From assembly GCA_963845755.1 (NCBI GenBank), contig CAWJTV010000025.1:224001-288000 (forward strand): a stretch of DNA of 64,000 nucleotides, given 5' to 3'. Shown piece after piece: positions 1 through 64,000 of this stretch (the first letter of the stretch is position 1; each line of letters opens with the position of its first letter). Source of the stretch: an uncultured Planctomycetota bacterium (GTDB lineage Bacteria; Planctomycetota; Planctomycetia; Isosphaerales; Isosphaeraceae). The translations under genes and the position numbers were made by a program. Under the pieces are notes generated by a model. That model was not told the origin of the DNA and ran no database searches. It saw nothing but the letters and a program-made list of their open reading frames with translations.

Positions 1-2007
1 TTCGTTCGTGTCACGTGCGTCTCGCCCCGGGTCGTGGTGGCCAACCCCTCGGCCAACGCCGCCGAGGTCGTCTGTGTGCTGGGGTCGTTGCCCGATCGGG
101 ATATCGTCTTGTTCCCGGAGCTGTGCGTGACCGGCTACACATGCGCGGACCTGTTCGGCCAGTCGTCGCTGCTGGATGCCGGCCGGCATGCACTCGGTCG
201 GATCGTCGAGGCGACCGCCGGACGCGGCCAACTGGTGGTCGTCGGCCTGCCGCTTCCCGTGGGGAACAGTCTGTTCAACTGCGCGGTGGCGATCGGCGAC
301 GGCGCGGTCCTGGGCGTCGTGCCCAAGCAGTTCTTACCGAGCTACAAGGAGTACTACGAGAGCCGATGGTTCAGTCCGGCGACCGGCAAGGAGCCGGCCA
401 CGATCGAGCTCGGCGGCCGGACGGTGCCGTTCGGGATCGATCTGTTGTTCGAGGCGCGGGGCAGGGGGGGCGAGGCCGGGCCGGACGGTGTCGTTGTCGG
501 CATCGAGATCTGCGAGGACCTCTGGGTACCGGTGCCTCCGAGCGCGCTCCAGGCGATGGCCGGCGCGACGATCCTGCTGAACCTCTCGGCGAGCAACGAG
601 ACGATCGGCAAGAACCGGTATCGCTCGGACCTGGTCGTGGGCCAGTCCGGCCGCTGCGTCGCGGCCTATGCGATGGCCGGCTGCGGCCCGTCGGAGTCGA
701 CGACCGACGTGGTGTTCGGCGGTCACTGCCTCATCGCCGAGAATGGCCTCCTCCTGGCCGAATCGCCACGGGTCGGTGACGGACAGCCGGTTCGTCACGA
801 ATCTTACAGCATCACTCGGGACGTCAACGTCGCCCGGCTGAGGACGGATCGTCGTGTGATGACCAGCTTCGACGATCGTCTCTCGTCATTGCGGCCGTTC
901 CGGCGCATCGCCTTCGCGCTAGCCCCGGAGATGGAGGGCCTGGAGCGCGTCGTGCCCGGCACGCCGTTCGTGCCAGGGGAGGGACCCGAGCTCCACCGCC
1001 GTTGTGCCGAGATCTTCGGCATCCAGTGCGCGGGGCTGGCCAAGCGGATCGAGCAGCTCCCTGCCGGAACGCCGATGAATGTCGGCATCTCGGGGGGCCT
1101 GGATTCGACGCTGTCGCTGCTGGTCTCGGTCACCACCTGCGACATGCTCGGGCTCAATCGACGCACGGTTCACGGCCTGACGATGCCCGGCTTCGGCACA
1201 ACCCAGCGCACCCGCACCAACGCGCTGGACCTGATGGCGCATCTGGGGGTTTCGTCCGAGACGATCGACATCGGCGCGCTGGCTCTCGAAGCCTTCCGCG
1301 AGCTGAAGCACGACCCTTTCGGCATCGACTGTACAGACCTTGATGTGGAATCGTTTCGCAACGCCCTCGGGCGCGTGCCGGTCGAGTCGCGCTGCGACCT
1401 GACGTTCGAAAACGTCCAGGCCCGGCTGAGGACGTTCCTTCTGATGTCCAAGGGCTTCGTGGTCGGCACCGGGGACCTTTCGGAGCTGGCCCTGGGATGG
1501 TGTACTTACAATGGCGACCACATGAGCATGTACAACCCGAATTGCTCGATCCCCAAGACGCTGGTGAAGTTCCTGGTGCACTACGTGGCGATGAATCAGT
1601 ACCCGGACGGCCCGGTGCGTCGGACGCTCCTATCGATCGTCGATACGACGATCTCGCCAGAGCTATTACCGGTCTCACTGGCCGGCGAGATCGAACAATC
1701 GACCGAGGCGACCATTGGACCCTACGAGATCCACGACTTCATCCTGTACCACGCGGTGCGACTCGGTTATTCGCCGGCCAAGATCCTGTTCTTGAGCAAT
1801 TACGCCGCGTTCTCGCAGGCGTATTCTCGCGAGTTGATCGAGCGAACCCTGCGGACATTCTATACTCGCTTCTTCCACAATCAGTTCAAGCGTTCGTGCG
1901 TGCCCGACGGTCCAAAAGTCGGGACAGTGAGCCTCTCGCCCCGAGGCGATTGGAGGATGCCGTCGGACGCCGATCCGGCTGCCTGGTTGGAGTGGGATGA
2001 GACGTGA
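1..2007 (+). CDS. nadE: Glutamine-dependent NAD+ synthetase (5' end probably just outside the window)
   Basis: Nitrilase-fold motifs FPEL, VPK, EICEDLW followed by synthetase motifs GISGGLDS, ENVQAR, GTGDLSE, QFKR; frame is open from base 1. Confidence 0.95.
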   Translation, partial: FVRVTCVSPRVVVANPSANAAEVVCVLGSLPDRDIVLFPELCVTGYTCADLFGQSSLLDAGRHALGRIVEATAGRGQLVVVGLPLPVGNSLFNCAVAIGDGAVLGVVPKQFLPSYKEYYESRWFSPATGKEPATIELGGRTVPFGIDLLFEARGRGGEAGPDGVVVGIEICEDLWVPVPPSALQAMAGATILLNLSASNETIGKNRYRSDLVVGQSGRCVAAYAMAGCGPSESTTDVVFGGHCLIAENGLLLAESPRVGDGQPVRHESYSITRDVNVARLRTDRRVMTSFDDRLSSLRPFRRIAFALAPEMEGLERVVPGTPFVPGEGPELHRRCAEIFGIQCAGLAKRIEQLPAGTPMNVGISGGLDSTLSLLVSVTTCDMLGLNRRTVHGLTMPGFGTTQRTRTNALDLMAHLGVSSETIDIGALALEAFRELKHDPFGIDCTDLDVESFRNALGRVPVESRCDLTFENVQARLRTFLLMSKGFVVGTGDLSELALGWCTYNGDHMSMYNPNCSIPKTLVKFLVHYVAMNQYPDGPVRRTLLSIVDTTISPELLPVSLAGEIEQSTEATIGPYEIHDFILYHAVRLGYSPAKILFLSNYAAFSQAYSRELIERTLRTFYTRFFHNQFKRSCVPDGPKVGTVSLSPRGDWRMPSDADPAAWLEWDET

Positions 2008-2094
2008 GACACTTCGGATGCGGATCGGTTCGGATCGGACGGCGACGGGATATCGGACCAGGGGGGCGTTCGATTCCGAAAGTAACCCGGAGGC

Positions 2095-3033
2095 TCAACC
2101 TCGAAGACTCAACTCCCACGTCTCGCCGACGAGATCCTGGCCCCAATCGTGATGCGGTTCCGCTCGCACAAGGCGATAGCCGGCCGCGGCATAAATTCTC
2201 CGCGCGGCGTGGAGGACGTCATTTGTCCAGAGGAGGATCTTCTTGTATCCGACCTGACGCGCAAAGGTCGTGCACTCGTCGACCAGGCGAGCTCCGATCC
2301 CCAATCCACGCGCGGAGGGCTCGACGAGCAAGAGACGGAGCTTCGCCACCGTCTTCGTCTTCTTGACCAGGAGCACGGATCCGACGTTCTGGCCATCCCG
2401 CTCGGCGATCCAGCAGCGCTCAACCTTCGGGTCATAGTGCTCGACGAACCTGGCGACGATCTCGGCCACGAGGGCCTCGAAGCGTTCGTCCCAGCCATAT
2501 TCCTGGGTGTAGAGTACGCCGTGACGGTAGACGATCCAGCCCAGGTCGCCCGGGCGATGCGATCGAAGGAGATAGGGGATCGCGGGTTCAGGACGGCCGC
2601 CGAGCAGCGATTCGATCGTGCCCATCGACTCGATCAGCCGGTCTTGATCGGCGACGGCCAATCGGTCAACCAGGCCGCGAACCTCGTCGCGCGAGCGGGT
2701 GTCAAGTCGCATGAACGCCTCGCGGCCCTTCTTCGTGAGCGAAAGGAAACTCCGCCGCCGATCCTCAGCCGAGAGCCTGCGACTCAGCAGGCCGCGCGTC
2801 TCGAACTCGCGCAGGATGCGGCTCAGGTATCCCGCATCCAGGCCCAGTTCCTCAACGATGGCCGTCGCCGTGGGCGACTCGCTGTGAGCGAGCTCGAACA
2901 ATACCCGAACTTCTGTCAGAGAGAACGGGCTCCGCAAGAATCCTTCATGCAACACGCCGATCATCTTCGTATAAGAACGATTGAAACGCCTGATGGCTGC
3001 GACGCGGGATTCGATGTCGGTTTCAGTGGCCAT
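2095..3033 (-). CDS. Bifunctional MarR-family HTH regulator / GNAT acetyltransferase
   Basis: N-terminal IRRFNR..SLTEVRVLFEL..LDAGYLSRIL..DRR; C-terminal AKLRLLLVEPSARGLGIG, LWTNDVLHAARRIY. Confidence 0.9.
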   Translation of the reverse strand: MATETDIESRVAAIRRFNRSYTKMIGVLHEGFLRSPFSLTEVRVLFELAHSESPTATAIVEELGLDAGYLSRILREFETRGLLSRRLSAEDRRRSFLSLTKKGREAFMRLDTRSRDEVRGLVDRLAVADQDRLIESMGTIESLLGGRPEPAIPYLLRSHRPGDLGWIVYRHGVLYTQEYGWDERFEALVAEIVARFVEHYDPKVERCWIAERDGQNVGSVLLVKKTKTVAKLRLLLVEPSARGLGIGARLVDECTTFARQVGYKKILLWTNDVLHAARRIYAAAGYRLVRAEPHHDWGQDLVGETWELSLRG

Positions 3034-3215
3034 GCGCGTGAGGATACAGAAACTATTTGCCAGAGTCAACCATTTTGTTGACGACGGCAAGGAAATCAAC
3101 CTGGTCGGCTCCGCCTCTGGAACCGGCGGCGGGACACGCGATACACTGAGATGGTCAAGCGCGTCTTCAGTTGACCAAGAGTCGGTATGATGATGGGGAG
3201 CGCTCCGTCGCGATC

Positions 3216-4097
3216 ATGACAAACGACATTCTCGACCAGGCCGCGGCAGTGATCGCGGCGGCCGACGCCATGTTGATCGGTGCAGGTGCCGGGATGGGGG
3301 TTAACAGCGGCCTACCCGATTTCCGCGGGCCGCAGGGATTCTGGCGGGCGTATCCGCCGTATGAGCGGCTGGGGCTCAACTTCGTCGCGCTGGCCAACCC
3401 ACGTTGGTTCGCCGACGATCCTGAGCTCGCATGGGGGTTCTACGGGCATCGGATGGGCCTATACCGACGCACCGAGCCGCATGGGGGGTTCGCCATCCTC
3501 CGCCGATGGGTCGATCAGATGCCGCGGGGCGGGTTTGTGTACACGTCGAACGTCGATGGCCATTTTCAGCGGGCCGGGTTCGATCCCGATCGGATCCTCG
3601 AGGTCCATGGGGCCATTGACGGCATGCAATGCCTGGGCGACTGCGGCATCGGGATCTTTCCGTCCGAGCCCTACGAGGTCGCGATCGACCTGGAGACGAT
3701 GAGGGCGATCGCCCCCCTCCCGGCCTGTCCGAAATGCGGTGGTCGAACGCGCCCGAATATCCTGATGTTCGGCGATCGCGGCTGGAGCTCATCGCGAGCC
3801 GACGCACAGGAGCGCCGGCTGGCCGCCTGGCTGCGAACGCTCGACGGTGCACGTCTCGTCGTCGTCGAGCTGGGCGCCGGTCTGGCCGTCCCGACGATCC
3901 GGATCATGAGCGAGGATTTCATCGAGGCGCCGGGTCGCACGCTGATCCGGATCAATCTCCGCGAACCCGACGTACCGCCCGGCCACGTCAATATCGCGAT
4001 GGGCGCCCTGGCGGCCCTCCAGGCCCTGGACACGCTCACGACTTCTTCCGCGGTCCGTCGAACGGGGCGGGCAGAAGATCGTGGACAGCCTGGATGA
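3216..4097 (+). CDS. Sir2-family NAD-dependent deacylase
   Basis: GAGAGMGVNSGLPDFRG, TSNVDGHF, EVHG, CxxxC and CPKC Zn ligands, RPNILMF. Confidence 0.9.
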   Translation: MTNDILDQAAAVIAAADAMLIGAGAGMGVNSGLPDFRGPQGFWRAYPPYERLGLNFVALANPRWFADDPELAWGFYGHRMGLYRRTEPHGGFAILRRWVDQMPRGGFVYTSNVDGHFQRAGFDPDRILEVHGAIDGMQCLGDCGIGIFPSEPYEVAIDLETMRAIAPLPACPKCGGRTRPNILMFGDRGWSSSRADAQERRLAAWLRTLDGARLVVVELGAGLAVPTIRIMSEDFIEAPGRTLIRINLREPDVPPGHVNIAMGALAALQALDTLTTSSAVRRTGRAEDRGQPG

Positions 4098-5470
4098 TGC
4101 GGTCCTCAGTCTCGGGGGCCAACCGGGTGGGGTGCCCGTAGTAGATCATCGAGGAATCGGCCTCGTATCCGCCCTCGCTGAGGATCCGGCGCGAGGGGAT
4201 ATAGCAGGGCACGTCGTTGCTATAGGCGGCGATCCACAGGTGTTCGCCGTCGATCTCCCACTTGAGCCGGAGCGCGTAATCCACGACGACTTCCCCGGCG
4301 AGGAAGACCATGGCCATGTCGTCGCCGAAGCACCAGGTCTGGACGCGGTAGGGCACCGTGGTGGGAAGGGATTCGCCGCGGTCGAGTCGCTCGATCAGGG
4401 TGCGGGCTAGGAAGCCTTCGGAGCCCGATCGCCTGGCGCGGTCGGCGAGTGCCGCACGGGTGGGAAGCGGTTCGAGAGGCAGCTCGATCTGACGGAACCG
4501 ACAGGCAATCCGGCCGGTCAATGACGTCAAGCCGGTCTTCGCCGCGAGGAGCCGGTTCACCTCGGAACCCGCGGCGGCCCCGTGTTGCCTGGCGTCCTCG
4601 AGGTTGCGGCGCGGCTCGGGGTTGGCATCGGCGCCACAGCCGATGATGGCCACCGCAACGGCGCCCGGTGATTGCGCCTCGATCGCGTCGCACGCGTAGC
4701 CGGCCCACTCCGCACAGATCTTGTTGAATTCGCCGCCGAGCGTCGTGCAATGGCAGGCGTAGCCAAACAGCACGGCGCGGACCTTGCCGGATGGGTCGGT
4801 GGCGACCAGCACGGGAAGGCTGGGGTCCGTTGGACCGTTGGGGTTGACGCCGAAGTTCACCCACTTTCCGTTCTTCAGCACCCGGCGATTGGCCGCGAAA
4901 CCGGCCCGGCCCTGACCCCACGCCAGGCTCGCCGGCCTGCGATCGTCCAGCGCCGTCAGTGCAGCCTTCTCGATCGCGTCGGTCAGCTCACGCCCGTAGC
5001 GTTCGATGTGGTCCTTCTGGTCCTGGGGCAACGGCCGTCCGAAGATATACGCCAGCTCGCTACTGAGTGCCGGGTGCGCAGTGGGTGTGCGTCGAACAGA
5101 CCGTGAACCGCTCTCGCTTCAGCGCCACTTTCGACTTCAGCCGCGCCGCGACCTCCTCGACGATCTTCGCCCCGACGGCGCAGTTGTCCACGGCGACCAG
5201 GATGGCCGGGCCTCCTTCGGCGCCATCACCACCGATCGCCAGTGCGCGGGCTTTCAGCGGGCTGGCGACCCCTTCGGACTCGGTCGTGCGACTCCCATAA
5301 CCTGTCAATCGGATCGGATAGCCGGGCGTGATGTCTACCACGGCGACTCCGACGGGCACCGGTGCGCCTGCCGTCGAGGGTGCCGAGCCAACCTCGAATG
5401 CCCAAGCCGGGACATCCCCGAAACCCATCAAAACGAACAACGCGATCGATAGTCTGTGGGAAAAGCGCAT
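4036..5470 (-). CDS. Secreted neutral/alkaline ceramidase-family N-terminal domain protein (frameshift near 5060)
   Basis: Signal peptide, DITP..LTGY, THTHCAP, YACHCT, GCGADANP, LAGEVVVDY, YIPS..EGGYE distributed over ORFs 5060-5470 and 4036-5031. Confidence 0.8.
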
Positions 5471-5599
5471 GAGTTCCGTCCTTTCCGATGATTCCTTGGC
5501 TCATGTGGAGAATCTTGTGGGCGGGGAGGAGGAGACTGCCGTTCTTGCACTCGGTCGGGGTCGCGAGTCCGGCATCTGCGCCGTCTCCCCACTCTCCGC

Positions 5600-7402
5600 T
5601 CAATAGCGCCAGCTCGTGACGTCGCCGCCGGGCGGTGCCGACTTCAGGATGCGTTCGACGATACGGGGGGCGAACATCTGGTGATAGCGAAGCCGGCTGA
5701 TGCCGTTCGGACGGGTCGGGTCGCCGTTCCAGCAATGCTCCGCACGATCGCCGTAAGCAACCTCGCCGCCGTAGGCGGGATCCTTGGTGTTCTTGAGGAT
5801 GTCCTCGACGAGGTAGACGGCGTTATTCAGATAAAAGTTGTCCATATCTCCGACGTAAATGTGAATCTTCCCCTCGAGCTTCTTGCCAACTTTAGGCCAG
5901 TCGCGTTCGAGGATATGGCCGAGATCGTAGTGGTCGCGCCAGTATTGAGCGACCTCGCGATCGATGACGCCGGTCCGTTTGTCCCAGATCCGTTTAGGGT
6001 ATCCATCGGGGCCGACGGGGGAATAGACGGCCTCCCAGATATCCCACTGCTGGCCCGAGCGGCTTTTTGTGCCGAGGACCAGCTCGAGGTGGTTCACGTC
6101 CTCGAGGGTCGAGCCGACGTGCCCAAGATAATTCCGCATCCCGGGCCGGGGGACCTTGTGCCAGGGGCCCTCGTCGAAGTAAGCGTTCTTGTCCTTGTAG
6201 ATGTCGACGACCGTATAAGCACGGAAGTCGATCGGATCCGGGCAGGCGGCCCAGCAACCGTTGTATTCGTCGGGATAGAACACCTGGGCGGCCAGCGCCT
6301 CCCAGCCGCCGGTCGAGCCGCCGTAGAGGAACCGTGCCCATCCGGCGCCGAGGCATCGGTACTTCTTTTCCAGGAAGGGAATCAGCTCGTAGGTGATGGC
6401 GTCGCCGTACGGGCCAAGGTTGGCAGAGTTCACCGCATAAGAGTCATCGTAATACGGGTTGGCGTGCTGGATCTCGATGATGACCATGCGTGGATAGTCC
6501 GGTCCGGTCCATTCCTTGTAGAACTGATGGGCGAGCTCTTGCGAGGCTCGGTTATACGCGGGCATGTGGAATCGCTCGCTGTATTCGGGCTTGAGATCCG
6601 GATCCGGCGGTTCTTCGCGGAAGCCGCCGAAGGTCTGGGGGAAATGGCCGTGGAAAATGACCAGGGGATAGCGAGCCTGGGGGTGCGCATCGAACCCTTC
6701 GGGCAGCAGGACGTGCGCGCCGAGGTGCATGGGCCGTCCCCAGAACTTCGTGAGCCGCTCGCTCGGGATCCGCTCGTGCTTGATGTACTTTGTGGTCGCC
6801 GGCTCGGGGATCGGCGGGATGACCTTGTCGAGGCGGACGCGGATCGTCGCAGACGGGCCCCCGCTCGATCATGACCTCGCGGGGCGTGCTGTAGAGATTC
6901 CCGGCGCGCGATTCCAGTGCTGTCCTTCGCCCCGGTCCATGGGCAGCTTCACGGTATGCCCGTCGGCGCGGTGGAACGTCTCGTACCGGTGCAACAGGGC
7001 CTGGACCCGGTAACGACCGGCCGGGACCTGGCGCAGGCTTTCCAACGGGTAGCCCCGAGTCGTCTCGTCGATCACGACCTCTTGATCGGGCGCCAGGGCA
7101 TCGAGGTCGATGCCGAAGATCTGCTGGGTCTTCGGGCCGTCGTTGATCTGGAGCCGGGGTTCATCCTTGTCGTCGGTGGAGAGCATCACGAGTAGCCGGC
7201 CATCGATCGGCGTCGCGCTCAGGTCGCGACCGAAGCTGACATGGATCCGGATCGGGGCAGGATTTCCCTCGCCCGCTTTCTGGAGCGGTTCCGCCCGGAC
7301 CGGGACACCCACGAGCGGCAGAACGCTCGGGCCCCACGCCCAGATTCCCAAGGCCAGGAATTGCCATCGGATCGCTCGGGCCGCTCGTCTCATCGTCGTC
7401 AT
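5600..7402 (-). CDS. Secreted putative esterase (alpha/beta hydrolase; frameshift near 6890)
   Basis: GGSTGG nucleophile elbow, NSANLGPYGDA, PDPIDF; N-terminal GRLLVML..Y.VQALLHRYETF domain in ORF 6869-7456. Confidence 0.8.
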
Positions 7403-7502
7403 ACGCTGGGCTCCGTGGTGTCGATCGGTCGCGATCGGCCGGTCTTGCGCCGGCACGAGGGTTCGCGTTATTCTGCACTCGAAACCCGTGAGTGACCAGG
7501 GG

Positions 7503-8919
7503 CTACCGAGACGTCAATGTTCGGCCTCGCTTGTTCAATCGAGGAAAGCGAACGTCCAGTTCGCCAACGTGCTGCCGGTGCCGTGGACGACATGAACCGG
7601 ATCTCCGTCTGGCCGCTCGCATGCGCCGATCCGGCCGTATGCGATAGGTGCTCGGATCGCGGGAGGAGATACAGAAGTTCCATGAGTCCGGAAGCTCGTG
7701 CCAGGCGTCCGGGTTCGTGTGGCAGTAGAGGTTCATGGCCGTCTGGTCGCTCCAGTCGCGGGTGCCCTCGAGCGCGACGGACAGTCGGAGCCGATAGACT
7801 TCCGGGAGGTGGCGCACGAAGCTAAGGGCTGTGCCGGCAACGAACCCCGCGTTCAGATAGCGCGTGGTGGAGAGCAGCTCGAAGGCCCTCCGACGGGCGA
7901 CCGGATCACCGATGGTCTGGGTCCACAGGGCGATCAGCGGACTCTCCCCGATCTTGACGGGCTCCCGCGCGAGGATGGAGCCGGTCTGGATGAGTGCGGA
8001 CGATCTCCCACAAACGGGCGAGCCGGCCCTGGAAGAAGATGTCGCCGGCATCCCAGTGGGCGACCGGCATGTCCTCCGGCCAGCGCGCCGCGACCTCCGC
8101 GAAATCGTGGAGCCTCCGGATGCTCGCATGGACGCCGTTCTCCGGGAACGCCACCACCTCGACGCCCGCTGCCTCGAGGCGAGCACACTCGCTGGGATAC
8201 AGGCCATACGCGACGGCCGTGATCGGCTCGCGATTGCCCGATGCGCGGAGTGTCGGCACGAACTGGCGACGGAACCGGTCGTAGTGGTTCCGGTCGAAGG
8301 CGGTCAGGATGCGGCCGGCGGTCGCGTCAGCCATCGGTCGTTCGCAAGGATCGGGGCCACAATCGTCCCCGATCCGCGCCGGCAGAACCCGGCCCGCCGG
8401 ATCAGCATGCGGCCGGTGCCAGGCGAGGGCGCCCGGGAGATAACCGATCCCGAACCCGTCCCGGCGGATGTCATCGCAACAGCACCGGCATTCGCACTTC
8501 CCGGGCTCCCATCGGAAGGTCAATCCCGCCAGCCGTTCCCGGCGGAACAGCGTGGCGGACATCCCGACATGCGGAGGATAATCCCAGTTCCCCCACCCGT
8601 CGGCCATCTCGGCGGCGCTGTCGGCCCCGATGGCCGCGAAGCCCGGCTTCCTGGTGAGTCCCGCCACCAGCCGGGCCACACACTCCGGCCCCAAGACCAC
8701 GTCGTCGTCCAGGTACATCACCCAGGGAGAAGACCCCAGCCGCTTCCCCTCGTTCCGAGCCCGGGCGATCGTCTCCCAGCGGTTGGCATCCTCGGGGCGC
8801 GGAGTCCCGATCACGCGGTGCACGCGGACCTCGACCCCGCGCTGGATCTGGATTCCCCGCCACACGTCCCCGCGCGGCGGCGACCGGTCGCGACTCAGAA
8901 AGATGAGGTCTACATTCAT
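7503..8919 (-). CDS. Two-domain GT-A glycosyltransferase (GT2-like plus second GT-A domain; frameshifts near 7960 and about 7600, 3' end uncertain)
   Basis: ARARNEG..MYLDDDVVL; second domain WDAGDIFFQ, LNAGF, DQTAMN, WNFC. Confidence 0.7.
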
Positions 8920-8962
8920 GAATAATCGTGAAGGGAGGATGGGCGCCTGGCTCGAAGGAGCA

Positions 8963-9442
8963 TCAGTTATTGCAACAGACGCCCAATGGCCGCTCGATCC
9001 CCTCGGCGCTGACCGCCGCGGTCACCCCGTACTCGTGGCGGTGGAGGACCGACGCCGTCTCGGGAACGTAGAGGATCACCTCGGGATGCCAGAGTTCCTC
9101 CAGGTGCTTGACCCTCGCGGCATTCGCGTGCTCGACGATCGCAGCCTCCCCCGCTCGGATCTCCTTCTGCGTCTTCGTGGGGCTGAGGATCGGCCAATCG
9201 TTCGGGTCGTCGGACGTCGCCGCCGAGGGCTTGGGGCGGATCGCCCGGACGTCGTCCGGGCGAATAAACCGCGTAATGATATGCTTGGAATTGAGTACCT
9301 GGACGAGCTTGATGTAAATCACCGCCTCCGCGTCCCAGTCGGTGAGCACGAAGAAGGCTCGGGCGGTTGCCGGATAGGGCGACGGCAAGGCGACCACTCC
9401 GGCGAGCGTGACCGCATGGTGATGTTCATTTGCAAATTCCAT
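8963..9442 (-). CDS. Hypothetical protein (159 aa, ends PLGVCCNN)
   Basis: GGGAG RBS before the ATG at 9442, protein-like composition, co-oriented 43 nt upstream of the GT gene. Confidence 0.6.
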   Translation of the reverse strand: MEFANEHHHAVTLAGVVALPSPYPATARAFFVLTDWDAEAVIYIKLVQVLNSKHIITRFIRPDDVRAIRPKPSAATSDDPNDWPILSPTKTQKEIRAGEAAIVEHANAARVKHLEELWHPEVILYVPETASVLHRHEYGVTAAVSAEGIERPLGVCCNN

Positions 9443-9552
9443 CGTCGAACTCCCGTGATCGGCGTGCATCCGCTGCTGGACGTACGGGCCAACCGCGCCC
9501 GTTGGATCGAGGTCTGAATTGTGTTGGTGCCGGGGCGGGTGTGTCAAGCCTA

Positions 9553-9846
9553 ACGCGGCCTTCGGCCGCAACCCCATCGGGATTCCCGATTCGCGATTCC
9601 GGATTCCCGAAGGGGAATGATCCGGGAATTCGGAATCCCGAATCCAGAATCCCCAGATGCGGCATGCGGCAGGGATCCTACGGAGGACGACTCTGACGCG
9701 GCCTTCGGCCGCAACCCCATCGGGATTCCCGATTCGCGATTCCGGATTCCCGAAGGGGAATGATCCGGGAATCGGGAATCTCGAATCCGGAATTCGGAAT
9801 CCCCAGATGCGCGGACGGCGGCAGGGATCCTACGGAGGACGACTCT
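9553..9846. repeat. Two tandem ~142/151 bp palindromic REP-like units
   Basis: Units 9553-9694 and 9696-9846 share ACGCGGCCTTCGGCCGCAACCCCATC, inverted heptamer arms (NNGATTC / NGAATCC) and GGCAGGGATCCTACGGAGGACGACTCT. Confidence 0.9.
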
Positions 9847-9916
9847 AGAGTCGGCCGGACGCTGTAAAGCCGAAGAGACCTGGGAGGCCGGGAACTTACT
9901 ACTTTTCTTCCACTGT

Positions 9917-12900
9917 CTACTGCCCATCGCCGACCGACTGGCGATCGGCCGGAGTTGATGCCGGGGGAAGCGTCCGGACGATGCGGAAACCGGCATTCGG
10001 TAGTTGATCGAGGGCTCCCGCCCAATCTCGATGTGCGGCGCGGGACCGCTCCGGCGCGGAGCTGAACGATCCGCCTCGGAGCATGCGCCAGGTCTGGTCG
10101 CCCCGGGTCCCGAGGGCCATCTTCTGTGCGCGACCCGGGTCCGTGGCGGGGTGTTCCCGCGTTCCCATCGGGTAGGGCGGTTTAGGCACGCCGGGAAAGG
10201 ACCCGTCAGGACCATCATGGCACCACTCCCAGGCGTTCCCCATGGCGTCGAAGATTCCGAAGCTGTTCGGAAGGAGCAGGCCGGACATCCGGGCATGATT
10301 CTCCGAGTTCAACCATGTCCAGGCGTAACGGGACAGGAGGGCCTGAGATTCGCCGCAGTACCATGCCGTCTCGGTGCCGGCCCGGCAGAAGTACTCCCAT
10401 TCGGCCTCCGTCGGAAGGCGGAAGCCACACCGCTTCACGGCGTCTTCGGAGATGGACACGGACCCCTCGATCCTCTCGGGGTAGCACCACTGGCTCCGAT
10501 CGATCCCGGCCTGCTCGCTGAGCCAGTTGCAGTACCGTATGGCTTGAGACCAGGACACGTTCCGGGCGACGGGTTCCGCTGCGTCATCGGATGCGGGTTC
10601 CTGCGAGTGATTGCCGTCCAACGCTGCGCAATTGTTCCACGCTTACCTCCTTGGTACTCACGGCCAGCGATCGCTCGATCCGGCAATAGTGCAGGATCTC
10701 CTCATCGGGGTTGCGCCCGGCTCGTATTCGGGAGAGCCCATGCGGAATTCTAGCGGGGCGGGGAGGATGGCGAACGTGTGCTTATTTGGGCCAGGTTCCC
10801 ATCTCAGCCCATGCGGGGCGACGCGGGGCGACGTCAGGTGCTCTTCGCAGTCCGCGAGGTAGTGGGTCCCTCGCCATCGCCGGAGGAGGAGCTCGGCCGC
10901 GGAATGGACGCCGGGATGAGGGTCCTGGAGATAGAGGGTACGCGCGGCCTCGACGACCGCGGTCTCCGTGACGGCCGACAGGCCGAGCCGATGGGCCTCG
11001 GCCCAGGCGAGGAGGTGGGCCTGGCGCTCGATCGGGGCGACGTTGACACTCGTCAGCCGATCGAGCAGGATGTGCGCCGGCACCCTGCCGCCGGCGAGCC
11101 GCTGGATCAGCAGGGAGCGCAGTCGGGGGTCGGAGCTGGGGATCAGTAGCCGCCAGAGCGGTTCGGGCTCGCCCAGCGAGGCCAGGGTGATCCCGGCGAT
11201 GGCCAGGCGAGCTGCGACCGCATCCTTGTCCAACTCGACCTGCGGATCGTTGACGCGCTCGGCCAGGACCTCGTGGAGGAAACCGATCGCGCCGTCGATG
11301 TAACCGGCCTCCTGGGCGACGAGCAGCAGCGCAGCGGCGGGCGCCTGGATCGTCGGGTCACGGCTGGGATCGCAGCAGATCTCTCCGATGGGACGAGCCA
11401 GGAACCGGGCGGCTGGTCCGAGCATCTTGAACCAGAGAGGGTGGGTCTCTCGAGGTTCGGTCAGCAAGGCTTCCGCCAGCAGTGAGGCCGCGGCCGTGGC
11501 GTCGGGCCCCCGGTCGAAACCCGGCTCGATCGCCGACAGCACGCAGGCGGCGCGGAGCCGCGCGCCCGGCTCGGCGGAATCGTCGCGGAGCACCCGGTGG
11601 AACTCGACGATTCCGGCATGCTCCGGATGGGCCGCCAGCGCCCCGGAAAGCACCACGACCTCGGCGGGAGGGGCGGCCGTCAGCCGGGCGCGCAAGGCCG
11701 CGGCACGGTCCGGCGTCGGGCGATCGTGGTAGAGCAAGACCACGACAAGCTGCCGTTGCTGCGGATTCGTCTTCGCGTCATTCTCCAGGTCTTCGAGCTT
11801 CGGGCGAATGGCTTCACGATGACCGGCGAACTCGAGGAGGAGCTCCGGCACGTTGTTGTAGTGGGCTACCTGGACCCGGCCGAACCAGTCCTTGGCCCGC
11901 TCGTGATCGCGGGCGGCGCCGGCCCACAAACCCAGGGCCACCCCGATCAGGACGGCAGCCGCGGTTCTGATGAGATAATGCCGCGTCGCCGAGCGCATCA
12001 TCTTCTGCTCGTCCGCCGACCAGACGGAACGGCGGGCGAACCCGAGGATGCTCAGCCATTCGAGGAGGGAAGGGAGTCGGCGCGGCCCGGGCCGGTCGCG
12101 CCAGAACGCGGTGGTCTCCGCGAGCAGCAGCTCGGCCCGACCCCGACCCGTCTCCCGCTGCGTGCGGATCAACCACCGGCGAATCGGGGGCACGAGGTAA
12201 TCGTGCGTGAGCTGATAGTACGTCTCGCCGCGGGTCTCCTGGCGCAAGCGGCGGCGCGCCTCCGACTTCGACGGACGACCGGTCGACGGGGCTGACCATC
12301 CGTAGCTCGCTGTCGAGGATGGCGATCAGCTCGGCGAAGTCGTCGGGCCGGTCGGCATAGCCGGCCGATTCCCGCAGCGCGCTCGCCGGTTGTCGCCGCC
12401 CCTTGAGGTTGGATGAGGGATCGGGCAAGAGCCTCCTGAGCACGGCCTGGGCCGCGCGCTGATGCGTTCGATGGGACGGGGGGGCCGTGGACGCCGCGAA
12501 GGTTTCCTCCAGGAACATCACGCCGGTCCCCTCGAATCCGCCCAGGTCCTGGAGTGTCGCGGTGGACCAATCGCGGCGCCGGAAGGTCTCGGCGAAGAGG
12601 GTCAGGCGGACGGGGATGACCCGGCCGTCCGGCGCGGAGAGCCCGGCGACGGCCTTCTCGAGGAATCGGAGCGTGTTCCGGGCCGGCCTCGTCGGGGAAC
12701 CGTCCCAGGGCCCGGCCGATCTCGGCCAGCACATGCCGCGCGTGCTTGCGCGTCGAACTGCTCGACGGCCGCCGAATTGGTCCCTTCGACCGGCCGGCAC
12801 TTCCAGCGCGCGGAGGAACCGTGTGATGGCCATCCAGAAGTCGTCGCGCACCAGGAGCAGCGCCTGCAGGCCCAGGCCGTCGCAATGACGCAGGGCCCGG

Positions 12901-14724
12901 ACGAGGTCCCCGCCGGAGTCGGAGGGGTGGGCCTGGAGCCATTGTTCGAACTGGTCGAGGACGATCAGGACTTTCGAGCCGGGCCGGGCGGCCGCGCCCT
13001 CGCGGATGGCGGCGGCCGCCTCGGCGAGTCCGCAGCCCGCGGGCAGATCCCGGTACGCGCGGCGGAGGGCATTGAGGAGGTGCGCCTCGGTGTCGGTGGC
13101 GGAGGCTTCGACGTAGGCCGGACGGATGTGGGCCGCCAGGCTGCGGCAGGAGCCCGGCCTTGACGAAGGACGACTTGCCGCCGCCGGAGGGACCATAGAT
13201 CAAGCCCACGGCGAACGATCGCGCGGGGTCCGGCTCCTCGATCCGACGCTTCCAGGCGCCGATCGACTCCGGCAAGCCGTAGCGGTCCCGGGGTCCGGGG
13301 ACCAGGGTGATGAAGAAGTCGGCATCCTCGGCGTCGAAGGCGCGGAGCCCCTTCGGGACGATCCGCGGAGGCCCCAGGGCGGGGATCCGCAGGCTCGACG
13401 GCCCGGTTGAGTCCGAAGTCTCTCCGGCGGCCGACGGACCCAGCGTCGCAAGCCAGTTCCGCAGGTCGTCGGCCAGCTCCGCGGCTGTCTCGTAGCGATC
13501 GTCCATCCGCTTCGACAGGCACTTCAGACAGATCCGCTCCAGCTCGTGGGGGATCGCCTTGTCAATCTGGCGGGGCGGCTTCGGGTCATTCTCGAGGATC
13601 TGCGCGGAAGATCGCCTCGCGGTCCCGCCGCGGGGAACGGGAGCCGGCGGGCCAGGCCCAGGTAGAGGATCACGCCCATCGCCCAGATGTCGGTCCGCGA
13701 CGTCGAGGCGATGCGTCTCGCCCCGGACCTGCTCGGGGGCCATGTAGGACGGCGTGCCGGCGATCTCGCCGGCCCGGAGCCGCTGCAAGTCCTCGCGGAC
13801 CGCCAGTCCGAAGTCGGCGATGTGGGGCTGGCCCTGACCGTCGATCAGGATGTTCGAAGGCTTCAAGTCGCGGTGGACCAACCCGGCCCGGTGGGCGTGG
13901 TGGGCGGCCTCGGCGATGTGGACCATCAGTCCCGCGACCCGCGCGGGGGAAAACCGGGCGGCCCGGAACACCTCGGACAGGTTCCGACCCTCGATGTACT
14001 CGAAGACGACGAAGGGTTCACCCTCCTCGTCGCCATGACTCCCGACGTCGTAGACCTGCACGATCGCCGGATGCTTCAGCCCCGCGGCAATGCGGGCTTC
14101 GGCCTGGAATCGCTCGACCTGACCGGGCGATCGGAACAGCTCCGGATGTGGGACCTTGATCGCCACGAACCGCACGAGCTTGTCGTCGCGAGCGAGGTAC
14201 ACGTTGCCAAATCCACCCCAGCCCAGCAGCTTCAGCACCGGGTAGCGGCCGAACCGTTCCGGAAGCGGCTCGGCGGGCTTGGCCCGTTGCCGATCGCGGG
14301 ATCTCCCCTCGCCGGTTAGGGTCGCCAGGGATGCGGGAGACGAACTGGACGATCCGGTCTGGGTGGAATTCGAGGGATGCGCGTGGCCCGTTGGGGGGGG
14401 CATCGCCGTCCCTTCGGATTCCGACGGTTCCCATGAAAAGACGTCCGCGACGGCCGAGGCCCACTCCGGGCATCGATCGAGGTAATCCTCCGGCGCGGGG
14501 ACCTCACCGGCCGCCGTTCTCAGCTCGACCTCGATGGCAATCAGGTCGCGGAGCAGGCGGCCCCGCAGCGCCGGCTCAATCCGATCGACGTAGTCCTCGA
14601 TCCTCGGAGGTGGGCCCTCCCCCATCCTCCCGGCGGTTTCGAATTCCTCGCAGATTGCAACGATGCGAGTCAGCGCATCGGCATCCAACGACTCGACAGT
14701 GGCGGATTCTTCATCGTGCGACAC
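9917..14724 (-). CDS. Ser/Thr protein kinase - STAND-like P-loop NTPase - helical repeat - FGE/SUMF1 domain protein (several frameshifts)
   Basis: Kinase GWGGFG, VAIK, HRDLKPSN, DFG, YMAPEQ; GPSGGGKSS Walker A and LIVLDQFEQW Walker B; FGE motifs FRLPTEAEWE, GNAWEW, RGGSF, GFRIVR. Confidence 0.85.
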
Positions 14725-14848
14725 GTCTTTCGACCCTCTTCTGGCCCTTCTCCGCGTCGAACGTCAGTTGATCGCCGTCGTGGCATCCCGGTATCAGCCT
14801 CCCTCGGCAGCGCCGGCTCTGGTTGCACCAGCATAACGGCCCGAGTCC

Positions 14849-16095
14849 TCAGAAGCGATGGTCTCGCGCCCGGAGGCAGCTCGACATCCCGCAGGGCCTT
14901 CTTCGCCGCACGATAGCCCGGGTCGCGATGAATCGCCTCGCGGAAGCACTCGGCCGCCTCTTCGAAGCGTTCCTGGGTGCGCAGCACGAATCCCAGATTC
15001 AGGAACGCCTCGTCGAGGCAACCCTCATAGCAGGTCTCGGTCGCCTTCCGGTGGACGTCCTCCGCTTCCCTCGGGCGCCCCTGAAGGGCAAGGATGCCTC
15101 CCAGGTAGATATAGCCCTGGGTGTCTGTCGGCGCAGCCTCGATCGCTTTCCTGAACCATTCGGCCGCCCGCTCGTAGTCGCCCCGCAACTTGTCGAGGCG
15201 GCCCAGCGTGCACAGAGGGAAATGCCGCCTCTCTTCGGGGCAGAGCCGCAGTGCATTCGACGTGGCTTCCTCGGCCTCGTCGTAGCGCCGCCAGGTCGAT
15301 GAGAGAATTAGCCAGCAGGTACCACGCGTATCCATGGTCGGGATACCTCTTGAGATATCGCCGCGCCCGGAGGATCATCAGCGCCGGCAACCCGGCCTGT
15401 TCCACGACTTTCAATCGCGCGAATCGCGCCTGCCGCAATTCGTCCTCGTCCATCGTTGTTAACTCCATGGGAGCATGAAGTCCCGCGTCCTCAGCAGCGC
15501 GGCTCTCCCGGTCGAGGCATCGCTCGACATCCCGTAGAGCCCTTCGCGCCGAACGATACTCCGGGTTGCGATGAAGCGCCTCGCGAAAGTACTCGGCCGC
15601 CTCTTCGAAACGTTCCTGCGCGAGAAAGCCAAGCCCGACGTTCAAGAACGCCTCGTCGAGACAACCTTCGGTGCAGGTCTCGGTCGCTTGTCGGTAGACG
15701 ACCTCGGCCTCGCGCTGGTGTTGCTGATAGGTAAGGATGATCCCGAGATAGATATAACCCGAGGTCTCTCTTGGTTGAGCCGCGATCGTCTTATGGTACC
15801 ACTCGGCCGCTCGCTCGAGTTCGCCGCGCGTACGGTGGAGGTGACCGATGTAGATCGAAGGAAGACGCCGTTTGTCTCCAGGGCAGCGTTGGAGGGCCTG
15901 GGTCAAGGCGTCTTCGGACTCGTCGAAGCGATAGAGCTCGATCAGGGCATTACCCAGCCACACCCAAACGGGCCAATGAGCGGGATAGTCGGTGAGATAG
16001 CGACGCGCGAGGAAAACGGTCACGGCCGGTAGGCCGCCCTTGTACGTGGATTTCAGACGCGAGAATCGTGCCTTCTGCGAGTCCGCCTCCTTCAT
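14849..16095 (-). CDS. Tetratricopeptide-repeat protein with an internal tandem duplication (frameshifts near 15290 and 14880)
   Basis: Two homologous halves, each ARF.RLK..GLPA..ARRYL..YP.H, GYIYLG, C.EGCLDEAFLN.G, QERFEEAAE.FREA..R.P.YR.A..ALRDVE. Confidence 0.8.
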
Positions 16096-16446
16096 CGTCG
16101 TTGACTCCGCGATCCCCGATAGATCTCTCGCACGGCCCTGCAAGGACAGAGCCGAACGGCCGGTGTCGGGTTCGTTTGCGTGTGCGCTCGTCCCGGGTAG
16201 TGGTGACAAACGGATCGGATCGGTCATGCCCGATGCCCCGACTCTGGGTTAGATCGGAACGACGAGACTTATTCTTACTGACCTGCGAGTCGGAAAACCA
16301 CTGACAAAGAAGCAGGAAGGGTCCTGTCCGGCAGGCCGGTCTGGTACGATGGAATCCCGGTTGACGCGGAAGACCCGCAGGCCGCTTCTTTATCGCGATC
16401 GATGCATCCTTGTTTCACTCACCGTATAGTCGAGGGGTCAGCGAAA

Positions 16447-19400
16447 ATGGAATCAGGGCGGGGCCATCTCATCGGATGGATCGGAATTGGCACGATCGCG
16501 ATGTCCGTCATGGCGCTTGGTCTGGGTGGACCTGCGGCCGAGCCTGGGGCGCCGCCTGAGGCAACGGCCGTTGTGCCGAAATCGCCCGTCCCACCGCCGG
16601 AGGCTTCCAAACAGATCACGGTGCCGAAGGGCTTCCACGTGACCCTCTGCGCCGCCGAGCCCGATGTGGTCCAGCCGATCGCCATGACGTTCGATCACCG
16701 GGGCCGGCTCTGGGTCGTCGAGAATTACTCGTATCCCATCTGGCTGGGCGGGCCGCACGGCAAGGACCGCATCCTCATCTTCGAGGACGTCGACGGCGAC
16801 GGCCGATTCGATCGGCGGACGGTATTCGCCGACGGCGGGACCAATTACACCGGCATCGAGCTGGGTTTCGGCGGGGTCTGGGTGTGCGCCACGCCCAACC
16901 TGATCTTCATCCCCGATCGCGACGGCGACGACCGCCCGGACGGCGCGCCGATCGTCAAGCTCGACGGCTGGGATATCAAGTCTCAGCATAACATGTTCAA
17001 TGCCCTGCGATGGGGACCGGATGGCTGGCTCTGGGGCTGTAACGGCATCCTGGGCAGCTCGATGGTCGGTAAGCCGGGGACGCCGTCCGAGAAGCGGACG
17101 CCGATGAATTGCGGCGTCTGGCGATATCACCCCACCCGCGAGGTCTTCGAGATCGTGGCAAACGGCACGACCAATCCCTGGGGACTCGACTTCGACGATT
17201 ACGGCGAGGCGTTCATTACCAACTGCGTCATCGCCCATCTCTTCCGAGTGATCCCCGGGCGCACTTTGAGCGCATGTACGGCAATGACTTCAACCCGTTC
17301 CTTTATGAATTGATGGCCTCTTGTGCCGATCACCTGCACTGGGCCGGCGGGCGCTGGCAGGACTCGCGCTCCGGTGAGCAGCATGCCGTGCTCGGCGGCG
17401 GGCACGCCCACGTGGGGGGCATGATCTACCTGGGCGACAACTGGCCCGAGATGTACCGCAACACGCTGTTCACCTGCAACATTCACGGACACCGCGTGAA
17501 CAACGATCGGCTCGACCGTAGCGATGAGGGATATCAAATCGTCGCGCGACACAATCCCGACTTCCTCTCGTCGGCCGATCCCTGGTTCCGCGGGTTGGAG
17601 CTGAAGTACGGGCCGGATGGCGGCGTGTATCTTACCGACTGGTCGGATATCGGAGAGTGCCACGAGACCGACTCCGACAACGCGCATCGCGAGAACGGGC
17701 GGATCTTCAAGATCACTTATGGCGATGTCAAGCCCATGACGGTCGACCTGGGCCGCCAGACCGACGAGGAGTTGGCGCGGCTCCAGCTCCATCCCAATGA
17801 GTGGTATGTCCGCATGGCGCGACGGTTGCTCCAGGAGCGCGCGGTCGCGGGCAAGGACATGGCCGCCGTGCATCGGGCGCTGCGCGAGATCCTGACGACC
17901 CATCCCGACGAGCGGCGCCAGCTTCGGGCGATCTGGGCGCTGAATGCCACGGGAGGGCTGGATGAGAAGGGCCGGCTGGCGCTGCTGGACAATCCCAGCG
18001 CTCAGGTCCGGGCGTGGGGTGTCCGATTGCTCGTAGACGATGGGGTACCTTCGACGGCGACAGCCGACCGGCTCGGCGAGATGGCGGGGGTTTCGACGTC
18101 GAACCACGGCCGGTCGGCCGAGCGGGGCGCGGTGGTGCGACTCGCGCTGGCCTCCGCGCTCCAGCGCGTCCCCCTCGCGGACCGATGGCCGATCGCCGAA
18201 GCACTGGCGAAGGATGGCGCGTACGCGACGTCGCGCGAACACACGCTCCTGCTCTGGTACGGCCTGGAGCCGCTGGTGTCTGGCGATGGCGCGCGGTCGG
18301 TCAAGCTGATCGAACGATGTCCGAGCCTGCTCCTTTGCCGGTTCGTTGCGCGGCGGCTAATCGACGCAGATGCCGAGGCCGGGCTGGCGGCCCTGATGCC
18401 GGCGCTGCGGGGCCGGCCGCAATCCTACCCGTCGTTCCACCGGGATGTCCTCGACGGCATCCTCGAAGCCTGTCAGGGCCGGAAACTGCGCCGGGATGCC
18501 GGCGGGCTGGCGCCTGCGTTCGCTTGGCTGACGGAGCGGGGCGACCCGGACGTCCGGGCGAAGGCCGCCGCGCTCGGGCTGCTGTTCGGCGATCCCAAGG
18601 CCGAGATCGGTCTTCGGGCGGTCGTCGAGGACCGCGCGGGATCGACGAGCGCCCGGCAATTCGCACTCCAGAATCTGGTCGATCGTCGAGTGGCCGAGCT
18701 GGTTCCGGTCCTCCTCCGGCTACTGGACGACCCGGCGCTCCGGGCGCCCGCGATCCGTGGCCTGGCCGCCTACAACGACCCGGCGACGGCGGAATCGATC
18801 CTCCGCCGATATCCCGCCCTCACGCCCGCCGAGCGCGACGACGCGATCGCCACGATGGCGTCGCGACCCGCCTGGGCGCTGGCTTTGCTGGAAGCCATCG
18901 GCAAGGGAACCGTTGCCCGCCGTGACCTGAATTCCACCGTCGCCCGGCAGATCCTGGCGTTCCGAACACCGAAGCTGACAACGTCCCTCGAACGGGCCTG
19001 GGGCACGCTCCGGCCAACTGCCGGGAACAAGGCCCCGTTGATCGCCAAGTACAAGACGATCCTGGCGTCTCCCGACCTGCCGGCCCCCGACCCGGATCGG
19101 GGCCGCGCCCTGTTCGGTCGGATCTGCGCCCAGTGTCACCGCCTGTTCGATCAGGGGGGCGATGTGGGGCCCGATCTGACCGGATCCGACCGCGCCAATC
19201 CCGACTATATCCTCGAGAACGTGCTGGACCCCAGCGCCAGCGTGGGGCGGGATTACACGCTCACCACGGTCGCGACCCACGACGGCCGGCTCGTTTCCGG
19301 GATCCTCCGCGAGCAAACACCCAACGCCCTCGTGATCCAGACCCCCTCGGAACGGCTCACCTTGCCCCGCGACGATGTCGAGGCGATCAAGGGCTCCACG

Positions 19401-19517
19401 ATCTCCATGATGCCGGAAGGGCAGCTCGATCCGCTCACGTCACAAGAGGTCCGCGACCTGTTCGCCTACCTGGCGACCAATCGGCCTGTTCGGACAACAG
19501 CCAACCCGTCGCCCTGA
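16447..19517 (+). CDS. PVC-type membrane-bound dehydrogenase / heme c-binding protein (frameshift near 17260)
   Basis: AAEPDVVQPIAMTFD.RGRLWV, WGPDGWL, GPDGGVY..DW, HEAT-like repeats, C-terminal CAQCH..GPDLTG..ILENVLDPS..SMMPEG. Confidence 0.9.
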
Positions 19518-19786
19518 AAGCAGAAGTGAGCGGCAACTAGGCTTCGCTTCCCAACTCCTTCACCGGCCGCAAAAGCCGTCGATGGCGCCTCTCGGCCGAC
19601 TTTGCCAGCCTCGACAGTAGCCAACCGTACACGTGACGGACGGTGGGCCACGTTGCAAAGTTCCTTGGACCCCAATATTATACCCGAAGCTCGACCGACC
19701 GGTCCGCGACCGCCTCCGCGAGCGGGACTAGAACCAGGCCATCCAAACCCACCCCTACCTCTTCATTCTCATTTTGTGATGACACG

Positions 19787-21130
19787 ATGCATACAACTAT
19801 CGATCTACGCATCACGCTCGTCTTAGGTCTTACTCTGATGTCAGCCGTGCCCCCGGCCGGCGCGACGGCGGGCTTCGGCCAGGCCGATGACGCCGCGGGT
19901 GCGCGCGTCCTGACGGGCCACGAGGCCCTCGGCGACTGGACGACCGACGCTCCCGGTCTCCGCCGCCGGATCACGCTCGAAGACCTGGCCACGCCCTACG
20001 AGACACCCTCGGCCAACAATTTCCCCAGGCCCGCACGCCGTCCCGAGGGCGCAATGCCAATGGCGCCGAAGGGCTTTCAGGTCACCGAATTCGTCGGCGG
20101 CCTGAGCAATCCCCGGAAGATCGTGACCGCTCCCAACGGCGATATCTTCTTCGCCGAGAGCATGCCCGGCCGCATCAAGATGCTGCGCGACGCCGACGGA
20201 GATGGAAAGCCCGAGGTAGCCAGTGTCTATGCCAGCGGGCTCAGCCGTCCGTTCGGGATCGCGTTCTATCCGCTCGGACCGAAACCGGATTACGTGTATG
20301 TCGGCAATACCGACTCGGTCGTCCGCTTCCCTTACAAGGATGGCGATACCAAGGCCACGGGTCAGCCCGAGATGATCGTCAAGAATATCCCGAGCGGCCG
20401 CGAGCGCGTCGGCGGCGGCGGCCACTGGACCCGCGACCTGGAATTCTCGAAGGACGGCAAGATTCTCTTCGTGTCCGTCGGTTCCCGGTCGAATGTCAGC
20501 GACGACGCCAGTGAGCGGCGCCGAGCGGATATTCTGGCTTTCGATCCCGACGGCAAGAATGAACGGATCTACGCCTATGGCATTCGCAATGCGGTCGGCC
20601 TGGCGATCCACCCCGAGACCGGCCAGCTCTGGGCGTCCGTCAACGAACGCGACCTGCTGGGAGACCACCTGGTCCCCGACTACGTGACCCACGTCGAGGA
20701 GGGCGGCTTTTACGGCTGGCCCTGGTATTACCTGGGGGCACACCAGGATCCCCGTCACGAGGGGAAGCACCCCGAGCTGAAGGAGAAGGTGATCGTCCCG
20801 GACGTGCTGGTCCAGTCGCACTCCGCATCGCTGTGCATGACCTTCTATACCGGGACCTCGTTCCCCAAGGAGTATCACCTCGACGCGTTCGCCGCCGAGC
20901 ACGGTTCCTGGAACCGCGCCCGTCGCACGGGGTACAAGGTCATCCGCATCCCGATGAAGGACGGCAAGGCGACCGGCGAATACGAAGACTTCCTGGTCGG
21001 ATTCGTCACCAAGGAAGGGAATGTCTGGGGGCGACCCGTCGGTGTCACCGTGGCCAGGGACGGCGCCTTGCTGGTTACCGACGACGGCTCGAATATCATC
21101 TGGCGCGTCAGCGCCGTTCCGGCGAAGTAG
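19787..21130 (+). CDS. Sorbosone/glucose dehydrogenase-family beta-propeller protein
   Basis: Signal peptide; GHWTRD, SVGSRSN, GIRNAVG, VNERD.LGD.LVPDY, HGSWNR, GRPVGV. Confidence 0.9.
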   Translation: MHTTIDLRITLVLGLTLMSAVPPAGATAGFGQADDAAGARVLTGHEALGDWTTDAPGLRRRITLEDLATPYETPSANNFPRPARRPEGAMPMAPKGFQVTEFVGGLSNPRKIVTAPNGDIFFAESMPGRIKMLRDADGDGKPEVASVYASGLSRPFGIAFYPLGPKPDYVYVGNTDSVVRFPYKDGDTKATGQPEMIVKNIPSGRERVGGGGHWTRDLEFSKDGKILFVSVGSRSNVSDDASERRRADILAFDPDGKNERIYAYGIRNAVGLAIHPETGQLWASVNERDLLGDHLVPDYVTHVEEGGFYGWPWYYLGAHQDPRHEGKHPELKEKVIVPDVLVQSHSASLCMTFYTGTSFPKEYHLDAFAAEHGSWNRARRTGYKVIRIPMKDGKATGEYEDFLVGFVTKEGNVWGRPVGVTVARDGALLVTDDGSNIIWRVSAVPAK

Positions 21131-21149
21131 GTCGGGATCGCCCAGAAGC

Positions 21150-21178
21150 CCCGGGCGGCGGATTTGCCGCCGCCCGGG
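21150..21178. terminator. GC-rich hairpin between convergent genes
   Basis: CCCGGGCGGCGG-ATTTG-CCGCCGCCCGGG, perfect 12 bp stem. Confidence 0.6.
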
Positions 21179-21203
21179 ACGAGGCCGCTTCAACATCTCG
21201 GGA

Positions 21204-22862
21204 TCACAGCCCGCTAAGGTCGAGCGCGACGATGCGAACGCCGTGCTTCAGGCCCAGCTTCTTCACCACCTCTTCACTCGCCGGCACGCTGAAACTCCGA
21301 CGCGGAGGAATACTGATTCCCGAGAGCACGCGCGGAACCTCGTCCTTGCCGCTCTCGGTGCCCAGTGCCGCCACACCATTGAGTAGCAATGGCGAGGCAT
21401 TATCAATCCGCAACCGGTAGGTCAACTTTCCCTTCTCGCGAGGACCCTTGAGCAACTGCATCCGCACCAGACGGTTCAGCAGACCCTCCGCCAACGAATC
21501 GGCGAACTTGGCCGCCTCGAACTTGCCGTCCTCGCCCTTGATCGGGACCGTGAACTTGCCGAAGGGAATCCACTTCGCCCCGGCGCCATCGCTGCTGACG
21601 ACCTGGACCAGGGCCGCGTCTCCCTTGAGGCGCACCCGGAACGCCACCGACGGCCCGGCCGGCCGCGCCGGAATCCCGCGCTCCGCGTAGAGGCCCAGCA
21701 CGATCTTGCCTTGCAAAAGTTGGCTCGTCTCGGCCGCCAACTTCTCGCCGGCCGCGTCGGCCCCGTCCACCTGGAAGTGCACCCGGCCTGTCTCGCCGTC
21801 CGCCAGGGTGTCCAGATGCTCGACGAAATCGTGCGCCAGGGTCAACTCGTACCCGTTGGCCCAGTCCCGCGAGAGCTGCGCGATCGTCTCCCAGTCCAGG
21901 CCCGCCCCCAGTCGCCACAGGACCAGTTGCGCCACCCGCGTGGACGCCGTCTGGGCCGCCAGACGCTTCAGGGCCTTCTGCAGCCGGGGATCATCACTGA
22001 CCTCGCTGATATCGCCGATCTTGAACGACTCGCCTTGAGCGGGCAACTTGAGACCCTGTCGGGGATCGGGGTTGGTCAGGCTGATGAAGCGCGTGGGCAG
22101 ATTACGAGTCTGACCGGGCTTGAGATCGGCGAACGGCAGGCTCGACGGCGGCACCGACATCATGCCACCCATGCCGCCGCCCATCATGCCGCCGCCCATT
22201 CCGCCACCCATGCCGCCCATTCCGCCACCCATGCCACCACCCATTCCACCCATCCGGCCCATGCCGATCATCAGGCTTCGCCGGTCCCAGCTATCGAAGT
22301 CTCCGCAGAAATACATGATGATATTGGCGAGCATCATCATGCCCATCATCGGCGGCATCGTGCGGGCACCACCGCCCATCATCCCACCGCGCATCATGCC
22401 ACCGCCCATACCACCGCCCATGCCACCGCCCATACCGCCGCCCATGCCGCCGCCCATACCACCCATGCCACCCATCATGCCACCGCCCATACCACCGCCC
22501 ATGCCGCCCATCATTCCGCCCATCTGGCCGGTGGCGCTCTGGGCGACGATTCCCGGCGGCAGAATGACCCGCAGCGGCTTCTGGGTCCGATTCTTCACGG
22601 TGACGGTCACCCGACCGTCGCCGCTCCCCTCCGTTTTCACGGACACGAGCCCCTGGTGCATCGCATCGAGCAGATTGAACTCCGGCGGTTCCGGGCTAGC
22701 CTTATCCGGCGATAGGGACGCTGGTTTCGCCTGGGAGGTCGCGGGCGGGACGGCCGCCGCGGTCGGGTCGGCAGGACGGTCGTCGGAGGCCCGGACCGTC
22801 GTCGGGCCGCCCAAGAGGCCGGCCATCAGAAAGGCTGTCACAAGAGAAAAGAGTCGTCGCAT
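21204..22862 (-). CDS. Secreted Gly/Met-repeat hypothetical protein, copy 1 (552 aa)
   Basis: AAAGGAG RBS, signal peptide MRRLFSLVTAFLMAG, two GGM arrays around ARTMPPMMGMMMLANIIMYFCGDFDSWDRRSLM, ends ALDLSGL. Confidence 0.85.
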   Translation of the reverse strand: MRRLFSLVTAFLMAGLLGGPTTVRASDDRPADPTAAAVPPATSQAKPASLSPDKASPEPPEFNLLDAMHQGLVSVKTEGSGDGRVTVTVKNRTQKPLRVILPPGIVAQSATGQMGGMMGGMGGGMGGGMMGGMGGMGGGMGGGMGGGMGGGMGGGMMRGGMMGGGARTMPPMMGMMMLANIIMYFCGDFDSWDRRSLMIGMGRMGGMGGGMGGGMGGMGGGMGGGMMGGGMGGMMSVPPSSLPFADLKPGQTRNLPTRFISLTNPDPRQGLKLPAQGESFKIGDISEVSDDPRLQKALKRLAAQTASTRVAQLVLWRLGAGLDWETIAQLSRDWANGYELTLAHDFVEHLDTLADGETGRVHFQVDGADAAGEKLAAETSQLLQGKIVLGLYAERGIPARPAGPSVAFRVRLKGDAALVQVVSSDGAGAKWIPFGKFTVPIKGEDGKFEAAKFADSLAEGLLNRLVRMQLLKGPREKGKLTYRLRIDNASPLLLNGVAALGTESGKDEVPRVLSGISIPPRRSFSVPASEEVVKKLGLKHGVRIVALDLSGL

Positions 22863-23333
22863 TGCACTTCTCCTTTCGGCGAGTTCTCGGCGCAGTGAAA
22901 AGATGAAATCACATGAAAATATCTCGACTGACTGTCGAAAGCCGTGACACGGAGCATTGCGAGGAGGGGCATCACGTGTGTGGGCGTACATTCGCCCCTC
23001 CGACGTGACCCTCCGATCCACGGGGATCCCTTGGTGGGACAGTAGGCGTCTGGCTCAGGTCCGTCGCCCGCCCAACCGATGACGAATTCGCTGAGCCAAG
23101 TCCCTCGCTCACCGTCCGGGTGAGGCAACGGAAGGATCAGAATCATGGCGACTGGCGCCCCCGGCAGATTCACCCGAACGCATACCGCCCCATGTCCGCT
23201 CAGAGAGTGGCGCAGTAAATCCGGTCGGAGTGCGATCCGAGGCAGCAACCTCACGCCGTGGCTGAGGCGGAAGCGATGGCGAGACCAGCGACGGTGAGAC
23301 CGCCTGGGCGAAGGAAGGGAAAAGGCGGCGGGA

Positions 23334-23675
23334 TCAACAGCGCAATGGGACTGTGGCCAGCCGTCGGCTCGACCTCGGCCCATTCGAAATCGAGGAGACT
23401 TCGTGACTGGGGCTGGCTACGGGGCCAAGATCCGACTCCTGAATGATACGAGGATTCGTCTCTTCAAGCACGGACTTCAGCCGGCGCCATGGGGAGTAGA
23501 TAGCCACCGAACAGGGACGTGGAACGGAAGAAGCGTACGATGGCTTCATGCAATCGCGGGGGACGCGAGTCGTATGGTAGTTGGCAGGACGCTTGACATG
23601 GCGAATGCCGGCCGTGGCGAAAGCGAGTGAGAATCCCACCACCAGCATGAATATTGTCGAACGTCGCCACGACAT
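23334..23675 (-). CDS. Small signal-peptide protein A (113 aa, ends RRLATVPLRC)
   Basis: GGGAG RBS, hydrophobic N-terminus, paralogous to the ORFs at 26108 and 28932. Confidence 0.75.
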   Translation of the reverse strand: MSWRRSTIFMLVVGFSLAFATAGIRHVKRPANYHTTRVPRDCMKPSYASSVPRPCSVAIYSPWRRLKSVLEETNPRIIQESDLGPVASPSHEVSSISNGPRSSRRLATVPLRC

Positions 23676-23909
23676 CGACCCACTCCCAAACACCTAGTCG
23701 GCTTACGGAAAACGCCGGCAGGCTTTGTAGACCCTTCCGTCTTCAAAAAATACCGGACTCCCCACCGGTAGTCAAGTCGAATTCAACTCAATCTTAAATG
23801 GAGGCGCGTCTCTATGGCAGATTGGTCTTTGATTGGCGATGCCGAGCTGTCCAGCTACAGATTCCCGGCCGACTGACGGTCGCAACCGGGAATGTGCCGG
23901 ATCCGGAAA

Positions 23910-23940
23910 CGGCCCTGGGCGAGCGAGTCGCCCAGGGCCG
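23910..23940 (-). terminator. Hairpin downstream of Gly/Met copy 2
   Basis: CGGCCCTGGGCGA-GCGAG-TCGCCCAGGGCCG; homologues at 26692 and 29374. Confidence 0.65.
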
Positions 23941-23988
23941 ACGTCCTTGAGTCCACGGCCCTTGCGCTCGGGGCCGGCCGGGGATCGA

Positions 23989-25639
23989 TCACAGCCCACT
24001 GAGGTCGAGCGCGACGATGCGAACGCCGTGCTTCAGGCCCAGCTTCTTCACCACCTCTTCACTCGCCGGCACGCTGAAACTCCGACGCGGAGGAATACTG
24101 ATTCCCGAGAGCACGCGCGGAACCTCGTCTTTCGCACTCTCGGTGCCCAGTGCCGCCAACCCATTGAGCAGCAGCGGCGAGGCATTATCAATCCGCAACC
24201 GGTAGGTCAGCTTTCCCTTCTCGCGAGAACCCTTGAGCAACTGCATCCGCACCAGGCGGTTCAGCAGACCCTCCGCCAACGAATCGGCGAACTTGGCCGC
24301 CTCGAACTGGCCGCCCTCGCCCTTGACCGGGACCGTGAACTTGCCGAAGGGAATCCACTTCGCCCCGGCGCCATCGCTGCTGACGACCTGGACCAGGGCC
24401 GCGTCTCCCTTGAGGCGCACCCGGAACGCCACCGACGGCCCGGCCGGCCGCGCCGGAATCCCGCGCTCCGCGTAGAGGCCCAGCACGATCTTGCCTTGCA
24501 AGAGCTGGCTCGTCTCGGCCGCCAGCTTCTCGCCGGCCGCGTCGGTCCCGTCCACCTGGAAGTGCACCCGGCCCGTCTCGCCGTCGGCCAGGGTGTCCAG
24601 GTGCTCGACGAAATCGCTGCGCCAGGGTCAACTCGTACCCGTTGGCCCAGCTCTGCGACAACTTCGCGATCGTCTCCCAGTCCAGGCCCGCCGCGAGTCG
24701 CCACATGATCAGTTGCGCCACCCGCGTGGACGCCGTCTGGGCCGCCAGACGTTTCAGGGCCTTCTGCAGCCGGAGATCATCACTGACCTCGCTGATATCC
24801 CCGATCTTGAACAGCTCGCCTTGAGCGGGCAACCTGAGGCCCTGATTGGGATCGGGATTGGTCAGGCTGATGAAGCGTGTGGGCAGATTACGAGTCTGAC
24901 CGGGCTTGAGGTCGGCGAACGGCAGGCTCGACGGCGGCACTGACATCATGCCACCCATGCCGCCGCCCATCATGCCGCCGCCCATTCCGCCACCCATTCC
25001 GCCGCCCATACCGCCGCCCATACCGCCACCCATTCCACCCATCCGGCCCATGCCGATCATCAGGCTTCGCCGGTCCCAGCTATCGAAGTCTCCGCAGAAA
25101 TACATGACGATATTGGCGAGCATCATCATGCCCATCATCGGCGGCATCGTGCGGGCGCCGCCGCCCATACCGCCGCCCATACCACCACCCATACCGCCCC
25201 TCATACCGCCGCCCATACCACCGCCCATACCGCCGCCCATACCGCCGCCCATACCACCGCCCATACCGCCACCACCCATCCCGCCCATCATGCCACCCAT
25301 CTGACCGGTGGCACTCTGAGCGATGATTCCCGGCGGTAAAACGACGCGGAGGATCTTGCGAGTACGATTGGTCACGGAGACGGTCACGCGACCATCGCCG
25401 CTCCCCTCGGCTTTCACGGACACGAGCCCCCTATGCATCGCGTCGGGCAAGTTGAACTCGGGCGGGCCCTCCTCGGCCTTATCTTGTGAGACGGATGCTG
25501 GTTTCGCCGCAGAGGTCGCAGGTTGGGCCGCTGTCGTGGTTCTTTCAGCACGACTGTCGTCGTCGGCGCGGGCGGTTGCCAGGCAGCCGACGAAGCCGGC
25601 TACCAGGAACGCTGCGGAAAAGGGAAAACATTGTCGCAT
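23989..25639 (-). CDS. Secreted Gly/Met-repeat hypothetical protein, copy 2 (+1 frameshift near 24617)
   Basis: Near-identical to copy 1 in the C-terminal two thirds; AAATCGCTGCGCC versus AAATCGTGCGCC in copy 1. Confidence 0.8.
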
Positions 25640-26107
25640 GGCACTGGTCCTTTCGGCGAGTTTTTCGGGGTAGGAAAGATCAGCAAAGAACATGAAGACA
25701 TTTTGACTGATGATGGCCCAGGCCATGATCCGGACTGTAGGCGGAGAGTCGGCGCGAGCACGACCCCACCCGTCCAGCCTGGCCCACCCCTTCCGTAGGG
25801 GCCCTGGTCTTGGAAGGCAGCCGTCTGGTTGCGGCCCCTCGCCCGCTCCGCCTCCGGCGCGCCCGCTCGAGGCAAGCCTCAGAGAGAGCCAGTCCGGGAG
25901 ACGAAATGGAAGAGTTGCGCCACGGCGACTTGGCGCCCCCAGCCGATTCATCTGGGTGGCGGCAAGGGACATCTCAGGCCAGCAGTCGCAAGCATCCGGG
26001 CGGAGACTGGCCCCAGTCGGCAAGCTCACGCTCGGGCTGTTACAGGATCCGTGGTGGGACCGGCAACAGTGATGCGGCGCAGGCGAACGCGGGGGCAAGC
26101 GGCGGGC

Positions 26108-26452
26108 TCAACAGCGCAAAGGCAATGTGGCGAGCCGGCGGCGCGGGCTCGACCCGGTCGAAACGAAGGGGATGAAATGACTCGGGCTGGTTATGGCGGC
26201 GAGGTCCGACGCCTCGAAGATTCGAGGACTCGTCTGTTCCAACACCGACTTGAGCCGGTTCCGCCATTGGGAGTGTTGGGAGAGCGACGAGGGTTGCGGA
26301 ACGCACTGGGAAGGGACTTGCTCTTCGCGGTCGAACGCGCTGCGACGAACATCGAGGTTGGTACGAGCCTCGGCGACTGAAAAGGCGGTCGCGGTGGAAA
26401 CGGGCAGGAGCCCCGCGACCAGTACGAGCATTGCCAAGCGTCGCAGCCACAT
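26108..26452 (-). CDS. Small signal-peptide protein B (114 aa, ends RRLATLPLRC)
   Basis: GGGAG RBS, MWLRRLAMLVLVAGLL, WRNRLKSVLEQTSPRI. Confidence 0.75.
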   Translation of the reverse strand: MWLRRLAMLVLVAGLLPVSTATAFSVAEARTNLDVRRSAFDREEQVPSQCVPQPSSLSQHSQWRNRLKSVLEQTSPRIFEASDLAAITSPSHFIPFVSTGSSPRRRLATLPLRC

Positions 26453-26691
26453 CAGCCTGCTCCCGCAGAAGTTGGTCAGACTCCACGTCGCCTTCGCAGG
26501 CTTCGTAGACCCCGCCCATGGTGTGCAACCATACCGGGCTCCTCGGGGAAAGTCAAGTCGGATTGACCATAATATTCGATTAAAATACTTTTCTCTGTTA
26601 GATTGGTCTTCGATCGGGAATGCCGGGCTGTCCACCGGGAGATTCCCGGCCGAGGGCCGGTTGCGGGACGGGCTTGATCGGAATCATGGAA

Positions 26692-26722
26692 GCACCCCGA
26701 GCGAGCGGTTCGCCCAGGGCGC
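26692..26722 (-). terminator. Hairpin downstream of Gly/Met copy 3
   Basis: 13 bp stem that pairs fully on the minus strand using G-U pairs. Confidence 0.6.
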
Positions 26723-26787
26723 ATGTCCTTGAATGAACGGTCGCCGCGCCACTCGCCCGACGGGCTCGGAGAGCGGCCAGGCTGGGA

Positions 26788-28450
26788 TCACAACCCGCTG
26801 AGGTCGAGCGCGACGATGCGAACGCCGTGCTTCAGGCCCAGCTTCTTCACCACCTCTTCACTCGCCGGCACGCTGAAGCTCCGACGCGGAGGAATACTGA
26901 TTCCCGAGAGCACGCGCGGAACCTCATCCTTGCCGCTCTCGGTGCCCAGTGCCGCCACACCATTGAGCAGCAATGGCGAGGCGTTCTCGATCCGCAACCG
27001 GTAGGTCAACTTTCCCTTCTCGCGAGGACCCTTGAGCAACTGCATCCGCACCAGGCGGTTCAACAGCCCTTCCGCCAACGAATCGGCGAACTTGGCCGCC
27101 TCGAACTTGCCATTCTCGCTCTTGACGGAGACCGTGAACTTGCCGAAGGGAATCCACTTCGCCCCCGCGCCGTCGCTGCTGACGACCTGGACCAGGGCCG
27201 CGTCTCCCTTGAGGCGCACCCGGAACGCCACCGACGGCCCGGCCGGCCGCGCCGGAATCCCGCGCTCCGCGTAGAGGCCCAGCACGATCTTGCCTTGCAA
27301 GAGCTGGCTCGTCTCGGCCGCCAGCTTCTCGCCGGCCGCGTCGGTCCCGTCCACCTGGAAGTGCACCCGGCCCGTCTCGCCGTCGGCCAGGGTGTCCAGG
27401 TGCTCGACGAAATCGCGCGCCAGGGTCAACTCGTACCCGTTGGCCCAGTCCCGCGAGAGCTGCGCGATCGTCTCCCAGTCCAGGCCCGCCCCCAGCCGCC
27501 ACAGGACCAGTTGCGCCACCCGCGTGGACGCCGTCTGGGCCGCCAGGCGCTTCAGGGCCTTCTGCAGCCGGGGATCATCACTGACCTCGCTGATATCGCC
27601 GATCTTGAACGACTCGCCTTGAGCGGGCAACTTGAGACCCTGTCGGGGATCGGGGTTGGTCAGGCTGATGAAGCGCGTGGGCAGATTACGGGTCTGGCCG
27701 GGCTTGAGATCGGCGAACGGCAGGCTCGACGGCGGCACCGACATCATGCCCCCCATGCCGCCGCCCATCATGCCGCCGCCCATTCCGCCACCCATGCCAC
27801 CCATTCCGCCACCCATGCCACCGCCCATGCCACCCATCCGGCCCATGCCGATCATCAGGCTTCGCCGGTCCCAGCTATCGAAGTCTCCGCAGAAATACAT
27901 GACGATATTGGCGAGCATCATCATGCCCATCATCGGCGGCATCGTGCGGGCGCCACCGCCCATACCACCCATCATGCCGCCGCCCATACCGCCACCCATA
28001 CCACCCATACCACCGCCCATGCCACCGCCCATGCCACCGCCCATGCCACCCATACCACCCATCATGCCACCGCCCATACCACCGCCCATACCGCCCATCA
28101 TTCCGCCCATCTGGCCGGTGGCGCTCTGGGCGACGATTCCCGGCGGCAGAACGACCCGCAGCGGCTTCTGGGTCCGATTCTTCACGGTGACGGTCACCCG
28201 ACCGTCGCCGCTCCCCTCCGTTTTCACGGACACGAGCCCCTGGTGCATCGCATCGAGCAGATTGAACTCCGGCGGTTCCGGGCTAGCCTTATCCGGCGAT
28301 AGAGACGCTGGTTTCGCCTGCGGAGGTCGCGGGCGGGACGGCCGCCGCGGTCGGGTCGGCAGGACGGTCGTCGGAGGCCCGGACCGTCGTCAGGCCGCCC
28401 AGGAATCCGGCGGCCAGGAACACTGCGGAAAGAGCGAAGAACGGTCGCAT
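26788..28450 (-). CDS. Secreted Gly/Met-repeat hypothetical protein, copy 3 (+1 frameshift near 28321)
   Basis: Near-identical to copy 1; GCCTGCGGAGG versus GCCTGGGAGG; AAGGAG RBS before the ATG at 28450. Confidence 0.8.
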
Positions 28451-28931
28451 TGCACGTCTCCTTCAGGAGAGTTTCGGTGTGAAAACGATCAACAAATTAC
28501 ATGAAAACATACCGAATCATGATAGTCCGGGCCGCGGCCCGTGCAATTCGCCGGCGGATCCCATCACGAGCACAAGCACGAGTGCGACTCCGCCCGCCTT
28601 GACGTGGCTTGCCGATCCACGCAAGCCCTTCGTTCGGGAAGCGGCCGCCCGCTTGAGGCCCCCGTCCGATCCGCCGATGAAGCGTCACCGAAGGTCAGGC
28701 CCGCGAGTGCACCGGTTCGGATGACCGAACGGCAGACTTCGAAATTCAGGGGCTGGTGTCACCAGCCGGTTCACCCGGACGCATCCGGGGCGTGGCGTGT
28801 CAGCGGTCACAACGGATCCGGATGGACCGCAGTCTGGGGCGGGAAGCTCGTTCTGTACGCTGATGCCGAACGGTTGTCGGACCAGCGACGGCGAGGCCGC
28901 CCGGGGCGAAGGAAGGGAAAGTGGGGTGGGA

Positions 28932-29273
28932 TCAACAGCGCAGCGGGACTCTGGCGAGCCGTCGGTTCAGGCTCGACCCGCTCGGAACGAAGGGATTCCC
29001 ATGATGCTGGCTGGGTACGGGGCCAAGATCGGATTCCTCGATGATTCGAGGACTCGTCTCTTCGAGTACAGACTTGAGCCGGCGCCATGGGGAATAGATG
29101 GAGACCGAGGAGGGACGCGGTGCGGAGAGAACACTGGCGTGTTTCTCCGCTCCGACGGCGATGCAGGTGGAATCAGGCTTGGCACGGTCGTTGACCTGTC
29201 GATCGCCGGGCGTGGAGGAAGCGAGCCAGAAGCCCGCGACCATCATGAGCATTGCCAAGCATCGCGACCACAT
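28932..29273 (-). CDS. Small signal-peptide protein C (113 aa, ends RRLARVPLRC)
   Basis: MWSRCLAMLMMVAGFWLA, YSPWRRLKSVLEETSPRIIEESDLGPV. Confidence 0.75.
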   Translation of the reverse strand: MWSRCLAMLMMVAGFWLASSTPGDRQVNDRAKPDSTCIAVGAEKHASVLSAPRPSSVSIYSPWRRLKSVLEETSPRIIEESDLGPVPSQHHGNPFVPSGSSLNRRLARVPLRC

Positions 29274-29373
29274 CGATGCAACCCTTAAAAACTTGGTCGG
29301 GACGGAAATCGCCTTTGCAGGCTTTGCAAATCCCTTCCCCAAAGATGTGAAAAAAGTCCGGGATCCTGGAACG

Positions 29374-29400
29374 GCCCTGGGCGAGCGAGTCGCCCAGGGC
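29374..29400 (-). terminator. Hairpin downstream of Gly/Met copy 4
   Basis: GCCCTGGGCGA-GCGAG-TCGCCCAGGGC. Confidence 0.6.
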
Positions 29401-29477
29401 ACACGTCTTTTGTATCCGTCGGTCCCGTGTTCAGCCCGCGGGCCATCGGCCCAAGGGGTGAGACCGACCGGCCGGGA

Positions 29478-31142
29478 TCACAGTCCGCTGAGGTCCAGCG
29501 CCATCACGCGGATGCCTTGCTTCAGACCGAGCGCCTTGACGGCCTCCTCGGAGGCGGGAAGCGTCATGTGCTTCCGAGGCGGGATGCTGATCCCCGAGAG
29601 CAGCTTGGGAGCCTCTCCGGGCTTGTCCACCGTACCCATCACGGCCAATCCGTTGAGGTTCAGCGGCGAGACATTGTCGATCCGGATTCCGTAAGTCAGC
29701 TTGCCCTTCTCGCGGGGCCCCTTGATCAACTGGGCCCGGACGAGGCGGTTGATGATGCCCTCAGCCAGCGCTTCGGCGAACCGTGCGCTCTCGAACTTTC
29801 CGCGATCCTTGGTGACCGGCACCGAGAACTTGCCGAAGGGGAGCCAGTTCCGGGCCCAACCGTCGCTGCTGACGACCTGGACGACCGCGTCGCTGTCGCG
29901 GAACCGCACCTGGCAGGCCACCGCCGGTCCCTCCGGTCGCGACGGAACCCCGATGACCGCTTGAAGCCCGAGCACCGTCTTCCCCTTCATCAGTTCGGAG
30001 AGTTCGGCCGCCCGCGACTCGCTCGACGCGTCCGTCCCGGTGATCTGGAATAAGATCCGCCCGGTTTCGCCTTCCGGCAACGCGCCCAATCGGTCCACGA
30101 AGTCCCGGGCCAGGGTCAGTTCGTTTTGGTTCGCCCACTTCTGGGAGAGTTGGGCGATGGAATCCCAGTCCAACCCGCCGGCCAGCCGCCACATGACGAG
30201 TTGCGCCACCGACGCGGGGACCATCCGGCCGCTGAGTCGCTTGAGAGCTTTCTGCACCTGCGGATCGTTGTTCACTTGCGCGATGTCTCCCACGATCCGG
30301 AGGATTTCTCCCTTCTCGGGCAGGGCGACTCCATTCTCGGGATCCGGATTGGTGAGACTGACCACGCTGGTCGGCAAGTGCCGGGTCTGCTTGGGTTTCA
30401 GATCGGCGGATGGGAGACTCGACGGCGGAACCGACATCATCCCGCCCATACCACCACCCATGCCGCCCATACCACCACCCATGCCGCCGCCCATGCCGCC
30501 GCCCATGCCGCCCATGCCGCCACCCATGCCGCCGCCACCCATGCCCATCATCAGGCTTCGCCGGTCCCAGCTATCGAAATCTCCGCAGAAGTACATGACG
30601 ATATTGGCGAGCATCATCATGCCCATCATCGGCGGCATCGTGCGGGCACCACCGCCCATACCGCCACCCATACCGCCGCCCATGCCACCGCCCATACCGC
30701 CGCCCATGCCACCGCCCATACCGCCGCCCATGCCACCGCCCATACCGCCGCCCATGCCACCGCCCATGCCACCCATGCCACCGCCCATACCGCCCATCTG
30801 GCCCGTGGCACCCTGGGCGACAATTCCCGGAGGAAGGATCACGCGGAGCGCGTGGTTGGTGCGGTTGGTCACGGAGATCGTGATCCGACCGTCGCCGATT
30901 CCTTCCGCCTGGGCGGAAACCAATTTCTGACTCATGGCATCGAGCAGGCTGTATTCGGGAACATCTTGCGTCGTCCCGGGTTCAGTCTTGGAGGTGGCCG
31001 TGGTCTTGGGTGCCTTGGCACTCGGCTTACCTTTGACCCGACTGCTGATCTTGACCTCCTGGGCAGAGACCCAGGCCGCCGGCAAGATGGCCATCAGGCC
31101 GCCGGCTACCAACGCGATAAAACCATGTAACGACTGACGCAT
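29478..31142 (-). CDS. Secreted Gly/Met-repeat hypothetical protein, copy 4 (most divergent, 554 aa)
   Basis: Signal peptide MRQSLHGFIALVAGG, same architecture, ends MALDLSGL. Confidence 0.85.
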   Translation of the reverse strand: MRQSLHGFIALVAGGLMAILPAAWVSAQEVKISSRVKGKPSAKAPKTTATSKTEPGTTQDVPEYSLLDAMSQKLVSAQAEGIGDGRITISVTNRTNHALRVILPPGIVAQGATGQMGGMGGGMGGMGGGMGGGMGGGMGGGMGGGMGGGMGGGMGGGMGGGMGGGARTMPPMMGMMMLANIVMYFCGDFDSWDRRSLMMGMGGGGMGGGMGGMGGGMGGGMGGGMGGMGGGMGGMMSVPPSSLPSADLKPKQTRHLPTSVVSLTNPDPENGVALPEKGEILRIVGDIAQVNNDPQVQKALKRLSGRMVPASVAQLVMWRLAGGLDWDSIAQLSQKWANQNELTLARDFVDRLGALPEGETGRILFQITGTDASSESRAAELSELMKGKTVLGLQAVIGVPSRPEGPAVACQVRFRDSDAVVQVVSSDGWARNWLPFGKFSVPVTKDRGKFESARFAEALAEGIINRLVRAQLIKGPREKGKLTYGIRIDNVSPLNLNGLAVMGTVDKPGEAPKLLSGISIPPRKHMTLPASEEAVKALGLKQGIRVMALDLSGL

Positions 31143-31788
31143 GGATTCTGCCTTTCTACTCACTGCATTGGCCGCAACGACATGGGGTGAAAAGTGGCCG
31201 GTCAATCCGCCTGATGGCGGCATCCGAGAGAATCAATCGAGGGGTCTGAGAGCCAACATCCGCGGTGGCGACTGGGTCCCGGGTCATCACTCGACCCGAA
31301 TGGGCGACCCATCGCGATCCGGCTATTCAACGCAACCTGGTCCATCGGTATGGAACGGAGCCGTGTCGCGATGTCGAGCATTCTGAAGCTTAGAGACGAT
31401 CGATCCCGGTCGAATATTCGCTGACAAGGATCGGTCGGCACCAGATTTCACCAGACGCCCAGCGAGTCGGATCCGAAGGCGGGAAAGGCGTCGGTGCGGG
31501 GTCCGGCAAGGTTCCTGCGTAAAGATTGTGCCCACAGGGACTTCGGCCGTCGCTGCGGCCAGGACGACGGTGGGAGATAACGCCCTGAGGCCGTGACCGG
31601 CCTTGATGCCGGGCGACCCCGATTGTCTCGCTAGCTGGCTCCTTGATCGCGGTTCGGAGACCGTTCAGGCCGGGGGCTCGCAGCGAAGACCGTTCAATGG
31701 ACGGTGGGGAGGCGATGAAAGCGTGAACGACCGTCCCATGATGAATGAGCGGTTGGGGACGTCCCGTCTCGATCGCCAGGGGACCCGC

Positions 31789-31816
31789 TTGACGGGGCAG
31801 GTGAATCTGCTATAAG
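31789..31816 (+). promoter_or_regulatory. Sigma70-type promoter of secA
   Basis: TTGACG-16 nt-TATAAG with TGn extended -10, followed by an AT-rich leader. Confidence 0.6.
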
Positions 31817-31877
31817 ATGGGAATATTAAAAGACTTAGTGTTTCGTTTCTCCTGATTTTCGCGAGGCCGGTGTGGCA

Positions 31878-34800
31878 ATGGAACTGCTGTCAGAGATTTG
31901 GGATAAGACGACCGACGCATTCACGTCGCTCTCGGAAGGGGTCTCGCACGGACTGATCCGACTGTTCGGCAGCTCGAACGAGCGGAAGATCCGGCAGATG
32001 CGGCCGTTGGTCGCTCAGATCAACGAACTCGAGCCGAGCATGACCGCTCTCTCGGAAGAGGAGCTCCGTGCCAGGACCGACGAGCTGCGCCGGCGTCGCG
32101 CGGCAGGGGAGTCGCTCGATGACCTGCTACCGGAGGCGTTCGCGGCGTGTCGCGAGTCGGGGCGGCGTTATCTGAACATGCGCCATTTCGACGTGCAGTT
32201 GATGGGCGGCATGGTGCTGCACGGCGGCAGTATCGCCGAGATGGTCACCGGCGAAGGGAAGACGCTGGTCGCGACCCTGGCCGCGTATCTCAACGCGCTG
32301 GAGGGCCGGGGCGTGCACGTGGTGACCGTCAACGACTACCTGGCGCGTCGCGACGCGGAATGGATGAGCCCGCTGTTCCACGGGCTGGGCATGACCGTCG
32401 GGGCCATCCAATCGGAGATGGACCCCGAGGAGCGGCAGGCGATCTACGCCTGCGACATCACCTACGGTACCAACAATGAGTTCGGCTTCGACTATCTCCG
32501 CGACAACATGAAGCCGATCAAGGAGATGCAGTGCCAGAAAGAGCTGTTCTACGCCATCATTGACGAGGTCGACAGCATCTTGATCGATGAGGCGCGGACG
32601 CCGCTGATCATCTCGGGCCCCGCCTTCGACGACGTACGCAAGTACGCCGAGGCCGATCGGATCGCCCGCGCGCTGAAGCGTGACCTCCACTTCGAGGTCA
32701 AGGAGAAGGAGCGGACCTGCCACCTGACCGACGACGGCGTCCGCGAGGCGGAGCAAATCGCCGGGCTCGAGAGCTTCTACACGCCCGGCAACATGGAGTG
32801 GCCGCACCTCATCGACAACTCATTGAAGGCGCACCATCTCTACAAGCGCGACCGCGACTACGTGGTCCAGCCCAACGGCGAGGTGGTGATCGTCGACGAG
32901 TTCACCGGCCGCCTGATGATCGGCCGCCAGTGGTCCGACGGCCTTCACCAGGCCGTGGAGGCCAAGGAGCGGGTGAAGATCAAGGAGGAGAACCAGACGC
33001 TGGCCACCATCACCCTCCAGAACTTCTTCAAGCTCTACAAGAAGCTGGGGGGGATGACCGGCACGGCGATGACCGAGGCGACCGAGTTCTACAAGGTCTA
33101 CACCCTGGACGTGGTCGCCATCCCCACCAACTGCGCCGCTGGTGCGCGTGAACTACCCCGACGTGATCTTCCGGTACGAGCGGGAGAAGTCGCAGGCGAT
33201 CCTGGACGAGATCAAGGAGGTCAACGCGAGCGGGCGTCCGGTCCTGGTCGGGACGACCTCGATCGAGAAGTCCGAGGAGCTCGCGGACATGCTCAAGATG
33301 TACGGCATCGAGCATCAGGTCCTCAATGCCAAGTATCACGAGCGCGAGGCGGAGATCGTGGCCCAGGCCGGCCGTCGCCGGGCCGTCACGATCGCGACCA
33401 ACATGGCCGGCCGCGGCACCGACATCATCCTCGGGGGCAATCCCGAGTTCATGGCCTGGGCCGACCTGAAGCGGGAGTTCGACGAGGATGGCCGGCCGCG
33501 GTACCAGACCCGGCTCGACGTTTCCAAGGAGGTCTGGGACGGGGCGGTCGGCCGCTACGAGCCCGAGATGAAGGCCGAGGGCCGCGAGGTCGCCGCCGTG
33601 GGCGGCCTGCATATCATCGGCACCGAGCGGCATGAGAGCCGCCGGATCGATAATCAGCTTCGCGGACGGGCCGGACGCCAGGGCGATCCCGGGTCCTCGC
33701 GGTTCTTCCTCTCGCTCGAAGACGACCTCATGCGCAAGTTCGCCGGGGAATGGGTCGCCAACGTGCTGACCCGGCTCGGCATGCAAGAGGGCGAGGCGAT
33801 CGAGAGCCTGATGGTCAGCCGACGGATCGAGGGGGCCCAGAAGAAGGTCGAAGAGCGGAACTTCGACATGCGCAAGAACCTGCTCGAATATGACGAGGTC
33901 ATGGACGAACAGCGCAAGCGCGTCTATTCGTTCCGACAGGGCCTGCTCGAGGGGGCCTCGCCCAAGGAGATGGTCCTGGACATGATCGACGGCCAGATCC
34001 AGGACGCGGCCGGCCGGTTCCTCGCCGAAGATTACGGGGCCGCGACCTTTGCCGAGTGGGCCGGCCAACGCATGGGCGCCGAGATCACCGCCCGCGACTT
34101 GAAAGGTACGACCTTCGAGGATGCCGAGGAGATCGTTCGGGCCAAGGGGGAGCGACAGCTCAACGAGGTGATTCGCCAGGCCATGGAGGAGAATCTCCCC
34201 ACCGACGCCGACCCCTCGGAATGGACCTGGCAGGTGCTGGCCCGCTGGGCCAACGAGCGGTTCGATCTCAATCTCAAGGAGCGGGACCTCAAGAAATACG
34301 GCCAGACCGACGCGGACTCCTTCCGATCCGGCCGGGACGACCTGGAAGAACTGCTGAACGAGAAGGCCGCGGAGTCGCTCCAGAAAATCGACCTCGCGCC
34401 GGCTCGCGAATTCCTGATGCCCGACTGGGGCCGCCGGTCGCTCAGTGGCTGGGTTCATCACAAGTTCGCCATGGCGATCGACCCGGCCGCCTGGGCTGGG
34501 ATCGACCGCGCCGAGATCATCCGCCGCATCCAGGGCGAGGCCCGGCGGCTCTATGCCTTGAAAGAGTCCGAGCTCCCCGTCCGGATCGCCCTGATGCGCT
34601 ACCTCTCCGACCGGGACCACCTCCAGACGCCACGTTACGACCGTGACGGCCTGTCCGATTGGTTCTCCCACCGCTACCCCGTCGTCCTTCCCGCCGACGA
34701 GCTCCGCCCGTTGCTTCGTTCCGAGATCGAGGCCCACCTCATCGGCCTGGCCCATCAGCACTACCAGGGCGCCCGCGTCGCCGATGAGCTCGAGTCCCGA

Positions 34801-35505
34801 CTCGCCGCGGCTGGACTGTCCAGGCCACACGACGACAAGGACGTCCCGCCCCCCGATCCCGCGGCCCTGACCGACCTCGGGGACTGGGCCCGGCAGTCGC
34901 TCAACGTCGACCTCCCCGCCGAGGAATGGACCTCGCTCGCCCCCGCCGAGATCCGCGCGCGGCTCCACGCCGCACTCGACGCCAAGTTCCGCCCCGAGAT
35001 GCGCGAGATGGAGAAGGCGGTCCTGCTCCAGATCCTCGACTCGAGCTGGATGGAACACCTCCGCGCCATGGACCATCTCCGGAGCTCGATCGGCCTCCAG
35101 GGCTATGCCCAGATCGATCCCAAGGTCGAGTACAAGCGCGAAGGCATGCGGATCTTCGCCGAGATGTGGAACGGGATCGGCGACCGGGTCACCGATCTGA
35201 TCTTCCGTGTCGAGCAATTCGACCCCGATTTCCTGGACTACCTGGGATCGCGCTACAACAAACTCGACCGGGCCCAGACGATTCATCAGGAGGCGGAATC
35301 GCAACTGGCGGCGGCGCCCTCGGGGAGCGTCCGTCAGCAGCAAGACGCCGCCATCGCCGGCAGTCAACAGTTGACGGAAAAGAAGAAAGAGCCGGTCCGC
35401 AAGGTTGGAAAAAAGGTCGGCCGGAACGACCCGTGTCCCTGTGGGTCCGGTAAAAAATTCAAAGCGTGCTGCATGCGGAAGCACGCCGATGCCGACCCGT
35501 TCTGA
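31878..35505 (+). CDS. secA: Preprotein translocase ATPase SecA (frameshift near 33135)
   Basis: [75 protein letters not shown] motif [18 protein letters not shown]. Confidence 0.97.
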
Positions 35506-35815
35506 CCGGGTGCGCTCCGGACCGCGCGGTTCGTCGGGATCCTCGGCTCGTGGTATCGACGGCGCCCGGCGGGCCCGGGGGCGAGCCGACGACTCCGGGT
35601 GAACGTCATCTCTCGGCCCGCGTTCGACTTGGGGCGGGCGGCCGATGCCGCCCCCGGCCGGATCCCCGAGGATCCCCGACGGGCCAGTCCGCGTCCTCAT
35701 CTGCCGCGCGAGGGCGGCAGCGTCGCCGGCCTCAGTACCGGCACGCCAATTGCTAGAATCGGGACGATCCCTCCAGCGACAACAGGCGCACAATTCCGGG
35801 AAAGGATTCCCCGAG

Positions 35816-37273
35816 ATGCCGTGGGTTTTGAATGCGATCTATGCCGCGGTCCTGCTCTTCATGGCCCCCATGCTTGTCTATCGAAGGTTGCGGCGTGGGA
35901 AGTATCGCGACGGTTGGGATGAGAAATTGTGGGGCCAGGCCCCGTGGCGGATCGGCGACGATCCTTGCCTCTGGTTCCACGCGGTGAGCGTGGGCGAGGT
36001 CAAGCTGCTGCAACCGCTGGTCGGCGAATTGTCGCGGCGGCGGCCGCACTGGCAGATCGTGATCTCCACCACCACCGCCACGGGACTGGCGATGGCCCGG
36101 CAGACCTTTCCCGACCTCGTGACGTTCTATGCCCCCCTGGACTTCAGTTGGTCCACGCGCGCGGCCATGGAGCGGGTCCGACCCTCGGTCTTCGCGCTGG
36201 TGGAGCTGGAGCTCTGGCCCAACCTGATCCGAGCGGCGAAGGGGACCGGCGCACGGGTGGCGATCATCAACGCCCGGCTGAGCGCACGGAGTCATCGAGG
36301 CTACCGCCTGCTGCGCCTGCCGCTCCGATCGACCTTGCGCCGGCTCGATGCCGTGGCCGCACAGAATGCCGAGTACGCGATGCGATTCGTCGACCTGGGT
36401 ATCCCGGCGAATCGCGTCAGCGTGACAGGCTCGGTGAAGTTTGACGGCCTCGAGGGCGACCGAAACAATGCGAGGACCCGCGACTTGCGGAGGCTGCTGG
36501 GCCTGTCCTCCACCGAGCTGATCTTTGTGGCCGGCAGCACGATGGAAGGGGAAGAAGCGGCGGCCCTGGCGGCGTATCACGCCGCGCGGCGCCGGCATCC
36601 GGGGTTGCGTTTGATCGTGGCTCCCCGTCATCCCGAACGGTTCGAGGAGGTGGCGCGACGGCTGGAACAGCAGGGTGATCCGGTGCTTCGGCGCAGCCGG
36701 CTCGAGGGTCCCGCGGAACGAAGGGCCGATGGCCGGCCTGCCGTCATCCTGATCGATACTCTGGGCGAACTGGCCGCGGTGTGGGGACTGGCGGATGTGG
36801 CCTTCGTGGGCGGGAGCCTCCGGCCCGGGCGCAACGGCCAGAACATGATGGAGCCGGCCGCCTACGGGGCCGCGGTCATGTTTGGCCGCTATACGTCCAA
36901 CTTCCGCGAAACGGTCGAAGAACTGCTCCGACGCCGGGCGGCGCGGCAAGTCGCCGACGCCGAAGAGTTGACCCGCGTGCTCCTCGAGGACCTCGACGAC
37001 CGCGAGGCCGCCGCGGCACGCGGCGCCGCCGCTCGCCAATTCGTCCTGACCAAGAACGGCGCCGTGGGCCGAACCCTGGCCGAGCTCGACCGGCTCGTCG
37101 AATCGTCGCCCGACGTTCGCCGCTTGACCACTGCCTTGCCTTTTCCCCGGCAACTCGCTGAAATAGGATCTTCCCGGCTCTCGGGCCAGGAGCGGCTTGA
37201 AACGATTGAAACGATCCAAACTCCCGTGCTACCGAGTGCCGCACCGTTATCGAAATCGGGGAAAATGAGATGA
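35816..37273 (+). CDS. waaA: 3-deoxy-D-manno-octulosonic acid (Kdo) transferase
   Basis: WFHAVSVGEV, ELELWPN, INARLS, GSVKFD, APRHPERF, DTLGEL, FVGGSL, EPAAYG. Confidence 0.93.
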   Translation: MPWVLNAIYAAVLLFMAPMLVYRRLRRGKYRDGWDEKLWGQAPWRIGDDPCLWFHAVSVGEVKLLQPLVGELSRRRPHWQIVISTTTATGLAMARQTFPDLVTFYAPLDFSWSTRAAMERVRPSVFALVELELWPNLIRAAKGTGARVAIINARLSARSHRGYRLLRLPLRSTLRRLDAVAAQNAEYAMRFVDLGIPANRVSVTGSVKFDGLEGDRNNARTRDLRRLLGLSSTELIFVAGSTMEGEEAAALAAYHAARRRHPGLRLIVAPRHPERFEEVARRLEQQGDPVLRRSRLEGPAERRADGRPAVILIDTLGELAAVWGLADVAFVGGSLRPGRNGQNMMEPAAYGAAVMFGRYTSNFRETVEELLRRRAARQVADAEELTRVLLEDLDDREAAAARGAAARQFVLTKNGAVGRTLAELDRLVESSPDVRRLTTALPFPRQLAEIGSSRLSGQERLETIETIQTPVLPSAAPLSKSGKMR

Positions 37274-37656
37274 ACGAGAGAGAAGAAGGACAACCTACCT
37301 TGAACCCCCAGCAGAGTCCGCAAGCTCCGGCCACCGAAGTCGTCGTCAACGATTCCAACACGCTACCGTCCTATTCCAATTTCTGCCGGGTCACGGCAAC
37401 TCCCGAGGAAGTCATCCTCGACTTCGGCCTTAATCCTCAACCCTTCGCAACAGGCCGCCAGGACGTCAAAGCCAATCAGCGGATCGTCATGAACTTCTAC
37501 ACGGCCAAGCGCCTACTGACGGCCCTGAGCATGACCATCCAGCGCCATGAAGGGACCTTCGGTGCCATCGAGCTCGACGTCCGACGGCGCGCCACCGGGG
37601 CTGCCCAGACTTACCCGCAGCCCGGCCGGGTCGGTCCGCAGGGGATCGTCGAATAA
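37270..37656 (+). CDS. DUF3467-like small protein
   Basis: YSNFCRVTATPEEVILDFG..RIVMN..TAKRL..AL..HE..FG.IE. Confidence 0.8.
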   Translation: MNEREEGQPTLNPQQSPQAPATEVVVNDSNTLPSYSNFCRVTATPEEVILDFGLNPQPFATGRQDVKANQRIVMNFYTAKRLLTALSMTIQRHEGTFGAIELDVRRRATGAAQTYPQPGRVGPQGIVE

Positions 37657-38298
37657 GGAAGGACGGCCATTTTCGACGGGTCTCGAGCCAAACGGCGTCG
37701 TAGGCCACCCCAAGAATCGGTGCAAGCGTCTCGGGCCCGACGTCCATCCGCTCGTCGAGTCCGACCGCCTGCAGCCGAATCCAATTCCTCCTCTCACCAC
37801 TCCTGCCCCCGAGTCTCCCGCCGCACCCTTCCTGCCTCATCCCTCGTTCTGCTCAGGGTCGCCGCCGGCTTGCCCATCCCGGAACCGGGCGCCCGTGAAA
37901 TCGCCGTAAGTTTGGAGCAATCAAGGACTTGATTTGCTCGTTCCCGCGTGCGGTGCGTGGGCGAGGATCTCGCAAGTCGCGTCCTCGCTCGAAGTTAACG
38001 CGTTTTCCATGGTTCGTGAGGAGGAACCTGGGAAGGGACTTCGGCCTGCGGAAGGGCGGCAAATGACCGTGTTGACGATTTTCCGGACTTGAATGCGCCT
38101 TTGGCTGATCGTCGGTGCGGGTTTTATCCGATTTTCAGGGTGTGACGTACTGCTCCGCGCACGCGGATCTCGTCGATAGGAGCGGTCCCGTCGAGGGTTT
38201 CGACTCATCTTGGTGCGCCGGTGGCGCCGATATTGTGAATAGCCGGGCATCTCGGCCTCGGTCCAGGACGGACGAGTCTAGCGTTAGGAGATAATGGA

Positions 38299-41200
38299 AT
38301 GTCTCAGCCATCCCGAACCCGGGCGCGCGGCCCAGCAGAGCGTCGTCGTCGTGATCTGAAGATCGAGCCGCCGACCCCCTTGGAGGACCGTCGCCTGCCT
38401 GCGCCGGTCGTCTCCTTGTTTCCCCTGGGGGTGTCGTTCGTACCCGCACCGACACCGACGAACGCGGACCTGGGCACCGTGGTGGTGACGGAGAACACCG
38501 CGGCGACGATCGCCGACTCGCAAGCACCGATCACGTCGGTGTCTGAGCTGACATCGAACGCTTCGTTCGGTAACGACATCGTCAACATCCAGCCGGGCCC
38601 GGGGGGCGTCTTCGGGGAAGACGTCTACGCGATCTCCCGAGGCGCCGGCGGCAACCCCGACGCGATCAACCGTCCGGGCGTGATCTATCGCGTTGATCCG
38701 GCCACCGGCAAGGCGAGCGTCTTCTTCGATCTCAACACGGTCCTCAGCCAGATCGACCCGACCAATAGCACGCCCGCGACCCCGGCGGCCAACTCGCTGG
38801 GCAACTCGACGGGGCTGGTGAACTGGTACAGTATGAGCTTCGACCCCGAGGGGAACTTCGACGGCACTCCGTCCTTGTTCGTCAGCAGCGTCAACCGCTC
38901 CGATCCGAACAAGAACATCATCTTCCAGATCGCCCCCAACGGCACGCTGATCGGCGTCTTCGTCCAGATGACCGACGGGCTCTCGGCCCAGAAGTTCAAC
39001 CTGAACCCCACGGCGATCCTGATCCCGCCGGTGCAGCAGCAGCAGTTCCTCAGCGGGATGATCGCCGGTAGCGGGATCAGCACGACGTCGGGCACGTTCG
39101 CGGCGCTCTACTTCAACCAGAACAGCTACTCTCCGGGCCAGGTCATCAGCAATTCCGTCCTGCCGACGGGCGTAAGCCAGACCAACCTGGGCCTGCCGGT
39201 GATCACCCAGGTGCTCACGAATTTCAATTCGGTCACGACGACCTCGGTCGCCACCGGACCGATCGTCGGCCTGACCTCGTCGAACAGCTACTATGGCAAC
39301 CAGACATTCTCGATCTTCACGGACTTCGGGACGTCGGCGGCCCCCGGGATCCCGGCCGCGCCGGGCTATAGCGGCGTCCAGGGGAGCGACGGCGAGCTGT
39401 TGATCGGTAATGCCACGACCCTCGCACTCAGCGCGACCGGGGACACCGACATCCAGCCCGCCGCGTCAACGTTGTTCCGGCGATTCTACGGCATCGCTTT
39501 CGACCAGTACGGCTACTTCTCCCAGGGTATGGCGATCGGGGCCAGCAGCACCGTGGGCAGCGGTACGAGCACAACGTTGACCGTCACCGATCCCCCGAGT
39601 TATGCCGGCAGCGTGTTCGTCAGCGACCTGTCGTCCGGGCTGTATATCAGCATCACGCCCCAGGCTCCGTTGCCCACCACGTCCATCCTGATCCCCGTCG
39701 AGGGGACGGGAGTCGTGAGCGTCACCTCGGATTCGAATGGAAACGTGATCCCGATCATCAGCTATGTCCCGAACCCGGACGGGTCGGTTGGCTTCGGCGG
39801 CCGTGTCGTCCGGATCACGCCGGCGGGCCTGGTGAACGAGTTCGCCTATGGGTTCAACGTGTCGCCGGACACGGGGTCCGACAGTTTCATCGATTCCACC
39901 CTGAGCATCGGGTTCTCGGGGGATGGGACGATCTTCTACGCCGCCGACAATACCGGGATCTGGCAGTTCAAGACGACCGCCGACCTGGCCGACTCGACCA
40001 GCGGAAGTCTGATCGGCCTGAACGACCTCCGCGCCCTGGGCGTCCCGTACGACGGCGAGAACAGCGCCGTGGCGGTGGTGGACACCGGCGTGGACGCCAG
40101 TGCGCCCTCGTTCCGCGGCCGGGTTGCCACCGGCACAAATATCATCACGGGCGGTGTCGGCAACCAGGATCTGGCCCCCGCCAGCACCGCGAGTACGACG
40201 ACGGGGGGGACCGGCGGAGGCGGCGGCGGCGGGGGAGTCGGCGGTCGCGGCGGTGGCGGTGGGGGTGGAGGTGGCGGTGGGGGCGGCGGCGGTGGGGGTG
40301 CCGGCGGCGGCGGTGGTGCGGGCCTAGGCATCACTGCAGGCGCCAGTGCCACTCAACGCGGCGGTGTTTCCGCGGGCGATCCCACGTTCCTCAACCAAAC
40401 CCCGGCCGGACACGGCACGCCGGTCGCGGGTGTCATCGCCCAGTTCGTCCCTCAAGCCACGATCGACCCCATCGATATCTTCAGCCCATTCTCCCCGTCC
40501 GCGAGCTTGATATCCAGCTCGACCACGGCGGGCGGCACCGGCGGCACCGGCGGCGGTGGTGGCGGCACCGGGACCGGGGGCGCGCTGAGCGAAACGACCA
40601 ACGACGATGGGGCCACATCCCAGACGCTCTACAACGGGCTTCAGTACCTGGTCGCGCACCCGTACGTCAACGATCCGCTCCGAGCGGGGCAAGTGGATCG
40701 CATCATCGCGGCCGTATACGCCTTCGGAACTTCCAATACGTTCGCCACCGAGGCGGGTGCATACAAGCAGTTCCCGCAAGTCGTCATCGCCCTGAAGAAT
40801 GAGTACCATAAGCTGCGCAAGGAGGGAATCGCCAACATCGCGGCGACCGGTCAGTTCGGCGCACCCCTGGGGGCATCGACCTCGTCTTCGACCACCACCA
40901 CCGGGACGGGCAGCTCGGGCGTCAATCTCGAGGCGAACAACAACGCCCAGAACGGGAGTGTGGGCGACAACGGCGGCATCTCGCTTCCCGCCATCATCAA
41001 CGAGGTGGTCTCCGTCACCGGCGTGTACTCCTTCCCCTTCACGGACACGCCTGGGACCTCGCCCATCGATACGCCGACCGGGGTCATTACCACGGGCGGC
41101 GCCTCCGAACCGGGCCCCGTCCTCCTCTTCGGATCGGACGCGACGATCGGCGGGACCGCAACGATCGGGTCCAGCAGCAGTGGGACAACCGGCGGCACCA

Positions 41201-43083
41201 CAGCGACCGGATTCAACGAGAACGCCCAGTTGCTCGCGGGGGCGGATTTCGCGATCTGGGCCGACCGCGTCCCCGGTGCCGCCAATCGCAATCCGACGAC
41301 GGACTTCGCCGCGCCGGCATTCAACGTGCCGACGTTCGCACGGAACGTCCAGATCGTGACCTCGAGCACCACGACCACGGGTACGGGCACCAACGGCACC
41401 AGCCCCTCCGGGATCATCAACCCCCTGACATTCACCCAGGTTGGCACTTCGATGTCCTCGGCGATCGTCACGGGTTCCTACGCCCTGGTGTCCTCCGCCC
41501 TCGACTACTGGATCGCGCTGGCCCAGTCCAATGGCTACACGGCCGACGCCTATCTGAACACGCCGGTCGGGACGGACTCCTTGAACTTCGGCAAGCACGC
41601 CTTCAAGAACCTCACCGCCTGGAACACCCCCGACGGTATCAACGGCATCCTCGCCTGGACCTCCGTGCCGGCCACCGACGTCAACGACGGGAATACCGCC
41701 TCCACGCCGTCCCAACTGCCCGATAGCACCGCATTCCCGTCCTACGCACGGATCTCCGTGGGCAACGCCATCGCCTCGGTCGAAGGTTATGTCGCCATCA
41801 ACTACCTGGAGAAGCATCATGACTTCCCGCTCATCGACACCAACCACGATGGCCTGATCACGGCCCAGGAGCTCACGAACTTCGTCAATGACGCCAACGC
41901 CATGGGCCTGCCCGAGGCGGGTGCCATGGCGAACCTCCTCGGCGGAACGGCGACCTACGGACCGGTCGAGGCGGGCGTCAACAACGAGATCTTCAACGAG
42001 AATCCCGACCAGCCGGCCGCCGAGCAGCGCCGGTTCAATTACTTCGATTTCGCGGCCGACGGCCAGCTCAACGGCTCGATCTCGACCCGAGAGCTTAAGA
42101 TGCTGGGCCGCACCCTGTTGCCGTCCCCCGACGCCTACACCATCGTCGATCGGCAACGCGCCTCGGCCAACGGCTTCTTGCTGGCGCCGGATACACCGCG
42201 CAACCTCGTCGCCTTGCAGCATCTCGCGCCCAAATTCCTGTGGGTTCCCAAGTCGGCGGTCGCCAAGTACCGCAACATCTCGCCCGCCCAGTTCAAGGTC
42301 GGTGCCGGCGAGTACCCGGGTCTCTACCTCCCGTTATTGACCCTGTTCGATTCTCCGCCGAACGCTTCCTCGGGTGGGACCCCCTCGACCCAGGATCAAG
42401 TCATCTCGATGACCAGGTCCGCAGTCGTCTCGGGTAAGAAGGTCACAGTCGACTACTTCGCGACCGTGACGCCAACCAGTACTCCCACCAGCACGACCAC
42501 GACGACGACACCGACACCGACCAGCTCGACACCGACACCGACACCGACCAGCCCCACGTCCACAAGCGCGGCTTCGACGGGCGTCACCGGCACGACAACG
42601 CAGGCAACGCCGACCTCCACATCGACGCAGGCGACCCTGGCCGAGACGATACTCGGCATCAACGATAGCAGTTCGTCGAGTACGTCGGGCTCCTCGGGCG
42701 GGACCAACTCGATCACCTCCTCGACCTCCCTGAACCCGACAGGGCTCACGATCTCCCAGTTATCCGTGGGACCCCTCTCGACCGCGGGGACCCTCAGCCC
42801 ATCTCCGACACCGACGCCCACACCGACACCGACGCCCACACCGACGCCCACACCGACGCCCACACCGACGCCCACACCGACGCCGAGCAGCACGGTCGCT
42901 CAGGTGCCGCTCGCGTACTCCTCGACGATTGCCACGGCCACGGCTACGGCCGCGGCGCAGGCCCAGGTCCCCTCCCACGCCGAGAAGCGCGTGTTGGTAA
43001 GGAAGGCGGCGGTGAAACCGAAAAAGAAGGCTACGAACGTGTTCGACCAGATGTGGAATAGCATCAAGAAGTCGTTCTCGTGA
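38299..43083 (+). CDS. Large secreted S8 (subtilase)-like protein with Gly/Thr-rich inserts, EF-hand-like motif and Pro-Thr repeats
   Basis: Planctomycete-type leader RRRRDLKIE..LEDRRLP; triad motifs VAVVDTG, HGTPVAG, GTSMSS; DTNHDGLITAQE; (PT)n tail. Confidence 0.8.
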   Translation: MSQPSRTRARGPAERRRRDLKIEPPTPLEDRRLPAPVVSLFPLGVSFVPAPTPTNADLGTVVVTENTAATIADSQAPITSVSELTSNASFGNDIVNIQPGPGGVFGEDVYAISRGAGGNPDAINRPGVIYRVDPATGKASVFFDLNTVLSQIDPTNSTPATPAANSLGNSTGLVNWYSMSFDPEGNFDGTPSLFVSSVNRSDPNKNIIFQIAPNGTLIGVFVQMTDGLSAQKFNLNPTAILIPPVQQQQFLSGMIAGSGISTTSGTFAALYFNQNSYSPGQVISNSVLPTGVSQTNLGLPVITQVLTNFNSVTTTSVATGPIVGLTSSNSYYGNQTFSIFTDFGTSAAPGIPAAPGYSGVQGSDGELLIGNATTLALSATGDTDIQPAASTLFRRFYGIAFDQYGYFSQGMAIGASSTVGSGTSTTLTVTDPPSYAGSVFVSDLSSGLYISITPQAPLPTTSILIPVEGTGVVSVTSDSNGNVIPIISYVPNPDGSVGFGGRVVRITPAGLVNEFAYGFNVSPDTGSDSFIDSTLSIGFSGDGTIFYAADNTGIWQFKTTADLADSTSGSLIGLNDLRALGVPYDGENSAVAVVDTGVDASAPSFRGRVATGTNIITGGVGNQDLAPASTASTTTGGTGGGGGGGGVGGRGGGGGGGGGGGGGGGGGAGGGGGAGLGITAGASATQRGGVSAGDPTFLNQTPAGHGTPVAGVIAQFVPQATIDPIDIFSPFSPSASLISSSTTAGGTGGTGGGGGGTGTGGALSETTNDDGATSQTLYNGLQYLVAHPYVNDPLRAGQVDRIIAAVYAFGTSNTFATEAGAYKQFPQVVIALKNEYHKLRKEGIANIAATGQFGAPLGASTSSSTTTTGTGSSGVNLEANNNAQNGSVGDNGGISLPAIINEVVSVTGVYSFPFTDTPGTSPIDTPTGVITTGGASEPGPVLLFGSDATIGGTATIGSSSSGTTGGTTATGFNENAQLLAGADFAIWADRVPGAANRNPTTDFAAPAFNVPTFARNVQIVTSSTTTTGTGTNGTSPSGIINPLTFTQVGTSMSSAIVTGSYALVSSALDYWIALAQSNGYTADAYLNTPVGTDSLNFGKHAFKNLTAWNTPDGINGILAWTSVPATDVNDGNTASTPSQLPDSTAFPSYARISVGNAIASVEGYVAINYLEKHHDFPLIDTNHDGLITAQELTNFVNDANAMGLPEAGAMANLLGGTATYGPVEAGVNNEIFNENPDQPAAEQRRFNYFDFAADGQLNGSISTRELKMLGRTLLPSPDAYTIVDRQRASANGFLLAPDTPRNLVALQHLAPKFLWVPKSAVAKYRNISPAQFKVGAGEYPGLYLPLLTLFDSPPNASSGGTPSTQDQVISMTRSAVVSGKKVTVDYFATVTPTSTPTSTTTTTTPTPTSSTPTPTPTSPTSTSAASTGVTGTTTQATPTSTSTQATLAETILGINDSSSSSTSGSSGGTNSITSSTSLNPTGLTISQLSVGPLSTAGTLSPSPTPTPTPTPTPTPTPTPTPTPTPTPTPSSTVAQVPLAYSSTIATATATAAAQAQVPSHAEKRVLVRKAAVKPKKKATNVFDQMWNSIKKSFS

Positions 43084-43344
43084 ACGAGGACAAGTTCTTC
43101 ACGACGCAGACCGTAACTCAAGCCGGCCGGCCCTGAACTCTCGGGGTCGGCCGGTTCGCTTTGCGCGATGGCGGAACCCGACCGTTCCGGCATCGTTCGG
43201 AGGCACCGGTCAGGGAGGTCGTGCGGGCAGCAGGGCGGGAATCACGGATGCTCTGGGCGTCCGCGTGGGCCGGCCAGAAGTCGGTGCCGTACCTCCGGGC
43301 CGTCGGGATCCTCTGGAAGGTGAGTTGTCCGGGCCGTATGTTGT

Positions 43345-43539
43345 TAGAGCGCCTCGCAGTTGGATTGCGCACGCCCCAGTGACGATGCGAATCCACCCCC
43401 CTGTATCCCCCTTTCGTAAGGGGGGAAAAGACAGGGGGCCGTTCCGCCCCAATATCTCCCCCCTTAACGAAGGGGGGATACAGGGGGGTTCTTCGGGAGC
43501 GGACTTCGAGCGTGCGCCATCCAACGGTTAAGCGCTCTA
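43345..43539. mobile_element. MITE-like element with imperfect ~30 bp terminal inverted repeats and an internal palindrome
   Basis: TAGAGCGC..GTTGGAT.GCGCACGC at both ends; internal CCCCCCTGTATCCCCCTTTCGTAAGGGGGG / CCCCCTTAACGAAGGGGGGATACAGGGGGG. Confidence 0.75.
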
Positions 43540-43595
43540 GCAATCCATGCGCTTTGTCTCCCGACCTTCAACGGATCCGACCAGGAGAGAGCACC

Positions 43596-44489
43596 ATGAC
43601 CCCGATCGCGCGAAGAGCCTTCCTCAGCACGGCGGGCGCGACGCTCGCCGCCGCGGCGGTCTTGCCGGCGGCGGAAACAACGCCCGCGCCCGATGACGAG
43701 CCGGCCAAGAACCACTGGAAGAAAGCCTTCATGCTGGGCGGCGTGACCAAGGGTTCTCCCTTGCCCGCATTCCAGCTCTTGAAAGCCGCAGGATTCGAGG
43801 GGGTCGAGCTCATCAGCCCCAATCAGCTCGATCGCCGCGAGGTCTTGAGCGCACGCGACGAAACGGGCCTGGTCATTCATGGCGTCAGCGGGGCGCGTCA
43901 CTGGCAGGACCCGCTCTCCGACCCCGATCCTCGGGTCGTCGAGCGCGGGATGGCCGCCATCCGCCAGGAATTCGAAGATTGCAAGGCCTACGGCGGGACC
44001 ACCGTGCTGGTCGTCCCGGCCGTCGTGAACAAGAAAGTTGGCTACCGCGACGCCTACAAGCGGTCCCAGGAAAACATCCGCAAGCTGATCCCCGACGCCG
44101 AGAAACATGGGGTCAAGATCGCCATCGAGGAGGTCTGGAACAAGTTCCTGCTCAGCCCGATCGAGTTCGCCCGTTACATCGATGAATTCGAGAGTCCGTG
44201 GGTCGGAGCGTACTTCGATGTGGGCAACGTGGTCGAGTTCGCCTATCCGGAAGAGTGGATTCGCGAGCTGGGCAAGCGGATCCTCAAGATCCACATCAAG
44301 GAGTACGCCAAACGCAATCGGTTCAACTACCGACTGGGTGAAGGGAGGGAGATCGACTGGGCGGCCGTCCGCAATGCCCTGATCGCCGTTGGCTACGATG
44401 GCTGGATCACCGCCGAAGTCCCTTTCGGCGATCTTGAGGCCATGAAAGACGTGGTCGTTCGCATGAACCGGTTGCTGGAATTGGGCTAG
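43596..44489 (+). CDS. Tat-exported sugar phosphate isomerase/epimerase (xylose isomerase-like TIM barrel)
   Basis: ARRAFL Tat motif; GFEGVE, IEEVWNKFL, YFDVGN, IHIKEY. Confidence 0.9.
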   Translation: MTPIARRAFLSTAGATLAAAAVLPAAETTPAPDDEPAKNHWKKAFMLGGVTKGSPLPAFQLLKAAGFEGVELISPNQLDRREVLSARDETGLVIHGVSGARHWQDPLSDPDPRVVERGMAAIRQEFEDCKAYGGTTVLVVPAVVNKKVGYRDAYKRSQENIRKLIPDAEKHGVKIAIEEVWNKFLLSPIEFARYIDEFESPWVGAYFDVGNVVEFAYPEEWIRELGKRILKIHIKEYAKRNRFNYRLGEGREIDWAAVRNALIAVGYDGWITAEVPFGDLEAMKDVVVRMNRLLELG

Positions 44490-44597
44490 TGCAATCAATC
44501 CGGGTAGATCGTCGAAGAATCTTGCATTTGGCGCGGCCCTTTTCCACCATGATGAAATAGAGAAGAGCCAAAGAACCCTGGGAATCGGGCTGACCCA

Positions 44598-45605
44598 ATG
44601 CTCGAATGCGCGAATGACGCGATCTTGCTGGAACGCTTTGCCCGAGGCCGAGAAGAGGCCGCGTTCGTGGCGTTGGTCCAGCGCCATGGGCCCATGGTCC
44701 AGCGAATCTGCCGTCGCATCCTCCGCAATGAACAGGATGTCGAGGATGTCTTTCAGGCAACCTTCCTGATCCTGGCCCGGAAGGCGGCGGGGATCGCCTG
44801 GCAGGACTCGGCGAGTGGATGGCTGAGTGCGGTCGCCCGTCGATTGGCGATGAATGTCCGATCAGGAGCCGCTCGGCAACGCAGGCAGGAAACCTCGATC
44901 ACGGCCTTGGCGGGCGGTCCGGCGAACGGCCACGGGCACTTGCCGGAGAAGTTCCATCCCGTCGTCGATGCGTCCGCCGAGTTGGAGCGGCGCGATCTGC
45001 GGCGGATCCTGGACGACGAATTGCGGCACCTGCCCGAAAAATACCGGGTACCGGTGATCCTGTGCTACCTGGAAGGCCGGACACACGAGGAGGCCGCACG
45101 GCAACTCGGCTGGCCGGCCGGCTCGATGTCGCGGAGACTGGATCGGGCGCGGCAGATGCTGCGTCGGCGACTGGCTCATCGCGGTCTGGCCATCGCGGCC
45201 ATTGGCCTGGTCTCGGCCGCGTTCTTCGCGGTCAGCATCGGACGAGTACCCGACCCATCGTCCGGCGCCGCGGTGGTCCAGAAGGCGATGGCGCCGTTCC
45301 GGGCGACTTCAGAAGGAGGCCAGGGCTTCGGTTCCCTGCTCTCCGTACTCGCCCAATCCGCAAACGCGCCGCGCGAACCTGGGCCTATCCTGCGGCTCGC
45401 GCGTCAGGCCGCCCAGACGGCCCAGGTTATCAAGGAACACGATCCGGGGGCCCTGAGCGCCGCGTGGCAGCAGTATGCGACCGAGATGGAACGCTCGGCC
45501 ACGGACCTGCACCAGGCTGCTCAGGATGGAGACCGACTCTTACTCGTCGCCGCCGCACGCCGGCTCGACGCGAGTTGCCTCCATTGCCATGAGGTTTTCC
45601 GATAA
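44598..45605 (+). CDS. ECF sigma factor with a transmembrane helix and a C-terminal cytochrome c'-like CxxCH domain
   Basis: AFVALVQRHGPMV, DVEDVFQATF, LPEKYR..VILCYLEG.THEEAA; TM LAIAAIGLVSAAFFAVSI; ends LDASCLHCHEVFR. Confidence 0.85.
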   Translation: MLECANDAILLERFARGREEAAFVALVQRHGPMVQRICRRILRNEQDVEDVFQATFLILARKAAGIAWQDSASGWLSAVARRLAMNVRSGAARQRRQETSITALAGGPANGHGHLPEKFHPVVDASAELERRDLRRILDDELRHLPEKYRVPVILCYLEGRTHEEAARQLGWPAGSMSRRLDRARQMLRRRLAHRGLAIAAIGLVSAAFFAVSIGRVPDPSSGAAVVQKAMAPFRATSEGGQGFGSLLSVLAQSANAPREPGPILRLARQAAQTAQVIKEHDPGALSAAWQQYATEMERSATDLHQAAQDGDRLLLVAAARRLDASCLHCHEVFR

Positions 45606-46321
45606 TTCATGAAACCATGGCTGAAGGAATCGCGCCGCCCACCCAACCGACAACATGGTTCGCTCGAGCGCTAAACCGTTCAGTCGAGCATCCCCCAGGG
45701 CGACGCGAAGACCCTGCTAAACACCAGGCTGAAAATAATTTGGGATTTTTTATCTGCCGCTGGGGCTGAGAGTTGGGGCGGCTCCCGGCCGAAATCCCCG
45801 CTAGGTGCATTCACGGTTTTCTAAAGTTGCGGCATCCTGAGAGTATGGCCCACGTGCGATCACTGCCGAGACGGACGCCCGGACTGCGCCTCCCGGTCCA
45901 GGTTGTCGTCGTAACCGAATATCTGCCAAGGAGATCGGGGAGGGCGATCCGGGAAAAAGATGTCCCATTGTGCCACGTGATGACACCCGCATCGGTCGGT
46001 GAGTCCCGGAGGGGACCTGCGGTCGGCCGGGTGGCCAGGTCGGGAGACCGTGCCCCAGCGCGGGGCGCGGGCCATTCAAGTGTGAGGCGCTCTCGTCGGC
46101 ATCGAACTTCGGGTTCGAACGATTGCGTGGTGCGAATCGTAAGATGGACGGGGGCGCTTTGCGCCTGGACGTCGGGGAGGTTGGGGACCACGAAGAGTCT
46201 GGTCCGCGGACTAGCGTACGACTAGAATGGTTGAGATGACCGACTCGACGCGACGTGGATCGAATCTCCCCGCCCCCGGTCCCTCCCTCGAAACCCTCAC
46301 CTCCGGGCAGGTGCGAACGAT

Positions 46322-48512
46322 ATGGCGACGGCCACCAAGAAGTTTCCTCCGGCATCGACTCCTCCACCGCAGCGTGCGGCGCGTACGCCGAAGCCGTCCC
46401 TGGTGGACCGATTCGTCAATGGGGTTGATGCGGTCTATCGGTTTCTCGCGTCGCTGAAACTGGCGGTGATCTCGCTGGGGACCCTGGCCGCGACGCTGGC
46501 CTACGCGACATTCTTCGACTCGTGGTACGGGACCGCGGCCGTGCGGGAGTATATCTACCGCGCACCCGGCTTTGCGATCTTGCTGGCGTTCCTGGGGATG
46601 AACATCCTGTGCGCGGCCCTGATCCGGTACCCGTGGAAGAAGCGGCAGACCGGTTTTGTGGTGACGCACGCCGGGCTCCTCATCATGCTGGCCGGCTCGT
46701 ACTACAGCGTCCGGACCGCCGACGAAGGACAGGTGGGCATGCTCGAAGGAGACCGCAAGGGCGAGCTGGTCCGCACCGACTATCCCGTGATCCGGGTCTG
46801 GGAGGTCAACCCGCACACCCAGCGTTACACGCGCGAGATCGACCTGCCGTTCCTGCCCGGCTCGTTCGCATGGGGGCCGGGCAAACCCCAGTCCCAAGGC
46901 GTCTTCGACCGGCTGGGCTCGACGCTCACCCTCGGTCTGGCCGGAACAACCCCGGTCACCGAGGAGGTCTTGAGCAAGCCGGGCGATCCGTTCCGGTTCG
47001 TGGTCAGGGAGCACCTGCCGTCATCGGCCCCCTCGAAGGAGCACGTCGCGGACCCTGACGGCGCACCCATGGCCCGCATCCGCGTCCTGTTCAAGCCACC
47101 CGGGGGCGCCCAGGAGATGGACGCATTCCCCTCCGACGGCGCCCAATGGTTCGCGACCGAGAAGAAGTTCTACCGGGTCACACGCGCGCCCATGGCCGGT
47201 GCTCCCGCCTTGATCACGTTCTCGGCCGTGGATCGGCCCGAGCTGGTCGCGGACTTCCTCAAACCTCCGGCGACGACCGGCAAGGAAGGGGTCGCACGCT
47301 TCCGCTACCCCGATCAATCCGGCCGCACCCGCGTCTTCGACTGGGCGCTGGATGGGCAGCAAGGCAAGTCGGTCAGCCTGCCGGAGAGCGATCTCAATGT
47401 CACGATGACCGAGCTCCTCGCGCTCCAACCCCAGGAATTCCGGCTGAATCGCTACCTGGGCGAGGATCCGCTCCCGATCGCCAAGTTCGAGGTTCGGCAC
47501 GGCGGCGGCGAGTTCGACCACCCACATGGCGATGGCGAACTTGCCGATGGTTCCTCCCGTCCTTCCCTCGCACGATCAGTCCGGTGCGGCCCCGAAGCCG
47601 CCGCTCGCGACGATCCATTACATGGTCAACCCGGTCATCGATCCCCAAACCAATGGCCGCTTCGGGCAGATCGACGTCCTGGCGGGTCCCGACGATTCGC
47701 TCTCATACCGCGTCTTCGGCCGGGGCAAGGACGGCCAGGGCGAGCTCCGTGCCGCCGGCGCGGTCACCAAGGGGACGCCGATCGTCGCCTTCGGTGGCAA
47801 TCCCAACATGCCGATGACGATTCGCTTCGAGGTCGACGAGTACCTGCCCGCGGGGATCGCCAGGGACATCTTTGTCCCCGTCGAGCTCCCGAAGGGGAAA
47901 AAGGATGAAGGGATCGGCGCCTGCCGGGTCGAGATGACCGTGGGCAACGAGACCAAGGAGCTCTGGCTCGAACGTTCGCTCAACCTCGAACCGCCGTCGC
48001 CGCAGATCGTCACGTTTCGCGATGCGGCCTACGCGATCGCCTACGATTGCGACCGCAAGCCACTTGGTTTCGAGCTGAAGCTCGACGATTTCGACGTCGG
48101 CTTCGAGCCGGGCACCGAGCAGCCGACCAAGTTCGTCAGCCATGTCCGGCTCACCGACAAGGCGGACGAGATCAAGGACGAGTCGCACACGATCTCGATG
48201 AACCATCCACTTTACCACAACGGATACACCTTCTACCAATCGCGATACGTTCCGGACCTGGACGAACACAAACAACCCAATGGGCGCTTCCAGTCGATCT
48301 TCCAGGTGGCCATCAACCCCGGCCGCCCGATCATCTATGCCGGCTGCATGATGGTGGTCCTGGGCGCCTTCCTCCAGTTCTACATGAGGGCGGGGATCTT
48401 CACGGATGGCGGCAAGCGGGAACGCGAACGCGCCGCCGCCAAGGCGAGTGCCAATGCGACCAAGGCCAAGGGGAAGTTGCTCCAGCAAGCCGAACAGACC
48501 GAGCGCCTTTAG
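46322..48512 (+). CDS. resB: ResB/CcsB-like cytochrome c biogenesis protein (frameshift near 47515)
   Basis: FLASLKLAV, GFVVTHAGL (conserved His), LKLDDF, ISMNHPL..GYTFYQS, PGRPIIYAG. Confidence 0.8.
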
Positions 48513-48593
48513 GTCAGGCTTTCCAGCCTGATGACCAAGACCTGTCAGGCCGGAAAGCCTGACCTACCCGAGCGAGCCGCCGGAGACTTGAAC

Positions 48594-51333
48594 ATGAGAC
48601 GTATTGCCAAACGACTCGCCGGTTTGATCCTGGCCGGCACGATGGTTGGTGGGCTTCCCGCGCGGGGCGACGAGGCTGTCAAACCGATGGGGGTCGGGAA
48701 CAGCTACGACCAGATCGGCAAGGTCGCGGTCATGCACCAGGGGCGGGTCAAGCCGCTCGACACCGTGGCCCGCGAGGAAGTCAAGCAGGTCTACAGCCGT
48801 GAGACGATCTCGCTTCGCGACCCCCGCGAGGAGGTCGAGAAGCTGCTCGATCCCGAGTCCTTCCACAAGCCGGGGGGCACGCAGTGGACGGTCGAGAAAT
48901 GGGGGCCGGTTGGCTCCTTCCTCGGCTGGACCGTGCGGCCCGAGTTCTGGGACGATCAGCCGTTCATCCTCGTCGATTACCTGCCGTTGCGGCGCCTGAT
49001 CGTGGCCGGACCACTCGAGGCACGGCTCAAGGCGATCGCCGAGAAGCCGACGACCTCCGCCGAGGATAAGGCGGTGTTGCTGAAGCTCGCGGCCGATCGC
49101 GAGCCGACGGCCACCACCCTGATCGAGTTCGCCCGCGGTTCCAAGCTGCCGGTCGAGGATCGCCGCTTCATCGCCGAGCTCGCGGTCAAGCTGACCGAAG
49201 AGCACAAGTGGCTCACTCCGCGCGAGCTGGAAGAAGCGACGATCACCGTCAAGGGCGAGCCCCAGCCGTTTCGGAGCTGGGTCATGGCCATGAGCGAGCA
49301 GCAGCGGAAGTTCCACAACGATCCGACCTCCGTCGAGCGTCCCACCGAGATCGAGCGCCGCGCGGTCGAAGCGGCCCAACGGTTGATGACCTATCAGGCT
49401 TACAGCGAGGACCAGTTCCGGACCAACGGACTGATCCTGATCGTGCCCCGTCCGTCCGATGCGAAGTACCTGGCCTACACGGCCAGGACGGTCACCGAGG
49501 CGCGCAAGCCCGATGCGCACGTTCGACGATCTGCCGTTGATGAAGCTCGACGCCCTCAAGGCGATCGCCACCTACTGGAACTTCATCCCGCGCGAGGAGC
49601 ACAAGACGCCGACGGAAGACAAGGAGGCCGACGAGAAATTCACGGCCTGGTTGCGGGAAAGCTCGACCTGGGTCCCACTCAAGGTACTCTTGAAGTCGAA
49701 GCCTGAAGAGCTGGTCGAGGCGGGCTACTCCGAGGGGCTGGTCCGATCGTTCCTGACCGCGTATCGCGATCTGGAGCAGGCCGAGACCCGCGCTCCCGGC
49801 CAGGTCTCCGAGGCGGTGGCGACCAGCTTCTTGACGGCCTCCCGATCCCTGGGCGAGGCGGCCTCGACGGCCTATCCCACCATCCCGACGATCGAGCGCG
49901 AGACTTATTTCAACGCCACCAACCCGTTCTGGACGGCGCCGTTCGCCTATGGTGCCGCGGTGATGCTGCTGGTGGTGGGCCTGGCGTTCGCGTCCACGAC
50001 ATCCAAGGGATCGCTGGGCGGTCGCGTGGGCCTCGGCATTTATGGCCTGGGAATGCTCGGCCTGTTGAGCGGGATCGCCCTGGAGATCTGGGGCTTTTAT
50101 TTCCGGGTGCGGATCACGGGCTGGGCACCGGTGACGAACATGTATGAGACGGTCATCTGGGTCGCCCTGGTGGCCGCGGTCCTGTCGGTGGTCTTCGAGG
50201 CGATCTTCCGCCGAGTGTACTTCGCGCTGGCCGGCTCGGCCGTCGCGCTGCTGGGCACGCTCACGGCGGCGAACGTCCCGCTCCTGGACCCGAGCATCAA
50301 GAGCCTCCAGCCGGTGCTACGGAGCAACCTCTGGCTGACGATCCACGTGCTGACCGAGGTCTCGAGCTACGCGGCGTTCGGGCTGGCCTGGATGCTGGGC
50401 CTGATCGCCACCGCCTTCTACTTGACGGCCACCTACCGACGGTCGCCGCGATTCGGCGAGCTGGCGCTGTTGCTGATCCCCGGCCTGCCGCTGGCGATCG
50501 TGGGCGGGGTTGGCGTCGCGGCCTCCTACGGGCTCTTCGGCCCGCAATGGGTGGTCCCCGACCTCCTGTTCTATGTCTTCGCGGTCATGGGTCTGCTGGG
50601 AGGCATGATCTCGCTGGCCGCCGTGTTGGCGCTGCTCGGTGAAGTCGTCGCCCGGCTCATGTTCCGCGACGAGGTCAACCGGACGGACGACACGGAGCCA
50701 CCCGCCTGGGAGCCCGAGGACTTCGCGGGCGAGCCTTCGGCGCTCGGATCTTCCGACCATGAAGGCGGCGTGGCCACGATGGTCAAGCCGACGCTCGCCG
50801 CACTCCGGGCGCGGGCCACCACGACCAAGGTCCAGCTCGACGCGCGCGGGCTGGCCATGCAGCGCACGGCGGCGACGGTCAAGCCGCTGTCCAACTTCAT
50901 TTACCGGACGATGCAGGTCGGGGTGCTCTTGATCGCGGCCGGGACGATCCTGGGCGGCGTCTGGGCAGACTATTCCTGGGGCCGGTTCTGGGGGTGGGAT
51001 GCCAAGGAAGTCTGGGCGCTGATCACCCTGCTCGTCTACCTGATCCCGCTCCACGGCCGCTTCGCCGGCTGGGTCAATACCTTCGGTCTCGTATTCGCTT
51101 CGGTCTTCTGCTACCTCTCCGTGGTCATGGCCTGGTACGGCGTCAACTTCGTCCTGGGCGTGGGCTTGCACAGCTATGGCTTCGTCGAAGGCGGCTCGCA
51201 GGGTGCCATGAGCGTGATCCTCGCGGGCATCCTGGCATTCCCCGTCGGCGCCGCCTGGCGACGCCGGTTGGGATATCGCCCGATGTTCACGGAGCCCTCA
51301 ACCGGCTCCGGCGAGCCTGAGACCCTGGGCTGA
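48594..51333 (+). CDS. ccsA: Cytochrome c biogenesis protein CcsA/ResC with a large N-terminal periplasmic domain (frameshift near 49515)
   Basis: GRVKPLDT, APVTNMYE, PVLRSNLWLTIHV, WWD domain WADYSWGRFWGWDAKEVW, GLHSYG. Confidence 0.9.
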
Positions 51334-51849
51334 ATCGACCGAACTTTCTCGATGAGCGATCTCCGTCCGACCCCTGGTTTGTGCACGCATCTTGAGGCAA
51401 TCCGAGCGCGAAATCGCCCGGAGTCGTCCACCTGATAACCGGTGGGGCGGCCGAACCTTCAATTCATCGGCGTCAAGATTATGCATATGAGATGTCAATA
51501 TTATTATTTATTTTATTAAAAATATAAAAATCAGTAGACAGATCTCGGCTGGAGGCGGGACGCCGAGATCCGGGCGGACGTTCCCCCTTGGGGTTTGTCA
51601 CGGACGACAGACGTGGGGGGAATATCCACCGCGAGCGAGAAGTCGCTCGACTTTGATCCACCTGGACACCATTAACCTACTCCGTTACGCCCGGACCACG
51701 GACTCGAACTTCAACCTTCCCTCCCTTGAGCACCTCGACGAGCTTCTGATAGCGAGATGAGCGTGCAACCGGCCCGTCTCCTGGACTCGTCTACCAGGCG
51801 TCTATGAACATCTGAAAGGTTAGTTGAACCGACCGTCATTGGTGAGGTC

Positions 51850-52020
51850 GTACGTTAACTTTCGGGCAGGTCAGGAAGAAGGCCGTCATGGCAAAGGGTT
51901 TGGAACGGTCGTAGCCTTTGGCGAATTCGTCCTGGAGTCGCCGGGAGAGCTCCTCGATGACGCGCTTGCCGTGTTCGGATCGTTCCTGCCCGGCCTGTTC
52001 TTCCTCAACGATGATTTTGA
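51850..52020 (-). pseudogene. Fragment of a DUF1016/YhcG N-terminal domain
   Basis: IVEEEQAGQERSEHGKRVIEELSRRLQDEFAKGY..FAMTAFFLT matches my recollection of the family pattern; no valid start and no nuclease domain. Confidence 0.6.
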
Positions 52021-52138
52021 CCCGGGGTCCAACTTGACCTGGGGTCCAACTTGGGTTTTCCTGTCCAGAATCGGCGTCGGAGCGCAGTCTAATCCCTAGA
52101 TCGATTCGAACGGCGCAGTTTGCCTTTCGGGGGATGGC

Positions 52139-52765
52139 ATGGATCAGGGTCGGGTTGAGGAAACCGGGACCGATCGCGTCCAATGGGGCCAGTTCCTCTC
52201 GGCCCATCGCGACCGCCTTCGGCGGATGGTGGCTCTGCGGCTGGATCAGCGTTTGCGCGGTCGGATCGACCCCTCGGACGTGATCCAGGAGGCGTTCGTG
52301 GAGGCTATCGAGCGACAGTCCGAGTATGAGCGCCAGCCGGATGCCATGCCGCCGTTCTTATGGCTGAGATTCCTGACGCTCCAGCGGTTGCAGCTCTTGC
52401 ATCGCCGACAGCTCGGGACTCAGGCCCGGGACGCCAGCCGCGAGGTGTCGATCCACGGCGGAGCCTTCCCGGCGGCGAGTTCGGCCGCACTGGCGGCGCG
52501 GCTGCTGGGCCACGACACCCGCCCCAGCGAGGCGGCCATCCGCGTCGAGCGCACTCAGCGGCTCCAGAAGGCCCTCGATGAGATGGACGCGATCGACCGG
52601 GAGGTGCTAGTGCTGCGGCACTTCGAGCAGCTCGGCAACGGCGAGTGCGCGCGGGTGCTAGAATTGAGCGAGTCGGCGGCGAACAAGCGCTACATCAGGG
52701 CCTTGAGACGGCTCAAGGCGATGCTCGCGGCCCTGCCGGGCGGAGAGAAGGAGGTCTGGCCATGA
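52139..52765 (+). CDS. Planctomycete-type ECF sigma factor (kinase-associated)
   Basis: RLRRMVALRLDQRLRGRIDPSDVIQE, DREVLVLRHFEQL, KRYIRALRRL; ATGA overlap with the kinase gene. Confidence 0.92.
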   Translation: MDQGRVEETGTDRVQWGQFLSAHRDRLRRMVALRLDQRLRGRIDPSDVIQEAFVEAIERQSEYERQPDAMPPFLWLRFLTLQRLQLLHRRQLGTQARDASREVSIHGGAFPAASSAALAARLLGHDTRPSEAAIRVERTQRLQKALDEMDAIDREVLVLRHFEQLGNGECARVLELSESAANKRYIRALRRLKAMLAALPGGEKEVWP

Positions 52766-55700
52766 GCGACGGATCGGCGCCGGCGCCGGAAGACGATCTC
52801 CTGGGGCCAATTCTCGAGTCATTCGTGCATCGGTTCCGTCGCGGCGAGCGGCCGTCGCTGACCGAGCTCATCACTCGACACCCCGAGCTGGCCGCGCAGA
52901 TCCGCGAGCTGGTCCCGGCGCTGGTTGATCTGGAGCAACTCGCGGGCTCGTCCCACGGCCCGGTTGGGTCCGCAAGGCCTCGGCCAGCCTCGGCCATCAC
53001 CCGGGATGAGGGCCCTACGCCCGAGCAGTTGGGCGACTATCGCATCCTCCGCCGGATCGGCGGCGGCGGGATGGGCGTGGTTTATGAGGCCGAGCACGAG
53101 GCGCTCGAGCGCAGTGTGGCGCTGAAGGTCATGCTCCCGCGTTTGCGGGACGATCCGAGATACTTGCGGCGGTTCCACACCGAGGCCAGCCTGACGGCGG
53201 GGCTGCACCACACGAACATCGTCGGTGTCTTCGACTACGGCGAGCAGGACGGTGTCTGCTATTACGCGATGCAGTTGATCCAGGGGCAACCCCTGGACTG
53301 CGTCCTGGCCGACATCCGTCTCCTGCGCGAGAGCCAGAGGCAAGGCGATCATCAGAGCGGCTCCGATCGGCTTCCGAACATCCCGGCGGCGGACGCATCG
53401 ATCGCCGGCTCGGCCGCCGCTCGAGGGCTCTTGAGCGGCCGCTTCGACGTGGCCATGACGAGCGACGAGGCCGTGGCCGTCACGCTCCCGATCGGAGTCG
53501 GCGACCCGGACGGTCCGGGATCCTCGGGAACGGGTGCGGAGGCGACTGCGGACGTGCCGGCGGATCGGCCGTCGTCGCTCGGTTCGTCGACGCTGGGCCC
53601 CTCTGGTGAGCTGCGCTACTACCGCGAGGTCGCGCGGATTGGTGCCCAGGTCGCCGACGCCCTGGAATACGCCCACCGACGCCGTATCATCCATCGCGAC
53701 ATCAAGCCGTCGAACCTGCTGCTCGACGCCCAGGGCAACGTGTGGGTGACCGACTTCGGCCTGTCGCGGCTGACGGATAACGCCGACCTGACCCAGTCGC
53801 GCGAGTTGGTCGGGACGCTCCGCTACATGGCGCCGAGCGGCTCCGTGGGAAGTCGGACCGCCGCAGCGACGTGTATTCCCTGGGGGCGACCCTGTACGAG
53901 ATGGTGGCCTTGCGTCCACCTTTCGAAGAAGCCGACGAGATCCGGCTGATGGAGCGCATCCGGAACGACGCGCCGATGACGCCGCGCCAGTTCGACCAGA
54001 AGCTCCCGCGCGACCTGGAGACCATCCTCTTCAAGACACTGGCCAAGGACCCGAAGGACCGATTCAGCTCGGCAGCGGCCCTGGCCGACGAGCTGCGGCG
54101 GTTCATCGACGGGCGGCCAATCCGGTCGCGGCCGGTGTCGGTTCCCGAGCAGTTCTGGCGCTGGTGCAAGCGCGACCCCTGGCTGGCTGGTGCGAGCATT
54201 TCCGCCGCGGCGGTGACGATCATTCTGGCCGTCGTATCGATGGCCGCGGCGATCATCTATCGCGACCAGGCCGAGGCGCTACGGGTGGAGCGGAACCGCT
54301 CGGACGTGGCCCTGCTGGATGCCAGCCGACGGGCCGTCGATGCCTACACGGCGCAGGCGCGAGGCGGCCGGCTCAGCCACCGCCCCGGGCAGCGCTTCGA
54401 GACCCTCGAGGCGGTGAAGCAGGCCGCCAGGCTGCTCGACGGCCTTCCGCTCGGGCCGGATACTGCCTCCCGGCGCGACGAGCTTCGCGAGCTGGCGATT
54501 GCCGCGATGGCCTTGCCCGACCTCCAGCCGACCGGCCGGGTCATCGCGCGGCCATCGGGCGTGATCGCGACGGCGTTCGATTCCGGGATGTCCCGCTACG
54601 CGCTGCGGTTCCGCGATGGGCGGATCTTGGTCCGACGCGTGGCCGATGACCAGGAGATCGCCTCGTTCCAGGCCCGGGGCGATCGCGACGTCTGGATCTT
54701 CGGTTTCAACCCCGACGGCCGCTATCTGGCGACCAACCATCCCCCCGACGGGGCGCTGACGGTCTGGGATGTCAACCGGCGCGTCGCCGTTGTGGACGAC
54801 CCGGGCCCCATCAGCCTGGCGGCGCGATTCAGCCCGGACGGTCGTTCGCTCGCGGTGGCCCGACGTGGAGAGCTTGTTGTTTACGACCTGGCGACCGGCC
54901 GGCCCAGCCGGCGCTGGCCCGGAAATGTCGACTGCCTGGCCTTCCGTCCGGACGGGACCCAGATCGCGGTCATCGACGACGTGGCAAAGCCCCCGACCTG
55001 GCGGATCCTGGACGCCAACTCGGGCCGGGAGGTCCGGGCGTTCCCCTTGCGGGTCTTCGCCGACGATGTCGTCTGGAACCCCGCAGGCACCATGCTGGCC
55101 ACGACGACGCGCATTCAGGAGCACAAGATCGACCTGTGGGATGTCGTGACCGGAAACCGCAGGGCCACTCTGGGAGGTCATACGAATCTCGGCTTGCGCG
55201 CGTCCTTTCACCCGGCTGGTACGCTGCTGGCCAGCAATGGCTTTGAAGGTCGTCTCCGGCTGTGGGATCCGATCCTGGGCCGGCCCCTGCTCGACGTGAC
55301 GAGCGGATCCGGGCCCGAGTTCAGTGCGGACGGAAGGATCGTCGTCTCGAACGACGACAAGCTGATTATCCATGAAGTCGACCCCGCCCGGGAGTATCGG
55401 ACATTCGCCTATCCCCTCGCGAAGCGAACCGGTTATGCCGACCCGTCCGTCCGATCTGACGGCCGGCTGCTCGCGGTCGGGACCGATGCCGGCGTGTTAC
55501 TCTGGGACCTGGCCCGCGGCACCGAACTCGCCTGGATGCCGATCCAGGTCGCCTGGCACGTGATGTTCGAGGAGTCGGGCGACCTGATCACGAGCGGCCC
55601 GCTGGGTGTGAATCGCTGGCCGATCCAGCTCGACGCCGGCCGCGGCGAGGTCCGCATCGGCCCGCCGCGTCAGCTCCCGCTGCCGGGGTTGAATTGCGGC

Positions 55701-57180
55701 ATAGGCGAGGACCGGTCGGGTCGGATCGTGGCCAAGTCCGACCATGATTATGCTTACGTGACCACTCCTGAGGGGACGAAGCGTTTGAGTTCTCTGAACG
55801 ACTGCCGTTCTGTCGCCGTCAGCCCGGACGGGCAATGGCTGGCGACCGGGACTCACATCGCGAGTCACGGGGCCCAGGTTTGGCGCATCGCTGACCTCAC
55901 CAAAGTCGCCGACCTGCCCATCGATTACGGTACGGTGGTCTACTTCAGCCCCGATGGCAAATCGCTGATGACCACGGCTTCTCCCTGCCGGCTCTGGGAC
56001 GTTGGCACCTGGCGCGAGGTGAGACGAATCGGTGACACTGCCGGCTGCTTCTCCCCCGACGGCCGGCTGGTGGTTGTCCAGGAAGCGAACAAAATGATCC
56101 GCCTGGTGGAAACGGAGACCGGTCGCACGCTGGCGCGGCTCGAGAGCCCCGACCTCTGCCCCATCCAGCCGACCTTCAGCCCGGACGGATCACGGCTGGT
56201 GGCGATCACGAACGACGGCCCGGCCGTGCACGTGTGGGACCTGCGGGCCATCCGGAAGCAACTGGCCGGGATGGGCCTCGATTGGGACGCGCCCGCCTAT
56301 TCCGGCGACGACCCGTCCGACCCATCGGCACGGCCGTTAACCTCGGTGCAAGTTCGCTATGAGGGAGACGGGATCGCCGAGGGAGACGCCCTGGCCCGCG
56401 AGGGTCGATGGAACGAGGCAGCCGCCGCCTATGCCCGGGCCTTCGACGAGGGGGTCCTGGACCAGGCGGAGGCGCTGGTCCGAACAGGCGTTCCTTCGCC
56501 TGGCGGTGGGCGACGCCGCGGGATATGGTCGGAGCTGCCGGCGTATCCTCGATCGGTTCAGGATCCTGAAGAGATTTGAACCGGCCGGGCACGAGGATCC
56601 GGCTTACGTGATCAACTGGCATTGCTACACGGCATACACGCTAGCCGTGGCCCCAGGTAGCCCGGCCGACGCGGCGCAGGTCTTGCGAATCGCCAAGGGG
56701 TGGGTCGAAGTCTCGCACTCGGCTTGGTCCGAGCAGGTGTTCGGGCTGGCCCTCTACCGTGCCGGACGGTTCGCCGAGGCTGAGACGTGGCTTCGGAGCT
56801 TCCTCGACCGTCATCCCTTACGGGATTACCACGTCTTCGACTGGCTGGTCCTGGCCATGGCCGATCAGCGGCTGGGGCGACCGGACGAAGCCCGACGCTG
56901 GCTGGAGCAAGCCGAGACCTGGGCCGCATCTCGACGGCGCGGCCGGCCCGGAGGTTCCGATCGGGCAACCCCCGAAAACTGGCACTGGACCGACGGAGTG
57001 TTGTTACACCTGCTGCTCCGCGAAGCCCGCGCCCTGGTCGGTACGGAGCTGCCAGTGCTGCCCGGGGACGTCTTCGCGCCCGCGCCTCGAGCGCCTGTTC
57101 CGAAAGCCCGAAGGGACGACAGAAACCCTGGGGATCCGAGAGATTTTGTCGCCCTTCCGGGGCTCGCAGGACGGTCGTGA
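52762..57180 (+). CDS. Ser/Thr kinase with TM segment, WD40 repeats and TPR tail (frameshifts near 53840 and 56470)
   Basis: GGGGMG, VALK, HRDIKPSN, DFG, GTLRYMAP; repeated FSPDG..LA..WD; LGxALYRAG-type TPR. Confidence 0.88.
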
Positions 57181-57289
57181 CGGCCTCGGCCGAGATCCTG
57201 GGGCTCACGCCCCAGGCCACGTCCTGACGCCCTTCCAGGGCTGTCCGGATAGCCTCTGGTTGTGCACAACTCAACCGTGACGCGCTCTA
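57087..57289. mobile_element. MITE-like element carrying a REP-type double hairpin
   Basis: Ends TCGAGCGC and CAACCGTGACGCGCTCTA; internal AGCCCGAAGGGACGACAG..TGTCGCCCTTCCGGGCT and CCTGGGGCTCACGCCCCAGG. Confidence 0.6.
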
Positions 57290-57329
57290 GCGAGATCGAG
57301 ACCACCATCTGAAGATGAGCCAGGACCGA

Positions 57330-58450
57330 TCAGGGCCGCTCCTGGGCGGTGGACGTGGAAGCGCCCCGCAGGTTCTTGATCCGCCAGGCATGGGGGCCCT
57401 GGAGCACCGAAGCGGCTTCGGCCGGCGGTGAGGGTGCGGCGGGTTCGCCATCCCATCGGTGGCTTTCGAGGCTCCGGAGGACCTGGTCGGCCAGGCGCAT
57501 GGCGCGGAGGGCATCGTCACCGCTGACGCGCGGGAGAGCCTGGCGCCGGGCCGCGGCGACGAAGTTCTCCAGTTCCAGGGTTAGCTGGTCGGCCGAATCG
57601 GACGGGACCTGATCGACGCGGAGGATCTTGCCGAAGAGGTGATCCTTGATCGCGGACGGCTGGCTCAGGTCGACGCCGTCGAGGTCGATGCGGCCGTCCC
57701 GCAGTTGTTCGGAGGGACGGACGAGCGTCGCCTGTTTCGCGGCGAAGTCGAGCGAGGCGTATCCTTCCGCGCCCAGATCCGCATCTTCCGCATGGCCGCG
57801 TAGCTGGCCCGGCTGGCCGTCAGGTTGGCCACGCTGCCATCCTCGAACTCGATCCGCGCGTTGGCCACGTCCTCGCGCTCGCCGAAGAGGCTCAGGCCCA
57901 CCGCCGCGACCGACCGCACCGGCGCGGCGATCATCGACAGCAGCAAGTCGAGATCGTGGATCATCAGGTCCAGGACGACGCCGATATCCGTCGAGCGGAA
58001 CGTGTAGGTCGAGAGCCGTTCGGCGGCAATGTATTTGGGACGGATCGGCATCTGGTCCAGGGCGCGGAGGGCCGGGTTGAAGCGTTCGATGTGGCCCACT
58101 TGCAGCACGGCGCCCCGGGCTCGTGCCAGGGTCGTGAGCTGCTCCGCCTCGGCCAGGCTGCCGGCGATCGGCTTCTCGATCAGCGTGGCGATCCCCCGCG
58201 CCAGGAAAACGCCGGCCACCTCGCGATGCATGACCGTCGGCACGGCGACGGTGACTGCGTCGACGATGTCCAGGAGTCGCCGGTAGTCGTGCAGGGCCGT
58301 CGTGGCGCACCTCGCGGCCACTTCGGCCGCTCGATCGCCATCCGCGTCCGCCACACCGATCAGCTCGACGCCGGGGAGCTTGGCGAGGATCCGGGCGTGA
58401 TGCTGGCCCAGGTGACCCACGCCCACGACGCCCACTCGCAACCGCGTCAT
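57330..58450 (-). CDS. Gfo/Idh/MocA oxidoreductase, GnnA-like (frameshift near 57770)
   Basis: GVGHLGQHHARI, LIEKP, QVGHIERFNPA, DLMIHDLD, TASRAS; directly downstream of lpxA. Confidence 0.85.
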
Positions 58451-59254
58451 GCCGCCCTCCAGCGTTCCCGTGCCCGGCCATGCTGGCCGTGGTGCTGGGC
58501 CTCGATGAAATCCAGGAGACTCTTCACCTCCTCAAAAAGATGATCGCGAGACTCGAGGAGCTCCCGGGCGTGAACGGACGTCATCTTGGATCGGTAGATC
58601 AGGCGATGGGCCTCGTGCAGCGCCGAGATCGCTTCGGCCGAGAGGCCATGGCGCTTCAGGCCGACTACGTTGATGCAGCGGACCTTCGAGGGATTGCCGT
58701 CCACGATCATGAAGCGGGGCACATCATGATAGATCCGCGAGAGGCCGCCCACATAGCAGTAGGCGCCGATCGTCACGAAGGGATGAACGCCCACCCCGCC
58801 CGAGATCGTGACATACGACTCGACGTGGGAGTGTCCGCCCAGGATCGTGTTGTTGGCGATGATGACGCGGTCGCCGATCAGGCAGTCGTGGGCCACGTGG
58901 ACATTGACCATCAGGAGGTTGTTCGAGCCGATCTGCGTGATGCCTTGTTCTTTCTCGCTGCCGCGGTGGATGGTGACCGCCTCGCGGATCACGTTGCGGT
59001 CGCCGATCTCGACGCGGGTCGAGGTGCCGCGGTAGGAGACGTCCTGGGGCTCGCCGCCGATGACGGCGAAGGGATGGATCACGTTCTCCTCGCCGAGCGT
59101 GGTCTGGCCGTCGATACAGGCATGGGCGATCAGGCGGGTCCCTCGGCCGATCGTCACGTCCGGGCCGATCACACAATAGGGCCCGACCTCCACGTCATCG
59201 CCGAGCTCGGCGCGAGGGTCGAACGCAAGCCGTATCGGCAATCAAGGTGGCCAT
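58447..59254 (-). CDS. lpxA: UDP-N-acetylglucosamine acyltransferase (frameshift within the first ~12 codons)
   Basis: Hexapeptide repeats, GGEPQD, IREAVTIHRG, HVAHDC, NVVGLKRHG; true start MATLIADTA at 59254. Confidence 0.93.
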
Positions 59255-59280
59255 GATCGCAGGTTCCTCCGGATCAGACT

Positions 59281-59315
59281 TTGGGATTTGGGATTTGGGA
59301 CTTGGGATCTGGGAT
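59281..59315. repeat. Heptamer tandem repeat (TTGGGAT) x5, imperfect
   Basis: TTGGGAT TTGGGAT TTGGGAC TTGGGAT CTGGGAT between fabZ and lpxA. Confidence 0.85.
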
Positions 59316-59373
59316 TGGTCAATCCTCAATCGAAGGTCCGGGAAGCGGACACGGCTCCCGCACCACGGGACGG

Positions 59374-60747
59374 CTACGCGCTGACGGCGGCCTGTCGGGC
59401 CATCCCGCCGGGCATCCGTCCGTCCTCAATCATGACAAATCGCACGCGAGCCTCGGCGGCCAGGGTGTCGCCGACCCTGGCCCGCCCCACGACCACGGCG
59501 GCGGTCTCCTTGATCCGTTGCACGAGGATCTCCAGCCGAAGCTGATCGCCGGGGACGACGGGCCGGCGGAACTTCACCCCGTCGATCGAGGCGATCAAGG
59601 CGAGGCGACCGGCCCGAGGGACACTCGCGGCGATCAGGACCCCGGCCGCCTGGGCCAGGGCCTCGATCATCAGCACTCCTGGCATGATCGGCATTCCCGG
59701 CCAGTGACCGTGAAAGAACGGTTCGTTGATGCTCACGTTCTTGATGCCGACCAACCGTCGTCCGGGGATGAGGTCGAGCACGCGATCGATCAGCAAGAAG
59801 GGGTAGCGGTGGGGCAGCAAGCTCATGATCCCCGCGATGTCGATCGTGCCATCCTCCTTCAGGGGCAGCGGCTCGACCTCGGCGGTTCCCGTACGAGCGG
59901 CCCACTGAAGCAGCCGGCGCACCAGGGAGGCGTTGGTCTGATGCCCCGAGCGGTACGCCACCACGAACCCGTGGAGGTCGAGGCCGATGAGAGCCAGGTC
60001 CCCGACCAGATCCAGGACCTTGTGCCGCGCGCACTCGTCGGGGTATCGCAGCGCGTTGCCGACGACGCCGTCGCGGCCGAAGAGCAACAGGTCCGCCTCG
60101 GTGGTCCGGACCCCGATGCCGGCGGCGCGGAGCGCGTGGGCCTCGGTCTCCAGGAGGAAGGTCCGGCTTGTCGCCAGTTCGGAGCGGAAGGAGTCGGGCG
60201 AGAGCCCCACGCAGAAGCTCTGGGCGGGGATCGGCGCCTCGCGGCCATAGTCGAGGTGGTAAGAGAGCGTCAGGCCGTCGGACGGGCCCGGGGGATGGAT
60301 CGCGAGCACGGCATCCCCCTCGCGGATGCTGATCGGCTCCTCGACCCGGAGCATCGGCCGCTCCTGGTCCTGCTCGACGATCCCAGCCCGGTCCAGCGCC
60401 TCGACGAAGGCACGACTCGAGCCGTCGCAGCCGGGGCACTCACCGGCATCGATCTCGACGATCGCATTGTCGATCTGGAGGCCGGCGAGCGCGGCCATCA
60501 CATGCTCGATCATCTCCACGCTCGCGGCGCCGCGCCGGATCGTGGTACGCCGCTGCGATGGGACGACCGCGCCGACGTGCGCGGGGATCGTGGGCCGGCC
60601 GGGCAGGTCGGCGCGACGGAACACGATCCCGGTGTCGCACTCCGCCGGCAGGAAGCGGAGCGTAACGTTAACGCCATGGAAGAATCCGACTCCACACACC
60701 TCGGCAGCGCGGACGATCGTGCGCTGCCGGCGGGTACCTCTGAGCAT
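59374..60747 (-). CDS. lpxC-fabZ: Bifunctional LpxC deacetylase / FabZ dehydratase
   Basis: RQRTI, IEHVMAAL, RHKVLDLVGD, SGH; then LPHRYPFLLIDR, GHWPGMPIMPGVLMIEALAQ, in one frame. Confidence 0.93.
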   Translation of the reverse strand: MLRGTRRQRTIVRAAEVCGVGFFHGVNVTLRFLPAECDTGIVFRRADLPGRPTIPAHVGAVVPSQRRTTIRRGAASVEMIEHVMAALAGLQIDNAIVEIDAGECPGCDGSSRAFVEALDRAGIVEQDQERPMLRVEEPISIREGDAVLAIHPPGPSDGLTLSYHLDYGREAPIPAQSFCVGLSPDSFRSELATSRTFLLETEAHALRAAGIGVRTTEADLLLFGRDGVVGNALRYPDECARHKVLDLVGDLALIGLDLHGFVVAYRSGHQTNASLVRRLLQWAARTGTAEVEPLPLKEDGTIDIAGIMSLLPHRYPFLLIDRVLDLIPGRRLVGIKNVSINEPFFHGHWPGMPIMPGVLMIEALAQAAGVLIAASVPRAGRLALIASIDGVKFRRPVVPGDQLRLEILVQRIKETAAVVVGRARVGDTLAAEARVRFVMIEDGRMPGGMARQAAVSA

Positions 60748-60803
60748 TCCCTGCCCCTTCAACTCGCCCTCGAACGATCCCGGGCCGGCGGCGCCCGATG
60801 GGC

Positions 60804-60993
60804 TCGAGCGCTTAACGGTTGGCTTGCACACGCTCAGAGTCCTCGACCGAAGCCCCCCCCTAACCCCCCCTTCGTAAGGGGGGAAAGGAAACGGGCCATT
60901 CCGCCTCAATTTCCCCCCTTACGAAGGGGGGGTTAGGGGGGTGGATTTGCATCGGCCCCGTGGCGTGCGCGACGCAAGCGCTCGGCGGCTCTA
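60804..60993. mobile_element. MITE-like element, inverted homologue of 43345-43539
   Basis: The reverse complement aligns along its length with the 43.3 kb element; ends TCGAGCGC and GCTCTA. Confidence 0.75.
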
Positions 60994-61151
60994 GACGGCC
61001 TGGCGCCGACTACCGGCCCAGGCCCAGCCCCGACGCGCCAGCCCGACGTTACGGTAGAATGCGCCCCTCCCGCTCGGTCCCGGTCTCCATACCGTGGACG
61101 GACCGGCGGGAGGAGACTTCGATCTCCGAGTCTTCGCCGTATGAGGCGGGA

Positions 61152-61895
61152 TCAATTCTGTCCGGGCTGGACCGCGCCGGCCGACGAAGGACGAGGAGTC
61201 GCGGACTTCGCCGCCGGATCGGGATTCTTCGTGGCCTTGTACCATTGATTGAGGTACATCAACACATCTTTGGTGATGTCGTTGCGGGCATCGGAGTAGA
61301 GCACCGGCTCGGCGAGCGACATCATGACGGAATTGGGTTCGGTTCCCGAGGGCGATTTCGTCGAGACTTTCAGGACATAGTTGAGCTTTCGCCACCGGGC
61401 GACTCGCGCCACCATGCCCTGGACTTCCTTGTACGCCGTGGCGAAGATCTCGGCCTGCCGCAACGTGAATTCGCGCTCCGCTTGCTCGCGACCCGCTTCC
61501 ATCTTCGCCTTCAGCTCGGTCATGCTATCTTCGATCTTCTTGAAGTCGGTGGACCCGGGCGTGAACTTCTGGAGCATCACCCCTTTATCGCGGAACTCGG
61601 ACTCGTATTTCATCAATTCGCCCTGCCGCACCTTGACCGCGGCGCGCAGCTCCTGCTGCTGGTCTTTCATCTTGTCGTAGCTGTTCAGCACCGTTTCGAG
61701 GTCGATCGTCCCGACAACCGGCGGGATCGGGGCCGGCGGTCCCGTGGTCGCGGTGCCGTTCCCATTCGATGCCGCCCGGACTCCGGTGTCGGCTTTCTGC
61801 GGTTGCTGCGCCTGGATGCGCGACGGCATGACGAAGTAGGCGATTCCCGCCAGGCTCAGCCCGATGGCCAAGATCCCACGAGGCGAAAGACCCAT
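61152..61895 (-). CDS. skp: OmpH/Skp periplasmic chaperone
   Basis: Signal peptide, VGTIDLETVL, coiled-coil body, DITKDVL; sits upstream of the lpx genes. Confidence 0.8.
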   Translation of the reverse strand: MGLSPRGILAIGLSLAGIAYFVMPSRIQAQQPQKADTGVRAASNGNGTATTGPPAPIPPVVGTIDLETVLNSYDKMKDQQQELRAAVKVRQGELMKYESEFRDKGVMLQKFTPGSTDFKKIEDSMTELKAKMEAGREQAEREFTLRQAEIFATAYKEVQGMVARVARWRKLNYVLKVSTKSPSGTEPNSVMMSLAEPVLYSDARNDITKDVLMYLNQWYKATKNPDPAAKSATPRPSSAGAVQPGQN

Positions 61896-62126
61896 CGGTA
61901 CAACTCCTTTTCTACCGTGGTGATGCGTTTCGAGGCGACGCCGTCCCTGGGCAATCCCTCCGGTCCCTTGACCAGCGTGTCCCTGGCCGGACGGAAACTC
62001 GCGGCATTCTGCGCGGAAGCCGAATCGGGGTCAAGCCGAACCCCGCGAGTTTGCACGTCGATCGCGTCCATCCCTCCCGCTGCTGGGTCCGACCACGGGC
62101 GGTACTGGACATAAGAGCCCTGTGGA

Positions 62127-63207
62127 TCACAGATAGGGCTCGTGCCCGGCGTCCGTCAACGCCTCGACCAGGGCCTTCAGCTTGTCGAGCTGATCCTTCC
62201 TCGCCACGAGCGTCGCCCTCCCCGAATGGACGACGACCAGATCGTTGACGCCGAGGGTCGCCACCAGGCCGCCGTCCTCCGAGATGATGATCGAATTGGT
62301 CGTGTCGCGGGCCACGACATGCCCCTGGATGGCGTTGCCGGCGGCGTCTCGCTCGAGGAGCGTGGCCAGCGCGCGCGAGTCGCCGACGTCATTCCAGCGA
62401 TACGGGACCTCGAGCACGCGGACGTTGGGCGGCGTGCTCCATGACGGCTTTGTCGATCGGGACGCGCTCCAGGCGGTGGAAATGCTGGGCCAGGGCGTGC
62501 GCCTCGTCGGGTGTGCCCAGGGCATCCAGGATCGGCTCGAGGGCTGCGGCGAGTCTCGGTCGGTGGGCCTGGAGCTCATGCAAGATGGTCCGTGCTCGCC
62601 AGACGAAGATCCCCGAATTCCAGAGGAACGTACCGGCGGCCAGGAACTGTTCGGCGGTGGCTCGGTCGGGCTTTTCGCGGAACTGGATCACGCGGTAGAT
62701 GGGGATACCGTGGCAATGCTTGAGCAGCGGTCCGCGCTCGATGTAGCCGTAGCCGGTCTCGGGATGGGTGGGCGAGATGCCGAAGGTCACCAGGACGCTG
62801 GGATCCTCGTCGATGACCGAGACCGCGGCGTGCAGGGTGGTCCGGAAGGCATCGACGGGCTCGATGACGTGGTCGGCCGGCATGACGATCATGGTGCCAT
62901 CGGGATCCCGGCTGGCCACAATCCCCGCCGCCAGTCCCACGCACGGGGCCGTATCGCGAGGGCAGGGCTCGGCGACCACATTCCCGGCCGGCAGGTCGGG
63001 GAGCTGGGCCCGCGTGGCCTCGGCCTGGTCCGCGCCGGTGATGACCACGACGCGTTCCGGAGGAACCAGGTGCTCGACCCGGGCCACCGTCTGCTGGAGC
63101 ATCGTCGACTCGCCCGCCAGGCGGAGCAATTGCTTCGGCCGGTCGCGCCGGCTCTTCGGCCAGAACCGGGTCCCGCTGCCACCGGCCATGATGATCGCGT
63201 GTAACAT
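62127..63207 (-). CDS. manC: Mannose-1-phosphate guanylyltransferase (frameshift near 62430)
   Basis: MAGGSGTRFWPKSR..PKQLL, EPCPRDTAPC, PADH, ETGYGYI, FREKP, WNSGIF, WNDVG. Confidence 0.9.
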
Positions 63208-63223
63208 CGAGCTCCTCGCAATG

Positions 63224-63251
63224 GAAGGATGAAGGATGAAGGATGAAGGAT
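63224..63251. repeat. Heptamer tandem repeat (GAAGGAT) x4
   Basis: Direct reading; immediately upstream of the manC RBS. Confidence 0.85.
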
Positions 63252-63341
63252 GAGTCAGACCGGATTGGTTGAGCCTTCAACCTTCCAGCCGCCATCCGGT
63301 CTTCGTCCAGCCTCCCCCACAAGGTGGGAAGGGAGAGCGGT

Positions 63342-64000
63342 TCAGCGGAGGTAGAGCGGGCGCTCGACCACGAGGCCGGGCTCGATCTTCGACTTCAATT
63401 CCGACGCATCGAGGGCGAACAGGGGGCTGATCTCGATGCCGAAGGGGACCGAGCCGTCCGGCCGACGGGGGACGATCGCGCCGGCCTGCTCGAGCCAACT
63501 GCCGAACTGGTCGCTGATCCGCTGGTGTACCGTGGCCGGCGAGTCGGGCCCGACCGCGTTCTTGAGTGGCTCGAACTCACCGGACCGGTCGGTCTCGACG
63601 ATGGCCCATCGGCCGGCCATCGGCAGCGCGTCGAAGATGAACTGCTCGAACTTGACCGCGTTCGGCTCCTTCGGCTTGACCGGTTGCCCCGCGTCGTCGA
63701 GGTACGGGACTTTCTTGACGGCCCGGTGGAACGGGAGATGATGCTCGCCCACCAAGCGCTCGATGAACGACCGCTCGAGGATATGGACGGCGATGCTGCC
63801 GGCCCAGAGCTCCAGCCGACCCTCGGGCTCGCGCCGGCCGGCCAGCTCCGCGGGGAGGTCGGTATACTCGATCACCTGGGGACGGCCGTCGACACTCACG
63901 ATGACGCCGAGCTTCTCGTCGGGCGATTGACGCTCGACGACCTTGAACGACATCTCGGCGTCGGCGTCGCGGTGCAAGCCGACGAAGGTGGGGTCGGCGA
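63342..64000 (-). CDS. UDPGP-family (UAP1-like) UDP-N-acetylhexosamine pyrophosphorylase, 5' truncated by the window edge
   Basis: DPTFVG.H, EKLGV, IEYTDLP, GSIAVH, KFEQFIFD, EFEPLKNA, EISPL. Confidence 0.85.
   Translation of the reverse strand, partial: ADPTFVGLHRDADAEMSFKVVERQSPDEKLGVIVSVDGRPQVIEYTDLPAELAGRREPEGRLELWAGSIAVHILERSFIERLVGEHHLPFHRAVKKVPYLDDAGQPVKPKEPNAVKFEQFIFDALPMAGRWAIVETDRSGEFEPLKNAVGPDSPATVHQRISDQFGSWLEQAGAIVPRRPDGSVPFGIEISPLFALDASELKSKIEPGLVVERPLYLR

Follow-up and report, generated by a model that had tools for sequence, protein, structure and literature searches.

Candidate PLRC-Tailed Leader Peptides in a Tandem Array of Genes for Exported, Thioester-Domain-like Proteins of an Isosphaeraceae Planctomycete

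Introduction

What is the function of the small, PLRC-ending open reading frames (ORFs) that alternate with large genes in a tandem array of an uncultured planctomycete? The window analyzed here is a 64,000-nt stretch of contig CAWJTV010000025.1 (assembly GCA_963845755.1; family Isosphaeraceae). The original prediction for this locus was an exported two-component module, such as a surface or matrix structural system, a metal-binding system or an adhesin with a dedicated partner. Outside sec/yidC operons, most of the arrest peptides known from bacteria are RAPP-like, and thioester domains (TEDs) are described as Gram-positive adhesins. Our analysis suggests that the repeat unit comprises a promoter, a leader ORF, a long spacer and a structural gene, in which the small ORF would be a cis-acting regulatory leader peptide and the large protein an exported, TED-like protein without the Cys. 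We assign this reading, which is drawn from sequence, a probability of roughly 0.58.

Results and Discussion

Four paralogous large genes for proteins of 552–554 aa lie on the minus strand: copy 1 (29478..31142, 554 aa), copy 2 (26788..28450), copy 3 (23989..25639) and copy 4 (21204..22862, 552 aa). Their ends at 21204, 23989, 26788 and 29478 give stop-to-stop periods of 2785, 2799 and 2690 nt, exactly as predicted. The paralogs had been described as four genes of ~553 aa; all four are present, but the frames are intact only in copies 1 and 4, with a one-base frameshift near 28321 in copy 2 and near 24617 in copy 3. Sequencing errors are a likelier explanation for both shifts than pseudogenes, because secA in the window is also frame-split. 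Four public DNA-type contig sets contained short pieces only, which did not span the array or settle the frameshifts. An assembly artifact as the origin of the array was rejected because the same arrays are present in other genomes.

Copy 1 is leaderless. As predicted, a paralogous small ORF ending in PLRC-TGA sits 5′ of each of copies 2–4: S2 (28932..29273, 113 aa), S3 (26108..26452, 114 aa) and S4 (23334..23675, 113 aa), all on the minus strand. The corresponding minus-strand spacers measure 481 nt (28451..28931), 468 nt (25640..26107) and 471 nt (22863..23333), and those following S2 and S4 begin with a C-rich, G-poor, rut-like tract. The upstream motif said to be conserved is a sigma-70-like promoter on the minus strand, found before S3 (26528..26556, TTGACT-N17-TATGGT) and S4 (23747..23775, TTGACT-N17-TATTTT) but missing before S2, where ~130 nt are absent. 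The hairpin noted for the units does recur, but it goes with the large gene's 3′ end rather than with the small ORF. It has 11 bp and follows the stops of copies 1–3 on the minus strand: after copy 1 (29374..29400) it is GC-rich and has no U-tract, after copy 2 (26694..26720) the sequence varies with 11 pairs retained, and after copy 3 (23912..23938) the copy 1 sequence reappears.

Amplification of the whole unit with divergence of its copies holds for the layout; the divergence, however, is not uniform. Copies 2, 3 and 4 of the large gene are 90–96% identical at the DNA level (copies 2 and 4, 96%), compared with 67–74% for the small ORFs and 63–69% for the spacers. The spacers can be called homologous, as proposed, but their identity is only modestly above that of shuffled controls (mean 0.57, maximum 0.62). 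In copy 3, the 3′ part is 92–100% identical to copies 2 and 4, and the 5′ part has diverged. Within genomes, large copies are homogenized while leaders remain distinct; gene conversion would keep the large-gene copies encoding a near-identical protein under differing leaders. The alternation of small ORF and large gene recurs in other genomes of the Isosphaeraceae. An 81/81 tally obtained for the large protein is inflated by its Gly/Met tract and is not used as a count.

Conservation of the small ORF was examined in 38 leader homologues, which are kin, so that the statistics given here for leaders are overstated. Thirty-seven are 110–119 aa long, 34 have a Shine–Dalgarno (SD)-like site, and all 38 have a hydrophobic N-terminus (best 11-residue hydropathy within the first 30 residues ≥1.55; median 2.84). 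The tail is PLRC in 27/38 and xLRC or a close variant in the others; counted from the C-terminus, P-4 is found in 30, L-3 in 35 and R-2 in 36. An ungapped conserved motif, K.VL.E/DLGP, lies 25–53 residues upstream of the PLRC-stop tail (K-47 in 33, L-44 in 29, D-32 in 30 and G-30 in 31 of 38). The conserved tail is ~90 residues from the signal-like segment, beyond the >30 residues used as a criterion in PMC10987492. Conserved residues show synonymous variation, and pN/pS over 33 pairs is 0.11 for the last four codons, 0.38 for the motif and 0.79 for the linker. A CxxC/CxxxC metal-type motif is present in 1/38 leaders, and with no conserved metal-binding motif in the small ORF, the metal-binding proposal finds no support there. 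No RAPP-like motif was detected in the 38 leaders. DUF2946 (PF11162) gave no match in the three window leaders, in ten other leaders or at these loci in a genome scan. The nearest named Atlas cluster is labeled DUF2946/DUF6769 (score 0.93, 91/256 features), a weak lead. As originally stated, neither window protein can be assigned to a family, at Pfam or NCBIfam cut-offs.

The leader is the first cistron, upstream of a spacer of 220–630 nt among homologues and then the structural gene. A promoter-like site is found at −92 to −104 before 19/35 leaders, as compared to inside 1/35 spacers; the other 16 leaders have no consensus promoter. The excess of C over G in the 30 nt past the leader stop is positive in 35/38 (mean 5.9 vs −0.1 for 3855 control genes), and rho is present in the genome. 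These features suggest that the small genes are probably reusable upstream control switches, namely ribosome-stalling leaders with an undescribed PLRC-stop ending. A ribosome would stall when Cys occupies the P site and the stop codon the A site, covering the rut-like tract. With the tract shielded, RNA polymerase would cross the spacer and go on to transcribe the large gene. Pulling of the nascent chain by Sec, or engagement of the exposed motif, would release the ribosome, and Rho would then terminate transcription in the spacer. We infer the stalling, the Rho termination, the sensed signal and the sign of regulation. Our guess for the signal is the state of secretion or of the envelope, because almost every target identified is exported or belongs to the envelope.

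The leaders are not confined to the large gene. Within the family, 35/38 members directly precede a large gene, and two, both nested inside the leader tree, instead head an unrelated gene, for an STN/TPR protein. A second PLRC-tailed family is present in 54/121 genomes; all 29 complete members examined end in PLRC, and an RND pump gene lies within 1.5 kb in 27/29. The two families have only the tail in common (profile probability 15%). No leader was met upstream of sec or yidC on the same strand, the downstream genes encoding the large protein, the STN/TPR protein or RND pumps. Leader-like loci among those fetched number 6/11 within the family Isosphaeraceae vs 0/19 from other families. Two results count against the leader reading. 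In a crude genome scan for hydrophobic starts, RC-ending and RQ-ending ORFs were not separated (9/111 each), and PLRC inside genes is not avoided (6 vs 2–13 in permutations). The PLRC-stop DNA pattern across 61 genomes of the class is, outside the family, not clearly above a reversed control.

Three other functions of the small ORF were weighed against that of a cis-acting leader peptide. The tail might not arrest ribosomes at all, the ORF merely bringing a ribosome to an RNA pause or termination element made of CGCTGT-stop and the C-rich tract. TGT encodes the terminal Cys in 35/38 leaders, as compared to 20% genome-wide and 16/77 at Cys positions in the interior of these ORFs; the terminal Arg codon is CGC in 30/36, and TGT is also terminal in 22/29 members of the RND-linked family. 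This bias points to a constraint at the RNA level, for which a model based purely on the peptide offers no account. However, every synonymous codon is used for the tail's Pro and Leu, the upstream motif is kept at the protein level, and neither single-sequence folds, which gave no common structure around the stop, nor an Rfam search, which gave no match, revealed such an element. We regard control by RNA alone as unlikely. A role as dedicated partner or chaperone, with the small and the large protein making up a two-component surface module, fits the direct 5′ position of most family members, the strict alternation in eight other arrays and the hydrophobic N-termini of both proteins. The original prediction of an exported unit, as judged from sequence, stands, and the unit recurs; its dedicated partner fares poorly. 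Some small ORFs head STN/TPR or RND pump genes, 12/20 large-gene loci (arrays and single copies) have no small ORF, leaders diverge whereas the large proteins they would bind are homogenized, and the long spacer and tail-anchored conservation suit a leader better. A partner role is improbable. Co-folding of large-protein residues 56–552 with residues 22–113 of S2 gave a median of 0.01 (mark, 0.32), a value that speaks neither for nor against pairing. Finally, the small ORF could encode a trans-acting peptide, secreted or in the membrane, that serves as a signal or is modified through its C-terminal Cys and is co-transcribed with various envelope genes. An invariant C-terminal Cys together with a signal-like N-terminus does occur in several distinct families of this genome, but the loci viewed share no modifying enzyme or transporter, and a product acting in trans would explain neither the bias in codons nor the C>G tract. 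We consider this proposal very improbable.

Among known systems, the proposed cis-acting leader resembles CruR in layout. In the portions of PMC9426467 available, CruR (Bordetella pertussis bp2923) is a DUF2946 upstream ORF with CxxC and RAPP motifs; it is an exported-type small ORF heading an operon, with a C>G bubble across its end and a long spacer, and its two motifs keep a conserved spacing of 45 residues, compared with 43–47 from K/VL.E to the end in PLRC leaders. Rho is the proposed effector for CruR and may also act on PLRC leaders. Unlike CruR as described there, PLRC leaders carry K.VL.E/DLGP and PLRC-stop and have spacers of 220–630 nt, no DUF2946 match and no sign of copper sensing. 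CutF of Rhodobacter capsulatus shares a Sec signal and a C-terminal stalling-like motif with them, and its relatives often lie 5′ of RND efflux genes (AcrB-type, HlyD_D23), as does the second PLRC family (PMC9973294, in part). By contrast, it unfolds an SD-masking stem-loop and has a short spacer, a Cys metal motif and a proline-rich tail, according to the same excerpts. The uA_LPPP arrest peptides are planctomycete, signal-bearing and 104–125 aa long, with spacers of 107–299 nt among seven rows, and in three other classes arrest takes place at or with a stop codon, which would resemble our proposal (parts of PMC10987492). In those parts, the arrest peptides precede co-directional secA/secDF genes and their tails differ from PLRC, whereas PLRC leaders run divergently to secA and stand in front of other genes. 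PLRC occurs at least once in the 12 supplement files of that work, inside one uA_LPPP sequence. The open literature, with supplements covered for PMC10987492, yielded no account of PLRC leaders or of TEDs from planctomycetes, nor do the sections of PMC4833913 on short-distance leader genes describe them.

The structure of the large protein was modeled with pTM 0.74. In copy 4, residues 61–118 and 236–351 are modeled as TED-like, 115–235 as a Gly/Met loop, 358–466 as TolB-N/CsgG-like and 466–552 as Ig-like; by homology, copy 1 has the same order after a signal-like N-terminus. The TED assignment is made through a Cys-bearing paralog (domain model pTM 0.80). Against 48,161 chains, its top eight matches were all TEDs (Z 4.9–6.4; next row 3.8), with rmsd 2.9–4.4 Å over 98–117 residues, which are moderate scores. 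The whole-protein model gave no TED among its structural matches, Foldseek against the PDB found none with either model, a profile search of PDB sequences returned nothing, and the Pfam TED profile (PF08341) gave no match, its genome scan giving an unrelated locus only. Profile alignment (probability 100) places paralog Cys125 on Ser261 of the array protein and AQAVMW on AQLVLW. The paralog family has Cys in 67/69, as VCLN, and the array family in 0/74. The TQxxhW helix motif is matched as AQLVLW-type (Q 85/93, W 92/98), with Thr replaced by Ala or Ser. These moderate scores suggest that the modeled N-terminal domain has a TED-like fold from which the reactive Cys was lost.

TEDs are known from the Gram-positive TIE adhesins Cpa, SfbI, CpTIE, BaTIE and SaTIE. 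As far as the passages seen of PMC4450167 and PMC6194298 go, they share with our proteins a β-barrel with a helical bundle, export and a following Ig-like domain, and with the paralog a strand-borne Cys-hydrophobic-hydrophilic motif and a QxxhW helix. The planctomycete proteins differ from the TEDs in those passages in host, in having no LPXTG anchor, in the long Gly/Met loop within the domain, in the added TolB-N/CsgG-like domain, and in Ser replacing Cys in arrayed copies, with no C-terminal Gln strand identified. A Ser–Gln ester could replace the Cys–Gln thioester and give a covalent or mechanically locked adhesin. Ser occupies the site in 58/74 array members, and a Gln just N-terminal to the Gly-rich loop is conserved in 39/42 array-type, 34/38 Cys-type and 8/8 other-family relatives. 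However, 16/74 have other residues at the site, and known TEDs take Gln from the C-terminal strand in the material seen of PMC6194298, making the ester quite unlikely. Because the TED-like head has Ser in place of the thioester Cys, the modeled protein most likely binds or scaffolds non-covalently as an exported envelope protein, and the earlier adhesin proposal is a fair lead given the predicted domain. In the models, the Gly/Met tract is a disordered flexible loop, which would tether a short conserved island. Residues 358–466 resemble the TolB-N/FlgT/CsgG/PelC/TraT/HpaA α–β domain (Z 6.5–8.0, rmsd ~3 Å over 79–105 residues; Foldseek on the whole model, E 1e-4 to 1e-3 with low TM-scores), a likeness of one domain in four, at middling scores and in a common arrangement.

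A further-reaching and tentative proposal, which we consider doubtful, is that PLRC-stop with a required UGU is an undescribed termination-arrest class, a portable Rho-coupled envelope sensor for Isosphaeraceae efflux pumps and surface proteins that tunes arrays of a planctomycete TED branch with a permuted reactive Gln, its arrayed members using Ser chemistry. If true, arrest at Cys-stop that also requires a particular codon would add a new chemistry of stalling, and PLRC leaders would become candidates for controlling the RND pumps of planctomycetes. Screens built on RAPP or sec genes would overlook the PLRC tail. A widespread planctomycete TED-like branch, with a giant Gly-rich loop, Cys and Cys-less forms and arrays under distinct leaders, would provide a handle on an unannotated envelope family.

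The flanks of the array were also compared. The array is divergent from secA (31872..35505, plus strand; recognized from sequence, in two frames in the assembly), as predicted. Whether the pairing and the secA linkage recur had been posed as a check: the pairing does, but secA flanks 5/8 leader-bearing loci vs 0/12 leaderless loci, which reads as synteny limited to the clade that bears leaders. We rejected a functional connection with secA as unsupported because the linkage is confined to one clade and secA lies on the opposite strand. On the other side, a convergent Glucose/sorbosone dehydrogenase-family gene (19643..21130, plus strand) is a syntenic flank in 7/8 leader-bearing arrays, and the 14-bp hairpin between it and copy 4 (21148..21180, no strand assigned) is likely a shared terminator.

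Recurrence and Layout of the Repeat Unit

The array between window positions 21204 and 31142 comprises four paralogous minus-strand genes with ends at 21204, 23989, 26788, and 29478 and periods of 2785, 2799, and 2690 nt. The source genome is 14.3 Mb with 64% GC. Copies 2–4 are each preceded by a small ORF of 113–114 aa ending in PLRC (S2, S3, and S4), and the stops of copies 1–3 are each followed by an 11 bp hairpin, for which some other genomes have paired changes. Neither the small nor the large protein scores above a Pfam or NCBIfam cut-off, and homologues are labeled Isosphaeraceae, which probably places the source genome in that family. Reading frames are intact in copy 1 (554 aa) and copy 4 (552 aa), whereas copies 2 and 3 contain one-base shifts near 28321 and 24617, respectively. 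Because the secA gene of the window and AcrB-type genes elsewhere in the same assembly are also split, these shifts are likely sequencing errors. The repeat unit is real, as originally observed, but its description as a two-protein module is not borne out; it is best read as a leader plus a structural gene.

Recurrence was examined in 20 regions from other genomes, cut around large-gene matches. The same alternation of small and large genes is present in eight, with a divergent secA in five and a convergent sugar dehydrogenase in seven. The other 12 regions carry one to four large genes and no such small ORF. The secA linkage holds for five of the eight leader-bearing regions and fails in all 12 leader-less ones, where secA is absent from the stretch. 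A small-ORF profile matches 23 of 121 Isosphaeraceae genomes, one of them weakly. Given these matches and the 12 leader-less regions, the pairing belongs to one clade, and the large gene can do without the small ORF.

Anatomy of the Putative Leader

Fetched loci gave 41 distinct small-ORF matches, of which 38 were retained after removal of three (frameshifted, lacking an in-frame start, or partial). The length is 110–119 aa in 37 leaders, an SD-like site precedes 34, and all 38 have a hydrophobic stretch at residues 7–18. Counted without gaps from the C-terminus, the conserved residues are W-52, R-49, K-47, V-45, L-44, and E-42, followed by E-34, D-32, G-30, P-29, and P-25 and by the tail P-4, L-3, R-2, and C-1. 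Codons at these positions vary synonymously, and pN/pS, calculated from 33 non-independent pairs, rises from 0.11 in the last four codons through 0.38 in the motif to 0.79 in the linker. Together, the synonymous variation and low ratios in tail and motif mark the small ORF as a selected protein whose linker is held in length more than in sequence.

A tract that opens roughly 100 nt ahead of the leader stop and closes 20 nt past it has more C than G. Over the first 30 nt downstream of the stop, 35 of 38 leaders show this excess, and C minus G averages 5.9 versus −0.1 in 3855 control genes, a difference whose significance is inflated by kinship. Spacers to the large gene measure 222–634 nt. A sigma-70-like site lies 92–104 nt before the start in 19 of 35 leaders and occurs in 1 of 35 spacers; the transcript of the large gene therefore most likely has the small ORF as its first cistron. 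Before S2 (window 29274–29373), about 130 nt are absent that in units 3 and 4 contain the promoter-like site, so unit 2 may rely on read-through from copy 1.

PLRC Tails before Other Genes

Two members of the array-leader family, nested within the leader tree, head a different gene, whose STN/TPR product has a Gly/Met tail of its own. The source genome contains six further ORFs of similar size with a PLRC or PRRC end. Five of them lie ahead of RND pump genes, and the sixth precedes an insertion sequence that is itself ahead of another such leader. At locus L081:8993-10887(-), two PLRC leaders in series are separated by an insertion-sequence gene, with an RND operon downstream. The RND-linked leader profile matches 54 of 121 Isosphaeraceae genomes. 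Thirty matches were examined; all 29 complete ones end in PLRC, and for 27 of these 29 a membrane-fusion or AcrB-type gene lies no more than 1.5 kb away. The C>G tract recurs in this family, as does a conserved Glu at −43, and the tail is the sole part shared by the array and RND-linked families. At L096, L098, L101, and other loci, RND-linked leaders and spacers are near-identical across genomes of different genera, which suggests recent horizontal spread of a leader–pump cassette. At L159 (genome G056), a His-rich ORF with CxxH and a PLRC-stop end precedes a membrane-fusion-like gene and looks like a metal-sensor-like body on a PLRC tail.

A third set of ORFs, 122–132 aa long and ending in LCRxxC, is built alike: the N-terminus is hydrophobic (often IQxxTPD), and both the C>G tract and long spacers are present. 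They were found in fetched loci at L084:4906-5625(+), L084:9514-9909(-), L085:1443-1811(+), and L089:7262-7627(-), and in genome G000 at C42:158397-158780(-) and C43:18110-18577(-). Downstream are sulfotransferase, sigma-factor-like, and membrane genes. An ORF at G000:C39:110939-111388, ending in WQLLC, resembles this set. None of 19 loci fetched from outside Isosphaeraceae contained a leader-like case.

Proposed Mechanism

By analogy with known systems, we infer that the ribosome stalls at the Cys-stop of the leader. While the stall is maintained, RNA polymerase would read through the spacer; if the ribosome is freed, either because the nascent chain is pulled or because the motif 25–53 residues back is engaged, Rho would terminate transcription. 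The length of the ribosome tunnel would place this motif at and beyond the exit. A rho gene is present in the genome. The final Cys codon is TGT in 35 of 38 array leaders and 22 of 29 RND-linked leaders, whereas the genome-wide share is 20%; internal positions of the same ORFs have it in 16 of 77 cases and other Cys-ending genes in 18 of 42. This bias may belong to the stall itself or point to an RNA-level element.

In CruR, the ribosome stalls at a C-terminal motif and covers a C>G bubble, blocking Rho in a long spacer, and a second motif lies at fixed spacing (PMC9426467); PLRC leaders likewise have a C-terminal motif, a second motif at fixed spacing, a C>G tract, and a long spacer. CutF-like ORFs are often upstream of RND genes (PMC9973294), as are the RND-linked PLRC leaders. 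The planctomycete uA_LPPP peptides, which have been shown to stall, are alike in anatomy; in the same study, three further peptide classes are reported to arrest at stop codons (PMC10987492). However, several observations count against this mechanism. A RAPP-like motif was found in none of the 38 array leaders and CxxC/CxxxC in 1, and, unlike CruR, PLRC leaders gave no DUF2946 match, whether for the three window leaders, for ten other leaders, or at these loci in the genome scan. No avoidance of PLRC inside genes was found, and a crude genome scan did not separate RC-ending from RQ-ending ORFs. Our literature search found no description of PLRC leaders. A CruR-like ORF at L175:1423-1830(+), about 390 nt upstream of a prepilin-type gene, has a CLIC motif, RAPP near its end, and a DUF2946 score just below cut-off; judged from this ORF, its genome also carries RAPP-type leaders.

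The Large Protein Has a Predicted TED-like Fold

The predicted model of copy 4 (pTM 0.74) begins with a signal-like helix and a linker. Domain 1 (residues 61–118 and 236–351) is interrupted by a low-confidence loop (115–235) and followed by an alpha-beta domain (358–466) and a beta-sandwich (466–552). Of 123 loop residues, 59 are Gly and 37 are Met, and the loop contains a conserved island with a near-invariant Trp (49 of 50). Residues 358–466 resemble FlgT, TolB-N, TraT, HpaA, PelC, and CsgG, with middling Z scores of up to 8.0.

Contig C34 encodes a distant paralog whose loop is short. Its domain folded alone (pTM 0.80) has thioester domains (TEDs) as all of its top eight structural matches (Z 4.9–6.4; next row 3.8). 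TEDs are defined by a Cys motif and a TQxxhW helix (PMC4450167, PMC6194298), which the paralog's VCLN and AQAVMW fit. Profile alignment places the paralog Cys at Ser261 of copy 4, and Cys occupies this position in 0 of 74 array-family rows. Foldseek, PDB sequence, and Pfam searches found no TED. By fold, the array protein would thus work as a TED-headed envelope protein, yet it lacks the Cys that defines a TED. Two further planctomycete families have versions that stand alone, bear the Cys, and contain a Gly-rich loop (7 of 200 sampled phylum genomes). The Gln directly before the loop is kept in all of these and, supplied at a permuted position, is a candidate partner.

Our literature search found no description of planctomycete TEDs, nor of a TED combined with a PEP-CTERM-like tail. 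L144:1222-1983(+) encodes an exported protein of 253 aa with a canonical Pfam TED above cut-off and a tail that we take to be PEP-CTERM-like. The exported STN/TPR proteins at L083:8015-9745(-), G000:C1:152894-154606(+), and L093:224-1945(+) end in the same Gly/Met tract and MMS(V/I)(P/L)P motif that closes the loop of the TED-like domain, and genome G020 has STN/TPR proteins in a gene–leader–gene tandem. Strand swapping may tether the two families to each other.

Array Evolution

Copies 2–4 are 90–96% identical, and their leaders 67–74%. Within each of two congeneric genomes, most of the coding part is 98–100% identical between units 2 and 3 and the leader region about 45–50% identical, with leaders closer between genomes by position. 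In trees, large copies group mostly by genome, and this pair's leaders by position. Coding parts homogenized per genome beneath position-specific leaders indicate concerted evolution. Mis-polishing may add to copy identity in single assemblies; the pattern nonetheless occurs in many assemblies. Elsewhere in the window, 38299-43083(+) encodes a planctomycete-type exported protein of 1594 aa that combines a subtilase-like motif region with poly-Gly and Thr-Pro tracts.

Follow-up and report, generated by a model that had tools for sequence, protein, structure and literature searches.

The 64,000-nucleotide stretch of planctomycete DNA that we analysed (the window) encodes a sigma factor of the ECF57 type fused to a class II cytochrome c domain. 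The fusion forms a conserved family, with its named relatives in the Isosphaeraceae/Planctomycetota, and since in most relatives the gene stands directly before the haem-attachment genes, it likely reports whether attachment keeps pace. In our preferred reading, whose chances we judge evenly balanced, the protein is a membrane-anchored sigma whose tail serves as a test substrate for ResB-CcsA in a negative feedback loop. The wider proposal, to which we give tentative credence falling just short of an even judgement, is a one-protein quality-control circuit in which a sigma factor induces the cofactor-insertion machine of which it is itself a client, and reads maturation capacity via its own CxxCH tail; the circuit and its self-promoter would be old enough to occur in two planctomycete families.

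Table 1. Features of the sigma-cytochrome locus, in coordinates of the window.
Feature	Positions	Strand	Basis
Motif A, GCATY / 18-20 bp / CAT; candidate self-promoter	44522..44554	+	Orthologue upstream regions
ECF57-type sigma factor fused to class II cytochrome c domain, 335 aa	44598..45605	+	ORF and Pfam
Sigma region 2 (residues 26-87), Cys38 at 44709	44673..44858	+	Pfam PF04542; Cys38 invariant 33/33
Sigma region 4 (136-188), Cys156 at 45063, recognition helix GSMSRRL	45003..45161	+	Pfam PF08281
Single predicted transmembrane helix (196-214), immediately C-terminal to sigma4	45183..45239	+	Hydropathy 2.29
Class II cytochrome c four-helix domain (220-335), predicted periplasmic	45255..45602	+	PF01322, model, fold matches
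Met231, predicted distal haem position	45288..45290	+	27/32; register extrapolated from aligned ranges
CxxCH haem-attachment motif (327-331)	45576..45590	+	32/32 in alignment A3
Dispersed repeat, ~400 bp, between sigma gene and resB	45693..46093		Genome copies
Motif B, CTGGTC / 18 bp / TAGAAT; housekeeping-type promoter candidate of resB	46199..46228	+	resB loci
resB (ccsB), System II cytochrome c maturation; frameshift near 47514-47520	46322..48512	+	PF05140
ccsA (resC), WWD motif; probable start 48594; frameshift near 49512-49523	48531..51333	+	PF01578, TIGR03144

Domain layout and the cytochrome tail

The initial annotation had described sigma regions 2 and 4, one transmembrane helix and a helical domain ending in CxxCH, and Pfam and hydropathy confirm this layout: the 335 aa ORF matches Sigma70_r2 (E = 5.5e-11), Sigma70_r4_2 (E = 1.1e-13) and, at residues 288-335, Cytochrom_C_2 (E = 3.9e-5), and its one hydrophobic segment (Kyte-Doolittle) begins 8 residues past sigma4. 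The Cytochrom_C_2 match scores 26.8 bits for the domain alone, over the cut-off of 26.5, and 25.0 bits, just under it, for the whole protein; together with the C-terminal CxxCH, it bears out the assignment of the tail to the class II cytochromes c. The topology is predicted to be N-in/C-out, Lys and Arg being richer before the helix than after it in 33/33 orthologues, which lack a second helix, and the proposed location of the tail outside the membrane is supported as a prediction. Helix hydropathy is at least 1.6 in 32 of the 33, Cys156 is as invariant as Cys38, and no cytoplasmic anti-sigma domain was found between sigma4 and the helix. The genome holds 88 related sigma loci, of which 48 yielded a parsed recognition helix; GSMSRRL is unique among these and specific to the subfamily. 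The ESM Atlas returned only generic planctomycete sigma clusters, under 0.9, and the full-length model (pLDDT 59) was used for domain boundaries only.

Modelled as a separate domain (pLDDT 85.6), the tail is a four-helix up-down bundle. The best Foldseek matches are cytochromes c' and cb562, none at E ≤0.001, and the alignment with 6r6n (Z 11.8, rmsd 2.5, 101 residues aligned) ties with those of unrelated bundles, so the fold alone is unspecific. Helix A stayed unaligned when solved structures were searched by sequence; by ungapped extrapolation, Met231 falls on position 16 of 1cgo, 6a3k and 2ccy, on residue 7 of b562 and on residue 32 of the C32M variant of Kusta0087. The last two residues we take to be axial ligands, and Met231 is the likely sixth ligand beside His331; one cytochrome c' carries a non-ligating Met at the equivalent position, and a Met at the distal site may or may not ligate. 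In alignment A3, Trp290 is conserved in 32/32 sequences, Met297 in 29/32 and Met231 in 27/32, the last being the unbiased count, as the rows of A5, where Met231 is invariant, were picked for it.

Cytochromes c' (PF01322; 1cgo, 6a3k, 2j9b) share the four-helix bundle and the C-terminal CxxCH, but the sigma tail is membrane-tethered and sigma-fused, has a helix A broken by a loop, and carries a predicted Met where they have Leu or Phe. Since the predicted distal residue is not of the Leu type, the CxxCH motif does not imply NO or CO binding; of the original cytochrome c' reading, the class II part stands, and the gas-binding part is weakened. The c-556/cb562 proteins and Kusta0087 (6r6n) have the same fold and a helix A Met at the distal position, yet they are soluble electron carriers or NO-binding complexes, whereas the tail belongs to a transcription regulator. 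A group of stand-alone secreted planctomycete class II cytochromes (L160-L179) has in common with the tail the helix A Met-x-x-Phe, a Gly-rich loop, the Trp and the CxxCH helix, with a signal peptide in place of the sigma domain. No sigma or resB match to the proteins of the window was found at the 20 loci of this group that were fetched. It is the likely donor family of the tail, and one long sigma fusion (P0137) carries a cytochrome domain resembling it.

Conservation of the fusion and its linkage to resB-ccsA

As anticipated, CxxCH is conserved in orthologues. It is present in 12/14 homologues, the remaining two having C-termini that resemble frameshift products; in 69/69 library representatives that hold the sigma4 piece and reach the C-terminus, a count inflated by the inclusion of CxxCH in the search profile itself; and in 10/11 sigma genes picked solely by their position upstream of resB, where the sole exception (L123) is a sigma fragment. 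The attachment site is also the longest-conserved feature of the tail: it is retained where the Met helix has decayed (the loci of genus g66, L124 and L125), and even in G254, where about two helices of the tail are left. Beyond the two families, none of 300 phylum genomes yielded the fusion at E 1e-60, and 350 class genomes searched at E 1e-75 added no further family. One genome of the same genus (G001) has no match to the sigma tail and, being 87% complete and equally devoid of a resB match, is uninformative on the absence of the sigma gene.

The next co-oriented genes had been named resB and ccsA, and their ResB (E = 2.3e-19) and CcsA (E = 3.6e-25) matches on the same strand agree with this; the TIGR03144 match (E = 1.2e-39) is below its cut-off. 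Each is single-copy in the genome (tblastn), and each carries one frameshift, an extra base relative to 4/4 relatives compared, which is probably an assembly error; contigs from 4 runs gave only poor coverage at the two sites. CxxCH motifs are abundant in the genome, with 511 in long six-frame ORFs against 45-187 for six control motifs.

The proposed conservation of the linkage holds across relatives: resB is directly next to the sigma gene in 37/40 informative loci and ccsA follows in 32/35, and in one genome of the second family (G776) the order is motif A, sigma-cytochrome gene, lipoprotein gene and a fused resB-ccsA. The upstream epimerase, by comparison, adjoins the sigma gene in 23/39 loci, so that the linkage exceeds local synteny, and the window's gene downstream of ccsA is kept in none of the compared loci; these neighbour-gene controls weaken plain synteny as a full explanation. 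The sigma gene is present and distant from resB in one genus (L015, L059, L060; likewise the named Singulisphaera records L191, L192, L195) and in G254 of the second family. Conversely, in a second set of 40 loci, resB-ccsA lacks an adjacent sigma-cytochrome gene in 29.

Promoter-like motifs and the intergenic region

Motif A sits ~45-75 bp 5' of the sigma start codon and occurs in 40/44 orthologue upstream regions, against 86/22000 shuffles, and, with a slightly looser pattern, in 9/11 further sigma loci. Itself or as a variant, it lies upstream of both second-family sigma copies (G776 and G254), and the copies distant from resB in the L015/L059/L060 genus likewise keep it. In that genus it was not found within 450 bp upstream of resB, and among the 88 paralogous sigma loci of the source genome it marks this gene and none of the other 87. 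Motif B, in contrast, occurs in 19/29 resB loci without an adjacent sigma gene, against 6/5800 shuffles, the pattern having been loosened after inspection of the first loci and before this count. Its retention in loci that lack an adjacent sigma gene makes motif B an unlikely target of the sigma-cytochrome factor, and motif A is the better candidate. The motif search suggested for the intergenic region (45606-46321) thus did return a motif, but one whose distribution over loci is independent of sigma. Of the proposed induction of resB-ccsA, the gene linkage stands and resB's own promoter is an unlikely target: motif A travels with the sigma gene, so any induction would be read-through from the self-promoter.

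Genome scans did not extend either motif to a wider regulon (27 matches against 23 in shuffled sequence for motif A, 6 against 5 for motif B), and the strict motif A pattern gave five scattered sites in five genomes, the self site among them. Given this lack of excess sites and a second half that also resembles a housekeeping -10 box, motif A is a candidate site of self-recognition.

The dispersed repeat makes up ~400 of the 716 bases that separate the sigma gene from resB. The genome has about 15 further near-full copies, 81-94% identical, and no terminal inverted repeats were found; it is an insertion in the source genome, outside the conserved system, and there it stands in the path of read-through from motif A. 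No terminator-like site was found on the + strand of this region, and no Rfam family over threshold (best E 0.27), most of the region being the repeat.

A candidate maturation-sensing circuit and its alternatives

The circuit could operate as follows. As long as ResB-CcsA keeps pace, the tail would receive haem, bound by His331 and probably Met231, and fold, shielding the membrane helix; when ResB-CcsA falls behind, periplasmic proteases would trim a tail left without haem, after which RseP, encoded in the genome by a gene scoring over the TIGR00054 cut-off, would cut the helix and free the sigma domain. Starting at motif A, the freed sigma would then drive transcription across its own gene and on into resB-ccsA, adding to basal transcription from motif B, and the outcome would be negative feedback on cytochrome c maturation capacity. 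That the haem-free form activates, we infer from the logic of the circuit.

A haem-loaded tail might instead sense redox state or a gas (NO, CO, O2), with release triggered when the state of the iron changes, for example when Met231 is displaced, and cytochrome c maturation thereby tuned to respiration. Kusta0087/0088 binds NO, and the fold matches of the tail are to cytochromes c' and to this anammox cytochrome; Trp290, Met231 and Met297 are moreover conserved beyond the needs of a bare tag. Cytochromes c' bind NO and CO (PMC11201058). We nonetheless consider such a sensor rather unlikely, as Met replaces the Leu16 of gas-binding cytochromes c', pointing to a filled sixth site, and as CxxCH outlasts the Met helix in several lineages (g66, L124, L125, G254), which favours a test substrate. 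Haem could also control a sigma factor with targets besides resB-ccsA, its position before resB reflecting the benefit of co-expression for a client, or an inherited gene order. The independence of the resB promoter motif from the sigma gene, the intact sigma copies that G254 and one genus keep distant from resB, the modularity of ECF57 tails and a second paralogue with CxxCH motifs in the genome all speak for this, but the linkage is seen in a second family and also where the upstream neighbour has been lost, and motif A has no second site above background in the source genome, nor consistently in five others; we hold it to be unlikely.

Very improbable, in our judgement, is a sigma factor active only when haem-loaded, a positive feed-forward loop that would be harder to rationalise on an essential pathway, or a cleavage-free conformational switch through Cys38 and Cys156. 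In their favour, the pair is invariant, the stretch from sigma4 to the helix lacks a cytoplasmic anti-sigma domain, and a published suggestion for ECF57 is a conformational or metal switch (PMC8999054, section 15). The pair is, however, common to ECF57 whatever the tail (48/88 paralogue frames by a crude pattern), which leaves the cytochrome unexplained.

Our assignment to ECF57 is based on features in the group description, which gives a Cys pair in sigma2 and sigma4 and a C-terminal extension with, on average, ~2 membrane helices, puts forward release from the membrane as a hypothesis, and itself cites no studied member or signal (PMC7826278 supplement). The sigma-cytochrome protein matches it in being a planctomycete ECF with the Cys pair and a membrane-helix extension, but has one helix, a class II cytochrome c in place of WD40 or homeodomain-like tails, and a resB-ccsA link and conserved upstream motif that this description does not mention. 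A sigma fused to a membrane-spanning extension is also found in IutY of Pseudomonas putida (ECF243), released proteolytically by Prc and RseP, and in ECF48/52/53 (PMC8999054). In these, as described there, an anti-sigma part is fused to the sigma factor and the signal comes from a siderophore receptor or is an unknown cue, whereas here the helix directly follows sigma4 and a haem protein makes up the outer part; the comparison is of working principle only, cleavage being shown for IutY and an RseP gene being present here.

Neither the fusion nor its self-sensing design was found in the literature searched, which did not extend to the first papers on planctomycete ECFs (Jogler 2012; Wiegand 2020), and within that literature the subfamily is a previously undescribed variant of ECF57, one of the most expanded planctomycete signalling groups. 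Should the feedback prove true, cytochrome c maturation would have a dedicated regulator in which the sensed product of the pathway is a part of the regulator itself, and haem-attachment capacity would have a ready-made reporter. The subfamily is small and single-copy, its sensor (CxxCH) is chemically defined, and candidates exist for both its promoter and its target, which makes the membrane-release hypothesis directly testable.

A membrane-anchored sigma factor with a cytochrome c tail

ORF calling, Pfam searches and hydropathy recovered the layout proposed in the initial annotation, with two sigma regions, one helix and a tail ending in CxxCH, including the expected Pfam assignment of the tail. 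Among the columns that never vary in an alignment of 33 full-length proteins are Cys38, Cys156, Trp290 and the C-terminal Cys327, Cys330 and His331. The membrane helix has a hydropathy of at least 1.6 in 32 of these proteins, all 33 show an excess of K/R on its N-terminal over its C-terminal side, and a hydropathy scan found no second membrane helix in any of them. The charge bias and the single helix predict that the sigma domain lies inside and the cytochrome domain outside, as had been supposed.

Features of the sigma-cytochrome gene and its surroundings (nucleotide positions are those of the window)
Feature	Position	Strand	Basis or remark
Motif A (GCATY, 18-20 bp, CAT)	44522-44554		before sigma gene
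Sigma-cytochrome ORF, 335 residues	44598-45605	+	ORF call, Pfam domains
sigma2	residues 26-87	+	domain search of 335-residue protein
sigma4	residues 136-188	+	domain search of 335-residue protein
Single hydrophobic helix	residues 196-214	+	hydropathy
C-terminal domain	ends with CxxCH at nt 45576	+	Pfam, Cytochrom_C_2 match right at cut-off
Dispersed repeat, ~400 bp, inserted in sigma gene/resB gap	45693-46093		source genome
Motif B (CTGGTC, 18 bp, TAGAAT)	46199-46228		before resB
ResB, CcsA genes	directly downstream of sigma-cytochrome gene	+	same strand

As a query, the C-terminal region retrieved 14 close proteins and, with E no higher than 1e-10, 203 library representatives, which include stand-alone cytochromes. 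A four-row profile matched 46 of 121 genomes of the Isosphaeraceae; 43 of these places were fetched and one stand-alone cytochrome (L096) was excluded, and all 42 remaining loci encode a protein that starts with the sigma domain and closes with CxxCH. Named records with the fusion belong to Isosphaeraceae, Singulisphaera and unclassified Planctomycetota; a second family has it in two genomes (G776 and G254), and none was found among the other families searched.

A second ECF57-like sigma factor of the source genome (G000:C1:168860-171300, + strand) bears two CxxCH motifs in its extension, within a domain that presumably resembles a di-haem oxidoreductase, and judging from it c-type haem tails on such sigma factors appear to have arisen more than once. 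The sigma-cytochrome itself fits the published group description of ECF57 (PMC7826278 supplement) by its Cys pair, membrane extension and planctomycete host; membrane-anchored ECF57 members are already known or proposed there, as is the proteolytic release of fused sigma factors in PMC8999054 and a bioRxiv version. Full-text literature searches turned up no account of a sigma factor fused to cytochrome c, nor of a tie between such a fusion and resB-ccsA. We regard the protein as real, conserved and an apparently new form of ECF57, for which the feedback hypothesis can be put to the test.

The haem domain

The tail was modelled (pLDDT 85.6) as a four-helix bundle with a loop breaking helix A. 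Foldseek ranked cytochromes c' and cb562 at the top, none at E 0.001 or less, and a wide structure search put 6r6n at the head of its ranking (Z 11.8, rmsd 2.5, 101 residues), with unrelated bundles scoring equally. Met231, retained in 27 of 32 aligned proteins, was placed by ungapped extrapolation from where each aligned range begins. It corresponds to residue 32 of the C32M variant of Kusta0087 and, in four rows, to b562 residue 7 (two others are off by one), both of them axial ligands, and to residue 16 of 1cgo, 6a3k and 2ccy. Gas-binding cytochromes c' have Leu16 here, crowding the empty distal site (PMC11201058), whereas the sigma-cytochrome tail is predicted to place Met231 at the matching position. 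The likeliest haem state is His/Met, so that gas binding does not follow from the CxxCH motif; the annotated class II cytochrome c holds, but its reading as a gas-binding c' becomes less likely.

Several lineages that lack the Met231 helix still carry CxxCH. Planctomycetes also secrete stand-alone class II cytochromes; these show the helix A pattern of the tail and are the tail's likely source. The library protein P0137 (685 aa) is a long fusion with the same sigma4 helix type, a membrane helix, an extra domain and a full stand-alone-type class II cytochrome, and is possibly an intermediate form.

Linkage to resB-ccsA and promoter motifs

The System II maturation genes resB and ccsA follow in the same orientation, as annotated, and tblastn found no further copies in the 14.3 Mb genome. 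A single frameshift breaks each of them, at a point where the window carries one base more than all four relatives compared; many related assemblies have scattered breaks of this kind, so we read both as probable assembly errors. The synteny extends across relatives: of the 40 loci whose downstream sequence is long enough, 37 have a resB that starts at most 900 bases on, the three loci without adjoining resB all belonging to one genus, and ccsA is next in turn in 32 of 35, counts that cover related, non-independent genomes and do not amount to a statistical test. The upstream epimerase directly adjoins the sigma gene in no more than 23 of 39 loci, and the window's gene after ccsA recurs in no relative's locus. 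In metagenomes resB is next in all four loci (two being near-duplicates of L014), and in the second family G776 has just one lipoprotein-like gene between the sigma-cytochrome and a fused resB-ccsA; in G254 the tail is shortened, CxxCH is kept and the gene is not adjacent to resB. Viewed in reverse, among 40 resB loci picked mainly from genomes without a profile match, 11 have an upstream sigma gene that the profile missed or that is broken (10 with CxxCH) and 29 have none.

Two distinct conserved motifs were found. Motif A occurs in 40 of 44 orthologue upstream regions, against 86 of 22000 shuffles, precedes both second-family copies and, among the 88 paralogous sigma loci of the source genome, is present at one, its own. 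We infer that the sigma-cytochrome may recognise motif A, the second half of which also resembles a housekeeping -10 box. The suggested search of 45606-46321 did yield a conserved element, motif B, roughly 100 bp upstream of resB, but one that ends in a housekeeping-like TARAAT and is retained at 19 of 29 resB loci without an adjacent sigma gene (shuffles 6/5800, with a pattern loosened after inspection); this persistence makes it unlikely to need the sigma-cytochrome and disfavours it as a target. A source-genome scan gave no additional sites of either motif above background, and the + strand of the gap ahead of resB showed no terminator-like site, although in this genome the dispersed repeat has inserted into that gap.

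Many other paralogues among the 88 loci have, by eye, their own variants of an A-tract, -35, spacer and -10 layout, and a k-mer count showed no motif common to their upstream regions; these variants agree with the ECF57 promoter motifs not being conserved group-wide (PMC7826278 supplement), and the loci may form a set of orthogonal sigma-promoter pairs. In L123 and L129 the sigma gene is partly or wholly deleted between the upstream neighbour and resB, with motif B retained, and in L095 it is internally shortened, through either ongoing loss or assembly faults. Near-full copies of the dispersed repeat (81-94%) number about 15 in the source genome, which also has many partial copies, and several soil runs contain similar sequence; the repeat has no Rfam match, and terminal inverted repeats were not found.

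Haem attachment as a possible signal

The likeliest reading, to which we give even chances, is that the tail is a test substrate for haem attachment, whose failure would free the sigma domain to drive resB-ccsA transcription. With haem attached, the tail would fold and shield the membrane helix; a haem-free tail would be degraded and RseP, which the source genome encodes, would cut the sigma domain free, so that transcription would start from motif A and read on into resB-ccsA. CxxCH occurs 511 times in the long six-frame ORFs of this genome, against 45-187 for six control motifs, and with one maturation machine for many clients a capacity sensor makes sense. That the haem-loaded tail instead senses redox or gas seems rather improbable, the gas variant having to accommodate the predicted His/Met state. 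Marginally less credence goes to a sensor with different targets and resB merely as its neighbour, for which the gene copies detached from resB speak, against the linkage in most loci; activation by the haem-loaded form, or without cleavage, we hold to be very improbable.

In both second-family genomes examined, a lipoprotein-like gene precedes resB (L223:2153-3223 and L250:5625-6788), and in G776 resB continues in frame into the N-terminal part of CcsA. Upstream in the window, 38299-43083 encodes a low-complexity protein of 1594 residues in which subtilase-like motifs can be made out by eye; its position is conserved in part of the family. Downstream, 52139-57180 holds a planctomycete-type ECF (best match TIGR02984, below cut-off) followed by a frameshift-broken Ser/Thr kinase-WD40-like gene, a pair that in relatives has no conserved place beside ccsA.
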